NCBI GenBank assembly: GCA_002428905.1
Contig: DIYD01000106.1
Coordinates: 5,921 to 69,920, forward strand
DNA length: 64,000 bases
Origin: Bacteroidetes bacterium UBA6063
GTDB lineage: Bacteria; Bacteroidota; Bacteroidia; NS11-12g; UBA9320
Direction of reading: 5' to 3'
The notes under the pieces are model-generated. The model saw nothing but the letters and a program-made list of their open reading frames with translations. It was not told where the DNA came from and did not search any database. The position numbers and the translations under genes were made by a program. This document shows, one piece after another, positions 1-64,000 of this stretch. Numbering within the stretch: position 1 is the stretch's first letter; the number at the start of each line of letters is the position of its first letter.

Positions 1-13
1 TTATGGCGTTTTT

Positions 14-1246
14 ATGCGCATTGCCAGCCTGGGCCTCTCTCTCTGGTTCGTGGTTGTATTTCAGGCACTAATAACTTCGTTTGTACTGTGGAAGGTTTGG
101 GAGTGGATCTTACCCAAAGCAGATTATCGCTGGTTCCTTGTTGCTCTGGTACCCCTCGCATATCTCACTTCATTGGGTTGGTACACCAGTCAACTCATGC
201 CGGATATTTTTACAGCGCTCGGCATCCTATCCGGACTTCTACTGCTCGCCAGAAACGACCTGACGTTAAAAGAAAAGGCTGTCTTATCACTGGTTTTGGT
301 ATTAGCCGTATTGGTCCACAATTCCAATGTACCCATCATACTTGGCACTATGCTATTAACCTGGATCTGGCAGCGTCGTAATAAACAACGTTCCAACACC
401 CTTTTGGTAACGAGCCTGGTGATCGGTGCTATTACACTGGCGTTAATCGTAAATCTTTCCCTGACTGGTTCTGCCAGGATATCACGTGGTGGACATGTTT
501 TCCTGATGGGTAAAATGCTTGATAGCGGCGTGTTAAAATCATATCTAGACGATCATTGCGAAGCAAAAACTTTGAAACTGTGTGCGTATAAAGACTCCTT
601 ACCTGCCACAAACCGAGAACTATTGTGGGAAGCAAACAGCCCGGTTCAGGCTTTAGGCGGATGGGAAGGCTGCGAAGAAGAATTCAAAAACACGTTTTTC
701 GGGATTCTTACGAGCCCAAAACACCTGTTGTTGTATTTCCGCAGCTGCGTAACGTCTACCGGAACCCAGTTGTTTCAGAATGACCTTGGATCCGGGCTGG
801 TATCAAACTGGTATCGCTCTCCTGGCAGTCCACCAGCCTCGCAAATACATAAGCACTTTTTTACCGAGTATAACGATTACCAGTTGTCACGTCAGAATGG
901 TAACCTATGGGGACAAGAATTGGAAATTGGTTGGATTCGGGTGACAAATCGATTGCTCTTAATGTTTAGCGCTGTTTTCATGCTTTCCCTCGTGCTCATT
1001 CCTTCACTGCGACGTAACCTGGAAAATTCAGCTCGAACGAGTGCTTTTACATGCCTTTCCTTACTGTTCATAAACGCTTTGGTTGTGGCTAGCCTGGCCA
1101 ACGTATATGATCGCTTACAAGCTCGTGTTAGTTGGTTGCTGATTTTCATCAGTTTAGCACTTTTATTGCGCTACGGAAGCCAATTATTTGATATTATTCG
1201 GGAACTTTGGCGACAAAATCAGCCGCGTAGTGATGAATCCTCTTAG
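14..1246 (+). CDS. Polytopic integral membrane protein of unknown function; N-terminus may lie upstream of the window
   Basis: 410-aa ORF with many hydrophobic helices (LSLWFVVVFQALITSFVLW, LVALVPLAYLTSLGWY, LLMFSAVFMLSLVLIPS, LLIFISLALLL). The reading frame stays open back to nt 2. The stop codon TAG at 1244-1246 overlaps the next gene. Confidence 0.5.
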   Translation: MRIASLGLSLWFVVVFQALITSFVLWKVWEWILPKADYRWFLVALVPLAYLTSLGWYTSQLMPDIFTALGILSGLLLLARNDLTLKEKAVLSLVLVLAVLVHNSNVPIILGTMLLTWIWQRRNKQRSNTLLVTSLVIGAITLALIVNLSLTGSARISRGGHVFLMGKMLDSGVLKSYLDDHCEAKTLKLCAYKDSLPATNRELLWEANSPVQALGGWEGCEEEFKNTFFGILTSPKHLLLYFRSCVTSTGTQLFQNDLGSGLVSNWYRSPGSPPASQIHKHFFTEYNDYQLSRQNGNLWGQELEIGWIRVTNRLLLMFSAVFMLSLVLIPSLRRNLENSARTSAFTCLSLLFINALVVASLANVYDRLQARVSWLLIFISLALLLRYGSQLFDIIRELWRQNQPRSDESS

Positions 1247-2174
1247 ACGCTATAAATGGACCTATGAGTTATACAACTTGTTTCAGAAATCGGCCCTGAA
1301 ACACAATATACCGTTATACAAAAAATACGGCATCAATAAGAAGTACTTTTCGTCGATTTCTAGCGAGGATTTCAAACATTTAGATAGCCCTCCAAACTAT
1401 TACGATGTGTACGATAGTGCAGATGAATTGCCGAATGATGCGTTTTTCAATACGTTAAATAAGGACATTCAAGATAAACTGCTGCCCTGGTCTAAAGATG
1501 GTTATGCTGTTTTACCAGCTTTCTATTCTGAAGATGAAATTGAGTCGTTCAACACTGAAATTGAACGTCTTGATCGCGAGAAAAAAGCAAACTGGCGGTA
1601 CGGTAATCGAATCATGTTTGCCATTCACCAATCGAAACTTTTGCATAATGCCGGTGCAAACGACCGACTTATAGGTATCTTAAACATGTTGATGCACAAA
1701 GAAGTTGACCTGTTTCAAAGCATTAACTTTTTCCATGGCAGCCAGCAGAAAACGCATTCCGATTTTGTGCATATGACCACCTTCCCTTATGGAAACCTGA
1801 TTGCCGTTTGGGTGGCGCTGGAAGACATAACCATGGAGAACGGTCCACTGCATTATTACCCGGGCTCCCATAAACTTCCGTACATCTTTAATCGTGATTA
1901 CGATAATGTCGGCACTTCCACCAAGCTCGGTAAAAAATTGTATGTAGATTATGAAGCTAAAGTGGAGGAAGTAGTTGCTCAACACCCCGAACTCAAAAAG
2001 GAAATCTTCCTGGCTAAAAAAGGCGACATCCTAATCTGGCACGGTAATTTACTGCATGGTGGAGAACCGGTGACCGCACCTGGTCTTACCCGAAAAAGCA
2101 TGGTGTTTCATTATTACACCACAGATGCCATCTGTTTTCACGAAATTAGTCAGCGGCCAACGCTGAAAAGGTAG
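1233..2174 (+). CDS. Phytanoyl-CoA dioxygenase (PhyH) family Fe(II)/2-oxoglutarate-dependent oxygenase
   Basis: Motifs WVALEDITMENGPLHYYPGSHKL and HGNLLHGGEPV are typical of the PhyH family. I chose the ATG at 1233 (MNPLRRY), which overlaps the upstream stop by 14 nt; the track start at 1188 is also possible. Confidence 0.7.
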   Translation: MNPLRRYKWTYELYNLFQKSALKHNIPLYKKYGINKKYFSSISSEDFKHLDSPPNYYDVYDSADELPNDAFFNTLNKDIQDKLLPWSKDGYAVLPAFYSEDEIESFNTEIERLDREKKANWRYGNRIMFAIHQSKLLHNAGANDRLIGILNMLMHKEVDLFQSINFFHGSQQKTHSDFVHMTTFPYGNLIAVWVALEDITMENGPLHYYPGSHKLPYIFNRDYDNVGTSTKLGKKLYVDYEAKVEEVVAQHPELKKEIFLAKKGDILIWHGNLLHGGEPVTAPGLTRKSMVFHYYTTDAICFHEISQRPTLKR

Positions 2175-2176
2175 GC

Positions 2177-4672
2177 TTATTCCTTCACAAATCGCCCTTT
2201 GTATGTTACACCATCTACCTTAGAAATCTGATACAAATATACGCCGGGCGCAAGGTGATCCACGTTAACTTTAGCCCCTATTGCAACATTCATCTGATCG
2301 ATCACTTTCTGACCCTGGTCGTTGATTATCAACACATTGTATTTGCCTACTGTGCCATTAATCACAATGTAATCCTGTGCCGGGTTAGGTATAACAGATA
2401 ACTGATTCTCTTCAACATCGATCACATTCACTCTAAAGTTCACATCGATGTTCTTGGTTATGGTGCTATCCGAACACGTATTCGAAGCGGTTAACTGCAC
2501 CGTATACTGACCTCTACCGACATAGGTATGCATTGGGTTTTGACTATATATCGTATCTCCCTGGCCAAAATGCCATTTCCAGGAAGAAGCCGATATACTC
2601 TTATCGGTCGCTGTAGCTACAAGTCCGTCTTGTGTAATATCGAAATCGGCAACCGCTGGTCTCAGAACAACCACCGGTGTCACCAACGGATCGCTGGTTC
2701 CGCAACTATTCTTTCCAACCACTTGCAAATTATGAGTACCTTCTGTTGTCCAGTTGACGGTCACCGTGTTTTTGTCGTTATCACCTACGACTGTACCACC
2801 ACTCGCCACAGTCCACAGCACATATTCTGTCCCATCCGCCACCTTGTCTACGGTATACATGTTTTCTCCAAAACACGCCGTATCGACCATAAACGCATCT
2901 GGCGCAGCCGGTTTGCCGGGTTTAACTGTGAGCTTCAGAGTGAACGTATCCTTCCCAAAATCATTTTCAGCAATCAACTGAATGGTTTTTTCGCCCGAAG
3001 TGGAATAACTTAAGACATGTGGTCCAACTGTTGAAGCATTAGCGGTGGAGGCTCCATCACCAAAATCCCAACTATAGTTGGTCACTTTACCCTCGGTTTG
3101 ACTCGTGAAGCGCACATTTACCCCTGGGCACGGACTTGGAATATTTACGATAAACTTAGCCTCGGGTTCGGTGATATTGCAGTCTTCCTGTTTTATTGAC
3201 TTATAATCTCTAACACCGCTGCAAACTATACCGGTTAAACTGTTGGTGCGCACATGTGATGCTCCCAACAAATCGTGCGCGTGTAGTGCCGTTTTACGAT
3301 CACCGTTGCTTAACGAGTAGTGCATAATTTTAGTTCCATCAATCACATGATTCAACTGATGTCCGTGACCTAATTCGTGAGTAGCTACGGTTTCGAAATC
3401 GTATTGATTGTTAGCCGGACTTGCCGTACCATAATACCAGTTACGCGTAGAATCGAATGAAATATCGAGTTCGGATACGTAGAAATGTGGTGTCGTACCA
3501 CCCTGAATACAACCACCATACCAGCTCGTACAAACCCCAAGTCGGGAATCTCCAAACCGGGTAAACTGAACTATGTTTACATTGTCTTTCGCAACACCAG
3601 TGGTTGTTGTATTTGTACCAAGATCCCAGTTCATGAGTGTCCCACATCTCCATTTCTCTGCTGCCCGAAGGAAGGCGTTCACCGCATCCTTCTTACCGGC
3701 AAAATGATTCGTCATTTGCCAGGTATATCCACCGTTTCCGCTCATATCAAAGAGTTTAGGTTGATAATATCCTGAATCACCTCCTGAACTTCCATTGTAC
3801 GGGTAATTCGAATGCGCATAGCGCACATAAATCTCATCGCTAGATGTGCCACGTTCACCCCCATTATTCACAACACGGATCTTACCTGTACCAGCACGAG
3901 CGGGAACATATACCTCGATTTTGGAATTCGACCACGATTTGAACGAAGAAGGGTAATGCAACTCATAGAATCGTCCATCACCAAAATTCGGATCTAAAAA
4001 CTCCACGTAGCCCTTCCCTTTTATGATGCCAAAATTACTCCCGGTAATGGTCAACAATTCTCCGGCACCGGAGTTAATGGTATCCTTATCAAGTGAAGTA
4101 ATGTTTGGCGCAGCTAATGGGCGAATCGTACCGATACCCAAGGGATTGGTTCCAGTTCGTTCAATCGGTTGTTTGGTGTACGATTCGATCTTCGGAATTA
4201 ACTGACCCTTAACGTCTTCATAAACCTCAAAGTATCCATGTGCGGTACGGTTCATCACATCATATTTGATAAACGATTGTACACTGGCTACTGGCTTGTA
4301 AACGGGCTTGGTCAATTCCTGGATGCGGGTATCACTTTGCTTTATGAGGAAGATGCCAATATCTCCAACTTCCAATTCCAACGACGGATCTACCCGAACG
4401 CCTTCCAACCCTACAAACCCACCTTCGGTGAGTAAATTTAGCTCAGCAGGAACCGAGCTCCCCTTTAAGATGGCACTGATTTTCAACACATTATTGGTGT
4501 AAATAAAGCTATGATCGCTGTTCCAATAGCTCTTTTTATTAATCACTTCTGCCTCTATTACAACATCCGACATGTACACTTTTTTCTGAATGCTGAACGG
4601 AACAATCGCACATTGCCCGAATGCAAGGATGGACGTTAGTATCAAAATAAGAGGAGTAAATATTCGCTTCAT
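2177..4672 (-). CDS. Secreted metzincin-like zinc metalloprotease with PKD domains and a T9SS type-A C-terminal sorting domain
   Basis: HELGHGHQLNH zinc-binding motif with a third His at +11. Two PKD-like segments (WDFGDGASTANAS and WKWHFGQGDT). C-terminal ~80 aa (LSVIPNPAQDYIVINGT...YLYQISKVDGVTYKGRFVKE) matches the Por/T9SS CTD. I moved the start to MKRIFTPLILILTSILAFGQ (a signal peptide), 54 codons inside the track ORF. Confidence 0.8.
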   Translation of the reverse strand: MKRIFTPLILILTSILAFGQCAIVPFSIQKKVYMSDVVIEAEVINKKSYWNSDHSFIYTNNVLKISAILKGSSVPAELNLLTEGGFVGLEGVRVDPSLELEVGDIGIFLIKQSDTRIQELTKPVYKPVASVQSFIKYDVMNRTAHGYFEVYEDVKGQLIPKIESYTKQPIERTGTNPLGIGTIRPLAAPNITSLDKDTINSGAGELLTITGSNFGIIKGKGYVEFLDPNFGDGRFYELHYPSSFKSWSNSKIEVYVPARAGTGKIRVVNNGGERGTSSDEIYVRYAHSNYPYNGSSGGDSGYYQPKLFDMSGNGGYTWQMTNHFAGKKDAVNAFLRAAEKWRCGTLMNWDLGTNTTTTGVAKDNVNIVQFTRFGDSRLGVCTSWYGGCIQGGTTPHFYVSELDISFDSTRNWYYGTASPANNQYDFETVATHELGHGHQLNHVIDGTKIMHYSLSNGDRKTALHAHDLLGASHVRTNSLTGIVCSGVRDYKSIKQEDCNITEPEAKFIVNIPSPCPGVNVRFTSQTEGKVTNYSWDFGDGASTANASTVGPHVLSYSTSGEKTIQLIAENDFGKDTFTLKLTVKPGKPAAPDAFMVDTACFGENMYTVDKVADGTEYVLWTVASGGTVVGDNDKNTVTVNWTTEGTHNLQVVGKNSCGTSDPLVTPVVVLRPAVADFDITQDGLVATATDKSISASSWKWHFGQGDTIYSQNPMHTYVGRGQYTVQLTASNTCSDSTITKNIDVNFRVNVIDVEENQLSVIPNPAQDYIVINGTVGKYNVLIINDQGQKVIDQMNVAIGAKVNVDHLAPGVYLYQISKVDGVTYKGRFVKE

Positions 4673-4756
4673 TGATTTCACATTTTTCCCAAATATCGCT
4701 GAAAATCCGATTCCATTAATAGCAAGCTTTAACATACCTTTGAATCCGTATAAAAT

Positions 4757-5917
4757 ATGACACAACCTTTTAAAACCCGGATTGGAATTATTGGTGGTGG
4801 GCAACTCGGTAAAATGCTCATTGAGGCCGCGCAACCATGGAATGTCGAATTCAATATTCTCGAAGCTTCCAGCGACTGCCCATCGGGTAAATATGCCACC
4901 AATTTCATTGAGGGTTCACTCATGGACGATGCAAAAATCAAGGAGTTGGCAGCCATTAGCGATGTAATTACTTATGAAATTGAACACGTTAATGTTAACA
5001 CCTTGTTCGAACTAGAAGAACAGGGAAAGACAGTGATTCCATCCGCTCGTATTTTGTCGGTTATCCAAAATAAAGGTCGGCAGAAAGAATTCTATGCAGA
5101 ACATGCACTGGCTACTTCAAGTTTTCTGTTGATGCCCAGCACGGAAGCCAAGACGGCCAACCTCAGTATATTCTCTGGAGAGAAAGTGGTTGTAAAAAGT
5201 TGCACAGGTGGTTATGACGGAAAAGGTGTAGCTATTCTGTCGAAAGAAGATGTGTTGGCCGACAAAGTACCATCCATTTTCCCAGGTGAGGTTGTGTTGG
5301 AGGAATTCATTCAGGATGCCATTGAGCTCTCTGTAATTGTTGCCCGAAATGCTGCAGATGAAATCAAATCGTATCCCGCGGTTGAAATGGTTTTTGATCC
5401 TAAAATCAACCTGGTTGACTATCTATTCGCCCCAAGTAAAGTAGACACTGCCATCCAGCGCGAAGCAAAAGACCTTGCAATTCGTGCGATTGAAGCGTTT
5501 GATGGTGTGGGCATTTTCGCAGTAGAGTTGTTCGTAGACAATCGCAACCGATGCCTGATCAATGAGATTGCACCACGACCACACAACAGTGGGCACCATA
5601 CCATTGAAGCAAACTATACATCTCAATATGAGCAGCTTAACCGTGTAATGCTCGATCTGCCACTTGGCGAAACCGATTTACTGACGCCTGCTGTAATGAC
5701 CAACATTCTGGGTTCGGACGACGTAACAGGTGATTACCGCCTAGATGGCCTCTCCGATTTGGCGGCTACTCAAGGGGCTTTCTTGCACTGGTACAATAAA
5801 GCGGCTTCGAAGCCGGGTAGAAAAATGGGGCATTTTACAGTGCTTGATACAAATCTGGAAGATGCCATAGCCAAATCGAATGCGCTGCGGGACAAACTGC
5901 GTACGGTTAAACCATAG
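4757..5917 (+). CDS. purK: N5-carboxyaminoimidazole ribonucleotide synthase (ATP-grasp)
   Basis: IGIIGGGQLGKM N-terminal P-loop, an ATP-grasp core (CTGGYDGKGVAIL) and NEIAPRPHNSGHHT. Collinear with E. coli PurK. Confidence 0.9.
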   Translation: MTQPFKTRIGIIGGGQLGKMLIEAAQPWNVEFNILEASSDCPSGKYATNFIEGSLMDDAKIKELAAISDVITYEIEHVNVNTLFELEEQGKTVIPSARILSVIQNKGRQKEFYAEHALATSSFLLMPSTEAKTANLSIFSGEKVVVKSCTGGYDGKGVAILSKEDVLADKVPSIFPGEVVLEEFIQDAIELSVIVARNAADEIKSYPAVEMVFDPKINLVDYLFAPSKVDTAIQREAKDLAIRAIEAFDGVGIFAVELFVDNRNRCLINEIAPRPHNSGHHTIEANYTSQYEQLNRVMLDLPLGETDLLTPAVMTNILGSDDVTGDYRLDGLSDLAATQGAFLHWYNKAASKPGRKMGHFTVLDTNLEDAIAKSNALRDKLRTVKP

Positions 5918-5959
5918 ATTAGATCGTTTTTTGATAGCTTTGCACAAAGTATAAATGCA

Positions 5960-6475
5960 ATGTCAGTACCTGTAGGAATTATCATGGGGTCTGATTCCGA
6001 TTTACCGGTTATGTCGGAAGCAGCCAAGGTTTTAGATGAACTCAATATCGCATATGAGCTTACGGTTGTAAGTGCACACCGAACACCAGAGCGCATGTAT
6101 GATTATGCCAGAGATGCCGTAAAAAATGGCTTGCAGGTAATTATTGCCGGTGCCGGTGGAGCCGCTCATCTTCCGGGTATGGTGGCAGCACTTACTCCGC
6201 TTCCAGTGGTGGGTGTTCCAGTAAAATCCAGTAACATGAGTGGTATCGACTCGTTATACAGTATCGTTCAGATGCCTCCGGGTGTACCTGTTGCTTCAGT
6301 TGCCATAAACGGAGCGAAAAACGCTGGTATCCTGGCTGCACAAATTATTGGTGCCAGCGACAAGTCTGTACTAGACCGCGTACATGCATTCAAAGAAGAC
6401 ATGAAAGCAACCGTTTTGGGTAAAGCTGAAAAGCTGGAAGACATCGGTTACGCCACCTATCTCGATCAAAAATGA
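5960..6475 (+). CDS. purE: N5-CAIR mutase (phosphoribosylaminoimidazole carboxylase catalytic subunit)
   Basis: [14 protein letters not shown] ... [10 protein letters not shown] ... [16 protein letters not shown] is a canonical PurE sequence. It lies directly downstream of purK. Confidence 0.92.
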
Positions 6476-7047
6476 TCATTCACGAAAACACGCTCATCAG
6501 CGACGAAGTCTTAAAGGAATTCTTTGCCTGTAACATTCAGGCGTGCAAAGGTGCTTGCTGTATTGAAGGCGATAAAGGAGCTCCTGTCACCAAAGAGGAA
6601 GTCGTTGAAATTGAACAAATTATGGAGCCAATTCTTGAGGAATTGAGCGATGAGCACGTTCAATTCATCAAAGAAAACGGCTTTTACGAAGAGGACGACG
6701 ACGGAGAATTGGTAACTACCTGTTTAAACGACGGTAAGTGTTGTTTTGTGGTGGAACAACCAAACGGCATTCTCGGTTGTGGTATTGAAAACGCGTACTA
6801 CAAAAACAAGATCGACTTTGTGAAGCCCATAAGCTGTCACTTATATCCTGTTCGGATAAAGGACTATGATTCATATACCGCATTAAACTACCACCAATGG
6901 TATCTGTGCAGTGATGCTTGCACCAAGGGACAATCTGAACAAATCAAGGTATACGAATTTGTTGAATCCGCCTTACGACGGAAATTCGGTGATGAGTGGT
7001 TCGAAGGCCTCAAGGCCATTGATGCACAATTAGAGGGTGGCTCGTAG
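6472..7047 (+). CDS. Cysteine-rich DUF3109-family protein
   Basis: 191 aa with cysteine motifs [20 protein letters not shown] and CHLYPVR. Its start overlaps the purE stop in an ATGA arrangement (6472-6475). Confidence 0.6.
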
Positions 7048-9324
7048 CTGAATCATAACCAATCTTGGGGCCGCAATATCCGCCGGACGAATTAGGTACT
7101 CCTTGTTAAATACATTATTGCTGATCAACGCCACCTTGTATTTCGACGACAGTTTGTAGGCCACACGCATATCCCAAACCCACACACCTTCGGGATTTAG
7201 ATTTAACCCCGTTTCGATACCCGGCACAAAGCTGGTAAAGGGTTGCTGTAAAAATGCCAAATCGATGTTTTCAATTCGACTCATGTATCGCGATGAAATG
7301 CCACACTCGAAGCGTTTACCACTGAGTGCCACGTCCATTCGGAATACCCGACGATTACGGTATTTCAATAGGTTGTCTGTAGTATCTGAACTTGTATTCA
7401 AATAGCTGATCGCCCGATCCTGGCTATCTGTTGCAAATACAACCTCCGGATTTCTAGCAATCGGTTCACTCAAGGTGTATCCCCCAAACAACCGTACTTT
7501 GGATTTCCCTACCTTCATCTCACCCACAATACTCATATCCAATCCGGAAATTTGAGTATTTCCAGTGTTAACGGATTTGAAACCAAGTCCGAGACCATTG
7601 CCAATAGATACGTCTTTTGACCACTGACTGAAGGTGAATTCCATCATATCTTCATACCGCATTCGAAATGCTGCTACATCGATGTAGCCCTTTAATTTGA
7701 GACCTGAGATTTTGTATCCCTGTTTTAAACCAATCTCAATATTGTTACCTGTTTCCGGTCTTAGTTCAGGATTTGGGAATACAGACACCAGGCCCACACT
7801 TGTTGTAATAAAACTTTCAGCTATGGTCGGAAATCGAAATCCTTCGCCGTATGAAAATCGAAAGAAAGACGCTTTACCCAGTGCATAATTCAATCCGGTT
7901 CGGATTACCGGTTTCTTTGCCTCACGTTCATTCAGGGTATATTTTTCCCATCGCGTTCCGAATGTCCAACTCAACTTACCAAGTTTCTGATCAAACTGTG
8001 CATAGTATGCCAGATTCGTGGTTGTTTGATCGCCACTGAATAAAGGAGACCGGGTTTTGGTAGAACTATATGTTACACCATATGTTAGTTTCGAAGAACT
8101 CATCATTCGTATACCAGACTGATAATCAACGAAAAATGTATTACTCGTATTCGACTGATCGTTGTTCGGATCACCGTTATCCACCTGATTATCCAGCGTA
8201 AAAAAGCGTGCTTTCAAATTGTGCGACCAACCCTTTCTATAGTACTTCAGGAACGGATCAATCCGCATTTTAAACCCATCTGTTGCAGTCGTTTGATCGC
8301 CTTGTGCGTTGTACGCACTGTCGTAACTTTTCCAAAGCAAAAATGAACCGTTACTCGTTGATAATAAGTGTGTTTTAACCCCATACTGAAGTCCTGCTTT
8401 AGTTTTCCTACGATAGTCCAGACCGGCATGAACTCGTCGATCAAAATCGCCAAAACGATAGCCTTGGTCGTCAATATATTCCACTGTAGTTACCAGATCA
8501 CTCTTGCCTATTCTTCTCGAATCAACCATACGTAATCCACTGTTAAATAGTGCTTTATTGGTCCAATTTAAAGTTTCTCTTGACCCCTTGCTATATACCC
8601 CATGGAAGCCTACAATCTTAGTTTTAGGTTTAGAAGTAGGCCATGCCGTTTGAATGTTAATCATACCATTTAGTGCAGATGAACCGTACAACACCGAACT
8701 AGCTCCTTTCACTACTTCCATCGATCGGATATTCTCGGTGGATATAAAACTCCATTGTACACTGGCAGCGTCTCCGCTCATTAATGGCATGCCATCTACC
8801 ATCACCAATGCACGGGTGCCTGCACCATAACTCCAACCTGCACCATTCCGTATACTGATTTGACCATCCTGAATAACCACACCTGATACCTGATTGGCAA
8901 TTTCATCGATGGTTATTGGGTTCTTTTCAGCAATTAGATCCGGATTTACCACTTCTACCGATACAATTTGTTCTTTCATGGTTTTGGCCCTGCGATCCGC
9001 GCCTATGACAGCCCGATTAAGCATACTCCCATAGTTCTGTAGCATTTCTATACGCGTTCCATTTACGAATTTACCTACGTTTATAACTTCATCTTCATAT
9101 GATATATGACTGATTTTCAACGATTTTGATGTAGTCACAAGACTAAACCATCCCGAGCTATCAGAAACGCCCAATACCGTTCCTCCAGGTTCGGTGATTA
9201 GTTCAGCCCCGGCAATTGGTTTCTGAGTTTCCAGATCAAAGAGAAAACCTTCCACCGGTCTTGATTGAGCCTGAACGGCCACCGAAATAAGTGAGAGAAC
9301 TATGACGACCAAAACTTGTTTCAT
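7030..9324 (-). CDS. TonB-dependent outer-membrane receptor
   Basis: Signal peptide MKQVLVVIVLSLISVAVQAQ, an N-terminal carboxypeptidase-regulatory-like domain, a plug domain (DGMPLMSGD, TENIRSMEVVKGASSVLYGSSALNGMINI) and a long beta-barrel region. Confidence 0.85.
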   Translation of the reverse strand: MKQVLVVIVLSLISVAVQAQSRPVEGFLFDLETQKPIAGAELITEPGGTVLGVSDSSGWFSLVTTSKSLKISHISYEDEVINVGKFVNGTRIEMLQNYGSMLNRAVIGADRRAKTMKEQIVSVEVVNPDLIAEKNPITIDEIANQVSGVVIQDGQISIRNGAGWSYGAGTRALVMVDGMPLMSGDAASVQWSFISTENIRSMEVVKGASSVLYGSSALNGMINIQTAWPTSKPKTKIVGFHGVYSKGSRETLNWTNKALFNSGLRMVDSRRIGKSDLVTTVEYIDDQGYRFGDFDRRVHAGLDYRRKTKAGLQYGVKTHLLSTSNGSFLLWKSYDSAYNAQGDQTTATDGFKMRIDPFLKYYRKGWSHNLKARFFTLDNQVDNGDPNNDQSNTSNTFFVDYQSGIRMMSSSKLTYGVTYSSTKTRSPLFSGDQTTTNLAYYAQFDQKLGKLSWTFGTRWEKYTLNEREAKKPVIRTGLNYALGKASFFRFSYGEGFRFPTIAESFITTSVGLVSVFPNPELRPETGNNIEIGLKQGYKISGLKLKGYIDVAAFRMRYEDMMEFTFSQWSKDVSIGNGLGLGFKSVNTGNTQISGLDMSIVGEMKVGKSKVRLFGGYTLSEPIARNPEVVFATDSQDRAISYLNTSSDTTDNLLKYRNRRVFRMDVALSGKRFECGISSRYMSRIENIDLAFLQQPFTSFVPGIETGLNLNPEGVWVWDMRVAYKLSSKYKVALISNNVFNKEYLIRPADIAAPRLVMIQLRATL

Positions 9325-9371
9325 GCCTGCGATTTTTAGCTAAATTCGTAATACACAAGTTTACTAAAAAT

Positions 9372-10100
9372 ATGCGACGCTTAGTTATTGCCTTAGTGGC
9401 TACCTGCACATACGTATTTGCATCCGCTCAAAGTTGTACACCGGATCAAAATATTACCTCACCGGGTTTCTTCCCAAAAGACCTGGAAGTGGCCTACGTT
9501 GATTCGGCCTATAAACAGGTGTTACAAATTCGGGTGTTTAAAGACACAACAGTCAATTTACCTGGCCAGGGCTCTGTGTATGCCACTGTAGATTCGATCA
9601 ATTTAATTGGATTTGAAGGTTACCCTCAAAGTACGTTCTACTATACGTGTTCCGCGCCTAATTGCAGCTATACCCCAGATTCAACGGGTTGTGCAACATT
9701 ACAAGGCACACCAACAAAAGCACAGGTAGGTGTATACCCATTAGATATTTACATTGAGATCTTTGGAAAAGCCTTTGGCACCTTCCCAACCTCCATGGTG
9801 GATACACTTGATCAATTTTCGTTGGTCATTAATGAGTTTGGCAATTCGTCGATTCAACCCAATGATCTAAACCATTTACAAATTAGTCCAAACCCGTCGA
9901 ACGGAAGCTTTGACCTTTCGGCATTCGCACCGTATGGAATTAAATCCGTTGTTTGTCGGAACAGCTTGGGACAAATCGTTGAAAGTCAGGTTGATGCAAA
10001 CAAACTACGTCTTTCAAATGCCGTTAATGGTATGTATTCGATCCACCTCACAACCGCACAAGGGCAACACTTCCGTCAAAAAATACAGGTGCTTCACTAA
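9372..10100 (+). CDS. Secreted protein with a T9SS type-A C-terminal sorting domain
   Basis: Signal peptide MRRLVIALVATCTYVFASAQ. The C-terminus (LQISPNPSNGSFDLSAFAPYGIKSVVCRNSLGQIVESQ...MYSIHLTTAQGQHFRQKIQVLH) fits the T9SS CTD. Confidence 0.7.
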   Translation: MRRLVIALVATCTYVFASAQSCTPDQNITSPGFFPKDLEVAYVDSAYKQVLQIRVFKDTTVNLPGQGSVYATVDSINLIGFEGYPQSTFYYTCSAPNCSYTPDSTGCATLQGTPTKAQVGVYPLDIYIEIFGKAFGTFPTSMVDTLDQFSLVINEFGNSSIQPNDLNHLQISPNPSNGSFDLSAFAPYGIKSVVCRNSLGQIVESQVDANKLRLSNAVNGMYSIHLTTAQGQHFRQKIQVLH

Positions 10101-10126
10101 GCCTGTAATCTGTCGTTATTTAGCTT

Positions 10127-10134
10127 TACCTTTG
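10127..10134 (+). promoter_or_regulatory. Bacteroidetes-type -7 box upstream of mnmA
   Basis: TACCTTTG 5 nt before the ATG at 10139. Confidence 0.3.
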
Positions 10135-10138
10135 CGGC

Positions 10139-11296
10139 ATGAAACGTGTCGTTGTAGGACTTTCAGGAGGTGTTGATTCATCTGTAGCCGCCGCTCTACT
10201 TGTAGAGCAGGGGTATGATGTTATTGGCGTATTTATGAAGAACTGGCACGACACGGAGTTCACAATCAGCGACGAGTGCCCATGGGAAGAAGACAGTAAA
10301 GATGCTTTGCTGGTTGCTGAAAAACTTGGAATTCCTTTCCAAACGCTGGACCTAAGCGAAACCTATAAAGAACGTATTGTAGACTATATGTTCCGTGAGT
10401 ACGAAGCTGGTCGAACACCAAACCCAGACGTGCTCTGCAACCGGGAAATAAAATTCGACGTTTTCCTGGATGCTGCAATTGCACTGGGTGCGGACTATGT
10501 GGCTACCGGTCATTACTGCCAAAAAAGGACAACCGAAATTGATGGTAAGGAAGTACATCATTTGATCGCTGGAGCCGATAGTAACAAAGATCAAAGTTAT
10601 TTCTTGTGTCAGGTGAATCAGGATCAACTCGCTAAAGCATTGTTCCCTATTGGTCACCTTCAGAAAAGTGAGGTACGGAAGATTGCAGAAGAGAACGATC
10701 TGATTACCGCAGAAAAAAAGGATTCACAAGGCTTGTGCTTTATTGGTAAAGTGCGACTACCCGATTTCTTGCAGCAGCAATTGAAACCTAAAGCAGGAAA
10801 AATTATTGAAATAGCCTCAAATTCAACGATTTATAACAATGGAATTGAAGAGTTTGAACCGGTTATTTACAGTGAACAACAGGGTGAAGTAGTAGGTCAG
10901 CATCAGGGGGCCCATTTCTACACCATTGGTCAACGGAAAGGCCTTGGAGTTGGCGGAAAACTAGAACCATTATTCGTCATTGCTACAGACGTTGATACGA
11001 ACTCGATTTACGTGGGTATGGGTGATAACCACCCTGGTTTGAAACGTCATGGCTTGCGCATTGAACCGGATGATATTCATTGGGTTAGGCCAGATCTTGT
11101 TCTGGCAAATGGTGAACAAATGACCTGTAAGTGTCGTATTCGATACCGTCAACCACTACAAAAGGCGACCCTAACGAAAACCGAACAAGGTTTGTTCATT
11201 CTGTTTGATGAGCCTCAGAAGGCCGTTGCGGCAGGTCAGTTTGCTGCATGGTACATCGATGATGAGCTTATTGGCAGCGGAGTAATCGCATCCTAA
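10139..11296 (+). CDS. mnmA: tRNA-specific 2-thiouridylase
   Basis: [17 protein letters not shown]-loop, [26 protein letters not shown] and GLCFIG. Collinear with E. coli MnmA along its full length. Confidence 0.92.
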
Positions 11297-12123
11297 TTCC
11301 AAACCACACCGAAGCGTATTTCGATTCGGTGATAGATGATTTGTTCCTCGATGATTCCGGGAACCGAGATACCACCCGTATGTACGTTTCCTTCATATCT
11401 CGTTGAAGCCTCTTGCATCTTGTATCCACCACGTAAATACCAGCTTCTTCTGGCATGTTTTTTATTGGTTATACCCACTGCAGGACTGAAAAACAAACCG
11501 CCTTTCACTTCCGGCGTTGGCGTAATCCAACTGTACTCGGAGAAAGCAATCATGCTATAACCTGTATTAAAACTAAAGACAGCCGACCGACCAATAGGTT
11601 TCAACCGATAGCGCCATTCTATACCCAACGGTAGAAAGCCAATGTCGGGCCATAAGTATACGTCAAAGCCGGTAATGGCTCCTATGGAGTGGCCATTGCG
11701 CAACGGTTTGTTCAAGGCAAATTGAGTTGAGAAACCCATTACCGGATCTCCCCAGTAATCGCGTCCAAACGGAGGGCTTATATCAAGCGATGCGAAAATA
11801 CCAGAGTCGCTATATGCTACTGGTTTTCGCTTGTATTTTACCCGTTCGTCTTTATAGGTTTGTTTGACCTGAGCGTTGATAAAATTTAACTCCAATATAT
11901 CTTCCCATAAGATGACCATGGTGTCGCCTATAGGTAAAAGCAGCTCTACCTTTTCCTCGTAAACCATTTCCAACAACTCGCCCTTGATCGTTGGGCCAGA
12001 CTTCAACTCCACCTGTACAAAATGGTTCTTGGTTTGACCAAACGCGTTGAAATGAGCACTGCAAATGAGTACAAAGACAATAATATGAAGGAAACCTGAT
12101 CGTTGAAACGGTATGGAAGACAT
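11293..12123 (-). CDS. Hypothetical exported, possibly outer-membrane, protein
   Basis: Signal peptide [30 protein letters not shown]. Aromatic-rich, beta-strand-like composition; it ends with VVWN and lacks a terminal Phe. The track start at 12126 is TTG; the ATG at 12123 is more likely. Confidence 0.45.
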
Positions 12124-12160
12124 CAACTTTATTAGATTTGATTATTCTTTCGCCGAAATT

Positions 12161-13381
12161 ATGAAAAAGCTTCTTCTTAATGGTGTAATATTTTTGGGGT
12201 TAATCGCCGTGCTAATTGGTTGTCGCTCGGAATGCAAACAAACACTGTACTACACGGCTAATGTTCCGGTTTATGCGTCAAAGGCAAGTATTCGCGATGC
12301 AGTAACCGTTGAGACTAGCCTCGCTGTGGATTCTGTTGCCGAAATGTTAAGCTATAAGGAGACCCTGTTTCTTCGAAACGGTACAGACGGTATTCATGTG
12401 ATTGACAATACTGATCCTTCAAATCCGGATAACCACGCATACATCAAGATTGTTCCATGTTTTGCAATGGAAACCAATGATGATCAACTCTATGTAATTC
12501 AGGGCACCGACCTGGTGGTATTTGATCTAAGCGATGTACGAAATCCTGTGGTGAAACACCGAGTAAATGATTTATACAATAGTGATTTTGCCAAAGGCGA
12601 TTCCTTCGTTGTAGGGTATGAACAACAGGAGGTAGTTAAAGTGCTCAACGATTTTTCATGTTCTGATCAGTTTATCTTCCCCGAAGATGAGGTTATTCGT
12701 GGAGCCATTTCAACACCACACGGACAAATAACTGTACATAAGGATCATATCTATACAGCAGACAATCAATCCGTTGTAACGTTGGCTTTAAACGGAAGTG
12801 CCGCCCCGGGTTTTACGAGCAGAATGGCGGCGTTTAACAATATCCCAGATGCACGATTATACATTTTACTTGATTCCATATTGCTCTTTGGAACCGGATC
12901 AGGTCTTATGGCACTGGACATAACAACCAACCCGGCTTCACCTGTAAACACAGGTGGTTTCTTCCCTGCCGGTGGCTGTAACCCTATAGCTATATGGGAC
13001 TCGTTGACTTTTGCTCCCATGTTTAATGATCTACAGGAAGATGAAAGCTTCTGCTTTTCAAACCCCATGATTAGTGTGGTAGATGTGGTCACCCGTCGAC
13101 CGATTTCAAGAGTTACCGGATACAGTCAGCCGTATTACATGCATTATCATAACAACCGGGTGCTCCTGTGTAATGGATTTGAAGGATTCCGCATATTTGG
13201 TGTTCAAGACCGTATCTTGTTGTCTGACTACATAGACAACTCCGGAGAGTCCAATAATGTACATGCACGACTTGGTATGTTGTTTGGTGAAAACAATGTC
13301 CTTGTCTATGGTAATAACGGCGTATTCCAATACGACATTTCGGATCGGACGATTGTTAAGAAACTGAGTGAAATTAAATAG
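12161..13381 (+). CDS. LVIVD-repeat lipoprotein (beta-propeller-like)
   Basis: Lipoprotein signal MKKLLLNGVIFLGLIAVLIGC. Repeated motifs IHVIDNTDPSNPDNHAY and LVVFDLSDVRNPVV fit the LVIVD repeat signature. I chose the ATG at 12161 because the track start at 12113 overlaps the divergent upstream gene. Confidence 0.55.
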   Translation: MKKLLLNGVIFLGLIAVLIGCRSECKQTLYYTANVPVYASKASIRDAVTVETSLAVDSVAEMLSYKETLFLRNGTDGIHVIDNTDPSNPDNHAYIKIVPCFAMETNDDQLYVIQGTDLVVFDLSDVRNPVVKHRVNDLYNSDFAKGDSFVVGYEQQEVVKVLNDFSCSDQFIFPEDEVIRGAISTPHGQITVHKDHIYTADNQSVVTLALNGSAAPGFTSRMAAFNNIPDARLYILLDSILLFGTGSGLMALDITTNPASPVNTGGFFPAGGCNPIAIWDSLTFAPMFNDLQEDESFCFSNPMISVVDVVTRRPISRVTGYSQPYYMHYHNNRVLLCNGFEGFRIFGVQDRILLSDYIDNSGESNNVHARLGMLFGENNVLVYGNNGVFQYDISDRTIVKKLSEIK

Positions 13382-13607
13382 GAGAAAAAAGGGCGTGAAA
13401 GTTGAAAAATTCCTAAAATAATAGGATTTGGCCCCCAACGCTATCGCAACCTTCCCCCGTTCGGCAAGCCTCTTTCATCGAAATGAATAGGGCCTGGTTT
13501 TGACAGATCGGTTAAGCCGGTAAAGTATAAGTGTTGAATTTTTCAATTATTCTCAACGCCCTGAGTCAAAGGTAGTATTTTTCGCAATTTCAACACGTAA
13601 TTCCACC

Positions 13608-13615
13608 TATTTTTG
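13608..13615 (+). promoter_or_regulatory. Bacteroidetes-type -7 box (TAnnTTTG) upstream of the GT2 gene
   Basis: TATTTTTG 10 nt upstream of the ATG at 13625. No clean -33 TTTG was found. Confidence 0.35.
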
Positions 13616-13624
13616 CGTCTGAAA

Positions 13625-14626
13625 ATGGTCAATCTTAAGGGCAAACATGAAGTTATTAGCATTCTGCTCCCGTTCAAGGATGAAGAGGCCTATATCGAAG
13701 CATGCATACAGTCCATAATAAGTCAAACCGACCCGCATTGGGAATTGGTCATTGTGGATGATCATAGCACGGATGCAAGCCCCCAAATGGTCAACCGTTT
13801 TGCACAAAAAGATGCTCGAATTCGGTATTTCAAGAATGAAGGTAGCGGTGTAATCAATGCACTTCAAACCGCGTTTAAACATTCCACCGGCAGCCTCATA
13901 ACCCGTATGGACGGAGATGACATCAAAACACCGGACAATCTGGAAGAGCTTCGGCAAATCGTTGCTCCCGGATATCTGGCTGTTGGCAAGGTAGAGTATT
14001 TTAGAGAAGATGGACTGGGTGAAGGTTATGCAAACTATGGAAGATGGCTGAACGCCCTAACTGCGGCTTCCATCAATTTTGAATGGGTATACAAAGAATG
14101 CGTAGTGCCGTCACCTTGTTGGCTGGCTTACCGACACGATTTTATGAAAGCAGGAGCCTTTGATTCGGACTTGTACCCGGAAGACTATGATCTCTGCTTT
14201 CGGTTTTATCAATCCGGACTTAGAATCGTTGGAAATCAGCATATTATACATCTTTGGCGTGATTATGCAACACGAACCACACGCACTTCGGAACACTATT
14301 TGGACAACCGCTTTCTGCATCTAAAGGTGCATTACTTTCTTGAAGTAGATTATAATCCCGAGCGTAAATTGGTGCTTTGGGGAGCAGGTAAAAAAGCCAA
14401 GAATATCGCACGGAAACTAGCCGAGCGTAGCATCGCCTTTCAATGGATCACCGACAACCCGAAAAAGATCGGCCATAAAATATATGGTACTGTGCTTGAA
14501 GACAGCAAAGCGTTTGACCTCAACTTAAATCATGATATCATTATTGGGGTGAGCGATCCGAAAGGCCAGGAAGAGATTAAGCGGCAGACACTCAACACAA
14601 ATGCCAACCTGTATTGGTTCTGCTAA
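13625..14626 (+). CDS. Family 2 glycosyltransferase
   Basis: ISILLPFKDEEAYIEACIQSIISQTDPHWELVIVDDHSTD and RMDGDD are GT-A/GT2 signatures. The track start at 13613 is TTG; the ATG at 13625 lies 10 nt after a TAnnTTTG box. Confidence 0.75.
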   Translation: MVNLKGKHEVISILLPFKDEEAYIEACIQSIISQTDPHWELVIVDDHSTDASPQMVNRFAQKDARIRYFKNEGSGVINALQTAFKHSTGSLITRMDGDDIKTPDNLEELRQIVAPGYLAVGKVEYFREDGLGEGYANYGRWLNALTAASINFEWVYKECVVPSPCWLAYRHDFMKAGAFDSDLYPEDYDLCFRFYQSGLRIVGNQHIIHLWRDYATRTTRTSEHYLDNRFLHLKVHYFLEVDYNPERKLVLWGAGKKAKNIARKLAERSIAFQWITDNPKKIGHKIYGTVLEDSKAFDLNLNHDIIIGVSDPKGQEEIKRQTLNTNANLYWFC

Positions 14627-15855
14627 GCCAGTTCGAACAGGGTGATTTCTGGCCATATCCCAAATCGGCCCGGGAAACCTAAATAACCAAAACCGCGGTT
14701 TACATACAGTTTTTGATTGCCCTCTTCATATAACCCAGCCCACTCGGGATACATATATTTCACAGGACTCCATTTAAAGCCGGCCGTTTCAATACCGAAT
14801 TGCATACCATGTGTATGTCCGCTAAACGTAGCATCCACCTGTGGAAAGTCCGTTAACACCTGTGCTCGCCAATGACTTGGATCGTGCGATAATAACAGGG
14901 TCGGCCATTTTTCTTCCACCCCATCAATTGCCTTTGGCAGGTCGCCATACCGACTAAAGCGCATTTTAGCCCCCCAGTTTTCGATTCCGACAATAGCCAG
15001 CTTCTCTCCATCCTTTTCCAGGATTCTATTTTCGTTCAACAGTAAATCCCAACCAAGCGCTTTGTGCACATTCTCGATCTTTTTGATGTTACCCGGCAGA
15101 TCTTCAGGTGTAAAACCAGCCACATATTCGCCATAGTCATGGTTGCCCATAATTGAATAGACCCCCATTGGTGCTTTGATCTGTTTGAACACATCAATGT
15201 AGTCATCCATTTCCGAGGCCTCATTGTTTACGATATCTCCGGTAAAGAACACCATATCAGCCTGTTGAGCATTGATCATATCGATGCCCTTTTGCACTGC
15301 TTTCTTGCTCCAGAAACTTCCGCTATGAATATCACTGATCTGAACAATTTTTAAGCCTTTGAATGCATCTGGTAAATTAGCAATCGTTAGTTTCTGCCTA
15401 ATCACCTGGTATTGATGCGAACCGCGTACAACACCATACGTAAGAGCAGCACCAAAACCAGTTGCTGCAAAAGCACCTGTCTTCACAAGAAACGACTTCC
15501 GAGAAATACCTCCGGCAGTTTCAGGTCCTTTGTTCGAGGTTATGGCAGATCCTATCCATTGAATACCGCGAACGATGTCATCAATGCCAAGGAATAACGC
15601 CCAAAGGATTTGGACAACAAAAAAGATGAAGAAGAAACTCATGGTTGCCTTCGTCCAAAAAGCAACCGGTGTTACCCGAAAACGCGTCATGGAATAAGCA
15701 AGTGCCCCATACGACAAGGCTACAATCACCCAGTATAGGATTTTTAAACCTAAGGCCGTTCTGGACTCCAGGTTTTGAAGCAATACCTTGTACCCACCAT
15801 AGACATACAGGTTGAGTAAAAAGACTATGCCAAGAAATATCAGTAACCGCTTCAT
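14623..15855 (-). CDS. Membrane-anchored metallophosphoesterase (calcineurin-like)
   Basis: N-terminal transmembrane helices followed by DIHSG, GDIVNN, GNHDY and GHTHG metallophosphatase motifs. The track start at 15894 is TTG; the ATG at 15855 (MKRLLIFLGIV) is preferred. Confidence 0.7.
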   Translation of the reverse strand: MKRLLIFLGIVFLLNLYVYGGYKVLLQNLESRTALGLKILYWVIVALSYGALAYSMTRFRVTPVAFWTKATMSFFFIFFVVQILWALFLGIDDIVRGIQWIGSAITSNKGPETAGGISRKSFLVKTGAFAATGFGAALTYGVVRGSHQYQVIRQKLTIANLPDAFKGLKIVQISDIHSGSFWSKKAVQKGIDMINAQQADMVFFTGDIVNNEASEMDDYIDVFKQIKAPMGVYSIMGNHDYGEYVAGFTPEDLPGNIKKIENVHKALGWDLLLNENRILEKDGEKLAIVGIENWGAKMRFSRYGDLPKAIDGVEEKWPTLLLSHDPSHWRAQVLTDFPQVDATFSGHTHGMQFGIETAGFKWSPVKYMYPEWAGLYEEGNQKLYVNRGFGYLGFPGRFGIWPEITLFELA

Positions 15856-15997
15856 AATGCCGTGGTGGGTAAAAATTTCATGCAAATAAGACAATTAGAG
15901 CCGACAATGGTTTTAAATCACTGCCAGAATCTTGTTTTACCCGACGAAGGAAAACAAAATCAAACCTATTCCGTTACCAATTAATTGTATATACATC

Positions 15998-16005
15998 TAT
16001 TTTTG
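15998..16005 (+). promoter_or_regulatory. Bacteroidetes-type -7 box upstream of the MarR gene
   Basis: TATTTTTG 5 nt before the ATG at 16010, which implies a near-leaderless transcript. Confidence 0.3.
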
Positions 16006-16009
16006 TATT

Positions 16010-16462
16010 ATGTCGTTAGAAACGGATATTAAACAGGAAAAATTCAGTTCGGAGTACTCGAAATTGGTCATCAACATTGCGTATACCAATGCCTATCTGG
16101 GTACTATTTTCGCCGGTACACTCAAGCCGTATGACCTATCTATGCAACAGTTTAATGTACTGCGCATTTTGCGAGGCCAACACCCTAAACCGGTGTCTAT
16201 CAACAACATAACCGATCGAATGATTGATAAGATGAGCAATGCATCGCGTTTGGTAGAGAAATTGCGTAAGAAATCACTAGTTGAGCGAAAGAAATGTGAG
16301 TTCGACGGTCGTCAGGTAGATGTTTGTATCACGACCAAAGGCCTGGATGTTCTCGCAGAACTGGACGGTATAATGAATGATTACGATAAACAATTTCATC
16401 ATTTGCCAGAAGATGAAGCCAAAGCAGCCAATGATATTTTAGACAAATTAAGAAACAAGTAA
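16010..16462 (+). CDS. MarR-family transcriptional regulator
   Basis: A winged-helix region (LSMQQFNVLRILRGQHPKPVSINNITDRMIDKMSNASRLVEKLRKKSLVERKK...DGRQVDVCITTKGLDVL) typical of MarR. I chose the ATG at 16010, immediately after a TAnnTTTG box. Confidence 0.7.
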   Translation: MSLETDIKQEKFSSEYSKLVINIAYTNAYLGTIFAGTLKPYDLSMQQFNVLRILRGQHPKPVSINNITDRMIDKMSNASRLVEKLRKKSLVERKKCEFDGRQVDVCITTKGLDVLAELDGIMNDYDKQFHHLPEDEAKAANDILDKLRNK

Positions 16463-16475
16463 TAAAAGATTTAGT

Positions 16476-17063
16476 ATGAATAAGACATTGAAATCATTAA
16501 CTGTAATTGGATTAACTGCCATAAGTTTGATGAGTTTTACTGCTGCGGTGACATCCGAAAACTTCACCGCTGTAAAAGAGAAAACAAAGATTGAGTGGAC
16601 AGGCCGAAAGGTAGGAGGTGAGCACGAGGGGATCGTTAAACTGAAAAGTGGTGATGTAACCCTGGACGGCGACATCATAACTTCAGGAACACTGGTTATG
16701 GATATGACAACCATCAAGCCTACCGATACCGAAAGCAAGAAGTTAACAAACCACATTAAAGGAGAGGACTTCTTCAACGTTAAGGCTTTCCCCGAAAGCA
16801 AATTGGTGATCACAGGTAGCAAAGCGATGAAAGACGGCAAACTGGAAGTTACCGGTAAAATGACCATCCTTGGAAAAACGAATGACATCACGTTTATGGC
16901 GACGAACACCGGGAAAACAGAAAATTACCGCATTTACGCAACCAATATTTCAATCGACCGTACGAAGTATGGAATTACCTATAAATCCAGCATCTTAGGC
17001 GATGCAACGATTAAGGACAACTTCGACATCAAAGTGAAATTGGTGCTGAAAAAATCCGAATAG
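16476..17063 (+). CDS. YceI-like polyisoprenoid-binding periplasmic protein
   Basis: Signal peptide plus the YceI-like pattern KIEWTGRKVGGEHEGIVKLKSGDVTLD...MDMTTIKPTDTESKKLTNHIKGEDFFNVKAFPESK. A rho-independent terminator follows. Confidence 0.65.
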   Translation: MNKTLKSLTVIGLTAISLMSFTAAVTSENFTAVKEKTKIEWTGRKVGGEHEGIVKLKSGDVTLDGDIITSGTLVMDMTTIKPTDTESKKLTNHIKGEDFFNVKAFPESKLVITGSKAMKDGKLEVTGKMTILGKTNDITFMATNTGKTENYRIYATNISIDRTKYGITYKSSILGDATIKDNFDIKVKLVLKKSE

Positions 17064-17085
17064 CAAGAAACAAGATTTGGTATAA

Positions 17086-17130
17086 ACCAGCCCTGTCCCG
17101 ATGATTATCGGTATCGGGGCTGGTTTTTTT
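17086..17130 (+). terminator. Rho-independent terminator after the YceI-like gene
   Basis: CCAGCCC...GGGGCTGG hairpin followed by TTTTTTT. Confidence 0.7.
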
Positions 17131-17247
17131 GTTTATACAAAGTTGTACCTTTGTGTTGAACAAATGCAACGCACAACAGTGATGCATGTACTATTAACCA
17201 ACTACTACCAATCACTCCGTATTTTTCAAAACATTACTGCAACGTGC

Positions 17248-17257
17248 ACATGCATGT
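17248..17257 (+). promoter_or_regulatory. 10-bp perfect palindrome ACATGCATGT (candidate operator) 37 nt upstream of the metallophosphoesterase gene
   Basis: The palindrome ends an imperfect direct repeat, TGCAACG(c/t)..CA..ATGCATGTA, found at about 17166-17190 and 17238-17258. Confidence 0.35.
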
Positions 17258-17293
17258 ATAATTTCAATTTATAAACAATAATAAAACTACACT

Positions 17294-17857
17294 ATGAGTA
17301 CGATTTATTTTACCTCAGACCATCATTTTGGTCATGACAACATTATTAAATTTTGTGAACGTCCGTTTAAGACCGTGGAAGAAATGAACGAAGTCTTAAT
17401 AGCACGTTGGAACGAGAAAATAAAACCAAACGACGAAGTATATCACCTTGGTGATTTCGGTATGACACGTGACTACCAGCTTATTTCGGATATTCTGGAT
17501 CGCCTTAATGGGAGAAAATATCTGATTGTAGGTAACCACGAATCTTCTGCACTCAAGAACCGCCATAAGTTTCAATGGGTAAAGGATTACCACGAACTAA
17601 AGGTTAAAGATTCGGATTGCAAGAATGGCAACCAACGCATCATTCTTTTTCACTATGCCATGAAGGTATGGCGGAGTTCTTTTCGAGGCACATGGCATTT
17701 ATACGGCCACAGTCACGGGAGTTTGCCAGATGATAAACACAGCCTCTCGTTTGACATTGGTGTAGACTGCCACAATTTCTACCCGCTGTCGTATCAGGAA
17801 GTCAAAGCCATCATGAAAACCAAAGAGTGGACGCCACCTTTTGGCCATGAGGTGTAG
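17294..17857 (+). CDS. Small cytoplasmic metallophosphoesterase (Ser/Thr-phosphatase-like)
   Basis: YFTSDHHFGHDNIIKFCERPFKTVEEMNEVLIARWN, VYHLGDFG, GNHE and GHSHG motifs. No signal peptide. The gene is monocistronic, with long noncoding flanks on both sides. Confidence 0.7.
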   Translation: MSTIYFTSDHHFGHDNIIKFCERPFKTVEEMNEVLIARWNEKIKPNDEVYHLGDFGMTRDYQLISDILDRLNGRKYLIVGNHESSALKNRHKFQWVKDYHELKVKDSDCKNGNQRIILFHYAMKVWRSSFRGTWHLYGHSHGSLPDDKHSLSFDIGVDCHNFYPLSYQEVKAIMKTKEWTPPFGHEV

Positions 17858-18077
17858 CGGTTTAATCGCCGAATTCATCATCCGATCAGGTACAATAGCA
17901 TGTTCTTGTGCCTAAAACTACCATGTCAAACCTCACATAAATCCCACTTCGTCCCAATTTTCTGAAATTCATCAACAAAAATGCGCATTGGTCAAAAAAA
18001 TAATGGCTGTCGTGGATAGATAGCTACACTTCGCACATTCCTACTCCGTTAGGACCACCCACCAATGTAACAGCATT

Positions 18078-21000
18078 ATGATCAACAGACCCAACCTGCG
18101 ATTATGCCATTCAACGTGGTCGTTCGCAACCATTCTTATTCTTCTCGTTTGTACCAAGTCGTTCGGCCAGAAGCAAGCAAATATTTGGTACTTCGGTGAT
18201 AAGGCTGGCCTTGATTTTAATCATACCCCACCTAAAGCCCTGTTAAATAGTGAAATGAAATCATACAATGGCTCCGCCAGCATAGCCGACGTCCATGGTC
18301 AATTGTTGTTTTATACAAACGGCAGTACCGTGTATGATAAAAGACACGAGATTATGGAAAATGGTACCGGTTTATATGGATATGGTTCATCAGGCGCTTA
18401 TAGAGATTCCAATACCTGGGGTCAATCTGCAGTGATCGTGCCAAGGCCGGGCTTCATAAATCGATATTACATTTTTACCGTTGGTGGCCGAGGTGCACAT
18501 TACAGCGAAGTAGACCTTTCAAGAAATAACGGGAATGGTTCAATCGTAAGCAAAAATCAACCTCTTATTAGTCGGATGGGTTACCGCTTTAGAACCATTG
18601 GTGCAACGTCTCATTCCAATCGTCGTGATTATTGGGTGTGTTACCTCGACAAAGACTCTGTGATTAAGTCGTTTCTGGTGAATTCTCAAGGAGTCCAACA
18701 CAACCCTGTAATAAGCACACTCAACGACCTGTTATATCGAGCTCTTACTACAAGCTACATGAAATTTACCTCTGATAACCGCCTGGTGGCCTATCATCTA
18801 TGGACATACCATGGTAGTAATAGAGGTGTCAACCTCCATCACTTTGATGATAAAACGGGTAAATTCTCTAAAGGTTTTAGGCTTAAATTATGGTCTTCCT
18901 TCGGTGGTTTAGAATTTTCTCCCAACTCAAACTATTTATACATTGGTAGTTTTCAATATGATGTTTCTACGTTTGACTCCCAGTTGGTGATGCAATCTGG
19001 AAAGAATATCTTTCACGACTATTGGCGTCACCGGGGACACCCGTACGCCACTGCAACAAATAGTTCCACAAAGCAGCTGGGTCCTGACGGTAAAATTTAT
19101 TTTACTTTTAATTGTGGCTCTTGTACTCGGATATCATACCTTGCAAATCCAAATGAACGCGTACCGGACTGTGGCTCTCTGTATGCGGATACCATTAATC
19201 TAACAAGATATGCTTGGCGGAACTTTCCTACTTTCCTGCAGACCTACATAAACCCCTTCTTTTATGTTAAAGGAACCTGCCTGGGAGATACGGCATGGTT
19301 CATGGTCTCTGAGACCGAAGGACTCGATTCGCTAACCTGGCATTTCGGGGACTCCACATCCATTACGCGAACAGCGTTGGATACCATAATACAGGGTCAT
19401 GTTTATAAGAAAGCCGGTATATATGACATCAAGACAATTTATCATTTCAAGGACAACTCGGATACCGCAATTAATAATGTGGTTATTCGTGATTACCTGG
19501 CAACAGGTAACTTTTTAGGAGACGACCTGGATAAATGTAGAGGAGATAGTCTTCAGCTTAATGTAGATCATTGGACTTTTGAGCGCTATCAGTGGAGCAC
19601 GGGAGACACAAGCAAAAACATCGTCGTAGACAGCCCTGGTCTATACTGGATTCGACTATTCCCGGAAAATAAGTGCTTTTATACGGATACCATTCGTATT
19701 ACAGACTACCCAAACGACGAAATACCAGATGGATTACACCTCGCCGAAGATCTAAATAAGTGTTCGTATGATACCATTGATCTTATTCCTCAAGAGTCGT
19801 TTAAACGCTACCGATGGAGTACCGGTGATACAACGGCATATGTACAAACAACGGACTCCGGAACATTTGTGTTAACAGGCTACAATCATAACAGATGTTT
19901 TTCGAAAGACACTATTCACATCGGTTGGTTCCCTGACGCACATCCCAATCTTGGTCCCGACTCCAATTATTGTTCCTCCGTAGTTACCCGGGTGAGGGTT
20001 GGAGACCTAAATGTGCCTTTTGACACATATTTCTGGAATACCGGTTCTAACGATCCATTCATTCACACCGATACCTCAGGGGAGTACGTTCTAAAGGTTT
20101 CAAATGAGTTTGGATGTGTAGGTCTTGACACGGTACAAGTATCTTTCGTCTCCAGGGCTCCCGAAATACGTTTAGGTGACAACAGACAGTTTTGCGACTC
20201 ACTTCCACAAGACAGTTTCTTAACTGTTGAAAACACAGGTGGCAAGGCATCGTATGGCTGGCATGACCACAGTACAGACTCAAGTAGGTTATTTGATGGC
20301 ACCGGCCTCTACAAAGTATACGCCTGGAATGGGTGTGGGATAACCTCTGACTCCGTTTTCATCCGTCTTCTGAAAAAACCGGAAGTTTCCTTTGAGTCGA
20401 GCCTCGATTCAATTTTCTGTGACACCGTATTGTTCACGCTAAAACCAAATGTTCAAGGCGACTCCCTCGGTTATTATTGGAATACTGGAGATTCAACTCC
20501 AAATCTATTTGTTGACGAGCCAGGTGTTTATCAGGTTAACGCATTTAATCTGTGTGGAATTGACTCTGCTCGTATGCAACTTCAATTGGTTCGCACTCCG
20601 CTCACCAACGATATACCAGATACTGCGCTTTGCACGCCCTTGAATCACATGATTGGTGTACAACTGGATTCTTTTAGCACCATTCGCTGGTACCACAATG
20701 GTTTGAATATTGCCGATTCAGATTCCGTATCGATAACATCCAGTGGTGTTTATACTTATCATATTGAGAATTATTGTGGGGCTTACAGAGATACGCTAAA
20801 TGTACGTGAAATCGATATTCCTTCAGTCCAACTTGGCCCCGATATAGATTCGTGCGACAGTTTAAGTGTTGTACTACAAGTAGGAGATTCTACCAATAAC
20901 GAAAACTACCAATGGTCTACGTCTCACACAAGTTCTACCATCAATATTACGCAACCAGGAACGTATTGGGTAAGGGCGTCCAATACATGTGGTACCGACA

Positions 21001-21953
21001 TGGACACCATAACGATCAGACTTCATCATACGGCAAAACCGCTTCTTCCCAGAGATACAATACTCTGCGATAAAAAGTCGCTGTGGCTCGATGCTTCGAT
21101 ACCCGGAAATCACAATGCTTACGAATGGAATACTGGAGATAGTGCAGCTTCCATTGAAGTAAGAACGGATGGACTATATTCTGTGCTCATCCGTAATTAC
21201 TGCCAATCACTACATGCACATTCTACCGTGCGGTTTAGGTCATCACCAAGATCATCACTGCCACAAATACTGACCTTTTGTGACTCTATTACCCCTACCG
21301 AGATAAAAGTTGGACAGAAAAACAACGATGAAGTATACCTGTGGTCGACCGGAGATACGTCTCATTCCGTAGCGATTGACGAAATTCAGAGCTATTGGGT
21401 AAAAATATCAAATGGTTGCGGTTCAATCATAGATAGCACAAGGGTAAAGATTTCAAAATCACCAATCGTCTCACTTGACAAAGACACCGCACTTTGCGGT
21501 AAATTCCAGTATGAACTGGACGCCGGAAATCCCGGAATGCACTATTTATGGCACCCTACAGGGGAACGCTCTCAGATCATTTATGCCAACAAACAGCAGA
21601 AATACCATGTTGAGGTAACCAATGAGGACGGCTGTACGGCAACCGACTTCATAGAATTTACGCGAGATTGCATTTCAAGCTTCTACGTGCCAACCGCCTT
21701 CAGCCCAAATAATGACGGACTCAATGATGTTTTCCGACCAAGGTACGTTCAAAACGTGGATCAATATCAAATGGAGATCTTCAATCGCTGGGGTGAGCGA
21801 TTGTTTTCAAACACAGATACAGGTACTGGTTGGGATGGAACCTACCAGGGTATTGACTGCCCCATGGGCACTTATACCGTGTTAATCCACTACTATGACT
21901 ATGAAAAGAGAAGGTTTGAACGATACCAAACCAGGGTAGTACTGCTCCGATAA
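18078..21953 (+). CDS. Giant cell-surface adhesin-like protein with about ten tandem ~75-aa repeats and a T9SS type-B (gliding-motility-associated) C-terminal domain
   Basis: Signal peptide. Repeats are marked by Y.W(S/N)TGD(T/S) (YQWSTGDTSKN, YRWSTGDTTAY, YFWNTGSNDPF, YYWNTGDSTPN, YEWNTGDSAAS, YLWSTGDTSHS ...) with conserved Cys pairs. The C-terminus (YVPTAFSPNNDGLNDVFRP...IFNRWGERLF...GWDGTYQG...GTYTVLIHYYD) fits the CHU_C / TIGR04131 pattern. Confidence 0.8.
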   Translation: MINRPNLRLCHSTWSFATILILLVCTKSFGQKQANIWYFGDKAGLDFNHTPPKALLNSEMKSYNGSASIADVHGQLLFYTNGSTVYDKRHEIMENGTGLYGYGSSGAYRDSNTWGQSAVIVPRPGFINRYYIFTVGGRGAHYSEVDLSRNNGNGSIVSKNQPLISRMGYRFRTIGATSHSNRRDYWVCYLDKDSVIKSFLVNSQGVQHNPVISTLNDLLYRALTTSYMKFTSDNRLVAYHLWTYHGSNRGVNLHHFDDKTGKFSKGFRLKLWSSFGGLEFSPNSNYLYIGSFQYDVSTFDSQLVMQSGKNIFHDYWRHRGHPYATATNSSTKQLGPDGKIYFTFNCGSCTRISYLANPNERVPDCGSLYADTINLTRYAWRNFPTFLQTYINPFFYVKGTCLGDTAWFMVSETEGLDSLTWHFGDSTSITRTALDTIIQGHVYKKAGIYDIKTIYHFKDNSDTAINNVVIRDYLATGNFLGDDLDKCRGDSLQLNVDHWTFERYQWSTGDTSKNIVVDSPGLYWIRLFPENKCFYTDTIRITDYPNDEIPDGLHLAEDLNKCSYDTIDLIPQESFKRYRWSTGDTTAYVQTTDSGTFVLTGYNHNRCFSKDTIHIGWFPDAHPNLGPDSNYCSSVVTRVRVGDLNVPFDTYFWNTGSNDPFIHTDTSGEYVLKVSNEFGCVGLDTVQVSFVSRAPEIRLGDNRQFCDSLPQDSFLTVENTGGKASYGWHDHSTDSSRLFDGTGLYKVYAWNGCGITSDSVFIRLLKKPEVSFESSLDSIFCDTVLFTLKPNVQGDSLGYYWNTGDSTPNLFVDEPGVYQVNAFNLCGIDSARMQLQLVRTPLTNDIPDTALCTPLNHMIGVQLDSFSTIRWYHNGLNIADSDSVSITSSGVYTYHIENYCGAYRDTLNVREIDIPSVQLGPDIDSCDSLSVVLQVGDSTNNENYQWSTSHTSSTINITQPGTYWVRASNTCGTDMDTITIRLHHTAKPLLPRDTILCDKKSLWLDASIPGNHNAYEWNTGDSAASIEVRTDGLYSVLIRNYCQSLHAHSTVRFRSSPRSSLPQILTFCDSITPTEIKVGQKNNDEVYLWSTGDTSHSVAIDEIQSYWVKISNGCGSIIDSTRVKISKSPIVSLDKDTALCGKFQYELDAGNPGMHYLWHPTGERSQIIYANKQQKYHVEVTNEDGCTATDFIEFTRDCISSFYVPTAFSPNNDGLNDVFRPRYVQNVDQYQMEIFNRWGERLFSNTDTGTGWDGTYQGIDCPMGTYTVLIHYYDYEKRRFERYQTRVVLLR
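19560..21660 (+). repeat. About ten tandem in-frame repeat units of ~220 nt (~75 aa) inside the adhesin gene
   Basis: Periodic recurrence of codons for Y.W(S/N)TGD(T/S) near 19590, 19811, 20030, 20255, 20470, 20690, 20905, 21120, 21340 and 21545. Confidence 0.7.
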
Positions 21954-21983
21954 TCTTTATGTTCACTCCAGGCGTGCAAGTAT

Positions 21984-23642
21984 TTACTCATTTGAAAATG
22001 GGTTTTCGTACGTCTGTTCCTCTATAATTTTCTCGGTTATTAGTGCATAGATGAACTCGCCCAAAGGCAAATAATGTCGTTCCCTTAAATCGCGGATTAA
22101 TAAAGACCTGACATAGGCAATTACATGAGGGTCGCACGTATACGCCGTATCCCCCTGTGAAGTCAATTGCCAACATGGTAGTTTGCCATGGTAGTAACCA
22201 ACGTCACCAATCAGAAGTGTCAACTGCATACTATCGTTGTTGGTGTTTATCAATGTACATTGAAGACTGTCGAAATACCTTGGACTTCCTTCCTGGACTC
22301 GTATACTCTTCATTACCCTGTGCACAAAGCTTGAGTCCAAATGCTCAAGCGTCTTTTTGTAATTCGTAAAATAGTGATGAGCTAAATTTATATCAGAACT
22401 TTTGTCGTACCCTCTGAACTTCCTGTCGCGAAAACGCCGTCTCTCGCTGCTTAAAAGTGTTTCAAAATTAGCGTAGTCCTCATCGTCGAAACGCAATGGA
22501 TACTTTCGAAATACCTCATCCTGATTCAAGTGGAAAGAAGTCAATAGATCCTTTAGCGTATCTTGATGGAAGATTTTGGTCCCATTGTCCAGTTGTAGCT
22601 CTTTTGCACGCGCTGGAGTTATAACGTACGTATTGAAATCCCCCTCATACGCACTGGATGTAGCCCACGGCCCCCATCCAATTCGATCATACGTTCTGGA
22701 ATCCACTAAAATGGTACCAACCGGATAAACCAGAAATGAATCGATATGCTCCTGTGTTAGCTTACCCGTAGGTCGTCTCACCGGAGTTCTAGCCTCCTGT
22801 TTTTCAAACTCCCTCACGAGGGCAAGAGATTCTGAAAGGACAAAATAACGGTTTCTGATTCCCTCTAGATACCACTTCTCTGTACTTCGATGGAATTGAA
22901 ATGATTTCACTGGTAAATTGAACTGTTCCCACTCAATTTCACCTAAATACGATACACAGATGTGACCTGTTTGGTTTATCAGAATTACCGTATCTGCACA
23001 TGCAACCTGGTTGATCATCAACCCATAGGGCTTTTTCGGATTATCTATGCTGAAAATGCCCTGATCGTATGGCGTGGGCAACACGCGATATGTACTCCAA
23101 TTATCATCGGTTATTGCAAGTGTATTATGCATTCCCCCTGCTACACCATGCAATGAGTCTCGCATAGAAATAGTAGTGATCTTTGAAGCCACGTCAAAAG
23201 GAGAGTTAATAGCCACCCAGGATACTCCTAAATCCGGCGAATAGTAGATTCTGTTGTTTGAAGCCACCATCCATACTCTACCGTTAGCGTCATTATCCAG
23301 ATCATATATCATCGCGGTATTATGTTCTGAAAATTCTTCAGAAGACCAGTTTTCTCCTCCATTTAAGGTTTTAAATAGATGGGGAATCCAATGTCGGTTC
23401 GTTCTGTTTTCTACATAACCAATAGCTAATATTGTGTCATTATTTACTTCTGTAAACCGGCACCAGGTGTTATGGTCAATGCCGGGATATTGACGCTCTA
23501 TACTATTTACGACATCTTGTCTCGTCCAAATCGATATTGAGTCTTGTGCGCAACTACAAACAGGACCAAATCCCAATAAAAAAAGAAGGGGAAACACCCC
23601 TGCCAGGTGCAAAAGATGGTATTTTGGACCTTTCCTTTTCAT
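21984..23642 (-). CDS. Exported BNR/Asp-box-repeat protein
   Basis: Signal peptide MKRKGPKYHLLHLAGVFPLLFLLGFG. BNR-like motifs TLNGGENWSS and YYSPDLGVSWVAI. No T9SS CTD is evident. Confidence 0.5.
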   Translation of the reverse strand: MKRKGPKYHLLHLAGVFPLLFLLGFGPVCSCAQDSISIWTRQDVVNSIERQYPGIDHNTWCRFTEVNNDTILAIGYVENRTNRHWIPHLFKTLNGGENWSSEEFSEHNTAMIYDLDNDANGRVWMVASNNRIYYSPDLGVSWVAINSPFDVASKITTISMRDSLHGVAGGMHNTLAITDDNWSTYRVLPTPYDQGIFSIDNPKKPYGLMINQVACADTVILINQTGHICVSYLGEIEWEQFNLPVKSFQFHRSTEKWYLEGIRNRYFVLSESLALVREFEKQEARTPVRRPTGKLTQEHIDSFLVYPVGTILVDSRTYDRIGWGPWATSSAYEGDFNTYVITPARAKELQLDNGTKIFHQDTLKDLLTSFHLNQDEVFRKYPLRFDDEDYANFETLLSSERRRFRDRKFRGYDKSSDINLAHHYFTNYKKTLEHLDSSFVHRVMKSIRVQEGSPRYFDSLQCTLINTNNDSMQLTLLIGDVGYYHGKLPCWQLTSQGDTAYTCDPHVIAYVRSLLIRDLRERHYLPLGEFIYALITEKIIEEQTYENPFSNE

Positions 23643-23661
23643 TCTATGGGGTAGACGGTCA

Positions 23662-25302
23662 CTACAGTTTAACGACTCTTCGACTCACAATTTGGTTGCT
23701 TGTGTGGATACGGACTACGTAAATGCCTGGGTCTAGATCACTAAGTCGGAGAGAATAGCTAGTATCAACAGGATCCTGCTGTGTGTGCAATACGGATTCT
23801 CCATTAAGTGTTAAAACATCTATGGTAATTGTACGTTCATTAACCACCGTTTCCAGTGTTAGTGTGAGATGTTCATATGCTGGGTTTGGATAGATATGCC
23901 AGAAGTCGTCTTTAACCAACGCCCCCTGGCTCAGAAGAGCTGGGTTCACAATCCAATAAACGGCTCCGGAACTATTCTGTAGATTGGCACCTACTAAATC
24001 GAATGACTCCCCCGGTGCTCCTGTTATTATTGTGTTGCCGTTAAAGTCTACAGATCGTCCGAAGTTGGCCTCTCTGGTTTTGCGATCTGGTGCCACAAGC
24101 TTAACAACTTCCAACCAATCACCAGCGGCATCGCGCTCAAAGACATATACAGAGCCTGCACCTTCAATGAAGTTGCCTCCGGTTTCATCCTGATCTTCGA
24201 ATGTTGACCCAATAACTATGCGACGTCCCTTTACGCGTACAGATTGTGCAAAAACATCGTTGGCCTCCCGATCAGACGGGACGAGTTTCTGGACTTCAAC
24301 CCAGTGGTCCTGGTCGTCACGTTCAAAGACATATGCAGAGCCCGCAAAACGCAAAGTGTTTTGCCCTGATTCATCTTCTGTTTCACCTGAGGCTCCGATC
24401 ACCGCATAACGATTGTTCACAGAAACGGATGTACCGAATAAGTCTTGATTTGAACGATCGGATGCAACGAGCTTCTGTGTTTGAACCCAGGTACCCAAAG
24501 AGTTCTTTTTAAATACGTAGACAGAACCCGAATTGGGTTTGAAGTTTTGACCGTTATCATCTTCATCCTCTTGTGCTGCTGAAACAAAAATAAAGTCACC
24601 AGAAATTGATGTTTCGGCGCCAAAGAAATCATCCTCTCCACGATCGGAAGCAACTAACTTTTGTGTCTCTACCCAGTTCCCGTTACCGTCTCTACTAAAC
24701 ACATAAACCGATCCGGCATTGGATACAGCATCTTGACCACTTTCGTCATGATCTTCACCCGTAGCTCCAATAACAATGTGATCAGAACTAATCGACACTG
24801 AGCCTCCAAAAAAGTCGGAAATAGACCGATCGGAAGGAGTTAGTTTTTGTGATTCTACCCAATTCCCATCATTATTCCGAATAAAGACATAAACGGAACC
24901 CGCATTGTTTAGGGTATTTTGTTGATTTTCATCCTCACCTTCTGTCCAGGCACCTACAACTGCTATATCACCATAAATCATGCAAGCAGTCCCAAACGCA
25001 TCATTTTGAGTACGGTCCGAAGCAACGAGCTTATTGGACAATACCCAGATGCCGTTTTCATCTCGCTCATAGATATATGCTGCACCTGCGTTTTCCGCAG
25101 CATTCTGTCCATCTGCGTCCGTGTCTTGAAATGGAGTAGATACTATGGAATGATCGCCACTGATTGCAACACGATGACCAAATCGATCTCCTGCAGAACG
25201 ATCTTGAGCAACCATTTTGCTCGTCTCATACGTACTCCAATCCTGGCCATATGAAAACAACGAAATCAGGCAGATGATTGTGAGAATGGCACCCTTCTTC
25301 AT
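23662..25302 (-). CDS. FG-GAP-like repeat beta-propeller protein with a T9SS type-A CTD
   Basis: Six or more ~50-aa repeats of the form VASDR..D.FG.SVSI.GD.IV.GA...D..G.NAGS.YVF.R...G.WVE.QKL. The C-terminus (WHIYPNPAYEHLTLTLE...GIYVVRIHTSNQIVSRRVVKL) fits the T9SS CTD. Confidence 0.7.
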   Translation of the reverse strand: MKKGAILTIICLISLFSYGQDWSTYETSKMVAQDRSAGDRFGHRVAISGDHSIVSTPFQDTDADGQNAAENAGAAYIYERDENGIWVLSNKLVASDRTQNDAFGTACMIYGDIAVVGAWTEGEDENQQNTLNNAGSVYVFIRNNDGNWVESQKLTPSDRSISDFFGGSVSISSDHIVIGATGEDHDESGQDAVSNAGSVYVFSRDGNGNWVETQKLVASDRGEDDFFGAETSISGDFIFVSAAQEDEDDNGQNFKPNSGSVYVFKKNSLGTWVQTQKLVASDRSNQDLFGTSVSVNNRYAVIGASGETEDESGQNTLRFAGSAYVFERDDQDHWVEVQKLVPSDREANDVFAQSVRVKGRRIVIGSTFEDQDETGGNFIEGAGSVYVFERDAAGDWLEVVKLVAPDRKTREANFGRSVDFNGNTIITGAPGESFDLVGANLQNSSGAVYWIVNPALLSQGALVKDDFWHIYPNPAYEHLTLTLETVVNERTITIDVLTLNGESVLHTQQDPVDTSYSLRLSDLDPGIYVVRIHTSNQIVSRRVVKL

Positions 25303-25306
25303 AGCC

Positions 25307-26578
25307 TTAATGCTTAATCACGGACAGCTTACGCATAGTAGGCTTGTATCCCGATGCTTCTATGGTTAAAAAATAAAGCCCTGGTTTAGCATTTATTTCC
25401 AGCACAACCTGATCGGCTTGCTCGTATTCTTGAATACTTATTCGTTTGCCCTCCAGGTCGCGGACCAGAACACGTATGTTATCCAACACATCTTCAAACT
25501 CCAGCGTTACACTTCCCGCAGCAGGGTTAGGATAAAGCATTAACCCCACCGGATCAATCTGCAGCGCCTTATCGTCAACATTCAACGTGGCAAGTTCTAA
25601 CTTGCTTAAACTACCATCTGCGGTGAGAACCCATAGCGTAGAGTCGTTCTGCTTCGTTAACCCCAGCACTTCGTTTGAAGGCAAATTGGATTTCTGACTA
25701 TCGTAAATGGTTAGATTTCCTGAAGCCCCCCGTACTAAGCCTTTATCGGTTCCCAACCAGTACGAATCCTGACCAACCAATTCAATTGAAGTAATCTGGT
25801 CTGAAGGAAGACCACTATTGGTTTCGTTCATTACTTTCGTTTTTATCTGCTGACCCGGAAAGCCCGTCAAATCAGTAATGTAAAGACCTTTGTCGGTTCC
25901 ATAATAAGACAAATCACCCCAATTGGCACTACTTAACACAATGTTGCTTGGTATTGGAGAATTGCTTTGGTTAAAGGTGGTTATCTGATTGGCTTGCGGA
26001 ACCCAGAGTATGTTTCCGTTCCCAGTAGCGGACACAAGGAAATCAGGATTACTCCCTATGCGTTCGGAGTGAATATTATTGATACGCGCGGTCGAGCCAT
26101 TGGGTGTGATTTCTTTCCATTGACTAAACGATCCACCATTTGTTCGGTAAATTAGTTTGCCGTTGTCCGTTCCATACAACGTATCTACCTGCGGTCTTAT
26201 CAATATTGCCGTTATCGCATTGTAGTTTAATGACAGCGGTTGATGTAATGGTGCAATCTTACCATTGTATAATCGATACAGCCCTTTTTTATCTGTGCTG
26301 AATACTACCCCTGATTCATGTGCACTAATCGCTACTACTTCTGACGACGAAAGTCCATCGGATGAGTCGATTAAATCCCAGACTCCATTCTCGTAGCGTA
26401 TTATGCCTTTATCGGAACCAATGAAGATCTCGCCTGAATTGGACGCTATGCAATTGAATCGGGTTCCAAAATCACCTGGTATGCTGTGTATTTCAAAGTC
26501 TTGTGCATCACAATGTAAACTATAAAATGCGTTGGCTAATACAACGACAAGCACCATAAATCGTTTTTGTGTTCTCAT
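25307..26578 (-). CDS. Secreted two-component-regulator-propeller (Reg_prop)-like beta-propeller protein with a T9SS type-A CTD
   Basis: Signal peptide. Repeated motifs IFIGSDKGIIRYENGVW, YYGTDKGLYITD and YWLGTDKGLVRGASGNLTIYD fit the Reg_prop pattern (W.GT..GL). The C-terminus (LMLYPNPAAGSVTLEFE...GLYFLTIEASGYKPTMRKLSVIKH) fits the T9SS CTD. Confidence 0.65.
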   Translation of the reverse strand: MRTQKRFMVLVVVLANAFYSLHCDAQDFEIHSIPGDFGTRFNCIASNSGEIFIGSDKGIIRYENGVWDLIDSSDGLSSSEVVAISAHESGVVFSTDKKGLYRLYNGKIAPLHQPLSLNYNAITAILIRPQVDTLYGTDNGKLIYRTNGGSFSQWKEITPNGSTARINNIHSERIGSNPDFLVSATGNGNILWVPQANQITTFNQSNSPIPSNIVLSSANWGDLSYYGTDKGLYITDLTGFPGQQIKTKVMNETNSGLPSDQITSIELVGQDSYWLGTDKGLVRGASGNLTIYDSQKSNLPSNEVLGLTKQNDSTLWVLTADGSLSKLELATLNVDDKALQIDPVGLMLYPNPAAGSVTLEFEDVLDNIRVLVRDLEGKRISIQEYEQADQVVLEINAKPGLYFLTIEASGYKPTMRKLSVIKH

Positions 26579-26785
26579 AACTGGTCTTTTCTTAAAAGCA
26601 GCAAGTTCTGAGCGGGAAGAGCAACTTGCGCAATGTCTTTGACCAAGGCTTCAAATCTGGTGACCATTGTTAAACCTGAGATTAAGATTACGTATAGCAC
26701 AAATTCGTGTAAGAATTATACGCATTGGTCAAATGCCATCCACCGATTCGTGTGCTTTTCTTGTATCTTGACCGCTTAAAGGTTT

Positions 26786-27811
26786 TTGCAGAGATTGAGT
26801 AAGTACTTATCCAAACGATTCATCAGGAACTTGATTTTTTGGCTGGCATTATGCGTTATCGTAGGGCTTCAGATGGTGGCTAAAAACAACAATCATGGGG
26901 TAAATGCGCTGTTTCGCCTAGCGTATGTTTTTGCTTTCGGAGTGCCAATATATACGAACAACCTTTGGGCGATCCCACGCATTTTGTATCGGTTTAAAAG
27001 GGGATTGTACGCACTGGTGTTTATTTCTATCTGGGTACTCGGAACATTCTTTGCCCAACAGGTTCATGTTCAAATGGAATTATTGTTCCCGGAAGATTAC
27101 AGTGATTTTGCTTTGGCTTCCAACACCTTTGCCTCGCAATTCACCCATCTTGGAAGTCTGATGATTTTGTTTTCAATGGCCAGGTTTTCTACCGACAGTT
27201 TTGTTCGGCAGCGGAAACTTGAAGTATTAGAGAAAGAAAAGCTGCAGAGTGAACTGGATAGTCTTCGAAATCAAATAGACCCGCACTTCTTGTTCAATGC
27301 GTTGAATACCATATTTAGCCTTTCACGTCATATGGATCCCAAAACGCCTAGCGCAGTTTCTGACTTATCTTCTATTCTTCGTTACGTCATTTATGACAGT
27401 CAGACGAGGTTTATGCCGCTCGAAAACGAGATTGCTTTTCTTCGAAACTACCTGGATTTTATGAGCCTGAGAAAAGACTCTACGTTTCAAATCAATTTAG
27501 ACATTTCCGGAGATATACGTGGATATGAAATTCCGCCCTTGATACTCTTACCCCTGATTGAAAATGCGTTCAAACATGGGATCAATGAGTTGACCCAGAA
27601 AACAAGTTTAGATATTCAGATTGGGGTACACAATGACCAGCTATCGTTCCAGTGCATTAACAGTAAACCAACGGTTAAGGTAACGGAGCAACAGGGCATC
27701 GGGCTTGAAAATATTAGAAAAAGGTTAAGGCTGATTTATGGAGACCGTGCCGCTTTATCCATTGAAGACAAGGTAGACCAATTTCAATCTAAGATTACAA
27801 TAGAATTATGA
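26786..27811 (+). CDS. LytS/YehU-type sensor histidine kinase
   Basis: N-terminal transmembrane helices, then the His_kinase (PF06580-type) motif DPHFLFNALNTIFSL and a HATPase region (LILLPLIENAFKHG, GIGLENIRKRL). The track start is TTG; it was kept because the next in-frame ATG would delete the first transmembrane helix. Confidence 0.75.
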   Translation: MQRLSKYLSKRFIRNLIFWLALCVIVGLQMVAKNNNHGVNALFRLAYVFAFGVPIYTNNLWAIPRILYRFKRGLYALVFISIWVLGTFFAQQVHVQMELLFPEDYSDFALASNTFASQFTHLGSLMILFSMARFSTDSFVRQRKLEVLEKEKLQSELDSLRNQIDPHFLFNALNTIFSLSRHMDPKTPSAVSDLSSILRYVIYDSQTRFMPLENEIAFLRNYLDFMSLRKDSTFQINLDISGDIRGYEIPPLILLPLIENAFKHGINELTQKTSLDIQIGVHNDQLSFQCINSKPTVKVTEQQGIGLENIRKRLRLIYGDRAALSIEDKVDQFQSKITIEL

Positions 27812-28515
27812 ATCTCATTCGGTGTCTTGTGGTTGACGATGAGCCCCTGGCAAGACGTGTTTTGTTGGATTATATCGAGACCTCACCCATTCTTGAACTC
27901 TGTGGTGAATGTTCCAATGCTTTGGACGCCTATTCCAAACTATGCAACCAAAAAATTGATCTATTATTTCTCGACATAAAGATGCCGGTGTTATCCGGTA
28001 TTGATTTAATTAAAAGCCTCAAAGACAGACCTGAATTCGTTATAACATCCGCATACTCACAATATGCCGTCGAAAGTTATGAAATTAATGCCCTGGACTA
28101 TTTGCTTAAACCGATAACCGAAGAGCGCTTCAATAAATCCATCGACCGCTATTTGCGCACAAAGCACCATGCACCGCATAAAGAGTCGCGGTCTATTTTT
28201 ATTCAAACGGTAAATGGTAAAGTACAGATTCAGCTTGGCCAGATCAGGTGGGCAAAGGCCATGCAAAACTACATTCGGGTTGTAACTGAAACCGAGGTCT
28301 ATGTGATGCACCGAACTATGAAGTCACTTGAATCAATTCTCCCCAAAGACAGCTTTATCCGTGTTCACCGCTCATTCATTGTAAACTCCAGATATGTAGA
28401 GCGCATAACTTCTTCAGAGTTACACCTAAAGGAACGCATTGTTCCAATTGGTGTGAGTTACAAAAAACGTGTACAGATGTTCTTTGGCCAGCGTCGATTT
28501 ATAGACGGAGTCTAG
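27808..28515 (+). CDS. LytTR-family response regulator
   Basis: Receiver domain (LVVDDEPLARRVLLDYI...LFLDIKMPVLSGIDL) followed by a LytTR DNA-binding domain (VQIQLGQIRWAKAMQNYIRVVTETEVYVMHRTMKSLE...FIRVHRSFIVN). An ATGA overlap with the kinase stop implies translational coupling. Confidence 0.85.
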   Translation: MNLIRCLVVDDEPLARRVLLDYIETSPILELCGECSNALDAYSKLCNQKIDLLFLDIKMPVLSGIDLIKSLKDRPEFVITSAYSQYAVESYEINALDYLLKPITEERFNKSIDRYLRTKHHAPHKESRSIFIQTVNGKVQIQLGQIRWAKAMQNYIRVVTETEVYVMHRTMKSLESILPKDSFIRVHRSFIVNSRYVERITSSELHLKERIVPIGVSYKKRVQMFFGQRRFIDGV

Positions 28516-28550
28516 ATCTGTGTTGTCCTACTCGAGTGTTTGTCAAGCGA

Positions 28551-30464
28551 TTACTCTGAAGCGTACAGAATCCCCTCGATCGTATTTTTAGAAACCGCAT
28601 GGTAACCCGGCTTAGCACGTTCGTAGACGTCTTTTGCCCAGGCCTTTCCGTCTTCGGTAGCTGCTAACGGCTCATACAACGGCGTTAAGAATTTGCGTCG
28701 ACCGACTGTCGTTAGGAATCTGTCCATACTGGGGTAAGCATCTTTGTACTCCAGCGCGATACAGTGTTGGAACCAATCGCACAAAATCTCATTATTCCCA
28801 CTGTTGGTAAAACCAAAGGCCTTGTCCATATCAGCCAGTTGAGCAGTGTTTACCTGACCTTTTAATCCTCGCAGGAAATACAACCAGTGATGTGTTGTCC
28901 AGCCTTCTACTTCTAATTCCGACGCTGATGTACCCGTTGTAAAACGCTCAATCTGCGTCGTTACCTTGTCCAATTCTTCTGATTCCGGAGTTGGACATGT
29001 TTCCGGTAGTCCTGGACCATAGATCCACGCCTTAGGCTGAATCGCAGCGTACAATGCCGAGTCCCCTTTCAACAGATGTTCATCGAGGTAGGCCTCGAAA
29101 CGTTTGGTATTCATAGGTTTGAAGGCATTCTCCGTAAAATACTGCTTCAAGAATGCGTCGAATTTCTCGCGACCAACAGCCTTTTCCACCGTTTGCAAAA
29201 AGAACCTTCCCTTTTCGTAGGCAATATCCGTCAAACCATCGTCCGGATTTCTACCATCCAAATCGAGGTAGAGATGCGTATCGTCAATTTGACCGTCTTT
29301 GTTAAGGCGTTCAATAGTTTGTTTTAAACCACCCATACCCAGCTTCGTTTCCATTTCTTCATACGGTGTACCAAAGATTTTCTCCATAATACGTTGCTCA
29401 AAATATACGGTAAAACCTTCGTTTAACCAGAAGTCGTTCCAGGTCTCGTTTGTGACCAAATTACCCGACCAGGAATGTGCCAGTTCATGAGCAATCAAAG
29501 CTACCAAACTTCGATCTCCTGCAATGATTGTTGGTGTAGCAAATGTCAAACGTGGATTTTCCATACCTCCAAATGGGAAACTAGGTGGAAGCACAACCAC
29601 GTCGTATTGTCCCCAGGCATAAGCACCATAAAGAGCTTCTGCACTGTCAATCATGCTCTGCATATCGGCAAACTCCCAGGCACATTTCTCCAGCATATTG
29701 GGCTCCGCAAATACACCACAGTTTCTACCCAGCGATTTAAACTCGAGGTCGCCTACTGTTAATGCCAGCAGGTACGACGAGATAGGCTGTTTCATTTCGA
29801 AGTGATATACGCCATCTCCGGTTTTCGTATTGCCGTTTTCAGCACTCATAAGTGCAATTAACTCGGGGTTGGTTTTTACCGTTGCGCTATAGGTGAATTT
29901 TACCCCAGGGCTATCCTGACATGGTATCCATGTTCTGGCCAAAATTGCTTGTGACTGACTGAATAAGAACGGGTTTTTACCGTAAGCAGTCTGCTCTGGT
30001 TTCAACCATTGCAAGGCTTCTGCCTCGGGACTGGTCTGATAGTAAATGTTTATCGACTTCGTCTCTGGTGTGATGTTTACCGCAAGGTCTTGTCCAAAAT
30101 ATTCTACATCCTCAGCCAACTCATACGAGGCTTCCTCTCCATTGTCGAGTACTATTTTGTCGATGTTCAGTTGTCTGCTATCGAGATGCAACACCTCTGC
30201 ATTGGTTTTGTTATCCAGATCTAGCCGCACAGAACCCGATAAGGTACGTCGCTCAAAATCAACGGCTAAGTCAAGGTGCATATGCTTTACAGCCACGTCA
30301 TTCGGGTTACTGAACGAATGAGCGTCATTGGCCAATGTTACCTTTTCGGATGTCTCTTCGCCATTTACCTCTTTGTCATTTTCGGTATTGTTATTGCAAC
30401 TGATAAATGTGAATAACAGGCTTGTGATTAAGGCAAATTTTGTTTTGTAATTCATTAATAACAT
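28551..30464 (-). CDS. M1-family zinc aminopeptidase (leukotriene-A4-hydrolase-like), lipoprotein
   Basis: GGMEN exopeptidase motif (FPFGGMENPRLTF) and HELAHSWSGNLVTNETWNDFWLNEGFTVYFE, i.e. HEXXH followed by E at +18. N-terminal lipobox FISC. Confidence 0.88.
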   Translation of the reverse strand: MLLMNYKTKFALITSLLFTFISCNNNTENDKEVNGEETSEKVTLANDAHSFSNPNDVAVKHMHLDLAVDFERRTLSGSVRLDLDNKTNAEVLHLDSRQLNIDKIVLDNGEEASYELAEDVEYFGQDLAVNITPETKSINIYYQTSPEAEALQWLKPEQTAYGKNPFLFSQSQAILARTWIPCQDSPGVKFTYSATVKTNPELIALMSAENGNTKTGDGVYHFEMKQPISSYLLALTVGDLEFKSLGRNCGVFAEPNMLEKCAWEFADMQSMIDSAEALYGAYAWGQYDVVVLPPSFPFGGMENPRLTFATPTIIAGDRSLVALIAHELAHSWSGNLVTNETWNDFWLNEGFTVYFEQRIMEKIFGTPYEEMETKLGMGGLKQTIERLNKDGQIDDTHLYLDLDGRNPDDGLTDIAYEKGRFFLQTVEKAVGREKFDAFLKQYFTENAFKPMNTKRFEAYLDEHLLKGDSALYAAIQPKAWIYGPGLPETCPTPESEELDKVTTQIERFTTGTSASELEVEGWTTHHWLYFLRGLKGQVNTAQLADMDKAFGFTNSGNNEILCDWFQHCIALEYKDAYPSMDRFLTTVGRRKFLTPLYEPLAATEDGKAWAKDVYERAKPGYHAVSKNTIEGILYASE

Positions 30465-30597
30465 GTGGACTATAGAATAAAAGGGGTCAAATATAGTAAG
30501 CCGACAATAAAACAGTGTTTATAACGTTCACTGCGTAAACAGAAATTTAATTATGCAAAGTGAACTTAATGTATAATTTTGCACAACTTGTTAAGAC

Positions 30598-31467
30598 ATG
30601 GATAAGAAATCAAATCACTCACTTACTATGATCGGCAGTGCTCTTGCGAAGTTTACTTTGCTGGGTTCGTTGGTTATAGGCTTGGCTTTTACGAGTTATG
30701 CGCAGGACGAGGATAGTTATGATGACTATTCGAGCGATGGGTATGACTACTCAGATGATGGATATAGCAGCGATGGATATGATGACTACGACAACCCGGA
30801 CTCAACCTACTCCGATGACTACTCCGATGATTATTCAGAAAGCGATGATTATGGAGACTACGGAAGCTACGGATCAAGTTCAAGTGGAACCGAAAAATTT
30901 GTACCAAAGAAAATCGTTCGCAAACCATATGTACGTTTTGTACCACCGTACGATTCAATTCGAGAATTAGTGCTTTATAAGGCCGTAATCGAGGTTAAAG
31001 ATCGAGAAGGATATGAAGTTGAAATCGACACGATTAATTGGCGCACACATCAGTGGCTAGAAGCTGAGTTTGGTAAAAACCTAAAGAAATTCCTCACCTC
31101 AGATGGCATTAATAACAATGCCGGTGAGATGGAATACAAGATTAAAATTCACGGAACATTCGTGTGCGAAGTTGAACCCAATGAATTTACTAAGGTGAAA
31201 AACGGACACGTTGAATACGACATGGAGATTCGTGTGCGAGACGGTCGTTACCGTTACACGGTAAAGAACCTGGTTCACGTTGCAGAACCTCGCCCAGGCG
31301 AAAAAGAGGGTGAACGTACGTACTTCGAATACCTCATGAAGAGCGAGGATAATGTACAAGGTGGAGACAAGGTATTGATTGCTGCAGATAAGAAGATTAC
31401 AGCAATGATGGATGAACTTCAGAAAATCTGTCAAACTTCTCCGATCGAAGAAGAAGACGACTGGTAG
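30598..31467 (+). CDS. Secreted protein with an extremely acidic D/Y/S-rich low-complexity N-terminal tract and a C-terminal globular domain of unknown function
   Basis: Signal-like N-terminus followed by DEDSYDDYSSDGYDYSDDGYSSDGYDDYDNPDSTYSDDYSDDYSESDDYGDYGSYGSSSSG, then a ~190-aa mixed-charge domain. A terminator follows. Confidence 0.5.
   Translation: MDKKSNHSLTMIGSALAKFTLLGSLVIGLAFTSYAQDEDSYDDYSSDGYDYSDDGYSSDGYDDYDNPDSTYSDDYSDDYSESDDYGDYGSYGSSSSGTEKFVPKKIVRKPYVRFVPPYDSIRELVLYKAVIEVKDREGYEVEIDTINWRTHQWLEAEFGKNLKKFLTSDGINNNAGEMEYKIKIHGTFVCEVEPNEFTKVKNGHVEYDMEIRVRDGRYRYTVKNLVHVAEPRPGEKEGERTYFEYLMKSEDNVQGGDKVLIAADKKITAMMDELQKICQTSPIEEEDDW
30703..30889 (+). repeat. Low-complexity coding tract for an acidic D/Y/S-rich peptide
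   Basis: Degenerate repeats of gat-gac-tac-tc(n) type codons, translating to (S)DDY / DGY units. Confidence 0.6.
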
Positions 31468-31492
31468 GCAACACCTACAAGAAATAGATAAA

Positions 31493-31527
31493 CCCTGTGT
31501 CAATGAACATTGACACAGGGTTTTTTT
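31493..31527 (+). terminator. Rho-independent terminator after the acidic-tract protein gene
   Basis: 13-bp perfect stem CCCTGTGTCAATG / CATTGACACAGGG followed by TTTTTTT. Confidence 0.85.
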
Positions 31528-31752
31528 GTGTCCTGATCATAGCGAAATGGGGTTAAACCGCCTTTTTTGTCTTAACTGTGTCAAGAAATGTTATCTTAAT
31601 GCTACCTTTTTAAAACTGGACAGACTAAGCATATGAAGATCAGTCGATTATAACGATTCGTTTCATTTCATATGTTAAGGAATCGTTTCCTAATTGTGTT
31701 GGTCTAACCCTAAATCCTGTAGGCAAACTGCAGGCTTTTACATGTATCGCTT

Positions 31753-32502
31753 ATGAATAACACGTTGTTGGCTTCGCCCTATTTGGATCTTTTTGACCCC
31801 GTATCACTGGAAGAAATGAACGGAGTGTCGTTAATGAAAAGGACAGACACCAAATTCCTGGTGAACAAACGACAACTGCCTGTTATTCTTGAAGAGGCTT
31901 CACAGCAATATCGCATCTTATCGATTAATGATGAGCGCTTGATGTCGTATAAAACGCAGTACTACGATACGCCATCTATGACGTTCTATCATCGTCATCA
32001 CAATAAAAGATCGACGCGAACCAAGGTTCGCATTCGCCAATATATTGAGTCGAACCTTCTCTTTCTGGAGGTAAAGCTTAAAAACAACAAAGGCAAGACA
32101 AACAAATCGAGGGTGCAATTGGAAAGCTGGACGGATACTCTGGGCTCAAAAGAACTACAGTTTATCGCCGATACATCTGGGCAACATTACAACCTGGCGC
32201 CCATCTTAATGAATGAATTTAATCGCTTTACACTGGTTGATCGGCAAATGCGAGAGCGTGCCACCATCGATCTTAATCTGCGATTTAATCAGGAGGAGTT
32301 TGATGAAGACCTTGTTATTGTTGAATTGAAACAGGAACGATTATCCCGCCAATCGCCCTTATTTCAGATATTAAAGAAAAATCGGGTTTACCCGAAAAGT
32401 ATGAGCAAGTACTGCATTGGTGTAGCTGCTCATTTTCCCGATGTGAAACAGAACAATTTTAAACGCCGTTTCAGGTCAATAGAAAAAATTAAAGAACAAT
32501 AA
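31753..32502 (+). CDS. VTC-domain protein (polyphosphate-polymerase-like catalytic domain)
   Basis: 249-aa cytoplasmic protein whose size and sequence (MKRTDTKFLV..., YKTQYYDTPSMTFYHRH, RTKVRIRQY, LEVKLKNNKGKTNKSRV) resemble bacterial VTC (PF09359-type) proteins. First gene of a coupled four-gene operon. Confidence 0.55.
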   Translation: MNNTLLASPYLDLFDPVSLEEMNGVSLMKRTDTKFLVNKRQLPVILEEASQQYRILSINDERLMSYKTQYYDTPSMTFYHRHHNKRSTRTKVRIRQYIESNLLFLEVKLKNNKGKTNKSRVQLESWTDTLGSKELQFIADTSGQHYNLAPILMNEFNRFTLVDRQMRERATIDLNLRFNQEEFDEDLVIVELKQERLSRQSPLFQILKKNRVYPKSMSKYCIGVAAHFPDVKQNNFKRRFRSIEKIKEQ

Positions 32503-32507
32503 AGCTT

Positions 32508-33113
32508 ATGGAACTATTTGGCATCCCAATTTTCGACGACGACTTATACAAGCTCGTGTTTAGGTTCGCAATTAACCTTGCCTTTCTAACTGTTATCATC
32601 CGTGGTTTTTATTACAGCAATACCAAACGGAAAGACTACCTCTTTACCTACTATTTGATCGGTACAATTGTGTTCATCTTATGTTTCACCCTGAAGAAAT
32701 TCGAGTTGGATTTGGGAATGGCACTAGGCCTCTTTGCCATATTCGGTATCATACGATATCGAACAGACCCAATTGACATTAAAGAAATGACCTATTTGTT
32801 TGTGGTAATTGGTGTATCGGTTGTGAATTCACTTGCCAACAAGAAGATGAGCTACGCCGAAATTCTCATAGGCAATTCCATTGTGGTAGCAACCATTTTC
32901 GTTCTTGAGCGTATCTGGCATGTTAAAAACACGTCTTCCAAGACAATTCAATACGAAAAGATAGAAAACATCAAGCCTGAAAATTACGATCGTTTGAAAG
33001 CAGATTTAGAAGAGCGAACAGGGTTGAACATTGAAAGCATTCGTGTGGGAGACATTGACTTCCTCCGCGACTCAGCTAAAATTACGATAACCTATACAAC
33101 AGAAGAACAATGA
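32508..33113 (+). CDS. DUF4956-family membrane protein
   Basis: 201 aa. MELFGIPIFDDDLYKLVFRFAINLAFLTVIIRGFYY plus three or four predicted transmembrane helices. Starts 5 nt after the VTC stop. Confidence 0.55.
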   Translation: MELFGIPIFDDDLYKLVFRFAINLAFLTVIIRGFYYSNTKRKDYLFTYYLIGTIVFILCFTLKKFELDLGMALGLFAIFGIIRYRTDPIDIKEMTYLFVVIGVSVVNSLANKKMSYAEILIGNSIVVATIFVLERIWHVKNTSSKTIQYEKIENIKPENYDRLKADLEERTGLNIESIRVGDIDFLRDSAKITITYTTEEQ

Positions 33114-33826
33114 ATATGAATAAAAGAATTATAGCCACATTAGGCCTTTTTTGCCTGATTTGTTCCAGTGTTTTTGCACAGGAAACCGTTACCGTTCGCG
33201 ATTTGGAAACCTGGAGTTCCATTGGATTAAGATACAAGTTCAACAAAAAATGGAGCATTGCAGTGCAAGAACAACTTCGGCTGAAAGACAACTCGTCTAC
33301 CATTGATCAGTACTTTACTCAGGGCACAATAAAATACAAACCGATCAAGCCCATTTGGTTTGGTTTATCTGCACGGTACATCCGCAACAACGATAACCAG
33401 GGCAAGATACAGGGTTACGAAAACCACATGCGTTTCCACGCCGATTTCGGATATAAGCACAACATCAGTCGCTTTAAATTGAAGTACCGCGTGCGCTATC
33501 AGCATAAAAATGAGCTTGGCATCAGTGCAGCAGATGGTGACGAAGCAAGAACGTTTGCCCGGTTTAAGGTAGACGGGAAATACAACATTAAGAAATGGAA
33601 GCTTGATCCCGGTTTAGCCGCAGAGATTTTCTACAACACAAGTAATTCTGTTGTAACCGACCAACTTCAAAGAATCCGGTTTACCCTGTATACAAATTAC
33701 GATGAATGGGATTTCGGTGACTTCAGAATGTTCTATCGGCTTGAACGTGATTTAAATACCACCTATCCCAAAACTACGCACATCGTTGGTCTAAATTATC
33801 AGTTAACCCTAAAGAAAAAGAAATGA
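33110..33826 (+). CDS. DUF2490-like exported beta-barrel-type protein
   Basis: Signal peptide MNMNKRIIATLGLFCLICSSVFAQ. Alternating hydrophobic pattern rich in R/K/Y/F. ATGA overlaps on both sides, with the upstream and the downstream gene. Confidence 0.4.
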   Translation: MNMNKRIIATLGLFCLICSSVFAQETVTVRDLETWSSIGLRYKFNKKWSIAVQEQLRLKDNSSTIDQYFTQGTIKYKPIKPIWFGLSARYIRNNDNQGKIQGYENHMRFHADFGYKHNISRFKLKYRVRYQHKNELGISAADGDEARTFARFKVDGKYNIKKWKLDPGLAAEIFYNTSNSVVTDQLQRIRFTLYTNYDEWDFGDFRMFYRLERDLNTTYPKTTHIVGLNYQLTLKKKK

Positions 33827-35190
33827 AAACGCATCGCACTTTATACATAATACCTCTTCTTGCCGGGCTACTATTTGCCGGGTGTAAGAAAGAAATTGAA
33901 ATCGAAGGAGAAGCTGTGTTGCCTGATTGGACAACCGCATCACACTCAAATGACGTTCCACCCAACTACTCCATGGTGTTCAACGATGACAAAGTACACC
34001 GCATAGACATCGTCCTTACTTCGGAAGAATGGGATGCTATGCAAGATGATTTGGCTGACATTCAGGGTTCAGGCGGAGGTCCCGGTGGTGGACCAGGTGG
34101 TGGTCCCGGACAAACATTTTCGGATGAAACACCCCAGTATTTTCCGTGCGATTTTTACTACAATGGTAAGCAGTGGTACGAGGTGGGCATTCGCTATAAG
34201 GGAAATTCTTCACTACGCGCAAACAGCAATAAACTCCCATTGCGGTTGGACTTTAACAAATTCCAGGATGAGTTCCCCGATATCCGCGGACAACGATTCT
34301 ATGGTTTTGAAGAACTTTCACTAAGCAGCAACTACAATGATGCTTCGCTGATTCGAGAGAAAGCGGCTGCAGACATCTTCCGCCATTTTGGGGTTCCAGC
34401 TGCCCGTACAGCCTTTTATGAAGTCTACATCGATCATGGTAATGGCCCTGTTTACTTTGGGGTGTACACCATGGTAGAAGTGATTTTTGATACGATGTTG
34501 GAAGACTACTTTGGAACCAATTCCGGCAATTGTTATAAACCTGAGGACGATGGCGCACAATTCGCACAAAACATATTCAACCTCGACGATTTTGAGTTAA
34601 AAACCAACGAAGTTGGAGGAGATAAAAGTGATATTCAGGAGTTGTTCAACATCTTACATTCGGCCGACCGAACGTCTAATCCGGAAGCGTGGAAAACAAG
34701 TCTGGAATCGGTGTTCGATGTCAACGGTTTTCTGAAGTATCTGGCAGCCAATAATACGATCCAGAACTGGGATACGTATGGCCTAATGCCACACAACTAT
34801 TATTTGTATCATGACCCACAGGATGGTCTAATCAAGTGGATTGTATGGGACAACAACGAGGCATTTCAAAACGGCAAGCAAGGTGGCGCTGTTTCACTCT
34901 CGATGAGCGAGGTAAACACCAATTGGCCTCTAATCCCCTATATCATTGGGGATTCTGAATATGAAGCGATATACAAATCGTACTTACAGCAGTTTATCAC
35001 CACCTCCTTTGAAAGTTCCAGAATTCAGGATTTCTACAGTGCGTATGAATCGCTGTTATATTCTTCGGCAGAAAAAGAACAGTCTGGCTATTCGTACATA
35101 AATGGTATTTCAGGATTTACATCCGCCATGAGTACGATGAAGACTCATAATACTAGTCGCATTGCAACCGTGAATGCGTATTTGCAATAG
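33823..35190 (+). CDS. CotH-kinase-family secreted lipoprotein
   Basis: Lipobox LFAGC. GGGPGGGPGGGPG linker. Then a ~380-aa domain whose layout and motifs (FPCDFYYNGKQWYEVGIRYKGNSS, YEVYIDHGNGPVYFGVYTMVE, YYLYHDPQDGLIKWIVWDNNEAF) match the CotH atypical-kinase family. A terminator follows. Confidence 0.55.
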   Translation: MKTHRTLYIIPLLAGLLFAGCKKEIEIEGEAVLPDWTTASHSNDVPPNYSMVFNDDKVHRIDIVLTSEEWDAMQDDLADIQGSGGGPGGGPGGGPGQTFSDETPQYFPCDFYYNGKQWYEVGIRYKGNSSLRANSNKLPLRLDFNKFQDEFPDIRGQRFYGFEELSLSSNYNDASLIREKAAADIFRHFGVPAARTAFYEVYIDHGNGPVYFGVYTMVEVIFDTMLEDYFGTNSGNCYKPEDDGAQFAQNIFNLDDFELKTNEVGGDKSDIQELFNILHSADRTSNPEAWKTSLESVFDVNGFLKYLAANNTIQNWDTYGLMPHNYYLYHDPQDGLIKWIVWDNNEAFQNGKQGGAVSLSMSEVNTNWPLIPYIIGDSEYEAIYKSYLQQFITTSFESSRIQDFYSAYESLLYSSAEKEQSGYSYINGISGFTSAMSTMKTHNTSRIATVNAYLQ

Positions 35191-35221
35191 ACTACATTCG
35201 GTTATATAAGCGATACCGATG

Positions 35222-35258
35222 GCCCTATGTCAAGAATTGATTGGCATAGGGTTTTTTT
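35222..35258 (+). terminator. Rho-independent terminator after the CotH-like gene, closing the VTC operon
   Basis: GCCCTATG ... CATAGGGT hairpin followed by TTTTTTT. Confidence 0.8.
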
Positions 35259-35289
35259 ATGGTTGAAATTTGTAGTATAAATTTTGATT

Positions 35290-35760
35290 ATGAAAACAAC
35301 TATATTTGGTATCGAGAAATCTCAAGCAGAGAAGACCGTTACAGCCCTAAACGAATTGCTTTCGTCTTACCAAGTGTTTTACCAAAACCTCAGAGGGTAC
35401 CACTGGAATATTATTGGTAAAGACTTTTTTGAGTTGCATTTGAAATTTGAGGAATATTACAACGATGCACAGGTAAAGATTGATGAAATTGCCGAGCGCA
35501 TTTTAACCCTGGAAGCAACGCCTTTGCACAGTTTCGACAAGTTCCTTGAGCACAGTACACTACCCATTCACAGCAATGTATTCGAAGGTGCACGAGCGGT
35601 AGAACAAATTCGAGAACAACTTGAAGTGTTGCTTGAAAAACAGAAGACCATTCTTCATATGGCAGACGATAGTAACGACATCGCTACTTCGGATTTAATG
35701 ACGCAGTATATATCTGCTCAGGAAAAAACGGTTTGGATGTTGCGCTCGTTTTTGAGTTAG
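35290..35760 (+). CDS. dps: Dps-family ferritin-like DNA-protection protein
   Basis: LNELLSSYQVFYQNLRGYHWNIIGKDFFELHLKFEEYYNDAQVKIDEIAERIL matches the Dps ferroxidase-centre region. The track start at 35284 is TTG; the ATG at 35290 was used. Confidence 0.85.
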   Translation: MKTTIFGIEKSQAEKTVTALNELLSSYQVFYQNLRGYHWNIIGKDFFELHLKFEEYYNDAQVKIDEIAERILTLEATPLHSFDKFLEHSTLPIHSNVFEGARAVEQIREQLEVLLEKQKTILHMADDSNDIATSDLMTQYISAQEKTVWMLRSFLS

Positions 35761-36485
35761 AATGTATCCCAATGGCGACCATATAGTCTTCCCATTTTTC
35801 TAGAAAATACCAAACCTAAATTGGTCACATGAATTCCGGAGCGATAACGTGCATGATTTATTCCAACACCGATCTCCCATCGCAGTGATTGCCCAACGGG
35901 GCGCGTTAATTCGTATTTAAGGATTAGTCCGGGATCATGAGTCATGTACGTAGCTGTACCAAAAAAATCCTGATACGGTGAAAACCACCAATTTGTATAC
36001 ATCTCCCAGCGGTGACTATACCCTATCATTGTATTGTGTTTCCACTTTTTGTTTAAGAAACGCTTCCCTACAAGAAAGCTAGACACGAATTCTGATCGAC
36101 TATGAGGCAACCAGGACTCCCAGTCTATTTCATGCATTTTGGGTCCGAATGGGCTATGATTAAACTGAGGCATTGATCGAAGCTCAACCGCATAATCAAA
36201 CAAGTCGCTGTGGTAGGTAAATCTGGGCTGCGGCACTAACCCCACATTTAAGAGAATGAATTGCCCACAACTTCCAGCGAGATAGCCCAATTGGGATTGA
36301 CGAAAGCCCAGTGAATACGTATTGTAATACGCATCTGAATAGTATGGATAACCATTCAGGTTTGATATAGACCATTTGGCTTTAGGCACCTGGTATCCCA
36401 AACAAGTAAGTGTCGATGTGAGCAAGACCATACAAACTGTCAGTCTATGCATTAGGGTGAAGTTCATCACCTTAAAGATACGCAA
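35757..36485 (-). CDS. Hypothetical exported aromatic-rich protein (possible outer-membrane protein)
   Basis: Signal-like MHRLTVCMVLLTSTLTCLG and a W/Y/F-rich sequence. The true start may be an internal Met (36467 or 36452). Confidence 0.4.
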   Translation of the reverse strand: MRIFKVMNFTLMHRLTVCMVLLTSTLTCLGYQVPKAKWSISNLNGYPYYSDAYYNTYSLGFRQSQLGYLAGSCGQFILLNVGLVPQPRFTYHSDLFDYAVELRSMPQFNHSPFGPKMHEIDWESWLPHSRSEFVSSFLVGKRFLNKKWKHNTMIGYSHRWEMYTNWWFSPYQDFFGTATYMTHDPGLILKYELTRPVGQSLRWEIGVGINHARYRSGIHVTNLGLVFSRKMGRLYGRHWDTF

Positions 36486-36504
36486 AAGGAGGCGATCGTC
36501 CCGT

Positions 36505-37347
36505 TTACTTATTTCGCATGCGCTTAATCGCTCGCCAAATTGCAGGTGGCATCCAGTCGGTGGCGAAGTTCACTACAGCATTGTACCGACGCATGTCTTT
36601 TTCCGTTTCAACACCCTTGCGATCAACGAAAAGCGTAGTATGGTCTTCCAACCCTTCATTCACTTCACTAGCCGGACGACCATTGGTGTAATAATACAAT
36701 GCCAGTGATTTTCGACTTCGGTCTTCAGGGCATGTAAGTTTATCTGGATGGCCATGATACGAAAAGTCGGTCGTTGAGAACATAGCGAGGCGATTAAACA
36801 GGGGTAATATCTTCTTTTCGCACTTGGTCATATCCTGATTCCAAAGCTCGAAATGTCCGCCATACGACTCCTCCCAGTCCTTATTTAGATAAATGAGTAC
36901 ATTTAATCGACGGTCTAAACCCGTGGATTTATGTTTGTTAAAATCCGCATGAACCTTTAAAAATCCACCCGGTTTAATTTGGTGACATCCTCCACCTTCG
37001 TAGTACGGATCTCCCAGAAGGTTCTCAATACCAGTGAGTTCTGAAAGAAAATTTAAAAATGGTTCTGAATTCAAAAAGTGCATAAACACTTTAGTGGCCT
37101 TTCCAAACCGCTCTTCACCACGTGAGGCAAGCTTCACTTCGTTAGGTGTTTTATACTGAATATCACCCTTGTCTCCCATCTCTGGGAATTCGGCCAATAC
37201 TTCAGACAAAAAATCCGCGTTAAAGAAGTCGTCAAAGTAAATATTAGGGAACGGAGAATTACTTCCATATTCCGATTTGTAGTGACGCGCAAGGCCCATT
37301 AGTTCATCGTATTCGATGTCTAGTACTTTATATTCTCCGATCTGCAT
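36505..37347 (-). CDS. 2-oxoglutarate/Fe(II)-dependent oxygenase superfamily protein
   Basis: HxD...H facial triad candidates (KVHADFNKH ... SYHGHPD) within a prolyl-hydroxylase-like length and layout. Confidence 0.55.
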   Translation of the reverse strand: MQIGEYKVLDIEYDELMGLARHYKSEYGSNSPFPNIYFDDFFNADFLSEVLAEFPEMGDKGDIQYKTPNEVKLASRGEERFGKATKVFMHFLNSEPFLNFLSELTGIENLLGDPYYEGGGCHQIKPGGFLKVHADFNKHKSTGLDRRLNVLIYLNKDWEESYGGHFELWNQDMTKCEKKILPLFNRLAMFSTTDFSYHGHPDKLTCPEDRSRKSLALYYYTNGRPASEVNEGLEDHTTLFVDRKGVETEKDMRRYNAVVNFATDWMPPAIWRAIKRMRNK

Positions 37348-37409
37348 TTTATAACTTTAAGGTGTAAAAAAAAGAAATATTTTTGTGACGCACAAAGACA
37401 CGCTTGAAT

Positions 37410-40400
37410 ATGATAAAATATAAATTGTGGAACAACATTCTGGGATGGGTCAGTTTTGCCATCGCGATGATCGTTTACACGCTAACCGTTGAACCATCAG
37501 TACCTCTTTGGGATTGTGGCGAATTCATTTCAGCCTCATATAGTTTACAAGTTGTTCACCCTCCGGGGGCACCGCTCTTCTTGTTACTCGGTCGATTGTT
37601 CTCCATGTTTGCCATGGGCAATCTAGCCAATGTAGCGCTGGCCGTGAACATGCTATCGGTTGTTGCTAGTGCATTAACCGTTGGCTTTACCTTCTGGATT
37701 ATTACACATTTTGCGCTTAAATCGTTGAATATCAACGTTGAAAAGCCTGAGGTGTCTTTGTCGCAAGCCGTAGGGATTTTCGGCTCTGGAATCGTTGGTG
37801 CACTTGCACTTACGTTTATGGATACGTTCTGGTTCAGTGCCGTTGAAGCGGAAGTTTATGCTTCTTCTTCTTTGTTTACCGCATTGTCGTTCTGGGGTAT
37901 CCTTAAGTGGGAATCAAACAAAAGTAAACCAACGGCAGATCGTTGGTTGGTGTTCATCGCCTATACCATTGGATTGTCCATTGGGCTTCACTTACTGAAC
38001 TTACTTGTTATTCCAGCGGTGGTATTGTACTACTTCTTCAACCGTTATAAGGTGAACAACATCAACATCATTAAGGCACTGGCTGTAGGAGCTGGTTCGC
38101 TGGTTTTCATTAACTGGGGAGTAATTCCTGGCTTACCGAAAATCGCTGCCTCTATTGACAAGATGTTTGTGAACGGCATGGGATTACCATTCAATTCAGG
38201 GGTCTTATTCACGGTTGCACTCGTAATTGCCGTAATGGCTTTCGCGGTTCGTTACAGTATTAAAAAACAAAAGCCGTTGTTAAACCTTGCTTTCCTATGT
38301 CTTACCTATATCCTCATCGGTTACAGTTCATATTCTATGGTGGTTATTCGGTCATTGGCCGAACCTCCAATCGACATGAACGATCCGGAAGATGCCTACA
38401 GCTTACTAAGCTATATTCAGCGTGAACAATATGGTGATCGTCCCCTATTCAAAGGGCCTTACTACAACTCACGACCAATCAACTACAAAGACGGTCGCGA
38501 CCACTATCGTAAAGGTGCAGAGAAATATGAGTTTACGGGTACGGCTATCAAGTACGAGTGGCGTGAGCAAGACCAGACCATCTTACCTCGTATGGGTGAT
38601 CTTACCGACAAGAATAAAGGGTACAAGTACTGGTACAATGAACGCACGAATTCTGACGGTCAGGTGGTGACACCTGATTTTAAGCAGAACATTAACTTTA
38701 TGATGGACTATCAGCTGGGTTGGATGTATTGGCGTTATTTCTTCTGGAACTTCGGAGGAAGACAAAGTGACAACCAAAACGTTGATAAAAACGTATTCGA
38801 CGGTAATTGGTTAAGTGGTCTTAACTTTATCGATAATGGCCGTCTTGGGCCGCAAGACGATTTGCCGGAATCAATGACCACCAATAAGGCAAGAAACAAA
38901 TACTACCTGATTCCGTTCCTACTCGGGTTGATTGGTATCTTCTTCCAGTTTGCGCGAAATAAATACGATGCCACCACGGTTACGGTGTTGTTCATATTCA
39001 CAGGTATTTTCATTGTAATATATCTGAATCAGCCGCCACTAGAACCGCGTGAGCGTGACTATACCAACGTGGGCTCTTATCAAACCTTCTGTATATGGAT
39101 CGGTTTGGCCGTTCTTGCCATTGCCGAATTCTTCAAGAAGTTTATGGGCCAGATGCCTGCAGCTGCCCTGGGTATTGTTTTATGTCTACCGGCACCGTAT
39201 TTAATGGGGTCTCAGAACTGGGACGACCACGACCGATCTGATCGTTACCTGGGTATTAGTTTTGCGAGAAACTACCTGAACTCGTGTGATAAAAATGCCA
39301 TTCTGTTTACGAATGGTGATAATGATACGTATCCATTATGGTATGCACAAAACGTTGAAGGTATTCGTACAGATGTTCGGATCATCAACCTGAGCTTACT
39401 GAGTACAGAGTATTATGCACAAGCCCTGACCCGCAAGTACTACGCTTCAGAACCCTTGCCAATGTCCATCATTCCAGAAGAGAAGTTACAAGATGGCCAA
39501 CGCGATATCGTATCGTACTTTGATAAAAACCGATTCTTCGCACAAGACCGATATCACAGTTTAAAGAAGGTGTTGTCGTTTGTTACCAGTGACGAGGATC
39601 AACACAAAGCTTCGTCGAATTACTCTAAAGCGGGAGAGCTTGAAAACTATCTTCCGGCGAGAAACGTGTATATCGAAGTGGACAAAGAAGCTGTTATGGC
39701 TTCAGGTACAGTGAGTGAAAAAGACACCGGCCGAATTGTTGACTATATTCAGTTCACACTGGGTAATCGATTGATGAAAGGTAGTATTGTGATGTTGGAC
39801 ATTATTGCAACCAACGCTGCAAATGGATGGGAACGCCCTATCTACTTTACAACGACTACCGGAGACGACACATATGCAAATCTTGAGTCGTACTTCCGAC
39901 ACGAAGGACTGACTTATCGTCTGGTTCCGATCAAGTCGAACTGGAATGCAGAACGTGGTTTGATCGATAACGACCTGTTATACAAACGCCTTATGGAAGA
40001 CTTTGTATGGGGTAACATGGAAAAAGGAACGATGTTCCTCGACCACAAAGCAACACTCGTTCCACGTAATCTGCGCGTGTTATTCGCTCAGGTTGCCCAG
40101 CGTTATGTTTCGGAAGGCGATAACGAAAAAGCAAAAGCCCTACTTCTGAAATCTTTAGAAGTTATTCCGGAGTCTATCTTACCAATGGACACCTATATCA
40201 AGGCATATTATATTGAAATGCTGAACACTACGGGTGAAACGGAGAAAGCAAAAGAATTACTTGCGAGTAATGTAAAACGCATCAAGGAAGAGAGTCAGTA
40301 CTTCTTAAAAATGCAACGACATAAAGATGTGCAGTTTAGAAGTATTGCCCGGTCAAAACTTACCGGACTTAATGGTGATTTGAATCAGGCGCTTGGTTTG

Positions 40401-40487
40401 TCAATGCGTTTATCTGATTCTACTTCAATGAATGCATTGAACGATTTGAGACTATTAATGCCTCAACCGCAAACACCACAACAATAA
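37410..40487 (+). CDS. DUF2723-family large membrane protein (GT-C/PMT-like glycosyltransferase fold with a C-terminal TPR-like region)
   Basis: The N-terminus (LTVEPSVPLWDCGEFISASYSLQVVHPPGAPLFLLLGRLFS) resembles the DxD-loop region of protein O-mannosyltransferases or ArnT. Ten or more transmembrane helices and a ~500-aa soluble C-terminal part. The ATG at 37410 was used because the track start is TTG. A terminator follows. Confidence 0.65.
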   Translation: MIKYKLWNNILGWVSFAIAMIVYTLTVEPSVPLWDCGEFISASYSLQVVHPPGAPLFLLLGRLFSMFAMGNLANVALAVNMLSVVASALTVGFTFWIITHFALKSLNINVEKPEVSLSQAVGIFGSGIVGALALTFMDTFWFSAVEAEVYASSSLFTALSFWGILKWESNKSKPTADRWLVFIAYTIGLSIGLHLLNLLVIPAVVLYYFFNRYKVNNINIIKALAVGAGSLVFINWGVIPGLPKIAASIDKMFVNGMGLPFNSGVLFTVALVIAVMAFAVRYSIKKQKPLLNLAFLCLTYILIGYSSYSMVVIRSLAEPPIDMNDPEDAYSLLSYIQREQYGDRPLFKGPYYNSRPINYKDGRDHYRKGAEKYEFTGTAIKYEWREQDQTILPRMGDLTDKNKGYKYWYNERTNSDGQVVTPDFKQNINFMMDYQLGWMYWRYFFWNFGGRQSDNQNVDKNVFDGNWLSGLNFIDNGRLGPQDDLPESMTTNKARNKYYLIPFLLGLIGIFFQFARNKYDATTVTVLFIFTGIFIVIYLNQPPLEPRERDYTNVGSYQTFCIWIGLAVLAIAEFFKKFMGQMPAAALGIVLCLPAPYLMGSQNWDDHDRSDRYLGISFARNYLNSCDKNAILFTNGDNDTYPLWYAQNVEGIRTDVRIINLSLLSTEYYAQALTRKYYASEPLPMSIIPEEKLQDGQRDIVSYFDKNRFFAQDRYHSLKKVLSFVTSDEDQHKASSNYSKAGELENYLPARNVYIEVDKEAVMASGTVSEKDTGRIVDYIQFTLGNRLMKGSIVMLDIIATNAANGWERPIYFTTTTGDDTYANLESYFRHEGLTYRLVPIKSNWNAERGLIDNDLLYKRLMEDFVWGNMEKGTMFLDHKATLVPRNLRVLFAQVAQRYVSEGDNEKAKALLLKSLEVIPESILPMDTYIKAYYIEMLNTTGETEKAKELLASNVKRIKEESQYFLKMQRHKDVQFRSIARSKLTGLNGDLNQALGLSMRLSDSTSMNALNDLRLLMPQPQTPQQ

Positions 40488-40506
40488 AGACACTAATTTT
40501 CCTATA

Positions 40507-40534
40507 AACCCCGGTGTACAAACCGGGGTTTTAT
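40507..40534 (+). terminator. Rho-independent terminator after the DUF2723 gene
   Basis: AACCCCGGT gtacaa ACCGGGGTT hairpin followed by TTAT. Confidence 0.75.
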
Positions 40535-40548
40535 GTTTATACAGGCGT

Positions 40549-41289
40549 ATGAATAAGACGAACAAAGCGAACAAACAGATGATTTATGGCCTTCATACGG
40601 TTATTGAAGCCATACAATCGGGGAAAGAATTTGAGCGCATCTATGTGCAGAAAGGCGAAAAGGGTCCATTATTTAATGAGCTAACTGCCCTCATCAAGGA
40701 AAACCGTTTGCCAGTGCACCAGGTACCTGTGCACAAACTAAATCGTCTTACACGGGGCAATCACCAGGGCGCCGTAGCGTTCTTATCGCTTATACCCAAT
40801 GTGAGTATTGGTGAGATTATTACCCGAACGTTTGAAACCGGGCAGGATCCAAAGATTTTAGTGCTTGATGGTGTAACCGATGTGCGAAACTTCGGGGCGT
40901 TATCCCGGTCGGCTCTGGCCTTTGGTTTTCATGCGGTGGTTGTACCGCACAAAGGATCTGCACTTATTCATCAGGATGCGGTTAAGGCATCTGCTGGCGC
41001 ATTAATGAAGCTTCCGGTAAGTAAGGTAGCTCATTTAGGAAGCAGTCTGCGAGAAATGAAAGCGTTTGGATTGAGTGTACTGGGTATTACTGAAAAAGCA
41101 TCGGATTCTATTCGAAGCTTACAGGTAACCGGACCAATTGCCCTGGTTCTGGGTAATGAAGAAACCGGTATTCAATCCAGTAATATTTCGCTTTGCGATG
41201 AGACTTATCGCATCGAAATATCCGAAGAAATCGACTCTCTGAATGTGTCTGTTGCTGGAGCGGTGGCCATGTATCAGGCGTCGTTATAA
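40549..41289 (+). CDS. rlmB: TrmH/SpoU-family 23S rRNA 2'-O-ribose methyltransferase (RlmB-like)
   Basis: IYGLHTVIEAI N-terminal region, SPOUT motifs VTDVRNFGALSRSALAFG and ALVLGNEETGI. An alternative start at 40579 (MIYGL) is possible. Confidence 0.7.
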   Translation: MNKTNKANKQMIYGLHTVIEAIQSGKEFERIYVQKGEKGPLFNELTALIKENRLPVHQVPVHKLNRLTRGNHQGAVAFLSLIPNVSIGEIITRTFETGQDPKILVLDGVTDVRNFGALSRSALAFGFHAVVVPHKGSALIHQDAVKASAGALMKLPVSKVAHLGSSLREMKAFGLSVLGITEKASDSIRSLQVTGPIALVLGNEETGIQSSNISLCDETYRIEISEEIDSLNVSVAGAVAMYQASL

Positions 41290-41470
41290 ACGTTTTTAAA
41301 CGGAGTGTCTAGTTGTCAGAACTAGCTAATTTAGACCACATTACACGTAAAGTGTTCATTATCAACGAGTCATATCCACATTAATTTTTTAAAACCAAAC
41401 AATAATTCGCTTGTTTTTTTCGTATAGAAAAATAATTTTCGCGAGACAATCGTACAATAATTATAGAACT

Positions 41471-41692
41471 ATGTATTGGACATTAGAATTAGCCTCTTAT
41501 CTAGACGATGCACCCTGGCCAGCGAGCAAGGATGAGCTTATCGACTATGCGATTCGTTCCGGTGCCCCGTTGGAAGTTGTTGAGAATTTGCAAGAGCTTG
41601 AAGACGATGGAGAACCGTTTGAATCTATTGAAGAAGTATGGAGTGAGTATCCGACTACGGAAGACTACTTCTTTAACGAAGACGAGTTATAA
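41471..41692 (+). CDS. DUF2795-family small acidic protein
   Basis: MYWTLELASYLDDAPWPASKDELIDYAIRSGAPLEVVENLQELEDDGEPFESIEEVWSEYP. The track start at 41411 is TTG and was replaced by the ATG at 41471. Confidence 0.55.
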   Translation: MYWTLELASYLDDAPWPASKDELIDYAIRSGAPLEVVENLQELEDDGEPFESIEEVWSEYPTTEDYFFNEDEL

Positions 41693-41720
41693 CCGTAGCG
41701 TACATATCAAGATTTTTGAA

Positions 41721-41750
41721 CCGTTCGGATGACCTCCGGACGGTTTTTTA
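41721..41750 (+). terminator. Rho-independent terminator after the DUF2795 gene
   Basis: CCGTTCGGA tgacc TCCGGACGG hairpin with one mismatch, followed by TTTTTTA. The stop codon of the convergent minus-strand hydrolase lies inside the T-tract. Confidence 0.65.
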
Positions 41751-42626
41751 TTTGGTCAAAAACTCAACCATGCGGCGGACAGATGCGTCATCTTTTAACG
41801 CCTTGTTGTGACCTAGTCCGGATGTCACGAGAAGCTCGCCTTCTACCAACCTACTCATATACCGACCCTCTTCTACCGGTACTTCAATATCAGAATCGTC
41901 TACCACAACCAGGATTTCAGGTCTTTGTTTGATATCCAGAATCCGGTAACCTGTGGAGAAGTAATCAAACTCGCTACCGAACCGATCGAGGAGTTTTTGT
42001 CGTACCCATTTTTCAATTTTTTCATTACCATTGATCTGCTCCATAAACCGACGCATTATGGTTCGTGTCCATATTGCCGAGTTGATCATTACAAACCGTT
42101 TCACCTGAGTTTGGTGCTCGATCATAGCAAAAATTGAAGCCATAGCACCCAGCGAATGCCCCACCAGGGCATGTACATCCGGATAACGATCCATTAGATA
42201 AAGCAGTGTGTCTCGAAACTGCAACACATTGCTTGAACTGCCTTCTGATTTCACATGACCCGGAAAGTCAGGGATAACCACGCGATATCCTTCATCGACC
42301 AAAGGTTCTACAAACTTTCGATAGTGCATCCCTTTGCTGCTCCAGCCGTGCGCAAATAGAACCGTAGGTCCTTCTCCCCAAACCGTATAATTGGTCTGGT
42401 TACCATGAATCAATGTTTGAAACTGCCTGCCTTTCTTGAGCACTTCTACCTCTGGTGGCCGCAAACCAACACGAATGGGTTTAAAGAAAAACCAATAGGC
42501 CAGCTTACCGCCGAGCCATGGCCATACCACCCCCAAAAAGCCAAAAATTGCCTGAATCACCTTCTGCATAAGCAACAATTGTTTGGCAAAAGTGTAACAT
42601 TGTTGCATGAAATGGGTAACTGCCAT
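41748..42626 (-). CDS. Alpha/beta-fold hydrolase
   Basis: N-terminal transmembrane/signal segment and the nucleophile elbow GHSLGAM (GxSxG). HGW and FPGH motifs. Confidence 0.7.
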   Translation of the reverse strand: MAVTHFMQQCYTFAKQLLLMQKVIQAIFGFLGVVWPWLGGKLAYWFFFKPIRVGLRPPEVEVLKKGRQFQTLIHGNQTNYTVWGEGPTVLFAHGWSSKGMHYRKFVEPLVDEGYRVVIPDFPGHVKSEGSSSNVLQFRDTLLYLMDRYPDVHALVGHSLGAMASIFAMIEHQTQVKRFVMINSAIWTRTIMRRFMEQINGNEKIEKWVRQKLLDRFGSEFDYFSTGYRILDIKQRPEILVVVDDSDIEVPVEEGRYMSRLVEGELLVTSGLGHNKALKDDASVRRMVEFLTK

Positions 42627-43065
42627 CGGATTAATTTTTCAATTCTTTGCGTTTTGGTTTGCCGCTCCGGAGTTACTTGGCGTGACCACACTACAACGAC
42701 TCGAAACCGGAATTCAACGGTTTGCAGCTCGAGCACCGTTAATAATTATACTGAGCATTATCTTTGGGTACGGCCTTACCTTCATTGGTCTGGCATCCTA
42801 TAACTTCTACTACATGCGCGAAACCGGTGAGGCATTTATAAACGTTAAATCCTATATGTGGTCCATGGGTATCTGCACAGCTGTCTACATGGCAATTATG
42901 TTCAATTACAAACGCCTTAAGCGATTTTTAGAAAAGAAAGTGGCCGAACCCCTTACCAATCGAATTATCAATAACAGTGAGACCCGAAGAGTTGCACTAC
43001 TCATCGGCGCAATCTTATTTACACTGGGCTTTTTCCTTCAACTAGTAAGCGTTTTACTGGGATAG
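42607..43065 (+). CDS. Small integral membrane protein of unknown function
   Basis: 152 aa with four predicted transmembrane helices. Its ends overlap both flanking opposite-strand hydrolase genes by 12-20 nt. Confidence 0.4.
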   Translation: MKWVTAIGLIFQFFAFWFAAPELLGVTTLQRLETGIQRFAARAPLIIILSIIFGYGLTFIGLASYNFYYMRETGEAFINVKSYMWSMGICTAVYMAIMFNYKRLKRFLEKKVAEPLTNRIINNSETRRVALLIGAILFTLGFFLQLVSVLLG

Positions 43066-43860
43066 CATATCTTCAATAATTGCATTGGTTTCTGGCTTCA
43101 GTAACTGATGCCCGCTATCTACTTTCTTAAGAACCACATCATTTACTTTAATGGCAAAACGCTCCGCGTTTTTTACCGGGATAACAGAATCTCGTAAGCC
43201 AAAAATCAGACGTATTTTGATCCCATGCGCATTGATAGCTTCGATGGCCTTTGATGGGTTCACAGAAATTCGGGCTGTACTCGACCACCGATCCAAAAGG
43301 GCCTGCCGTTTAAGCTTTGAATCCATAGTGGAGTAATAAAACTTAACCACTTTTGAGCTGGCTATGCGCAGACGTTTGGCCCACTTTAAGGAGTAAAAAA
43401 CCCAGCTTGGATAAAGTACAAAACTTTGAAAAAGTGCTCTGCCCAGAGCTGTTTTTGTTACAAAGTTAAACATGGGTTTGACCTTCAAACCATCCGCTGC
43501 AATCAACCAGATGGCGTTTATTTTTTCAGGAAAAGCACTGGCAAATCCAAGGGCATAGTTACCCCCGATGCTATATGCCATGATGCTAATTTTGGAGGAA
43601 GCGTTCACATGCGCTAAAAATTGATGTATCAATTCACATAACAGTTCAGTCGACAGTTTACTTTTTTCGCCCCAAACCGTTTTTCCCTGAAAGGGTAAAT
43701 CTACGGAAACCACGGTGTACTTTTGAGACAAGCTTGGCTCTAAAACACTGAAAATCTGACAATTCTGGCCATACCCATGGAAACAAATCAGGGTTTCGTC
43801 TCCCGTGCCAAACGTGATATAATTTATCTTAGAATCGCGCCAGTTAAATACGTTGTCCAC
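43054..43860 (-). CDS. Alpha/beta-fold hydrolase
   Basis: HGYGQN ... AYSIGGNYALG (a GxSxG-like nucleophile elbow) ... DSGHQL, the usual serine-hydrolase ordering. Confidence 0.65.
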   Translation of the reverse strand: MDNVFNWRDSKINYITFGTGDETLICFHGYGQNCQIFSVLEPSLSQKYTVVSVDLPFQGKTVWGEKSKLSTELLCELIHQFLAHVNASSKISIMAYSIGGNYALGFASAFPEKINAIWLIAADGLKVKPMFNFVTKTALGRALFQSFVLYPSWVFYSLKWAKRLRIASSKVVKFYYSTMDSKLKRQALLDRWSSTARISVNPSKAIEAINAHGIKIRLIFGLRDSVIPVKNAERFAIKVNDVVLKKVDSGHQLLKPETNAIIEDMLSQ

Positions 43861-43916
43861 AATTGATTTTCTTCAGGTTTAAAACCTTAATTTTGCCCAA
43901 TTTGAAATAAAATCTA

Positions 43917-46733
43917 ATGCCCAAAGATACTTCATTAAAATCAGTATTAATTATAGGTAGCGGACCTATTATCATCGGTCAGGCTTGTGAGTTCGATTAC
44001 TCTGGTAGCCAGGCTGCTCGTTCACTTCAGGAAGAAGGAATTTCGGTAACTCTAATTAACTCAAACCCTGCCACCATTATGACCGATCCGGTTATGGCAG
44101 ACAACATTTATTTGTTGCCTCTTACACCAGAATCCATTGTTGACGTTTTAGAAAAACACGACATCGATGCGGTGTTGCCAACAATGGGTGGCCAAACAGC
44201 CTTAAACCTGGCCAAAGAAGTTGACGAGCTTGGTATATGGGAAAAATACAATGTTCGCATCATTGGTGTAGACATTCACGCCATTGAGAAAACGGAAAAC
44301 CGGGAAGAGTTTAGAAAACTCATGGTGGAAATTGGGATTGGTGTTGCACCATCTAAAATTGCAAATTCGTTTTTGGAAGGAAAAGAGGCTGCGCAAAAAC
44401 TCGGTTTCCCACTGGTAATTCGTCCTTCCTACACCCTGGGTGGTTACGGTGGAGGATTTGTGCATAGCAAAGACGAATTCGACACATCACTTAAGCGTGG
44501 ATTAGAGGCTTCTCCAACACATGAAGTACTGGTTGAAAAAGCGGTGATCGGTTGGAAAGAATATGAGTTGGAATTGCTACGTGATTCGAAAGACGATATT
44601 ACCGTAATCTGTACCATTGAGAACGTTGACCCTATGGGAATTCATACCGGAGACTCCATCACTGTTGCTCCGGCAATGACACTGAGTGATACCTGTTTCC
44701 AGGGCATGCGAGATATGGCATTTAGGATGATGCGAAGCATGGGTACGTTCGCCGGAGGATGTAACGTACAATTCTCCGTAAACCCAGATGACGAAGAGAT
44801 TATAGCCATTGAGATTAATCCTCGTGTAAGTCGTTCCTCTGCATTGGCATCAAAAGCGACAGGTTACCCAATTGCTAAAATTGCAGCAAAGCTGGCGATT
44901 GGTTATTACCTCGATGAATTGAAGAACCCGGTTACCAAAACAACATCGGCATTCTTTGAGCCTTCGATTGACTATACCATCATCAAAATTCCACGTTGGA
45001 ACTTCTCTAAGTTTCCTGGTGCTGAGCAAACCCTAGGGCTACAAATGAAGTCGGTAGGTGAAGTTATGGCAATCGGACGAAGCTTTCAGGAAGCTTTACA
45101 AAAAGCCTGTCAGGGACTTGAGCTCAAGCGCATGGGGCTTGGATGCGACGGTTACGAAGAGCGCAACCTCGAAAAGTTAATTCACAGCTTAAACAATCCA
45201 AGCTGGGATCGCATCTTCCACATCAAAGATGCAATTACCCTGGGTGTGCCAATCACATCCATTCAGGAAGCGACTAAAATTGATCGGTGGTTCTTAGAGC
45301 AGATCTACGACTTAGTAAAAACTGAACGAGAAATAAAGAAATACACCATAGAAAACGTTGAGCCTGGCATCCTGCGCATGGCAAAGGAAAAAGGCTTCTC
45401 AGATTATCAGATCGCGCACGCTATGGGCGACTGTGATGAGGACGACGTGTATGAAAAACGAAAAGAACTTGGTATCAACCGGGTCTACAAAATGGTAGAC
45501 ACCTGTTCTGCCGAGTTTGAATCGCCGACCAACTATATGTACTCGACTTTCGATGGTGAAAACGAGTCGATTGTAACAGATAAAAAGAAAATCGTTGTTT
45601 TGGGTGCCGGACCGAACCGAATTGGTCAGGGTATTGAGTTTGATTACTCATGTGTTCACGGGCTATTGGCTTCAAAAGAAGAAGAGTATGAGGCCATTAT
45701 GGTAAACTGTAACCCGGAAACAGTATCTACAGACTTCGATACGGCGAACAAGTTATACTTCGAACCGGTATTCTGGGAGCACCTCTACGAGATCATCGAA
45801 CTGGAAAAACCAGAAGGTGTAATCGTGCAGCTAGGTGGTCAAACCGCTTTGAAACTTGCGGAAAAACTGCATGAAAAAGGCATCAAGATTATTGGTACAA
45901 GCTTCCCTGATATGGATTTGGCCGAAGATCGTGGTTCGTTCTCCGATTTGTTGAAGGAGTTGGACATTCCTTATCCAGATTATGGTGTGGCAGAAAACGC
46001 TTACGAAGCGATTGAAATAGCGAATAAAGTCGGATATCCGGTACTTGTTCGTCCTTCTTACGTATTAGGCGGGCAGGGCATGAAGATCGTTATCAACGAT
46101 GAAGACCTCCAGAAGGCAGTAATCGAACTTCAAGGCGACCTGCCAGGCAACCGAATTTTGATCGACCACTTCCTGGATCGAGCTGAAGAAGCAGAAAGTG
46201 ATAGTATTTGTGACGGCGAAGACGTACATATCCTGGGTATTATGGAACACATCGAGCCAGCCGGTATCCACTCTGGTGACTCTTCTGCAGTATTGCCTCC
46301 GTTTAGCTTCTCTCAAACCGTAATGGATCAAATCGAGAAGTACACCGAGAAAATTGCACATGCGTTGAACATCCGCGGACTGCTGAACATCCAGTTTGCC
46401 GTAAAAGACGAAAAGGTATATGTAATTGAAGCCAACCCACGTGCTTCACGTACGGTTCCTTTCATCTGTAAAGCATACGATGTGCCGTACGTAAACATTG
46501 CAACCAAAGTAATGTTGGGTACACACAAACTAAAAGACTTCGATATTGTTAAGAAACCAAAAGGATACGCGATTAAGAAACCGGTATTCTCATTCAACAA
46601 GTTCCCAAATGTAAACAAGGAACTTGGGCCAGAAATGAAGTCTACAGGTGAAGCGATCCTCTTTGTCGACGACCTGAAAGATCCCTATTTCAGAGACTTG
46701 TACAAAGAAAAATCGATGTACCTAAGTAAGTAA
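43917..46733 (+). CDS. carB: Carbamoyl-phosphate synthase large subunit (short form lacking the C-terminal MGS-like domain)
   Basis: Two ATP-grasp halves (VLIIGSGPIIIGQACEFDYSGSQA... and KIVVLGAGPNRIGQGIEFDYSCVH...). 938 aa. Confidence 0.92.
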   Translation: MPKDTSLKSVLIIGSGPIIIGQACEFDYSGSQAARSLQEEGISVTLINSNPATIMTDPVMADNIYLLPLTPESIVDVLEKHDIDAVLPTMGGQTALNLAKEVDELGIWEKYNVRIIGVDIHAIEKTENREEFRKLMVEIGIGVAPSKIANSFLEGKEAAQKLGFPLVIRPSYTLGGYGGGFVHSKDEFDTSLKRGLEASPTHEVLVEKAVIGWKEYELELLRDSKDDITVICTIENVDPMGIHTGDSITVAPAMTLSDTCFQGMRDMAFRMMRSMGTFAGGCNVQFSVNPDDEEIIAIEINPRVSRSSALASKATGYPIAKIAAKLAIGYYLDELKNPVTKTTSAFFEPSIDYTIIKIPRWNFSKFPGAEQTLGLQMKSVGEVMAIGRSFQEALQKACQGLELKRMGLGCDGYEERNLEKLIHSLNNPSWDRIFHIKDAITLGVPITSIQEATKIDRWFLEQIYDLVKTEREIKKYTIENVEPGILRMAKEKGFSDYQIAHAMGDCDEDDVYEKRKELGINRVYKMVDTCSAEFESPTNYMYSTFDGENESIVTDKKKIVVLGAGPNRIGQGIEFDYSCVHGLLASKEEEYEAIMVNCNPETVSTDFDTANKLYFEPVFWEHLYEIIELEKPEGVIVQLGGQTALKLAEKLHEKGIKIIGTSFPDMDLAEDRGSFSDLLKELDIPYPDYGVAENAYEAIEIANKVGYPVLVRPSYVLGGQGMKIVINDEDLQKAVIELQGDLPGNRILIDHFLDRAEEAESDSICDGEDVHILGIMEHIEPAGIHSGDSSAVLPPFSFSQTVMDQIEKYTEKIAHALNIRGLLNIQFAVKDEKVYVIEANPRASRTVPFICKAYDVPYVNIATKVMLGTHKLKDFDIVKKPKGYAIKKPVFSFNKFPNVNKELGPEMKSTGEAILFVDDLKDPYFRDLYKEKSMYLSK

Positions 46734-46741
46734 AGTAAAAC

Positions 46742-46978
46742 ATGGGAATAAAACAGATTCTCCTAATTGTAGCAGTAATCTTCTTGTTTCGACTCGTTTC
46801 GCGGGTATGGAAGGTTCGCAGGACAATCCTTGACCAACGCGATGCTATGATGAATCAGGCCAGAGCAGCTCAAAAACAACAACGCCAGGAAGGCGAGATC
46901 AATGTTGTAAATCGTTCGCGGAAGCCTAAAAAGAATCTGGATGAAGGTTCCTATGTCGATTACGAAGAAATCGATTAG
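46742..46978 (+). CDS. Small DUF4834-like membrane protein
   Basis: 78 aa. N-terminal transmembrane helix ILLIVAVIFLFRLV followed by a basic/Q-rich tail. Starts 9 nt after carB and is followed by a terminator. Confidence 0.45.
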   Translation: MGIKQILLIVAVIFLFRLVSRVWKVRRTILDQRDAMMNQARAAQKQQRQEGEINVVNRSRKPKKNLDEGSYVDYEEID

Positions 46979-46998
46979 AATTACACAAAATAGAGTTG

Positions 46999-47026
46999 AG
47001 GCACGTTGAAAAACGTGCCTTTTTTA
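46999..47026 (+). terminator. Rho-independent terminator after the carB / DUF4834 transcription unit
   Basis: AGGCACGTT gaaa AACGTGCCT perfect hairpin followed by TTTTTTATT, located between convergent genes. Confidence 0.85.
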
Positions 47027-47032
47027 TTGACG

Positions 47033-48202
47033 TTATTCACAGGCAGCATAAACGGCATCTGCCACTTTCTGACAAATATCCATATCCAGACTGGAGGTGA
47101 TAATCTCATCACGATTAGGGCTCGCCGTATGGTCTGCAATTGCATAAGCTGCCGCCAATTTCATTTCCGGTGTAATGCGCTTGGCTCGTCCTTGCAACGC
47201 ACCTTTAAAAATACCGGGGAAAGCCAACACGTTATTCACCTGGTTTGGATAATCACTCCTTCCGGTGGCCACAATTGCAGCACCACCTCTATATGCCTCT
47301 TCAGGCATTATTTCAGGAATTGGGTTCGCCAACGCAAATACGATCGGATCGTTGGCCATGGTTTGAATGTCCTCGGCCGATAATAAATCGCCCTGACTCA
47401 CACCTATAAATACATCGGCATCAACAAGTGCCTCTTTAAGGTCACCGGCGATGTCATATCGATTTGAATATTGTAGTATTTCGCGTTTAGTAGGCGTCAG
47501 GTCTTCACGTTTGGTCGAAATAATTCCTTTGCTATCGCACACCAGAATATCTGCCACGGGGATACACTTATCGGGGCTTTGACTTACACAGCGCAACATA
47601 CGTGTTATTGCTACCCCTGCAGCACCAGCGCCATTTACGACTACCCGTACTTCTGACAAATCTTTGCCCACCACTTTACAGGCATTGATCAATCCGGCCA
47701 GTGTAACAATTGCAGTGCCATGCTGGTCGTCGTGGAAGACGGGTATGCCAATATCCTGCAGGCGCTCTTCCACTTCAAAACTTCTTGGTGCAGAGATATC
47801 TTCTAGGTTCACACCTCCGAATACCGGCGCAATCAATCGAACGGTTTTAATAATCTCTTCCACGTCCTGCGTATCTAAACAAATCGGAAACGCATTGATA
47901 TTGGCGAATTTTTTGAAAAGCATGGCCTTACCTTCCATTACCGGAATAGCAGCTTTGGCTCCAATATTTCCTAGCCCCAGTACAGCGCTGCCATCGGAGA
48001 TTACAGCCACAGTGTTGCCCTTCAGTGTTAGGTCGTATACCTGATCTGGATCGTTGTGAATGACCTTACACGGTTCTGCCACACCGGGGGAGTACACCCG
48101 CGATAGGTCATCGGATGTCTGTACTTCCGTTTTTGCAACTACTTCAATCTTTCCCTGAAGCTTTTTATGTAAATCAACCGATTCTTTGAAAAAATCTGCC
48201 AT
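47033..48202 (-). CDS. NAD(P)-dependent malic enzyme (short form without a PTA domain)
   Basis: VYSPGVAEPC, GLGNIGA, VVNGAGAAGVAI Rossmann motif. 389 aa. Confidence 0.88.
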   Translation of the reverse strand: MADFFKESVDLHKKLQGKIEVVAKTEVQTSDDLSRVYSPGVAEPCKVIHNDPDQVYDLTLKGNTVAVISDGSAVLGLGNIGAKAAIPVMEGKAMLFKKFANINAFPICLDTQDVEEIIKTVRLIAPVFGGVNLEDISAPRSFEVEERLQDIGIPVFHDDQHGTAIVTLAGLINACKVVGKDLSEVRVVVNGAGAAGVAITRMLRCVSQSPDKCIPVADILVCDSKGIISTKREDLTPTKREILQYSNRYDIAGDLKEALVDADVFIGVSQGDLLSAEDIQTMANDPIVFALANPIPEIMPEEAYRGGAAIVATGRSDYPNQVNNVLAFPGIFKGALQGRAKRITPEMKLAAAYAIADHTASPNRDEIITSSLDMDICQKVADAVYAACE

Positions 48203-48280
48203 AAGGAGGCCGTTTTGAATAAGCCGGCGAAAGTGGGCTTTTATTTGACATTATTCAACAAAATAGGCCATTAAATGGTT

Positions 48281-49096
48281 TTAGGCCTCAACGACAAGCT
48301 CTGGCTTAAGGTACCAATCGATTGCAGGCCGAAGAAACGACTCAACCAACTTGTCCTGTTCTTCGCGTATCAACCCTTCTAAAATTGATAGGGGTAATAC
48401 CGCACCTTTCCAAAACGTTCCGATTTCCCATTGGCCAAACGGCAATTCAGGTTTCAAGTCATAATTCAATTCATTGCGAGTGGGATACCCAGCCAAATAG
48501 AAATACGGACACTTTACCATTTGATCTTCCATAGCGAGGCCAAATCCAATTCCAATGTTTTCATTGGGTCGGGTATAGACACCTGTATCGAAATGGTGCG
48601 GCCAGATGCGTATTTCACTTGACGATTTGCAATAAAGCAACACTGCATTACACCAATCGTTTGCCAGTTTGCGGTATTGAATCCACTGCTGCAAGGCGTC
48701 ATGATCCGGCTTTACAATCCGTTCTTTAGAAAAGCTGTATTCCGGAATCTTGAAATGCAAGGCTCGATCGAAGTCTTTTGTTTCAAGTTTAAAGGCTTGT
48801 AATATGGGTATCATTTCCTGTTCCACTTCAACGATTATCTTTCCTACAGTTGGTGTTTTATGGAATACTTCTTGCGCATCGTTCAACCATTCCATATCAA
48901 ACGTTTGGAGATTAAGACTGCACATAATCTTGCCATCCGGCGTTTCGACCCAGCGCCCGGAGAGGCGTTTTCCCATGGCATCAAATTGCAAATTCGTGTG
49001 GCTATCGTCTTCTTGTTTGGGAACAAAGGTTCGATTCACCTTTGCAATCGGTTGGCTTAGCACATGTAGTTGTTGATCTATAGCTGTGTACTTCAT
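48281..49096 (-). CDS. Hypothetical cytoplasmic protein
   Basis: 271-aa ORF with coding-like composition, no signal peptide and no motif I can recognise. Confidence 0.4.
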   Translation of the reverse strand: MKYTAIDQQLHVLSQPIAKVNRTFVPKQEDDSHTNLQFDAMGKRLSGRWVETPDGKIMCSLNLQTFDMEWLNDAQEVFHKTPTVGKIIVEVEQEMIPILQAFKLETKDFDRALHFKIPEYSFSKERIVKPDHDALQQWIQYRKLANDWCNAVLLYCKSSSEIRIWPHHFDTGVYTRPNENIGIGFGLAMEDQMVKCPYFYLAGYPTRNELNYDLKPELPFGQWEIGTFWKGAVLPLSILEGLIREEQDKLVESFLRPAIDWYLKPELVVEA

Positions 49097-49347
49097 AGGT
49101 TATCTTAACGCAGTTAACGTTTACGTTACTACGACTTTTTGGTCGAAACCACAGTTTCTTGCCTGACAGGTAGAGGGAAAAAACTTAGTATCAGCACCTT
49201 ATCACTTTTGGTGGTTTACAATGCACACAAAACTCCAGATCGGGCAGTTTAAATTGCCTTAACTCAAACATTTAAATCCTATAACATTCTGAGCATCTAA
49301 CGATAACCTGACTTTTACTGCTTTGTGCTTTGAAATAACTATTAATA

Positions 49348-52300
49348 ATGAAACGTAAAGCACTTCTTTTGATTGCGTGTGTATTTGGGCTGTATTCGGC
49401 TCAGGCACAAATCAAGTTTGACCCTAAAATTGATGTCAATTTTGTTGCCGATACCGTAATGGTACCGGGAGAACCTCTTAAGTACCAGATCCTGTTCATT
49501 GGTGGATACGACATGGTACAATCTACTGCAACTTATGGTAATGCCGCAGGCAGTTCAGTATCTAAAAGCTGGAACGATTTTATCGGATTTACTCCGGATA
49601 CAACTGGACAAAGCCTGGGATGGGTATCGATTAACCACGAGCGCGTTGTAGCCAATGATAAATTGGGTGACGGTGGTGGAATGACCGTTTTCCGTGTAAA
49701 ACGCGACCCAAATAGCGATACATTGATTGTTATGGAGCAAACGCTTAAAGATGGTCGTAAAGGTGACTTCTTTAACGTTGACTTCGTGAATTATACAGGC
49801 GAAACAGGAATGAACTGTGGTGGTATCATCTCACTAGCAGATGGTCGTATCTGGACTGCGGAAGAGTGGATGCGTTACAGCAACCGCGACATCGCTGACC
49901 GTGATACAAGTGATTTCATCATCGGACAAGGAACCGTTAACGGACAAATTGCTACCTCTGGTTTCCCAGGTTTTAATGGGGAGAAAATCAAGAAATACCA
50001 AAACTATAACTATATGACGGAGATCGACCCACGTGAAGCTGTTGCAATACGCAAGCAGTACAACTGGGGTCGTCAGGCATTCGAAGGTGGTGTGATCATG
50101 GAAGATAACAAAACAGCTTACCTTGGCGTAGACAATACACCTGGTTTCTTTAGCAAGTTCGTTGCAGATGTTCCTGGTGACTTCACAAAAGGTACTACGT
50201 ATGTTTATCGTCACGATGATCAGCAACTACGCTTAAACCACTACTCTTCAAAATTAAATGCGTACGCAGAGATCTCAGCTTTCGACGATGTAAACAATAG
50301 AATTTACTCCACAAACTCAGAAAACGAAGGCGTTAATGTTTATTCCTTTATCGATGGTATGGTAGACAGCATCGGTTTCATTGATTTGAGCTCTTATGGT
50401 GAGGCTCCAACGTCTGTATCGGCGAACAACGGAATTTTAGCTGTTGCTATCCCAGGTACTTCTGTTGCCGCAAACGGTGTAGTTGTGTTCTACGACAAAG
50501 ACTACACAAAGCTTAAAGAAGTTACTGTAGGTGTTTTACCAGACATGGTTACGTTTACACCAGACGGCAAATATGTAATTACAGCGAATGAGGCTGAGCC
50601 TTCAGACGATTACAAAACAGACCCTGAAGGTTCTGTTTCAATCATCGACGTTTCAAACGGCGTAGCGAACGCTACAGTTTCCAACGCCACTTTTGATGGT
50701 GTTTCGATCCCTGCTGATGTTCGAATCTTTGGTCAGCATGAGAATACGGCAACTGATTTATTCTTCTCTGAGTATGCAGAAGGTAGTTCAAACAACAAAT
50801 ACCTTGAAATTTACAACGGAACAGGTGCTGAAATTGACCTTAGTACATACGCCTTCCCAAATGTTGGTAATGCTCCTACGGTTGTAGGTGAATATGAGTT
50901 CTGGAACACGTTCCCAGCTGGTGCAAAAGTTGCCAATGGTGAAACATACATTATTGCACATCAATCTGCTGATGCAAGCATCTTAGCGAAAGCAAACCAC
51001 ACATTCACATTTTTGAGCAATGGCGACGACGGATTCTGCCTGGTTAAAGGTGGTACCTGGAATGATGCCGATAATGACCAACGTATTGACGCGGGTGAGA
51101 TGACCGGTTTCACAAAACTTGATTGTATTGGCGACTGGAATGGCGATCCTGGAGCAGGATGGGATGTAGCAGGTGTTGCGGAAGCGACCAAAGATCATAC
51201 ACTTGTTCGTAAGGGTAGCGCAAACGGTAATTCTGACTGGACTGCTGCTGCTGGAACAACAACTGAAAACAGCGAGTGGATGGTGAAGAACAATGAAGAC
51301 TGGACAAACCTTGGCATGCATAACTTCAATGTGATGCACACACCTCAGCAAGATATGGAGCCAGAATACGTTGGTGTTAGCCCAGATTCAAAAACGGCTT
51401 ATGTTGCGTGTCAGGAAAACAATGCTATTGCGGTAGTAGACATCGCAACAGCTAAAATCACGAAAGTGATTGCCTTAGGTTTCAAAGACTACAGCCTTGC
51501 TAAAAACGCGATTGATGCAAGTGATAAAGACGACTCAATCGGAAACTTCAATGCGTATGCCAATGTATTTGGTATGTATCAGCCAGACGCAATCGACGTT
51601 GTTGAAATCGGTGGTAAGGTATACATCATTACTGCAAACGAAGGTGATGCTCGTGACTACGACGGTTTCTCTGAAGAAGTTCGTGTAGATGATCTAACAC
51701 TTGACCCAACTGCATTCCCGAACGCGGCTGAACTTCAAAAAGAAGAAAACTTAGGACGTCTTAAGACTACAACTACACTTGGTGATATTGACGGTGACGG
51801 TGATTACGATCAAATCTACTCGTATGGTGCACGTTCGTTCACGATTTGGGATACAGATGGTAACATCATCTTCGACAGCGAAAATGAATTTGGACGCATC
51901 CTTGCAGCACAATTCCCAGACAATTACGCTTCTAGCCGTGATGATGACAAAGCAAGTGAGCCTGAGTCTGTAACTACAGCTACAATCGATGGTAAGGTAT
52001 TTGCGTTCATCGGTCTTGAGCGCGCAACTGGTGTAATGGTATACGATATCACCGATCCTGCGAATGCTAAATTCGTTCAGTACTACAACAAAAACGAATA
52101 CGATTTGAGCCCAGAAGGCCTATTGGTAGTTGATGCAAATCAATCTACAAACGGTACGCCTTACTTAATCTCTACAAACGAAGCATTTGGCAGCTACGGC
52201 GGTTCGGTAAGTGCGTACGGCATTACTGGTTTCGACGGTAAGAAATGGGTTGAAATCAACAATACAGACATGAACAAAATGTTGAACTACCACCATGAGG

Positions 52301-53193
52301 CAGTTAATGTTGGTGCTACCATGTTCAACCGTTTGGAATGGGTAACATACGACAAGGAAACAAAAGCTGTTTATTTGACTGAAACAGGAAGAGACAACCC
52401 TGGTGGACGTTGGGCAGATGAAAACGCCAAAGGTGCAGTTCACGCTCCACATACACTAGCTCGTGCTCAGGAGCAAGGTACAACGCCAAACAGCTCAGAC
52501 TACTGGGATTACTACGGTCGTGTATTGAAGTACGATCCTGCTACAGAAGACGTAACTGTTCAAATTGAAGGTGGACCATATTCAGCAAGCTCTCCTTCGA
52601 TTTCTCAATACCCAGAAAACCACTTATCAAACCCAGACGGTTTATCAAACATCACTATTCACGGACGTCCATACCTGGTTATCTGTGAAGACCTGAACGG
52701 TACGTCTAACGGTCGTGTGCCAGCCGGTATCAGCAACCGTGCTTGTGAGTTATACCTATTGGACTTAACTATTGCTAAGCCAACAAACAAGGATCTAATC
52801 CGCATCAGTGTTGGACCAGTAGGTGCAGAAATCACTGGCGCATGCCCTACACCTGATGGCAAGACGCTATTGGTTAACTCTCAGCACCCAAGTTCTACAA
52901 ACCCTTTCCCGTATAACTACTCATTGACTTATGCCTTAACGGGTTGGGATTTGGAGAAACTGGTTTCGGCACACGAACTTCAGAAGAAAAACGAAGCCTT
53001 TACCGTTTACCCTAACCCAACCAAAGGCATTATCAGCCTTGACAAGGTTCAGGACGTAGCGATCTATGGAAACGATGGTCGTTTGATCAACGTTTACGAG
53101 CAAGTAATGCAAGTTGATTTATCAAACGAAGCTAAAGGTGTTTACTACATCCGTAATGCGGAAGGAGCCACCAAGAAAGTTATTCTGAACTAA
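49348..53193 (+). CDS. Large secreted multidomain protein: PhoX-like (DUF839) phosphatase segments + lamin-tail domain + phytase-like/choice-of-anchor-I beta-propeller + T9SS type-A CTD
   Basis: Signal peptide. A lamin-tail-domain-like segment (FFSEYAEGSSNNKYLEIYNGTGAEIDLSTYAF...FLSNGDDGFCLVK, about nt 50758-51030). Propeller-like repeats (MVTFTPDGKYVITANEAEP..., YVGVSPDSKTAYVACQENNAIAVVDIATAKI, GDIDGDGDYDQIYSYGARSFTIWDTDGN). A PhoX-family C-terminal signature NPDGLSNITIHGRPYLVICEDLNG. The C-terminus (FTVYPNPTKGIISLDKVQDVAIYGNDGRLINVYE...GVYYIRNAEGATKKVILN) fits the T9SS CTD. Confidence 0.6.
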   Translation: MKRKALLLIACVFGLYSAQAQIKFDPKIDVNFVADTVMVPGEPLKYQILFIGGYDMVQSTATYGNAAGSSVSKSWNDFIGFTPDTTGQSLGWVSINHERVVANDKLGDGGGMTVFRVKRDPNSDTLIVMEQTLKDGRKGDFFNVDFVNYTGETGMNCGGIISLADGRIWTAEEWMRYSNRDIADRDTSDFIIGQGTVNGQIATSGFPGFNGEKIKKYQNYNYMTEIDPREAVAIRKQYNWGRQAFEGGVIMEDNKTAYLGVDNTPGFFSKFVADVPGDFTKGTTYVYRHDDQQLRLNHYSSKLNAYAEISAFDDVNNRIYSTNSENEGVNVYSFIDGMVDSIGFIDLSSYGEAPTSVSANNGILAVAIPGTSVAANGVVVFYDKDYTKLKEVTVGVLPDMVTFTPDGKYVITANEAEPSDDYKTDPEGSVSIIDVSNGVANATVSNATFDGVSIPADVRIFGQHENTATDLFFSEYAEGSSNNKYLEIYNGTGAEIDLSTYAFPNVGNAPTVVGEYEFWNTFPAGAKVANGETYIIAHQSADASILAKANHTFTFLSNGDDGFCLVKGGTWNDADNDQRIDAGEMTGFTKLDCIGDWNGDPGAGWDVAGVAEATKDHTLVRKGSANGNSDWTAAAGTTTENSEWMVKNNEDWTNLGMHNFNVMHTPQQDMEPEYVGVSPDSKTAYVACQENNAIAVVDIATAKITKVIALGFKDYSLAKNAIDASDKDDSIGNFNAYANVFGMYQPDAIDVVEIGGKVYIITANEGDARDYDGFSEEVRVDDLTLDPTAFPNAAELQKEENLGRLKTTTTLGDIDGDGDYDQIYSYGARSFTIWDTDGNIIFDSENEFGRILAAQFPDNYASSRDDDKASEPESVTTATIDGKVFAFIGLERATGVMVYDITDPANAKFVQYYNKNEYDLSPEGLLVVDANQSTNGTPYLISTNEAFGSYGGSVSAYGITGFDGKKWVEINNTDMNKMLNYHHEAVNVGATMFNRLEWVTYDKETKAVYLTETGRDNPGGRWADENAKGAVHAPHTLARAQEQGTTPNSSDYWDYYGRVLKYDPATEDVTVQIEGGPYSASSPSISQYPENHLSNPDGLSNITIHGRPYLVICEDLNGTSNGRVPAGISNRACELYLLDLTIAKPTNKDLIRISVGPVGAEITGACPTPDGKTLLVNSQHPSSTNPFPYNYSLTYALTGWDLEKLVSAHELQKKNEAFTVYPNPTKGIISLDKVQDVAIYGNDGRLINVYEQVMQVDLSNEAKGVYYIRNAEGATKKVILN

Positions 53194-53223
53194 TCGCATC
53201 TTGTTTACGTATAAGTTTTTTCA

Positions 53224-53255
53224 GCCAGGGCAGTATGCCCTGGCTTTTCCTTTTT
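53224..53255 (+). terminator. Rho-independent terminator after the 1281-aa T9SS cargo gene
   Basis: GCCAGGGC agtat GCCCTGGC hairpin followed by TTTTCCTTTTT. Confidence 0.75.
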
Positions 53256-53266
53256 AATTCATCAAC

Positions 53267-55063
53267 ATGAAACGCAGGTTTTCTATCCTATTCTTTGCCG
53301 CAGTCATTGCATGTATGGTTGCATTTACACCTAAATTAACCACCAATACTGATTTCAACACGAAGTATTACGGTCAGATTGATCAACTGATCAATCAACT
53401 AAACCAGTTGCAAAACGATATTCCGAATTTCGAAACTAACTATACCGAATGTCGTAAAGCGTTTAAGCGTCTGGAGTTTCTTTTGGCCCATTTAGATCGA
53501 TCGTTTTATGCCAAGCATATTAATGGCGCACCGTTGCCTAAACTTGAAAAAAATGTACCGGATATTCGCATTATCGAACCCCATGGTTTTCAGGTTATAG
53601 ATGAATTAAGTGGCGCAACATCTACCGAAGAAATTAAATTACTCAAATCGGAAATCAGCCGATTGAGCACCAAGCTTAACCAATGGAAAACCATGCATTC
53701 GAGCATGAATCATACGAACGAGATTCTATTACAAGCCGTTCAATATCAACTGATAAGAATTTACACCCTGGGGCTTACCGGGTTTGATACACCAGGGAGT
53801 TTACAAGGTGTTTCCGATGCCTACTACAGTATACAAGGGCTACATGACTACCTGGCATTGTCCGACCTAAAATCAACCAAATCGGTTCAATCCCTTTTTG
53901 AGAAAAACATCATTTATCTTGGTAGACATACAGACTTCGAGGCCTTTGATCGGGCTGAATACTACAAGCTGTATTGGCAGCCGTTATACCGTGAAGTTCT
54001 TAAATTATACGAACTAAATCAGGTTCGAAACTGGAACCAATCCCATGTTAAACCTGTTGAAGTAAATGCCACGGCTGAACATCTTTTTAGCGACGACTGG
54101 TTCAACCGACAAGCCTTTTTGGACTTTAATGAGCAAGACCTGCGGCCAAAAACCGTCGCCCTGGGCAAGGCCTTATTTTTTGACCCAAAATTATCGGCGA
54201 ATGGAAAAATGGCGTGTGCTACCTGTCACCAACCTTCTAAAGGTTTCAGTGATGGGCTGGCTAAGAGTACTACGATTTCTGGCGAAGGTACTGTCTTGCG
54301 TAATTCACCCGGGCTGGTAAACAGTTTGTACGCCAAAGGTTTCTTCTACGATTTGCGTGCTGAACATCTCTCTCAACAATTTGAGCATGTCATATTCAGT
54401 GAGGATGAATTCAATACGTCGTTTGTTGGTATACTCGACCAGCTAAAGGAGACGAAATACCGCCAGCTGTTTACAGACGCATTTCCGGGTCATGCCAGAA
54501 ATCCGGTTAACCCATATACTTTCAAGGTGGCATTGTCCTCTTACATCGCATCCTTAAGCGACTTTAACTCCGAATTTGATCGGTACATGCGTAATGAAGA
54601 CATCGCCATTGACTCGTCGGTTATCGCCGGATATAATCTGTTTACAGGCAAAGCCGCATGTGCAACATGTCACTTCCTACCGACATTTTCGGGTTTAGTA
54701 CCTCCGTTTTACGATGATTCCGAAACGGAAGTATTGGGTGTTCCGGCTACCAGGGATTACAAGGTCATTGACCAGGATCCAGGTCGATATACAAAACAAA
54801 AACCCAAAGAACTTGTCGGTTTTTACCAGAATTCATTCAAAACCACTACAGTTCGTAATGCTTCTCAAACCGCTCCCTATATGCACAACGGTGTATTTAC
54901 AGAGCTCGAAGAAGTGCTGGAGTTCTACAACAATGGTGGGGGCCTTGGTCATGGACTGCATGTACCCAACCAAACATTAGCTGGTGATAGCCTAAACCTA
55001 AATGATCTGGAACTGACTCAACTCCAACAGTTTATGGAAGCATTAGAACATAGTCTGAACTAG
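53267..55063 (+). CDS. Di-haem cytochrome c peroxidase (CCP/MauG family) with a ~270-aa N-terminal extension
   Basis: Two CxxCH haem-binding sites (GKMACATCHQPSKGFSDG and GKAACATCHFLPTFSG) and the conserved C-terminal region APYMHNGVF. Confidence 0.8.
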   Translation: MKRRFSILFFAAVIACMVAFTPKLTTNTDFNTKYYGQIDQLINQLNQLQNDIPNFETNYTECRKAFKRLEFLLAHLDRSFYAKHINGAPLPKLEKNVPDIRIIEPHGFQVIDELSGATSTEEIKLLKSEISRLSTKLNQWKTMHSSMNHTNEILLQAVQYQLIRIYTLGLTGFDTPGSLQGVSDAYYSIQGLHDYLALSDLKSTKSVQSLFEKNIIYLGRHTDFEAFDRAEYYKLYWQPLYREVLKLYELNQVRNWNQSHVKPVEVNATAEHLFSDDWFNRQAFLDFNEQDLRPKTVALGKALFFDPKLSANGKMACATCHQPSKGFSDGLAKSTTISGEGTVLRNSPGLVNSLYAKGFFYDLRAEHLSQQFEHVIFSEDEFNTSFVGILDQLKETKYRQLFTDAFPGHARNPVNPYTFKVALSSYIASLSDFNSEFDRYMRNEDIAIDSSVIAGYNLFTGKAACATCHFLPTFSGLVPPFYDDSETEVLGVPATRDYKVIDQDPGRYTKQKPKELVGFYQNSFKTTTVRNASQTAPYMHNGVFTELEEVLEFYNNGGGLGHGLHVPNQTLAGDSLNLNDLELTQLQQFMEALEHSLN

Positions 55064-55232
55064 GTGTTTTAACATTTAATTAACCAAAGCTTAGCAATTT
55101 TATAGACTTGCCTTGAGGAATTCGTAATCCTTCCGTTATCTCGACATAAACTGGTGGTCTGACCTTTGTTGTTATGTTGATGCGATTATTCATACGGTTC
55201 TTATTTCAGAGCTATTACCACCTTATTCGAAA

Positions 55233-56075
55233 ATGAAGCGACGTAAGGTAGAACTTGTGGTACTCTCCGATATTCATCTGGGCACCTACGGAAGCCGGGC
55301 GAAGGAAGTATTGCAATACTTAAAGAGTATCAAACCTAAAACGTTGATTCTCAACGGTGACATCATTGATGTATGGCAGTTTAAGAAGAAATACTGGCCA
55401 AGCTCGCATACCAAGGTATTGAAAGAAGTACTTAATCTGGCATCCAAAGGAAGTCAGATTCACTTCTTACCCGGTAATCACGACGAAGTGTTCAGAAGAT
55501 TTGTGGGATATAAACTGGGCAACATTAGCATTGAAAACAAGGTAATTCTGAATCTTGATGGTAAAAAAGCATGGTTCTTCCACGGCGATGTCTTCGATGT
55601 AACCATGCAACACTCCCGTTGGTTAACAAAGCTCGGATCTGTTAGTTATGACCTCCTTATCTGGATGAACTATCGCGTTAATCAGTTCTTGGAATTTTTA
55701 GGTAAAGAGCGAATTTCCTTTTCAAAGAAGGTAAAAAATGGAGTGAAGAGCGCGGTGAAATACATCAACCAGTTTGAGGAAATCTGTGCCGACATTGCAA
55801 TACACAAGGAATACGACTACGTTGTTTGCGGTCACATTCATCAGCCGGAAATTCGCGAAATAGAAACGCGCAAGGGCAACGTTTTGTACTTGAACAGTGG
55901 CGATTGGATTGAGAATCTCTCTGCACTGGAATACGATAAAAAGCAATGGACGATTTATTATCATGATGAATCGACCGATGCTCAGCCGCAAGAAGAAGAT
56001 TCTGCCGACATGGATCACAAAATGCTGTTCCAACAAATGTTGAAGGAGTTTCAAATTGAAACAATCGATCGATGA
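55233..56075 (+). CDS. LpxH-like metallophosphoesterase (UDP-2,3-diacylglucosamine diphosphatase family)
   Basis: VVLSDIHLG, LILNGDIIDVW, LPGNHDE, FFHGDVFD and VCGHIHQPE are collinear with the LpxH metal-binding motifs. Confidence 0.7.
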   Translation: MKRRKVELVVLSDIHLGTYGSRAKEVLQYLKSIKPKTLILNGDIIDVWQFKKKYWPSSHTKVLKEVLNLASKGSQIHFLPGNHDEVFRRFVGYKLGNISIENKVILNLDGKKAWFFHGDVFDVTMQHSRWLTKLGSVSYDLLIWMNYRVNQFLEFLGKERISFSKKVKNGVKSAVKYINQFEEICADIAIHKEYDYVVCGHIHQPEIREIETRKGNVLYLNSGDWIENLSALEYDKKQWTIYYHDESTDAQPQEEDSADMDHKMLFQQMLKEFQIETIDR

Positions 56076-57079
56076 AAATCCTATATGGCATACAGTGCAC
56101 TGGAAATGGCCATATAACACGGTCGATTGACCTCGTAAACGAGTTAAAAAAATACGCTCAGGTAGATGTATTAACAAGCGGGACACATTCTGAAGTATCC
56201 CTCCCCTTTGGCATAAAATACCCGCTTAAAGGTCTCGCGTACTACTTCGGTCGAAACGGTAGTTTCGACGTGGTTCGAACCCTATTCAGCAACAACTTCT
56301 TTCGGTTTATGAAAGAAGTAAACGACTTGCCCATTGAAGAGTACAATCTCGTTATTTCAGATTTTGAACCAATCAGTTCCTGGTCGGCACGAAAAAAAAA
56401 GGTGTACAGCGTAGCGTTGAGCAATCAGGCTTCGCTGGTTCATCCCAAGGTACCCAAACCCAAAACGGTCAACCCAATTTCTAAATGGATCATTAAATCG
56501 TTCTGTCCGTCCAATGCCAAATACGGCCTTTTCTACTCTAAGTTCGACAGTTCGTTGTTTTACCCACCAATTCGAAAAGAAGTCAAGGATTTAACGCCGA
56601 CTTCAGGCGATTACTACGTGGTATACCTCCCCTTTTATGGTGACGATCGTATTGTGGAAATACTTGGCACCTTTTCAAACACCACCTGGAAGGTGTTTTC
56701 TAAGCATGCAACGACGCGTAAGATATATGGCAATGTGGATGTTCGCCCTATATCGGACAAAACCTTCCTAAAAGCCATCGAACATTGCAAAGGTGTACTT
56801 TGCAGTGCCGGATTCGGTACTACTTCCGAAGCCCTCTATCTCAAGAAAAAACTTCTGGTTATACCCATGAAAAGTCAGTACGAACAATTGTGCAATGCGC
56901 ACGCATTGGAACAATTTGGTGTACCATCTATTCGCTCATTAAATCACTCTAATCTAGAACGTATTGGTGACTGGTTAGCAGAGGACACAATTCCGGAAGT
57001 TCATTTTCGAGATGAAAAACGATCAATTGTACAGAAGATACTAACGGACTATATATCACACGTTGAAACCACTGCATAG
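56072..57079 (+). CDS. GT-B glycosyltransferase (MGT/GT28-like; MJ1255/TIGR00661-type)
   Basis: N-terminus MKILYGIQCTGNGHITRSIDLV and C-terminal donor-binding region (SAGFGTTSEALYLKKKLLVIPMKSQYEQLCNA). ATGA overlap with the upstream gene. Confidence 0.6.
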   Translation: MKILYGIQCTGNGHITRSIDLVNELKKYAQVDVLTSGTHSEVSLPFGIKYPLKGLAYYFGRNGSFDVVRTLFSNNFFRFMKEVNDLPIEEYNLVISDFEPISSWSARKKKVYSVALSNQASLVHPKVPKPKTVNPISKWIIKSFCPSNAKYGLFYSKFDSSLFYPPIRKEVKDLTPTSGDYYVVYLPFYGDDRIVEILGTFSNTTWKVFSKHATTRKIYGNVDVRPISDKTFLKAIEHCKGVLCSAGFGTTSEALYLKKKLLVIPMKSQYEQLCNAHALEQFGVPSIRSLNHSNLERIGDWLAEDTIPEVHFRDEKRSIVQKILTDYISHVETTA

Positions 57080-58445
57080 AGACCAGCTTCGTTACACAAA
57101 CAACTACTTACTCAACTTTCATCCACCGAAGGATTTTGAGTGGGGTGTTGGTATATCGGCCTACCAAACAGAAGGACTTCAAGAGAATGATGGCAGGGGG
57201 CCCAGTATCTGGGATGTGTTTCCCCCTTCGAAAATCAAAGGTGGTTTTGGTGCCGGCAGGAGTTGCAACTTCTACGAGAACTATGTGAACGATATTGCCT
57301 TAGCCCGATGGCTGGGTATGCGCAATTTTAAAACATCCATTAGCTGGTCTAGAATTCTACCCGAAGGCAAAGGGCAAGTTAACCCGAAAGGTGTAGGATT
57401 CTACGACCGTTTAATCGATGAGTTATTGAGTAAGAAAATCAACCCATGGATGGTGGCATATCACTGGGATCTTCCACAAGCATTGCAGGAAAAAGGAGGT
57501 TGGGTCAACCGTGACACGGTATACCACTTTTTGGATTATTTGGCTGTATTAGAGAAGCACTTTGGCGACCGTGTTAACAACTGGATTGTCTTCAATGAAC
57601 CTTTTGTTTTTGTAGGTGCGGGTTATTTTCTTGGCATACACGCTCCTGGTGAAATAGGCCTGCGAAATTTCTTACCGGCAACGCACCATGTAAACTTAGC
57701 CAACGCGTTAGGAATCAACTACCTGCAAAACAATACGCAAGCAAAAGTGGGAAGTTCATTTTCCTTCGCGAGTGTCCACCCATTAAGCAAAACCACAACG
57801 CATATCAACGCACAAAAGCGCTTTCACAACCTTGTGAATCACCTGTTTCTTGATCCGGTGATTGGTAAGGGTTATCCGTTGGAACATCTACCCTTTTTGC
57901 GGAAGATCGATCGGTTTATGCAGGCTGAGGACCTGAACAGGATGCATAGCACACCCGACTTTCTGGGTGTCCAGGTGTATACGCGTGAAGTGATTCGAAA
58001 CAGCTGGTTTATGCCCTATTTGCGTGCCAAAGTGGTCACAGCTGAACAACGCGGCGCCTATGTTACCAGTCTCGGGCAGGAAGTATACCCAATGGCTTTG
58101 TTGGAGATCCTTAACTGGTTAATACCACATACATCGGATAAGAAAATACCCATATACGTTACCGAATGTGGCATCAGTCAACCTGAGAAATTGATTAAAC
58201 ATCCGGTTAAAGATCACTACCGGGTACTGTATTACACTCAGGTACTTAACTCCATTCGTAAACACGTGGCTTCAGGTGACGTAAAAGGACTTTTCTTTTG
58301 GAGTTTAATGGACAATTTCGAGTGGGCAGAGGGTTTCAACTCTCCTTTTGGGTTGTTTCACGTAGACTTTGACACCCTGGAAAGAAACCCGAAGAAATCG
58401 GCACATTGGGTGCGTCAATTAATGAAAGAAGTGGCTGGAGCGTAA
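57063..58445 (+). CDS. Glycoside hydrolase family 1 beta-glucosidase; non-ATG (TTG) start
   Basis: FEWGVGISAYQTEG, the acid/base motif VFNEPFV and the nucleophile motif YVTECGIS. No in-frame ATG precedes the conserved N-terminal motif. The TTG at 57063 overlaps the upstream gene by 17 nt. Confidence 0.75.
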   Translation: MKPLHRDQLRYTNNYLLNFHPPKDFEWGVGISAYQTEGLQENDGRGPSIWDVFPPSKIKGGFGAGRSCNFYENYVNDIALARWLGMRNFKTSISWSRILPEGKGQVNPKGVGFYDRLIDELLSKKINPWMVAYHWDLPQALQEKGGWVNRDTVYHFLDYLAVLEKHFGDRVNNWIVFNEPFVFVGAGYFLGIHAPGEIGLRNFLPATHHVNLANALGINYLQNNTQAKVGSSFSFASVHPLSKTTTHINAQKRFHNLVNHLFLDPVIGKGYPLEHLPFLRKIDRFMQAEDLNRMHSTPDFLGVQVYTREVIRNSWFMPYLRAKVVTAEQRGAYVTSLGQEVYPMALLEILNWLIPHTSDKKIPIYVTECGISQPEKLIKHPVKDHYRVLYYTQVLNSIRKHVASGDVKGLFFWSLMDNFEWAEGFNSPFGLFHVDFDTLERNPKKSAHWVRQLMKEVAGA

Positions 58446-58619
58446 GTAACGGCAGCTGAATACCGACTAATGGGACAGAAACACCCTAATTCGGCAAGAA
58501 TTCAGTAAGATTTCGGATCAATCCGTCATTAAAAGCCCTTCAAGTCGTATCTTAGTGGGCTATTTCGGCGGCAGCCGGACTGCACTAGCAAAGACGAAAA
58601 ATACTATTAACCAAATACG

Positions 58620-61600
58620 ATGTTACGGAAGCTGCTCACTGGTTACGTTCTACTATTGACCGCATTATGCGCTCGATCTCAGTGTCCCACTGTATCCATA
58701 ACATCCGAAAAAACCGCATACTGTATATCCGACTTTGTTGAACTAAAAGCCAGTAACGTTCCACTTTCAGCCACTGTAGAATGGGATTTGGGATTGGGGT
58801 GGGATACCACCGAAGCCCATCACTGGGGATCTGCAGCAACACCTGGAATGTTAACCGCCAACCTTAGGCTTACCCTTGCAACGGGCGAATCTTGTGTGTA
58901 TAGTGAAGCCGATGTTGCCCAAATTCACGATCTGCCTGTAGCGGACTTCACCACATCCGAACAACTATTTTGTACGTTGAGGGAGGAAGTCATCCTGGTC
59001 GATCAAACACCAACTTCGGTTCGCAGAAACTGGGTGATTAATCAAGAGACGCTAGAAAACACCCCAAAAATCACTTCCCAACCTATTGCCAAAGCTGGGA
59101 GTTACGATATTACGTTGGTCGCCGAAGACCAAAACGGTTGTCGGGGTTCTAAAACCGTAAAAAATGCCATTCGCGCCTATCCCGGTATCCCGCTGGACTT
59201 CGTCAAATCTAATAACTCCAATTGTTATCCGATTACAACCGACTATACGTCAATCATTAATCCGGGCATTCAAACCGTCACTGATTATGAATGGAACCTT
59301 CCCGGCTCTAATTCTACAATAGTCAACACGGAGCACGTTACTCGTGTACAATACAATAGTGTTGGTGTGTACGACACCCGGTTGAAGGTATCAACCCGCG
59401 AAGGTTGTGTATATACCTATGAAAAGCGAAGCTATATTACGCTTGGTGATACTGCAACGTTAGGCGTAACCACCAATAAGTCAGGCGCCTGCCTGAGTGA
59501 AAAAATCTACCTCACGCAAACCACAGCGGGTTTGCCGGGTACATTCACCTGGGGAATAGCCGCCGCTACATTTGACCACCCAACTAAGAATCAGGCAACG
59601 ATAACCTTTAAAGATACCGGTACATACACCTTAAATCTAACGTACGACCACAATAACTGTATTTCTTCTCTTGTGAAATCCGACCTGATTAAAATTCAGG
59701 GACTCAAATCCGATTTTATCAGTGACAATGCCTGGCATTGCGATACACCACATACAGTAGAATTAATCAATATCTCGGATACCTCAAGTGGGAAAATTTC
59801 CGGGTTTCAATGGCGAGTCATTAATGCCCTGGACAATACGATCGTAGCAACTTCCACTTCGAAAGACTTCGACATCACGATAAAAGAAAGTCCGGCAATA
59901 TACGATGTCGAACTTATCACGACGGCCGCATCCGGTTGCAGCGACACAACGGTTAAGTCGGAATTCATACAGGTAGAATCGTATCAATTCGACTTCTTTG
60001 CAAAACCCAATATTGGGTGTGTTGGTCAGGACTTTACCTTTATTAACCAAACCCCTTCGGGCTCGTATTACGGACTTGATCTTTTTTCCTGGGACTTTTA
60101 CAACAAGGACAAATCGTCTGTACTTGGTTCTTCAGGAAGCACCTCACCTAAATTCGTGTATAGCGACACCGGATATTACCACGTTCAGTTAACCGCCGCT
60201 AACCCATTAGGGTGTCAGGAAAAATATATGCTGGATAGCGCAGTGCAGGTGGTTTCACCATCAATCGACTACAACTGGGAAGACAGCATTACATGTTCCA
60301 ACGAGTTTTTTGATCTAATTGGGCGCAGTACACCTGTAAACCCACAGTTTATCAATGCATATACGTTTAGGCATAAACTGACTGGCCAGACCACTTCATT
60401 CTCTGGAGATACCGTGCCTGGTATTTTATCTGATATAGGCGAATATGAAGTGGTTTATCACTATACAATTTCCGGTGGGTGTGACGATTCGTTGGTGAAC
60501 AGTTTTTGGGTAAACGGATTAAAAGGGCGTATTGCCTTAGACACGCAAACAGGTTGTTCTCCACTACAAGTTCGACCGCGTTTTGTGGTTGACTACAATG
60601 TACATAAGGGTTTTAGCGATACCAGTTTAAACTATTACTGGACGGTTTTGCCCCGAACGGGTGTTACCATTAAGGGGGGAACCACGGCTACCCCGATCAT
60701 AACGCTAAATGAAGACCTGGAATACCGCATTGCCTTGTACGTCAATAATAGTTCAGGGTGCGTAAACTACCTCGTTTCTGATACGATTGCCACTGGAGTA
60801 AAGGCCCAGCTAATGGTAAGTCAATTGGAGGCATGTGTTGGTGATACCATCCACTTAACCAATACATCAACCAACACGCCATCTTCGGTCATTTGGAATA
60901 TTCAAAGTACCAGTTCGTATACGATCGATCGTATCGATTCTAACCGAAGAGATCTGGTATTGCAGGATAGTGGATCTTATAATGTATCTCTAATCGCAAC
61001 GAAAAACGGTTTGTGTAGTGATACGGTTAGTTATGATATTTCTACCACCGAGTTGTCTGCAAAATTTACTGTCAGTGATTCCATCTTGAGTTGTGCTCCG
61101 GCAGATGTTTGGTTCATAAACCAGTCGAGAAATGCAGATGTTCTGGAGTGGTTTTTTGGAGATGATCAGACTACACGTGTCGGTGGTCAGGACTCGACCC
61201 ATCACCAATACCTGGTGAACAGCGATTCCAGTGGTTTTGATATTATGCTTATCGCCAAAAGTAACTTTGGATGTGCGGATACATTTATTCGAAACGACCT
61301 GGTTAAGTTAAAAGGGCCAATAGCCGCATTTGATGTACAAAACACAAAAGGCTGCGAGCCGCTTGAGGTTTCAATTACGAATCAAAGCAAACACTATGAT
61401 ACTTCGTACTTTTCTTACGGTATCGGCTTAGAAATCGACACAAACACGGTATCGGATTATACCTATTCTAATACCGCTTCATCCAGTGTGGTATATTATC
61501 AACCCTCCATGACCGTAATTGATAAGGGTGGGTGCTCAGCCACCTATACACTGGAAGACAGTATTGCTGTATTTAAACTCCCTGAAATCAAGCTTCACAT

Positions 61601-63455
61601 TCTGCCAGACACCATTGTGTGCCATCGTGAGAATTTGGTCGTTACCGATACCGGTGAGTTCGGCTATCGTTGGAACTGGTTCCTGAACAACCAGATGGTA
61701 TCCACAAGTTTGTTAGACACAATTACCGCGACGATCGAAGGTGAAAACATACTGCGTCTTGTTGTAACCAATCCGCATTGTTCGGATACCGCTGAGCAAT
61801 CGATTTGGGCCAGCGAGTCTGCCAAAATCAACTTTAAACTGCCTGATTTTCTTTGTGAAAAAGTGCCGTTTACGGTTGGTTTAAGTTTGGATAATAAAAC
61901 AGCCCCGTCCGCTTATCGTTGGGACTTTGGTGAACCCGGTAACCCAAATAATATTCAGATAACCGCCGATTCGTCTGCTTCGATTAGCTATCTCAGCCCC
62001 GGCCCTAAAACGATTAAAGTCACTGCCGAGCTCCCGAATGGCTGTGCTATTCCCGATACCATCCGTATTGAGGTGTTCGACTCAAAAAACGTCCCGGTAA
62101 TCGAACCGGATTATGCCGGATATGATTCCAACAATCGGGTTATAATTCAATACCCCGATTTCGACTTTGACTACTTCGACTTTTTCAATATCCAACGAGA
62201 TGGTAGCCTCTTAAAGAAAGCGTCTCAAACCCCTAATTCTCAACTCACCGATTCAAGTCTGACTACCCGTACTCGCGCATGTTATAGTTTATCTGTGTCA
62301 GACAAATGTGGTGTGGAAGGCCCGAAAAGCAGGGTTCATTGTCCGGTACTGTTAGATGTTAATAGTCCTCAAGCGGAACAAGTAGAGCTCAACTGGACCT
62401 ATTATGTTGGATGGGATCGCGTTGAGCACTATGAGATTTATAGACGTGAAAAAGACAGCGCGTTTAAAAAAATTGGTCAGGTCTTTAATACCCAAAGAAC
62501 CTATATTGATAGCGCCGGCCTTTGCAACCGGGAATACGCCTATAAAATAGCTGCTGTAAAGGAGGGCGACACATTGGTTTCATACAGCAATACGGAGCTC
62601 ATTGAACCCGAGTACATCCTGAACTTCACTGAACCAAATATTGATAATGTAAGCGTGTTACTAAATCAGGATATTGAAGTTCGGTGGTCAGGCAGCCCTG
62701 TTCTGCAATCACCTCACTATCTTCTAACCAAATATGAAAGTACCATGGATAACGTGCTTGGTGAAATTGAAGTAAAGGATACCCACTACGTTGATAACGA
62801 TGTTCAATCCGATCTCTATTCTTATATGTATACGGTAAAGGAGATCGATCGGTGTTTGAACATAGGTACTGCGGGTCAATATGGTAAAACAATATTATTA
62901 AAAGCGCGATTTGATGAACAAAACCCCGTTTTAAACTGGTCGGCCTATGAACAATGGAGATCGCCAGTGATTAGTCATAACATTGAATTTGTTCGCCCCG
63001 GAGGCAGTATTCAGGTAGATCAGGTTTCTCCTGCGACTTATAGCTACACCGACGCTTCGTTTTATGAGGATGTAGATGGTTTTTACCCCTATCGCGTTTA
63101 TGCAGTAAATGAACAGGGAGACACCAGTTACTCCAACATTTCACGTGTGAGTGGTAAACCCGTTTTCTTAGCACCGAATAGCTTCTCGCCGAACAACGAC
63201 GGTATTAACGATGTCCTCAATTTTTATACCCTGTTTGTCGTTAACGACTTCAATAAGCCCGTCTCCGATTTTGATATTATGGTATACAACCGTTGGGGAA
63301 ACCGTGTCTTTTTAGGGCATGATTTGAAACAAGGTTGGGATGGAAAGCAGGATGGTAAACTCTTACCAAAAGGCGTTTATCTCTTCCGTATTGGTTACAC
63401 CGATGGCGATGGTCGCAGATATTGGATCACTGGAACCGTTCATTTGATGCGATAG
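58620..63455 (+). CDS. Giant (1611-aa) cell-surface protein with ten or more PKD-like domains, FN3-like modules and a T9SS type-B (gliding-motility-associated) C-terminal domain
   Basis: Signal peptide. Recurrent ~90-aa modules carrying W-x-(W/F) motifs (WDLGLGWDTT, YEWNLPGSNST, FQWRVINALDN, FSWDFYNKDKSS, YRWDFGEPGNP ...). C-terminus PNSFSPNNDGINDVLNFY...IMVYNRWGNRVF...GWDGKQDG...GVYLFRIGYTDGDGRRYW fits CHU_C. Confidence 0.8.
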   Translation: MLRKLLTGYVLLLTALCARSQCPTVSITSEKTAYCISDFVELKASNVPLSATVEWDLGLGWDTTEAHHWGSAATPGMLTANLRLTLATGESCVYSEADVAQIHDLPVADFTTSEQLFCTLREEVILVDQTPTSVRRNWVINQETLENTPKITSQPIAKAGSYDITLVAEDQNGCRGSKTVKNAIRAYPGIPLDFVKSNNSNCYPITTDYTSIINPGIQTVTDYEWNLPGSNSTIVNTEHVTRVQYNSVGVYDTRLKVSTREGCVYTYEKRSYITLGDTATLGVTTNKSGACLSEKIYLTQTTAGLPGTFTWGIAAATFDHPTKNQATITFKDTGTYTLNLTYDHNNCISSLVKSDLIKIQGLKSDFISDNAWHCDTPHTVELINISDTSSGKISGFQWRVINALDNTIVATSTSKDFDITIKESPAIYDVELITTAASGCSDTTVKSEFIQVESYQFDFFAKPNIGCVGQDFTFINQTPSGSYYGLDLFSWDFYNKDKSSVLGSSGSTSPKFVYSDTGYYHVQLTAANPLGCQEKYMLDSAVQVVSPSIDYNWEDSITCSNEFFDLIGRSTPVNPQFINAYTFRHKLTGQTTSFSGDTVPGILSDIGEYEVVYHYTISGGCDDSLVNSFWVNGLKGRIALDTQTGCSPLQVRPRFVVDYNVHKGFSDTSLNYYWTVLPRTGVTIKGGTTATPIITLNEDLEYRIALYVNNSSGCVNYLVSDTIATGVKAQLMVSQLEACVGDTIHLTNTSTNTPSSVIWNIQSTSSYTIDRIDSNRRDLVLQDSGSYNVSLIATKNGLCSDTVSYDISTTELSAKFTVSDSILSCAPADVWFINQSRNADVLEWFFGDDQTTRVGGQDSTHHQYLVNSDSSGFDIMLIAKSNFGCADTFIRNDLVKLKGPIAAFDVQNTKGCEPLEVSITNQSKHYDTSYFSYGIGLEIDTNTVSDYTYSNTASSSVVYYQPSMTVIDKGGCSATYTLEDSIAVFKLPEIKLHILPDTIVCHRENLVVTDTGEFGYRWNWFLNNQMVSTSLLDTITATIEGENILRLVVTNPHCSDTAEQSIWASESAKINFKLPDFLCEKVPFTVGLSLDNKTAPSAYRWDFGEPGNPNNIQITADSSASISYLSPGPKTIKVTAELPNGCAIPDTIRIEVFDSKNVPVIEPDYAGYDSNNRVIIQYPDFDFDYFDFFNIQRDGSLLKKASQTPNSQLTDSSLTTRTRACYSLSVSDKCGVEGPKSRVHCPVLLDVNSPQAEQVELNWTYYVGWDRVEHYEIYRREKDSAFKKIGQVFNTQRTYIDSAGLCNREYAYKIAAVKEGDTLVSYSNTELIEPEYILNFTEPNIDNVSVLLNQDIEVRWSGSPVLQSPHYLLTKYESTMDNVLGEIEVKDTHYVDNDVQSDLYSYMYTVKEIDRCLNIGTAGQYGKTILLKARFDEQNPVLNWSAYEQWRSPVISHNIEFVRPGGSIQVDQVSPATYSYTDASFYEDVDGFYPYRVYAVNEQGDTSYSNISRVSGKPVFLAPNSFSPNNDGINDVLNFYTLFVVNDFNKPVSDFDIMVYNRWGNRVFLGHDLKQGWDGKQDGKLLPKGVYLFRIGYTDGDGRRYWITGTVHLMR

Positions 63456-63535
63456 TACCTACTCCCTATGTCCAGAAAGTTTCCTATCTCTATAATAGGG
63501 GCAAGCTAGCAACGATTGGATCGGGTTTTAAACGC

Positions 63536-64000
63536 TTACATCAAGACGTCATTGACCGGTTTAATGCCTGGAGGAAGGTTTGTTTCTCCCATCATTTCCT
63601 TTAGATCGATTTCGATGGTTCTGCACAATGCGAGCATTGGGATATCGTTTCCTAGGCCTTCGAATGGGTTTTCAGAATAATCACCCACAAGCTCCATCAT
63701 TAGAAATACCCATCCTACGATTATAGTGAACGGAATAGACAACCATGCACCCCAATCGCTCAAATCGTGAAACTCCTGTACCAACCCAAACGGCAGCAAG
63801 AAAATAAATATGGCCACAAAGTAGAAGCTCATACTGCCATATTGACGAGGCAACGGGAACTTTTTGATTCGTTCACATTTACCTTGATGGGTATAAAATT
63901 CGTTTAACAGGTTTTGCAGTTCCATGTGACGGAAATCATCGATCAAATCGAGCTCGCGTAGCATGTGCAAATCCTGCGCCTGTCGGTCAATGATCTGTGT
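63536..64000 (-). CDS. Bestrophin-like (UPF0187) membrane protein, C-terminal part; the gene runs off the window end
   Basis: Frame open to nt 64000. Transmembrane helices FYFVAIFIFLLPFGLV and WLSIPFTIIVGWVFLMMELVG are followed by the DYSENPFEG motif region found in bacterial bestrophin homologues. Confidence 0.45.
   Translation of the reverse strand, partial: TQIIDRQAQDLHMLRELDLIDDFRHMELQNLLNEFYTHQGKCERIKKFPLPRQYGSMSFYFVAIFIFLLPFGLVQEFHDLSDWGAWLSIPFTIIVGWVFLMMELVGDYSENPFEGLGNDIPMLALCRTIEIDLKEMMGETNLPPGIKPVNDVLM

Follow-up and report, generated by a model that had tools for sequence, protein, structure and literature searches.

The locus described here lies in a 64,000-nt stretch of contig DIYD01000106.1 from Bacteroidetes bacterium UBA6063 (the window) and raises the question of why a polyphosphate (polyP) polymerase-like protein should be encoded together with a polytopic membrane protein, a barrel and a kinase-family lipoprotein. 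Profile searches assigned the four products, all scoring far above the Pfam gathering scores, to VTC (PF09359, E = 1.1e-28), DUF4956 (PF16316, E = 7.9e-54), DUF2490 (PF10677, E = 1.1e-20) and CotH (PF08757, E = 2.2e-60). ORF calling placed 5 nt between the VTC and DUF4956 genes and joined the later pairs by two 4-nt ATGA overlaps; public gene calls offer the second ATG of the DUF2490 gene as an alternative start (33116, giving 236 aa), which would turn the DUF4956/DUF2490 overlap into a 2-nt gap. Hairpins with T-runs, resembling intrinsic terminators, were found at both ends of the unit, at 31490-31523 and 35221-35253 (Table 1 gives the wider features). The upstream stem is kept in a relative, L081 (88% identical), and no terminator-like hairpin was found on the plus strand within the operon. 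Families, gene spacing and flanking terminators all agree with an earlier, sequence-only reading of this DNA, and the layout that it proposed (cytoplasm, inner membrane, outer membrane, lipoprotein) was supported for the four proteins.

Table 1. Features of the operon and its borders, in window positions
Feature	Position	Strand	Description
Upstream intrinsic-terminator-like hairpin	31490-31533	+	15-bp stem and T-run; closes the DUF4468 gene; 5' limit of the unit
Intergenic region, putative promoter and 5' UTR	31534-31752	+	No recognised RNA family or conserved regulatory motif
7-bp hairpin CCTGTAGG-CAAA-CTGCAGG	31716-31734	+	Ends 18 nt ahead of the VTC ATG
ORF 1, VTC-domain	31753-32502	+	249 aa
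ORF 2, DUF4956	32508-33113	+	201 aa
ORF 3, DUF2490	33110-33826	+	238 aa
ORF 4, CotH family	33823-35190	+	455 aa
Downstream intrinsic-terminator-like hairpin	35221-35260	+	13-bp stem and T-run; closes the operon ahead of a dps-like gene

The sequence-only reading had also pointed to a long leader with a hairpin and suggested testing it for a phosphate-responsive element; a regulatory role for the leader was not supported, the hairpin being neither significant nor conserved. It is present in the closest relative, where a single G-to-A change turns a U.G pair into U-A. Folding of the leader is unremarkable, with z = -1.66 over the 225-nt intergenic region and z = -1.1 when only its final 60 nt are considered, and no similar structure was found upstream of the orthologous gene in 56 loci (median z = +0.42). 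The intergenic region has no match in Rfam, and a comparison of 78 upstream regions revealed no common Pho-box-like motif.

We compared the operon with about 160 related loci from genomes and metagenomes. All 80 Bacteroidota genome loci have the VTC gene directly 5' of DUF4956, and the two adjoin in 54 of the 56 metagenome loci with room; DUF2490 comes next after DUF4956 in every genome locus with room (78/78). The full gene order is found again in 58 of the 80 genome loci, and since it recurs amid differing flanking genes, the arrangement is far beyond chance. Intergenic gaps in these loci are mostly -4 to +3 nt. The VTC/DUF4956 pair is also present on Deinococcus and Shinella replicons. Fused ORFs were detected as well: a DUF4956-DUF2490 fusion (460 aa, with an internal signal peptide) has 36 cluster members from independent assemblies, while a VTC-DUF4956 ORF (483 aa) and a DUF4956-CotH ORF (671 aa) are each known from one example and could be assembly artefacts. 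The operon is thus syntenic in related genomes, as had been supposed. The accompanying statement that the neighbourhood has no assigned function stands in that none is assigned, but the trio of cotH, polyphosphate polymerase and DUF4956 had already been described as an accessory set of Gram-positive pel operons (10.1101/768473; 10.1101/2024.04.20.589940).

The VTC-domain protein lacks a signal peptide, and its AF2 model (pLDDT 90.7) has the fold of a triphosphate-tunnel enzyme. In a structure search the top PDB matches were yeast Vtc4 (3g3r, 3g3q and 8i6v, E ~1e-11; for 3g3r_B, E = 1.1e-11 and TMq 0.65), with weaker matches to Vtc2 and to hydrolase-type tunnel enzymes (YgiF and others); cyclase-like and triphosphatase members were also among the matches. 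Hydrolytic tunnel enzymes carry ExExK in the first tunnel strand. Here this strand reads R30-T-D-T-K34, compared with R-Q-T-T-K200 in Vtc4, and an HMM alignment and an hhalign comparison (E = 4e-5) pair R93/R95 with Vtc4 R264/R266 and K108 with K281. The equivalents of K200, R264, R266 and K281, Vtc4-like tunnel residues of the kind that the earlier reading had proposed to check, are invariant across 81 VTC orthologues. We tentatively take E191 to be the counterpart of Vtc4 E426, and S218/K219 those of S457/K458, from residue numbering and spacing, that half of the protein lying outside every alignment. By family and modelled fold the protein is a cytoplasmic tunnel enzyme of the Vtc4 polyphosphate-polymerase type, with putative activity. 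Vtc4 itself is inactivated by mutating R264, R266 and E426 (PMC9911596).

The AF2 model of the DUF4956 protein (pLDDT 75) contains helices at residues 11-39, 45-63, 69-86, 91-109 and 116-136, followed by a C-terminal beta-alpha-beta-beta domain (residues 141-198) that has been called an ACT domain (10.1101/2024.04.20.589940). Identity across Bacteroidota is 67-75%, and conservation peaks in the membrane core, where invariant charged residues lie, rather than in the soluble domain. Similarity to known channels was not found. We propose that this polytopic inner-membrane protein is a candidate translocation partner of the VTC protein.

The DUF2490 protein starts with a signal peptide whose last residues are AQ, and in its 215 mature residues strand periodicity indicates about 12 amphipathic strands. 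All of its 7 invariant Arg residues face inward, and the conserved lumen-facing columns comprise 12 basic and 2 acidic ones. Judged by its sequence, the protein is an outer-membrane beta-barrel with a predicted lumen of mostly conserved Arg/Lys, and the family is classified as a putative porin (TC 1.B.81; PMC4827864). According to a recent preprint, part of the lumen charge belongs to a buried salt-bridge network, so the barrel could be plugged rather than open. Other proteins fill this slot elsewhere. Among 35 unassigned genes directly 3' of DUF4956, taken from the loci nearest a Pseudoalteromonas DUF4956, 21 belong to Porin_O_P (PF07396, the OprO/OprP family; best E = 4e-66), seven encode inorganic pyrophosphatases (lipoprotein signal peptide in 7/7) and two encode Omp85-type barrels; a phytase-like esterase occurs near VTC/DUF4956 in some lineages. 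That the third gene in other lineages encodes a phosphate-selective porin of the OprO/P family, or else a pyrophosphatase exported as a lipoprotein, lends independent support to the suggestion, made in the sequence-only reading, of phosphoanhydride chemistry outside the cytoplasm.

The fourth protein aligns with B. cereus CotH (5JD9, E = 9.1e-16), and both catalytic aspartates are kept (QNWD317 and WD343, corresponding to B. subtilis D228 and D251). Its N-terminus (MKTHRTLYIIPLLAGLLFAGC) carries a lipobox with a Cys21 that is invariant in 66 orthologues, and the post-Cys consensus, S/K-K/S-D/E-D/E-F, resembles the surface-lipoprotein export signal of Bacteroidota. An insert (GGGPGGGPGGGPG) occupies residues 83-95. 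The protein is thereby classed, from these motifs and alignments, as a predicted lipoprotein of the atypical-kinase family, matching its earlier assignment. Its membership in the operon is less strict than had been assumed: CotH is present in about 85% of loci, but among Bacteroidota loci with room 11 do not have it, and in gut-metagenome loci a Cthe_2159 beta-helix protein takes its place. CotH is therefore an accessory and not a core part. Overall, the earlier interpretation stands for families, operon, layout and synteny, is not supported for the regulatory leader, and is qualified by the prior notice of the trio and by the dispensability of CotH.

On balance, we favour the view that the operon encodes a counterpart, in bacteria, of the VTC complex of eukaryotes, in which polyP is made in the cytoplasm and exported through both membranes, with CotH acting outside. 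The cytoplasmic VTC protein would extend a polyP chain from ATP in its basic tunnel, an activity suggested by family and fold. DUF4956 would hold the polymerase to the inner membrane and lead the nascent chain into the periplasm, a role proposed because the VTC/DUF4956 adjacency is invariant, conservation is extreme and fusion ORFs exist; it would be that of the yeast Vtc1/3/4 transmembrane channel. DUF2490 may give the polyanion an anion-selective passage through the outer membrane, or anchor it there, given its basic lumen and its replacement elsewhere by OprO/P porins or other barrels. Most speculatively, CotH might act without ATP on or with exported polyP at the periplasmic or surface side, for example by drawing on polyP to phosphorylate targets in the envelope or matrix; exported pyrophosphatase, phytase-like or beta-helix proteins hold its position in other lineages. 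In the yeast complex, synthesis is coupled to translocation through a pore lined by basic residues (PMC9911596). Neither DUF2490 nor a porin gene is listed in the cotH/VTC/DUF4956 loci of Deinococcus or of Gram-positive bacteria (10.1101/768473; 10.1101/2024.04.20.589940), a phyletic pattern in keeping with the export reading. Synthesis of polyP followed by its passage out across the cell envelope is not known to have been demonstrated in bacteria.

The main rival, which we consider unlikely, reverses the traffic: extracellular or periplasmic pyrophosphate (PPi) or polyP would enter through an anion-selective outer-membrane channel, either DUF2490 or an OprO/P-type porin, be trimmed by exported enzymes, be carried inward by DUF4956 and be hydrolysed or captured by the tunnel enzyme. 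The exported lipoprotein pyrophosphatases and phytase-like esterase in neighbouring position in some lineages fit such scavenging and export equally well, and a secreted PhoX-like phosphatase is encoded 14 kb away in the window. Also in its favour, OprP and OprO are phosphate- and pyrophosphate-specific uptake channels of the Pho regulon, induced under phosphate starvation (PMC9769906). On the other side, the upstream regions compared here share no Pho-box-like motif, and neither a periplasmic binding protein nor an ATPase is associated. Although many tunnel enzymes are hydrolases, including YgiF among the structural matches, the VTC-family protein is closer to Vtc4 than to any of them, with R-x-D-x-K in place of ExExK and with the residues on which the Vtc4 polymerase depends. 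The kinase-fold lipoprotein and the link to Gram-positive exopolysaccharide (pel) are also hard to square with nutrient uptake.

A second rival, quite unlikely in our view, makes CotH a conventional kinase that uses ATP to modify proteins or polysaccharide of the envelope, either ahead of their export or in the course of it, or to control how they are made. VTC and DUF4956 would then supply polyP that stays cytoplasmic or membrane-associated (for storage, stress protection or signalling), and the genes would be co-regulated with no handover of substrate. A regulatory kinase and cytoplasmic polyP were proposed by the authors of the Gram-positive pel studies (10.1101/768473; 10.1101/2024.04.20.589940), CotH shares its catalytic residues with the spore-coat kinase, which depends on ATP, and it is dispensable in some loci. 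However, the invariant lipobox Cys places CotH outside the cytoplasm, where ATP is unavailable, and neither the recurrent DUF4956-DUF2490 fusion nor the barrel, which is the most constant third diderm gene and repeatedly phosphate-selective, would be explained. Very improbable is a VTC protein that acts on another triphosphate (nucleotide, thiamine triphosphate or tripolyphosphate) or produces a signalling molecule, with DUF4956 as a membrane sensor or regulator through its ACT-like C-terminus: the tunnel-enzyme superfamily is diverse, with cyclase-like and triphosphatase structural matches, and DUF4956 resembles a small-ligand-binding module in its beta-alpha-beta-beta domain and no known channel, but the top sequence and structure matches are specific to the VTC polymerase clade, the neighbours point consistently to inorganic phosphate (Porin_O_P, pyrophosphatase, phytase-like) and DUF4956 conservation peaks at the invariant charges of the membrane core.

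Read as a polyP exporter, the operon shares with the yeast VTC complex (Vtc4/Vtc3/Vtc1) the catalytic family and fold, the tunnel residues, the obligate partnership between a cytoplasmic polymerase and a small polytopic protein of the membrane and, as proposed here, the exit of the product from the cytoplasm. Unlike in yeast, the polymerase is a separate soluble protein that lacks the SPX domain and hence inositol-pyrophosphate control, DUF4956 is unrelated to Vtc1/DUF202 in both sequence and fold, the product is proposed to end up in the periplasm or on the cell surface instead of in the vacuole, and the set is enlarged by a barrel of the outer membrane and a kinase lipoprotein. The three families are likewise contiguous in the Gram-positive pel accessory genes (Streptococcus, Clostridium, Bifidobacterium) and in C. 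perfringens NELoc-2, where a secreted CotH accompanies a cytoplasmic VTC protein that carries the catalytic residues and a third protein made up of 4 TM helices and a C-terminal domain. In contrast, the genes of the present operon run VTC>DUF4956>barrel>CotH, pel genes are not nearby, DUF4832 and the FN3 domain are missing, and the diderm version includes the DUF2490 barrel and a lipoprotein CotH. Fold, family and catalytic Asp are shared with the Bacillus spore-coat kinase CotH (substrates CotB/CotG), but the host is a member of the Bacteroidota that does not sporulate, its CotH is an extracytoplasmic lipoprotein, and no CotB/CotG-like serine-rich substrate is encoded near this operon. DUF2490 resembles OprP/OprO in its Arg/Lys-rich lumen but is smaller and unrelated by Pfam. 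An analogous logic is found in synthase-dependent exopolymer secretion (Pel, alginate, PNAG, cellulose), which couples polymerisation at the inner membrane to translocation and employs a dedicated outer-membrane beta-barrel and periplasmic or surface modifying enzymes; here the polymer would be polyP, and there is no glycosyltransferase, TPR scaffold or c-di-GMP receptor. PPK1 and PPK2 also make polyP, the product proposed here, from nucleoside triphosphate, but have an unrelated fold and keep the product in the cytoplasm. The VTC protein, if active, would represent a PPK-independent route to polyP.

The operon on the forward strand consists of genes for a VTC-domain protein, a DUF4956 membrane protein, a DUF2490 protein and a CotH-family protein (table below). 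All four ORFs lie where the sequence-only reading had placed them, and its family assignments were borne out by Pfam (E=1.1e-20 to 2.2e-60); none of the proteins has a specific NCBIfam model. Of the close coupling it described, the 5-nt gap stands, and so do the two ATGA overlaps if DUF2490 begins at 33110; public gene calls begin DUF2490 at the following ATG (33116), and the first junction is then a gap of 2 nt and no overlap. Terminator-like hairpins were found on both sides of the operon, as had been claimed, and none occurs on the forward strand within it. The window forms part of a Bacteroidota scaffold assembled from a metagenome (ENA ERZ23496868, scaffold_73). The closest relative, whose VTC protein is 88% identical, carries the corresponding four genes between corresponding flanks (DUF4468, Dps and 2OG oxygenase), which are common only to these two loci. 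Recent horizontal acquisition of the operon was rejected in view of the uniform GC content across the region (0.40-0.45). The DUF4468 gene, separated from the operon by a strong terminator, encodes an exported protein with a TBP-like fold and a low-complexity N-terminal region of about 70 residues rich in Asp, Ser and Tyr.

Coordinates of the operon genes and of other features discussed in the text (positions in the window unless a locus is named)
Feature	Position	Strand	Length	Match or remark
DUF4468 gene	30598-31467	+		upstream of the operon
Terminator-like hairpin	31490-31523			5' side of the operon
Direct repeat TGTCA-N5-TGTTA	31566-31580			leader
Leader hairpin	31716-31734			leader
VTC gene	31753-32502	+	249 aa	Pfam PF09359, E=1.1e-28
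DUF4956 gene	32508-33113	+	201 aa	Pfam PF16316, E=7.9e-54
DUF2490 gene	33110-33826	+	238 aa	Pfam PF10677, E=1.1e-20
CotH gene	33823-35190	+	455 aa	Pfam PF08757, E=2.2e-60
Low-complexity insert in CotH	34069-34107			residues 83-95
Terminator-like hairpin	35221-35253			3' side of the operon
TMEM260_N/DUF8416 protein gene	37404-40487	+	1027 aa	polytopic
Choice-of-anchor I/lamin tail protein gene	49348-53193	+	1281 aa	about 14 kb downstream of the operon
VTC remnant, Pseudoalteromonas sp. CuT4-3 (NZ_CP142031.1)	L087 5655-5969		104 residues	C-terminal part of VTC
DUF4956-DUF2490 fusion, example	L159 1525-2907		460 aa	protein cluster of P0417

Conservation of this neighbourhood, asserted by the same reading, was confirmed in a genome scan that returned 80 Bacteroidota loci from different species. 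DUF4956 directly follows VTC in all 80, and DUF2490 is the next gene in every one of the 78 untruncated loci. CotH was detected in 64 of the roughly 75 loci with room for it (58 downstream, as in the window, and 6 upstream) and is missing from 11 loci that have 1.9 kb or more of sequence downstream. The genes are closely spaced, with most junctions between -4 and +3 nt; ORFs in related loci were called by a crude longest-ORF procedure. Flanking genes are not conserved among the 80 loci, except for a lineage-restricted cluster 1-2 kb upstream of VTC in about 23 Flavobacteriaceae loci, in which genes for Spy/LTXXQ-like periplasmic proteins accompany those for an ECF sigma factor and a small anti-sigma-like membrane protein. 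This cluster may reflect envelope-stress regulation or simply lineage synteny. We judged these neighbours, like the YHYH/SCO1-like genes present downstream of the operon in some loci, to be lineage synteny and did not count them as parts of the module.

The VTC protein matches PF09359 with 100.9 bits (cutoff 23) over 233 of the 235 profile positions. Its AF2 model, built from 22 orthologues (pLDDT 90.7), shows an eight-stranded tunnel fold that is closest to Vtc4 in a Foldseek comparison with PDB. The top matches are all Vtc4 (3g3r, 5iiq, 8i6v, 7ytj and 3g3q; E=1e-11 to 2e-10), the best being the yeast Vtc4 tunnel domain (3g3r_B, E=1.1e-11, TMq 0.65), followed by Vtc2/3 and then by hydrolytic tunnel enzymes such as YgiF. 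Four catalytic Lys and Arg residues of Vtc4 have equivalents here: R30-T-D-T-K34 corresponds to R-Q-T-T-K200 of yeast Vtc4, R93 and R95 to R264 and R266, and K108 to K281, as agreed by two independent alignments (orthologue profile against 3G3Q, and hhalign against fungal Vtc4 fragments, E=4e-5). The R30-T-D-T-K34 residues, R93, R95 and K108 are invariant in 81 orthologues, and the R264A/R266A/E426N mutant is the standard catalytically dead Vtc4 (PMC9911596). The alignments with Vtc4 cover the N-terminal half of the protein only, because the search for Vtc4 sequences gave only exon-sized fungal fragments, and direct phmmer searches of PDB with the whole protein and with its C-terminal half gave nothing useful. 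In the C-terminal half, E191 and S218-K219 are invariant in orthologues and, judged by their compatible spacing, are candidate equivalents of the metal-binding E426 and S457/K458 of Vtc4. Unlike yeast Vtc4, the protein in the window consists of the VTC domain alone and has neither an SPX domain nor a transmembrane segment. No bacterial VTC-domain protein was found in the PDB sequence search, and no functional study of one in the literature.

The DUF4956 protein covers all 169 profile positions of its family and was modelled with moderate quality (pLDDT 75) as five predicted helices followed by a C-terminal beta-alpha-beta-beta domain. None of the other three proteins is as well conserved: its identity is 67-75%, compared with 45-54% for VTC in the same Bacteroidota genomes, which suggests strong structural constraints on this membrane protein. 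Its conserved core reads CFTLKK-ELD-GMALGLFAIFGIIRYRT-x5-KEMTYLFVVIG-SV-NSLAN, and the invariant charged residues are K15, R19, K63, K64, D68, R83, R85 and K113. In the yeast VTC complex, basic residues of TM1 form the lining of the pore (PMC9911596). DUF4956 has no similarity to Vtc1/DUF202 and, if it is a polyphosphate (polyP) conduit, would correspond to the yeast channel by analogy, not by homology. The family comprises at least 1446 clusters at 50% identity (E<=1e-3), and the system is therefore widespread.

DUF4956 and DUF2490 were also found as a single ORF of 460 aa, which keeps a signal peptide in its interior, in 36 sequences; these come from independent assemblies. This recurrent fusion ties the two proteins together and implies a cytoplasmic location for the C-terminal domain of DUF4956. 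Signal peptidase might cleave the fusion, or translation might also begin at an internal start. Two other fusions are singletons and may be artefacts: a VTC-DUF4956 ORF of 483 aa, with the domain order of Vtc4, and a DUF4956-CotH ORF of 671 aa, in which the lipoprotein signal is kept as a potential extra membrane span.

The DUF2490 protein, a predicted outer-membrane beta-barrel, begins with a signal sequence ending in FAQ and contains about 12 strands whose hydrophobic/polar alternation at the sequence level corresponds to the periodicity of amphipathic beta-strands. Its seven invariant Arg residues all face inward, and 12 of the conserved inward-facing columns are basic as against 2 acidic ones. 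DUF2490 has been classified as a putative porin family with no assigned function (TC 1.B.81; PMC4827864), and a recent preprint describes a buried charge network in many of its members.

Outside the Bacteroidota genomes, the core pair is accompanied by other genes. PLSDB plasmid records contain CotH>VTC>DUF4956 in Deinococcus, DUF4956>VTC followed by a phytase-like esterase in Shinella, and a Porin_O_P gene (E=2.4e-47) directly 3' of DUF4956 on a 792-kb Pseudoalteromonas record. A metagenome scan seeded with the Pseudoalteromonas DUF4956 returned 80 more loci, without taxonomy attached, and VTC lies directly 5' of DUF4956 in 54 of the 56 with room for it. Thirty-five genes directly 3' of DUF4956 in the scan received no label from the four family profiles; they include 21 Porin_O_P genes (best E=4e-66), seven family-I inorganic pyrophosphatases and two Omp85-type barrels. 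By a stricter count restricted to 55 metagenome-scan loci that have 1.2 kb or more of sequence downstream, the gene after DUF4956 is Porin_O_P in 18, DUF2490 in 16, pyrophosphatase in 4, an Omp85-type barrel in 2, CotH in 2 and unknown in 4, and in 9 there is none or it lies on the opposite strand. OprP and OprO of Pseudomonas are phosphate- and pyrophosphate-specific porins (PMC9769906). In the porin loci CotH lies upstream (CotH>VTC>DUF4956>porin) and is a lipoprotein of larger size, in some cases carrying a lamin-tail domain.

All seven pyrophosphatases have lipoprotein signal peptides. In the two pyrophosphatase loci that we inspected (L117 and L122), the next protein ends in Lys-Phe, one with a signal peptide and the other encoded by an ORF that seems truncated at the N-terminus; a Lys-Phe end together with a signal peptide would be typical of outer-membrane barrels. 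In four loci (L128, L148, L154 and L156, three of them from human-gut metagenome assemblies) a Cthe_2159 beta-helix protein of 636-664 aa (E down to 9e-78) replaces CotH as the fourth gene, which follows DUF2490.

Small exported proteins of 130-157 aa are encoded directly 5' of VTC in nine loci (L126, L127, L141, L142, L144, L150, L152, L159 and L168); they gave no match in a Pfam search and have no counterpart in the window. They apparently belong to two families, one repeat-rich with a tyrosine-containing end (EYxY in most) and the other of lipoprotein type with a GTSxITG motif (L150, L152 and L159). An ORF of similar size lies 5' of VTC in L139, L146 and L166. In Pseudoalteromonas sp. CuT4-3 (L087), VTC is reduced to its C-terminal part and overlapped by a lamin-tail-domain gene, with DUF4956 and the Porin_O_P gene intact, and the locus may be decaying or rearranged.

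The CotH protein aligns over residues 153-405 with the solved CotH of Bacillus cereus (5JD9, E=9.1e-16), D317 (QNWD) and D343 (WDNN) falling on its QNFD and WDYD motifs. The catalytic Asp and the metal-binding Asp are kept, being equivalent to D228 and D251 of B. subtilis CotH, mutants of which are inactive (PMC7821199). Each is at least 95% conserved in 66 CotH orthologues, and their spacing is 26 here and 23 in Bacillus because of a 3-residue insertion. Unlike the spore-coat CotH of Bacillus, the protein is a Bacteroidota lipoprotein; its lipobox Cys21 is invariant and is followed by the consensus S/K-K/S-D/E-D/E-F, which we take to resemble the Bacteroidota surface-lipoprotein export signal, and both features place the kinase domain outside the cytoplasm. 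No genes for CotB/CotG-type substrates were found in the operon neighbourhood. A low-complexity insert, GGGPGGGPGGGPG, lies in the N-terminal part of the protein before the kinase domain.

Taken together, VTC and DUF4956 are the invariant core of the system. In most diderm loci an outer-membrane barrel joins it; these barrels belong to three or more unrelated families, of which one is dedicated to phosphate anions. No such barrel gene is present in the Deinococcus locus or in the published Gram-positive loci. A variable exported protein, namely a CotH kinase, a pyrophosphatase, a phytase-like enzyme or a beta-helix protein, completes the set. Such a pattern would be expected if the system handles an inorganic phosphate polymer all the way through the envelope, and the unrelated barrels (including OprO/P) and exported pyrophosphatases that fill one operon slot across lineages provide a concrete handle that is independent of single annotations.

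From sequence, predicted structure and gene context, we lean towards polyP synthesis and export by a bacterial analogue of VTC. The Vtc4-like polymerase would feed polyP through DUF4956 and then through a dedicated anion-selective outer-membrane barrel. The main rival is the reverse direction, in which the system would take up pyrophosphate or polyphosphate; the known role of OprO/P porins and the hydrolase neighbours favour it, but the catalytic domain is of polymerase type and lies on the ATP side of the membrane, which speaks for export, and we consider uptake unlikely. Under synthesis and export, the CotH lipoprotein may be a polyP-dependent extracytoplasmic kinase or a polyP-transferase, with the emerging chain as phosphoryl donor. 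The appeal of this idea lies in the absence of an ATP supply for a lipoprotein kinase; we put it forward as a speculative one, rather improbable as it stands. The joint reading, a PPK-independent polyP secretion machine with CotH using the emerging chain, is likewise doubtful; if true, it would account for secreted CotH-family kinases working without ATP and for the arrival of polyP in the periplasm or at the cell surface. Three questions would become testable: whether bacteria possess a VTC-type polyP synthase besides PPK1 and PPK2, by which route polyP leaves the cytoplasm, and from which donor exported CotH-family kinases, which are widespread, including in pathogens and biofilm (pel) loci, take the phosphoryl group. 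Several bacteria are reported to have polyP at the surface or in the periplasm, and we know of no exporter for it.

The sequence-only reading had taken the neighbourhood to have no assigned function; our literature search likewise found no paper assigning one, but the trio itself had already been described in Gram-positive bacteria. The cotH/polyP-polymerase/DUF4956 trio has been reported as a set of accessory genes at Gram-positive pel operons (bioRxiv 10.1101/768473), the trio of S. intermedius has been discussed by authors who assumed cytoplasmic polyP (10.1101/2024.04.20.589940), and NELoc-2 of C. perfringens carries the CotH, VTC and DUF4956 families (PMC2879425). For the B. thetaiotaomicron homologues, the only functional data found were one statistically non-significant entry for BT3498-99 (DUF4956 and DUF2490) in an iron-response table (PMC10434189); BT3497-3500 may form the VTC>DUF4956>DUF2490>Cthe_2159 variant. 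No paper was found that describes the diderm four-gene form or notes the substitution of the barrel by an OprO/P porin. In its catalytic principle the system follows VTC; what is new is the membrane partner, the trans-envelope extension and the kinase partner.

The intergenic region before VTC is about 225 nt long and contains the hairpin to which the earlier reading had drawn attention; the hairpin is present, but it is neither statistically significant nor conserved in the orthologous loci. In the closest relative it differs by one G-to-A change that turns a U.G pair into U-A, and the region as a whole is 85% conserved there, which equals the overall divergence level. A role as riboswitch or attenuator was rejected: the Rfam search of the leader returned no family (the sole match was at chance level and outside it), fold energies do not depart from those expected of shuffled sequence (z=-1.1 over the last 60 nt, z=-1.66 over the entire region), and the matching 60 nt in 56 orthologous loci are unstructured (median z=+0.42). 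We found no motif common to 78 upstream regions, the Bacteroidota PhoB site itself being undefined, and no consensus Bacteroidota promoter in the leader. Given the ordinary fold energies and the lack of an Rfam family or a shared motif, we regard the leader as an ordinary promoter and 5'-UTR region. A Pho-box-like direct repeat (TGTCA-N5-TGTTA) is confined to the window and its closest relative (1 of the 78 upstream regions) and could be a response-regulator site, for which no support was found elsewhere.

Two further genes of the window lie downstream of the operon. The product of the choice-of-anchor I gene, which also contains a lamin tail domain, shows faint matches to PhoX and to a T9SS C-terminal sorting domain; a secreted PhoX-like phosphatase is its probable identity. 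In proteobacterial VTC loci (L087 and L090), CotH too is accompanied by lamin tail domains. The TMEM260_N/DUF8416 protein resembles protein O-mannosyltransferases, which is unusual for a bacterium, and is encoded in the closest relative as well.

Follow-up and report, generated by a model that had tools for sequence, protein, structure and literature searches.

A Bacteroidota PhoX-family protein with a choice-of-anchor I propeller nested in its PhoX propeller and a lamin-tail module nested in the insert

Classical PhoX alkaline phosphatases, for which R385 and D292 are given as active-site residues (PMC11098088), leave the cytoplasm via Tat, making folding before export possible (PMC12594817). 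In Flavobacterium johnsoniae, Pi depletion induces the PhoX-like gene Fjoh_2478 and the MauG-like gene Fjoh_2477 (listed fold-change 12.5 and 9.6; PMC8115612), and a phoX deletion mutant has less inducible phosphomonoesterase activity; in P. putida, PhoX^Fj showed no activity, for which the authors suggest a requirement for a cofactor made by MauG (PMC8812569). The choice-of-anchor I family, which includes the PhoAaty and MSP130 proteins, is reported to fold into a propeller of seven blades that has Ca sites (PMC11878542). Its cyanobacterial and algal members are classed as, or have been shown to be, phosphatases (PMC4548154, PMC6723241), and a dinoflagellate PhoAaty, produced recombinantly, has phosphatase activity that is stimulated by Ca, Mg and Mn but not by Zn (PMC6723241), whereas the animal MSP130 members are regarded as Ca-binding biomineralisation proteins and not as enzymes (PMC11878542).

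The window analysed here, a stretch of 64,000 nucleotides from Bacteroidetes bacterium UBA6063, an uncultured member of the Bacteroidia, contains a single ATG-to-stop ORF (49348..53193, + strand) encoding a 1281-aa protein in which profile searches and sequence inspection identified a Sec signal, PhoX, choice-of-anchor I and lamin-tail (LTD) domains and a T9SS tail. The features of the locus are as follows.

49260..49307, + strand: three TAAC boxes (at 49260, 49282 and 49304) with exact 22-bp spacing, candidate Pho-box-like direct repeats
49348..49407, + strand: Sec-type signal peptide (MKRKALLLIACVFGLYSAQA, then Q), without a twin-arginine motif
49408..50217, + strand: PhoX-type propeller, N-terminal half (aa 21-290), contiguous with aa 964 onward in uninterrupted homologues
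50218..50742, + strand: choice-of-anchor I / PhoAaty propeller, part 1 (aa 291-465; Pfam profile positions 8-156 of 489)
50743..51348, + strand: LTD module (aa ~466-667), nested within the choice-of-anchor I propeller
51349..52236, + strand: choice-of-anchor I / PhoAaty propeller, part 2 (aa 668-963; Pfam profile positions 174-476)
52237..52962, + strand: PhoX-type propeller, C-terminal half (aa 964-1205; phmmer and Pfam PhoX matches)
52999..53193, + strand: T9SS type A C-terminal sorting domain (aa 1218-1281; PF18962 and TIGR04183) and stop codon
53223..53255, + strand: GC-rich hairpin with a 10-bp stem followed by a T-run, between the phosphatase and partner genes
53267..55063, + strand: partner gene for a di-haem MauG-type protein of 598 aa (Pfam CCP_MauG)

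The first-pass annotation had described a fusion of PhoX, LTD and propeller domains ending in a T9SS tail. All of these domains scored above the curated Pfam or NCBIfam cut-offs, but their linear order did not stand: at the sequence level the domains are nested and not serially fused, with the LTD inside the choice-of-anchor I propeller, which is itself inside a loop of the PhoX propeller, like a set of Russian dolls. One explanation for such an ORF would be a chimera created by misassembly or by read-through of separate genes, which we regard as wildly improbable. Contigs from three independent public sources (ENA, JGI and Logan) carried the identical 1281-aa protein with identical neighbours, the insert is in frame within one domain, and the AF2 model was confident throughout its length (pLDDT 85.5, pTM 0.76). 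Orthologues with 55-94% identity formed more than 25 clusters, and the architecture was common to more than 70 clusters (90% identity). Because the same protein was recovered from three sources and more than 70 clusters share its architecture, the ORF is not an assembly or frame artefact; the orthologue clusters and the three identical copies rule out the chimera. We conclude that the protein represents a known system in a new architecture.

The evidence that both outer segments belong to one PhoX propeller comes from several alignments. The Pfam PhoX profile (PF05787 / COG3211) matched aa 896-1181 at profile positions 252-514 (83.4 bits against a cut-off of 24), and phmmer aligned the C-terminal half with solved PhoX (3zwu/4amf; E=1.5e-8, aa 975-1185 on chain positions 360-552). 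When the two halves were spliced, a single alignment with the same structures ran continuously across the junction (E=1.2e-10), and a BLAST map showed aa 1-290 and 964-1201 to be contiguous in relatives. Likewise, precomputed PhoX matches flank the insert on both sides in a 1090-aa relative (P0032). Thus the suggestion that the N- and C-terminal PhoX-like segments assemble into one propeller was borne out by the BLAST map, the spliced profile and MAFFT, and by these alignments the two halves form one propeller homologous to solved PhoX. The PhoX signature NPDGL...ICEDLNG, also named in the first-pass annotation, is present, with NPDGL (aa 1095-1099) and ICEDLNG (aa 1112-1118) aligning with SPDGL and TDGD of Pseudomonas fluorescens PhoX.

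The motifs of the N-terminal half (GWxSxNHE, GDGGGMT, GETGMNC157GG, RIWTAEEW, TE225ID227P, FE246GG and GVD262NTPG) are invariant in 63 sequences, and the C-terminal half contains FNR995LEW, TETGRD, NPD1097GL, ICEDLNG, GAE1161ITG and Q1179-H-P. In the alignment with P. fluorescens PhoX, R385 corresponds to R995, D292 to D262 and E273 to E246, the mapped positions being only some of the ten metal- and phosphate-binding residues of that enzyme; R995, D262, E246, E225/D227, D1097 and QHP 1179-1181 are invariant in the 63 family members. An attempt to align the first ~200 residues of the scaffold with solved PhoX yielded no alignment. On the basis of a PhoX family motif, C157 is a candidate equivalent of the Fe-ligand Cys179, in a region that does not align with the solved protein.

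A 673-aa insert (aa 291-963; boundaries by MAFFT) occupies the place of a 3-residue PhoX surface loop. It matched Pfam choice_anch_I (PF22494) in two pieces, aa ~299-448 and 656-942 (E=5e-100, 336 bits versus 32), and NCBIfam choice_anch_I (NF038117) with 489 bits against a cut-off of 300; part 1 was modelled with pLDDT >90. The propeller was correctly noted in the first-pass annotation, but its phytase-like label fits less well than PhoAaty/MSP130. With Supplementary Fig. 2 of Lin et al. 2015 as the reference, all four PhoAaty motifs were found in order, namely PDMVTFTPDGKYVITANEAE (aa 398-417), EPEYVGVSPD (aa 671-680), YVACQENNAIA (aa 685-695) and YIITANEGD (aa 759-767), and their core residues were invariant in 63 sequences. 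Part 2 of the insert also contains DIDGDGDYD (aa 813-821). By profile and motif, the insert comprises a whole choice-of-anchor I propeller, which belongs to the PhoAaty/MSP130 "atypical alkaline phosphatase" family. Choice-of-anchor I and PhoX domains co-occur in three independent arrangements: nested, in tandem in one chain, and in adjacent genes.

The LTD module (~200 aa) in turn takes the place of 8 residues in the 1088-aa relatives (MAFFT against P0030/P0032). Pfam LTD (PF00932) matched aa 467-562 with 38.1 bits versus 34.3 in the full protein and with 42.9 bits (E=7e-11) when the segment was isolated, and the NCBIfam ExeM N-terminal region matched aa 468-571 (E=7.7e-9). Copies of the module that are 57-65% identical were found in other Flavobacteriia surface proteins.

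Tat export is typical of classical PhoX but does not define the family. In this family, all 186 members had Sec-type signals, and a search of their N-termini for the twin-arginine pattern RR-x-hydrophobic-hydrophobic found none (0/186). At the other end of the protein, Pfam Por_Secre_tail (PF18962) matched aa 1220-1279 (32.1 versus 27) and TIGR04183 (T9SS type A) scored 23.1 versus 23; together with the N-terminal Sec signal, this sorting domain at the extreme C-terminus corresponds to what is expected of type A T9SS cargo. Other T9SS cargo genes are located within the window. These features support the earlier reading of a secreted or surface enzyme, probably phosphate-scavenging, with an unusual insertion.

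Directly downstream, the partner gene encodes CxxCH motifs at aa 317 and 465 and an extra N-terminal domain of ~290 aa. Peroxidases have a Met axial ligand where MauG has Tyr294. EFY554NN of the partner aligns without gaps with LFY294NK of MauG, making Tyr554 the equivalent of Tyr294. Across the 61 aligned orthologues, both Tyr554 and the second CxxCH were invariant; 60 of them also had the first Cys of the first CxxCH, and one had G at that position. Scores against the NCBIfam models were 161 versus a cut-off of 444 for MauG (TIGR03791) and 159 versus 363 for MbnH. Because 161 bits is below the equivalog cut-off, we call the partner MauG-like and not MauG. A gene of this type, scored as a tblastn match of >500 aa directly downstream of the PhoX-family gene, was present in 60 of 68 related loci (L001-L068). 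The first-pass annotation was right that a cytochrome c peroxidase-like gene is adjacent, but its phosphate link was drawn loosely and is better stated as that of a MauG-type partner.

The remaining neighbours did not fare as proposed. The metallophosphoesterase next door, taken to be exported, resembles a PlcP-type lipid-remodelling enzyme of the cytoplasm, and a PlcP/Agt-like gene pair lies downstream; a VTC/CotH operon 14 kb away showed no link to the PhoX-family gene. Upstream, ~40 nt separate the end of the TAAC boxes from the ATG, and a TTTG lies between the two at about -26. Across 56 orthologous upstream regions, dereplicated beforehand, TAAC was enriched 2.4-fold on the sense strand, and TAAC-TAAC distances peaked at 22 bp (19 pairs versus 0.24 expected), 33 bp and 44 bp; the motif from Gibbs sampling had an information content of 11.2, compared with 7.1-7.7 in shuffles. 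These repeats are candidate Pho-box-like direct repeats, presumably for an activator of the PhoB/OmpR type. The hairpin in the spacer (RNAfold -20.9 kcal/mol, z=-4.7) resembles an intrinsic terminator or attenuator, given which the two genes could be transcribed separately; most of 62 related spacers have, as judged by eye and not by a scripted count, a comparable GC-rich hairpin and T-run of differing sequence.

Taken jointly, these results lead us to favour, with somewhat better than even confidence, a Sec-exported, T9SS-secreted, two-headed phosphate-scavenging enzyme that is matured by the MauG-type partner and induced by Pi starvation. The protein is probably a two-headed (Fe/Ca plus Ca-type) phosphatase; the catalytic role of the insert and the part played by the partner are what we infer from family membership and gene order. 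The main competing explanation, which we judge unlikely although it deserves serious weight, is that PhoX alone is catalytic and that the choice-of-anchor I and LTD domains together serve, in a Ca-dependent way, to bind or anchor the protein to mineral surfaces, polyanionic organic phosphorus, eDNA or the cell envelope, concentrating substrate or positioning the enzyme. The insert could indeed be non-catalytic, because its animal MSP130 relatives are surface proteins that bind Ca, have predicted Ca sites and have not been shown to act as enzymes (PMC11878542). The LTD module has been shuffled into many surface proteins that are not enzymes, a Foldseek search with the insert returned generic YVTN-type propellers only and no specifically similar solved structure, and hhalign detected no relationship between the insert and PhoX. 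However, 63 sequences retain the four PhoAaty motifs, which contain many invariant Asp and Glu residues, and the family's cyanobacterial and algal members (PMC4548154, PMC6723241) point to catalysis.

Characterised MauG and MbnH generate protein-derived cofactors, and the position of a MauG-type gene with a Tyr ligand beside the PhoX-family gene in most loci would also suit a protein that is not primarily a phosphatase, in which the partner installs a quinone-like or cross-linked redox cofactor in the PhoX-like scaffold for an oxidative reaction, for example on reduced phosphorus or organic compounds. The lack of phosphatase activity of PhoX^Fj in a heterologous host (PMC8812569) and weak phosphite oxidation by the P. 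fluorescens enzyme (PMC12704751) are consistent with this idea, but the loss of inducible phosphomonoesterase activity on phoX^Fj deletion (PMC8812569), Pi starvation as the inducer (PMC8115612) and the invariance of the mapped PhoX residues all argue against it, and we consider it improbable. We infer, on the basis of the shared Pfam family, MauG-like neighbour and phylum, that the F. johnsoniae physiology would carry over to the 1281-aa protein.

For the two-headed enzyme, we propose that phosphate starvation would turn on transcription through a PhoB-type activator bound to the phased TAAC repeats, with the hairpin allowing only part of the transcripts to run on into the partner gene. PhoX of this type would exit the cytoplasm unfolded via Sec and not folded via Tat, and would therefore depend on the periplasmic MauG-type partner, which probably matures it, for oxidative maturation of its centre before T9SS export, either by loading of Fe3+ or an oxo cluster or by a protein-derived modification. 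The enzyme would then be released or attached to the cell surface. There, the PhoX head would hydrolyse phosphomonoesters with an Fe3+/Ca2+ centre, and the PhoAaty head would provide a second hydrolytic centre requiring Ca2+, Mg2+ or Mn2+ and not Fe or Zn, which may broaden the substrate range or keep the enzyme useful under iron scarcity; the LTD may grip polymeric or surface-bound substrate, the step for which the support is least. More generally, it is possible, if on the whole doubtful, that a Tat-independent PhoX route via MauG-type maturation, combined with repeated gain and loss of PhoAaty at one 3-residue loop, has produced a two-centre enzyme. If so, a single secreted enzyme would hold two catalytic centres with different metal dependence, a hedge against iron limitation.

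The closest known proteins are the uninterrupted Bacteroidota T9SS PhoX proteins of ~605-611 aa (for example in Aureispira anguillae, Pontibacter sp. G13 and Paracrocinitomix mangrovi), named "alkaline phosphatase PhoX" by NCBI, whose identity to the spliced sequence reaches 72% over 98-100% of its length. The Sec signal, type A T9SS tail, MauG-type gene directly downstream and spacer hairpin are common to both, but these proteins have a 3-residue loop (e.g. SAN) where the 1281-aa protein has 673 residues of choice-of-anchor I and LTD. PhoX^Fj (Fjoh_2478; Lidbury et al. 2021, 2022) is likewise a Bacteroidota PhoX-family protein, distant from classical PhoX and with a MauG-like di-haem neighbour, but has been described as a lipoprotein of the outer membrane and lacks an insert, in contrast to the T9SS tail and two nested domains found here. 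P. fluorescens PhoX (3ZWU, 4ALF, 4AMF) belongs to the same Pfam family, with ~300 residues aligned and the VEIDP, E273, D292, R385, PDGL and QHP positions conserved, although overall identity is low and the N-terminal ~200 residues cannot be aligned by sequence; unlike the 1281-aa protein, classical PhoX is exported via Tat and has no haem partner, insert or T9SS tail. The insert resembles Synechococcus PCC 7942 PhoA, Amphidinium carterae ACAAP and sea-urchin MSP130 in scoring above the NF038117 cut-off and in the order of the four PhoAaty motifs, but those proteins are free-standing with their own anchor, whereas here the propeller lies within another enzyme and is broken by the LTD. That module matches the N-terminal region of ExeM-type extracellular nucleases with an LTD, but the 1281-aa protein has no nuclease domain and scores 34 versus the ExeM cut-off of 1300. 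Finally, the partner shares with MauG of Paracoccus denitrificans, the best match for its C-terminal segment, and with MbnH two c-type haem motifs, the Tyr294-equivalent axial ligand and a gene position beside that of one particular protein, a possible substrate, but it differs from both in falling far below their equivalog cut-offs and in its additional N-terminal domain.

The ORF at 49348-53193 on the forward strand is a genuine, well-formed feature, with a clean reading frame of 1281 codons, and the identical protein with the same neighbours is found in three independent public assemblies. Every domain named by the first-pass annotation (a PhoX-like signature, a lamin-tail domain (LTD), a propeller and a T9SS tail) was borne out by curated Pfam and NCBIfam profiles; the NCBIfam choice-of-anchor I model scored 489 bits against a cut-off of 300.

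Domains of the 1281-aa phosphatase (forward strand, amino-acid positions)
~299-448, Pfam choice_anch_I, first piece (profile 8-156)
467-562, Pfam LTD, between both choice_anch_I pieces
656-942, Pfam choice_anch_I, second piece (profile 174-476)
896-1181, Pfam PhoX
1220-1279, T9SS type A tail

The NPDGL and ICEDLNG motifs, previously read as a PhoX signature, do align to SPDGL and TDGD of P. fluorescens PhoX, and the C-terminal part of the protein matched the solved P. fluorescens PhoX (3zwu/4amf) with E=1.5e-8. Among 5.8 billion proteins searched, ~25 clusters had the 1281-aa layout and ~45 clusters of ~1088 aa lacked the LTD; further relatives contained the same modules in other arrangements. 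In a BLAST segment map, the stretches corresponding to aa 1-290 and aa 964/967-1201 were directly contiguous in relatives (e.g. the proteins P0078 and P0083). When both PhoX parts from eight family members were joined into a spliced profile and run against the PDB, it aligned to PhoX without a break across the junction (E=1.2e-10; profile 194-489 on chain 240-550). Since the spliced profile crosses the junction, the N- and C-terminal PhoX-like segments, which the first-pass annotation had thought might assemble together, appear at the sequence level to be one propeller domain. A protein database search with this profile revealed an uninterrupted family form of 605-611 aa, consisting of PhoX and a T9SS tail, with up to 72% identity to the spliced query over 98-100%; several of these relatives carry the NCBI name "alkaline phosphatase PhoX". 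MAFFT alignment placed the insertion boundary at ...YVYKQN-SAN-GKWVEIDN... in the related protein P0121, compared with ...YVYRHD-[aa 291-963]-GKKWVEINN... in the query, and showed that the LTD module (aa ~466-667) takes the place of eight residues, NGTTDVSA, in the 1088-aa form.

Because of the contiguity in relatives, the spliced-profile match and the MAFFT boundaries, we conclude that the layout is nested, not serial: signal / PhoX-N / [choice-of-anchor I-N / [LTD] / choice-of-anchor I-C] / PhoX-C / T9SS tail. AlphaFold2 gave confident models of aa 21-1214 (pLDDT 85.5, pTM 0.76) and of the insert alone (pLDDT 88.3). We regard the architecture and family assignments as virtually certain; the original interpretation was thus essentially correct and is now sharpened, in that the insertion is doubly nested.

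Several of the PhoX active-site positions could be traced in the two halves of the scaffold. R385 and D292, the residues named in PMC11098088, served to check that chain numbering in 3zwu agrees with the published PhoX numbering. R385 corresponds to query R995 (FNRLEW), D292 to D262 (GVDNTPG) and E273 to E246, and the PhoX segments VEIDP, PDGL and QHP correspond to TE225ID227P, D1097 and 1179-1181, respectively; all of these positions were invariant in an alignment of 63 insert-bearing proteins. The first ~200 scaffold residues gave no alignment to solved PhoX, by single sequence or by two profiles, and aa 1-300 of the query alone gave no Pfam match. An invariant C157 lies in the sequence GETGMNCGG and, going by the family motif, may be the equivalent of the Fe-ligand Cys179.

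Choice-of-anchor I proteins form one family with sea-urchin MSP130, for which a propeller of seven blades and predicted Ca sites have been described (PMC11878542). For PhoAaty, an "atypical alkaline phosphatase", four conserved motifs have been published, drawn from sequences of Synechococcus PCC 7942, Aphanothece, dinoflagellates, haptophytes, green algae and animals with MSP130 (Lin et al. 2015, Supplementary Fig. 2; PMC4548154). The insert contains all four, near-identical and ordered as published, and their core residues are invariant within the query family.

PhoAaty motifs in the insert (forward strand, amino-acid positions)
398-417, motif 1, query PDMVTFTPDGKYVITANEAE, published PDMVTFTPDGSKVLVANEGE
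671-680, motif 2, query EPEYVGVSPD, published EPEYIAISPD
685-695, motif 3, query YVACQENNAIA, published YVSLQENN...
759-767, motif 4, query YIITANEGD, published YVITANEGD

Phosphatase activity has been shown for a recombinant PhoAaty from a dinoflagellate, with Ca2+, Mg2+ or Mn2+, though not Zn2+, as activators (PMC6723241). Given these motifs and this activity, the insert is, by its sequence, a member of a second, independent phosphatase family. The choice-of-anchor I part of the earlier propeller assignment stands, and the "phytase-like" label is less apt in light of the PhoAaty motifs. That the insert is itself catalytically competent is an even prospect; the main rival explanation, that it is a Ca-dependent binding module, we consider less likely. 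A Foldseek search with the insert found no specific solved relative. Separately, some BLAST and Pfam alignments that extended beyond the final choice-of-anchor I blade and into PhoX hinted at homology between insert and PhoX; this was rejected because hhalign of the two profiles put the probability at 1.8%.

Copies of the LTD module (50743-51348), 57-65% identical, were observed in unrelated Flavobacteriia surface proteins (loci L069-L080), whose layouts include two LTDs with a CTD, DUF5689 with an LTD, and a plastocyanin-like domain with three LTDs. This distribution indicates that the module was shuffled recently. The carriers of the closest copies are heterogeneous surface proteins that give no clue to LTD function, and the idea that the LTD holds substrate is tentative at best. 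An LTD embedded in a choice-of-anchor I unit is also found in proteins that lack PhoX (P0096 and P0101).

The immediate surroundings of the phosphatase gene contain the following features.

49260, 49282 and 49304, TAAC triple upstream of the phosphatase gene, followed by a TTTG element
53223-53255, strong GC-rich hairpin and T-run between the phosphatase gene and its partner (-20.9 kcal/mol, z=-4.7)
53267-55063, forward strand, partner gene, 598 aa, Pfam CCP_MauG domain and two CxxCH motifs
55233-56075, Metallophos_2/Metallophos protein
56072-57079, glycosyltransferase (PF13528, weak PF04101)
57063-58445, GH1 glycosidase, after the glycosyltransferase

A scan of 185,579 species genomes yielded 68 related PhoX-family loci, most with an uninterrupted PhoX and four (L001-L004) with the 1281-aa form. 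By tblastn, the partner lay directly downstream of the PhoX-family gene in 60 of the 68 loci (37-58% identity); it also follows the 1090-aa form in the cultured Fluviicola sp. CP170456.1. Overall it is closest to bacterial di-haem peroxidases. The best match of its C-terminal segment is MauG, with Y554 aligned ungapped to Tyr294 of MauG, the axial haem ligand by which MauG-type chemistry is defined. Y554 and the two haem motifs are retained across 61 aligned orthologues. The partner's scores fell well under the MauG and MbnH equivalog cut-offs. The first 290 residues (53267-54140) had no Pfam, NCBIfam or PDB sequence match; this N-terminal region of ~290 aa contains residues invariant in the 61 orthologues, e.g. 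R63, K67, E70 and G172-F-D174. Whether the partner oxidatively matures the PhoX centre is, in our judgement, evenly balanced.

Gibbs sampling of 65 upstream regions identified a positioned motif with an information content of 11.2, compared with 7.1-7.7 in shuffles. Among 56 dereplicated upstream regions, TAAC was 2.4-fold enriched, on the sense strand only, and TAAC-TAAC distances showed sharp peaks at 22, 33 and 44 bp (19, 6 and 15 pairs versus ~0.2 expected). By a rough base-composition estimate, ~0.014 triples like that upstream of the phosphatase gene are expected by chance per 64-kb window. TAAC-N18-TAAC was not enriched across the window (4 versus 3.0 expected), where only this chained triple stands out, and the spacing was absent upstream of the PlcP-like (Metallophos_2) gene. 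PhoB/OmpR-type activators use phased direct repeats overlapping the -33 region, and by analogy we infer that a regulator of this type may act at the phased TAAC repeats. A sigma-70 promoter scan was uninformative, an expected outcome in Bacteroidota, and Rfam found no known RNA in 48000-56500. Most of 62 related spacers between PhoX-family and CCP_MauG genes (median 77 nt) contained, as judged by eye, a comparable GC-rich hairpin and T-run of differing sequence. Conserved partial termination, or stabilisation of the mRNA, may account for this pattern; partial termination would set a high enzyme-to-partner ratio.

Downstream of the partner, the Metallophos_2 and glycosyltransferase genes overlap by 4 nt. 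In the Pho regulon of F. johnsoniae, the lipid-remodelling genes for PlcP and a glycosyltransferase are assigned to these same Pfam families, and, judged by family, the two genes look like a PlcP/Agt phosphate-starvation lipid-remodelling pair. They also adjoin the PhoX/MauG-like pair in L001, L002, L039-43 and L058, and are present elsewhere in L004 and L012.

Elsewhere in the window, the VTC/CotH operon described by the first-pass annotation was itself confirmed by Pfam (31753-35190; VTC domain, DUF4956, DUF2490 and CotH kinase-like proteins) and lies 14 kb from the phosphatase gene. ORFs of 1291 aa (18078-21953) and 1611 aa (58620-63455, also with PKD repeats) carry CHU_C type B T9SS sorting domains at their C-terminal ends, so that, with the type A tail on the phosphatase, the organism uses both tail types. 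A TMEM260-like protein O-mannosyltransferase domain was recognised in a 1027-aa protein (37404-40487), whose gene adjoins that of a 2OG-Fe(II) oxygenase (36505-37347) on the opposite strand.

In a weakly resolved neighbour-joining tree of 182 PhoX scaffolds, insert-bearing proteins were spread over at least three clades lying within the uninterrupted forms, and LTD-bearing forms fell in more than one clade. The insert occupies the same 3-residue loop every time; because internal branches are short, the tree does not fix the number of gains or losses. Other arrangements were also observed: a choice-of-anchor I/PhoX-like fusion followed by a second PhoX-CTD gene and CCP_MauG (P0081; L085, 5001-12237); two PhoX-like units in one protein followed by a small cytochrome c and DUF5777, with no MauG-like gene (P0078; L086, 5001-9861); and, from repeated BLAST segments, three or four tandem PhoX-like units per chain (P0016, 2204 aa; P0037, 1647 aa; P0067, 1632 aa).

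PhoX and PhoAaty rank among the chief enzyme families to which the release of phosphate from aquatic and soil organic matter is attributed, and their differing metal needs (Fe and Ca for PhoX; Ca, Mg or Mn for PhoAaty) are used in iron-phosphorus co-limitation arguments. A PhoAaty nested in a PhoX offers a clean system to test for two working centres per chain, and ties bacterial PhoAaty/MSP130 domains to a phosphate-starvation context. Gene-count surveys based on a single Pfam can mis-score such proteins, and automatic names in the query family vary (DUF839, choice-of-anchor I, YncE, PhoX). With one domain set inside another twice over, the protein is also a neat example for the study of how propellers accommodate the insertion of whole domains.

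Homology, synteny and the published physiology of a relative strongly support a phosphate-scavenging role, which we hold to be quite probable. The joint mechanism that we consider most likely, with moderate confidence, is that phosphate starvation would induce the phosphatase gene, the T9SS would secrete a two-headed phosphatase, and the MauG-type partner would mature the PhoX centre in the periplasm.

The core PhoX/MauG-like system is already known from work in F. johnsoniae, where PhoX_like Fjoh_2478 and MauG_like Fjoh_2477 share one locus and are among the genes most induced by phosphate depletion (fold-change values 12.5 and 9.6; PMC8115612). Deletion of phoX^Fj lowered inducible phosphomonoesterase activity, PhoX^Fj was inactive in P. 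putida, and, as the authors note, a MauG-like gene accompanies phoX in all Flavobacterium genomes; they propose that PhoX^Fj needs a cofactor (PMC8812569). The MauG-type partner makes the question raised in 2022, the inactivity of Flavobacterium PhoX in other hosts, directly testable. Classical PhoX is a Tat substrate (PMC12594817), whereas a twin-arginine motif was found in 0 of 186 N-termini of the query family. The searchable full-text literature yielded no description of the nested architecture. We conclude that the 1281-aa phosphatase adds a new architectural variant to a system already known.
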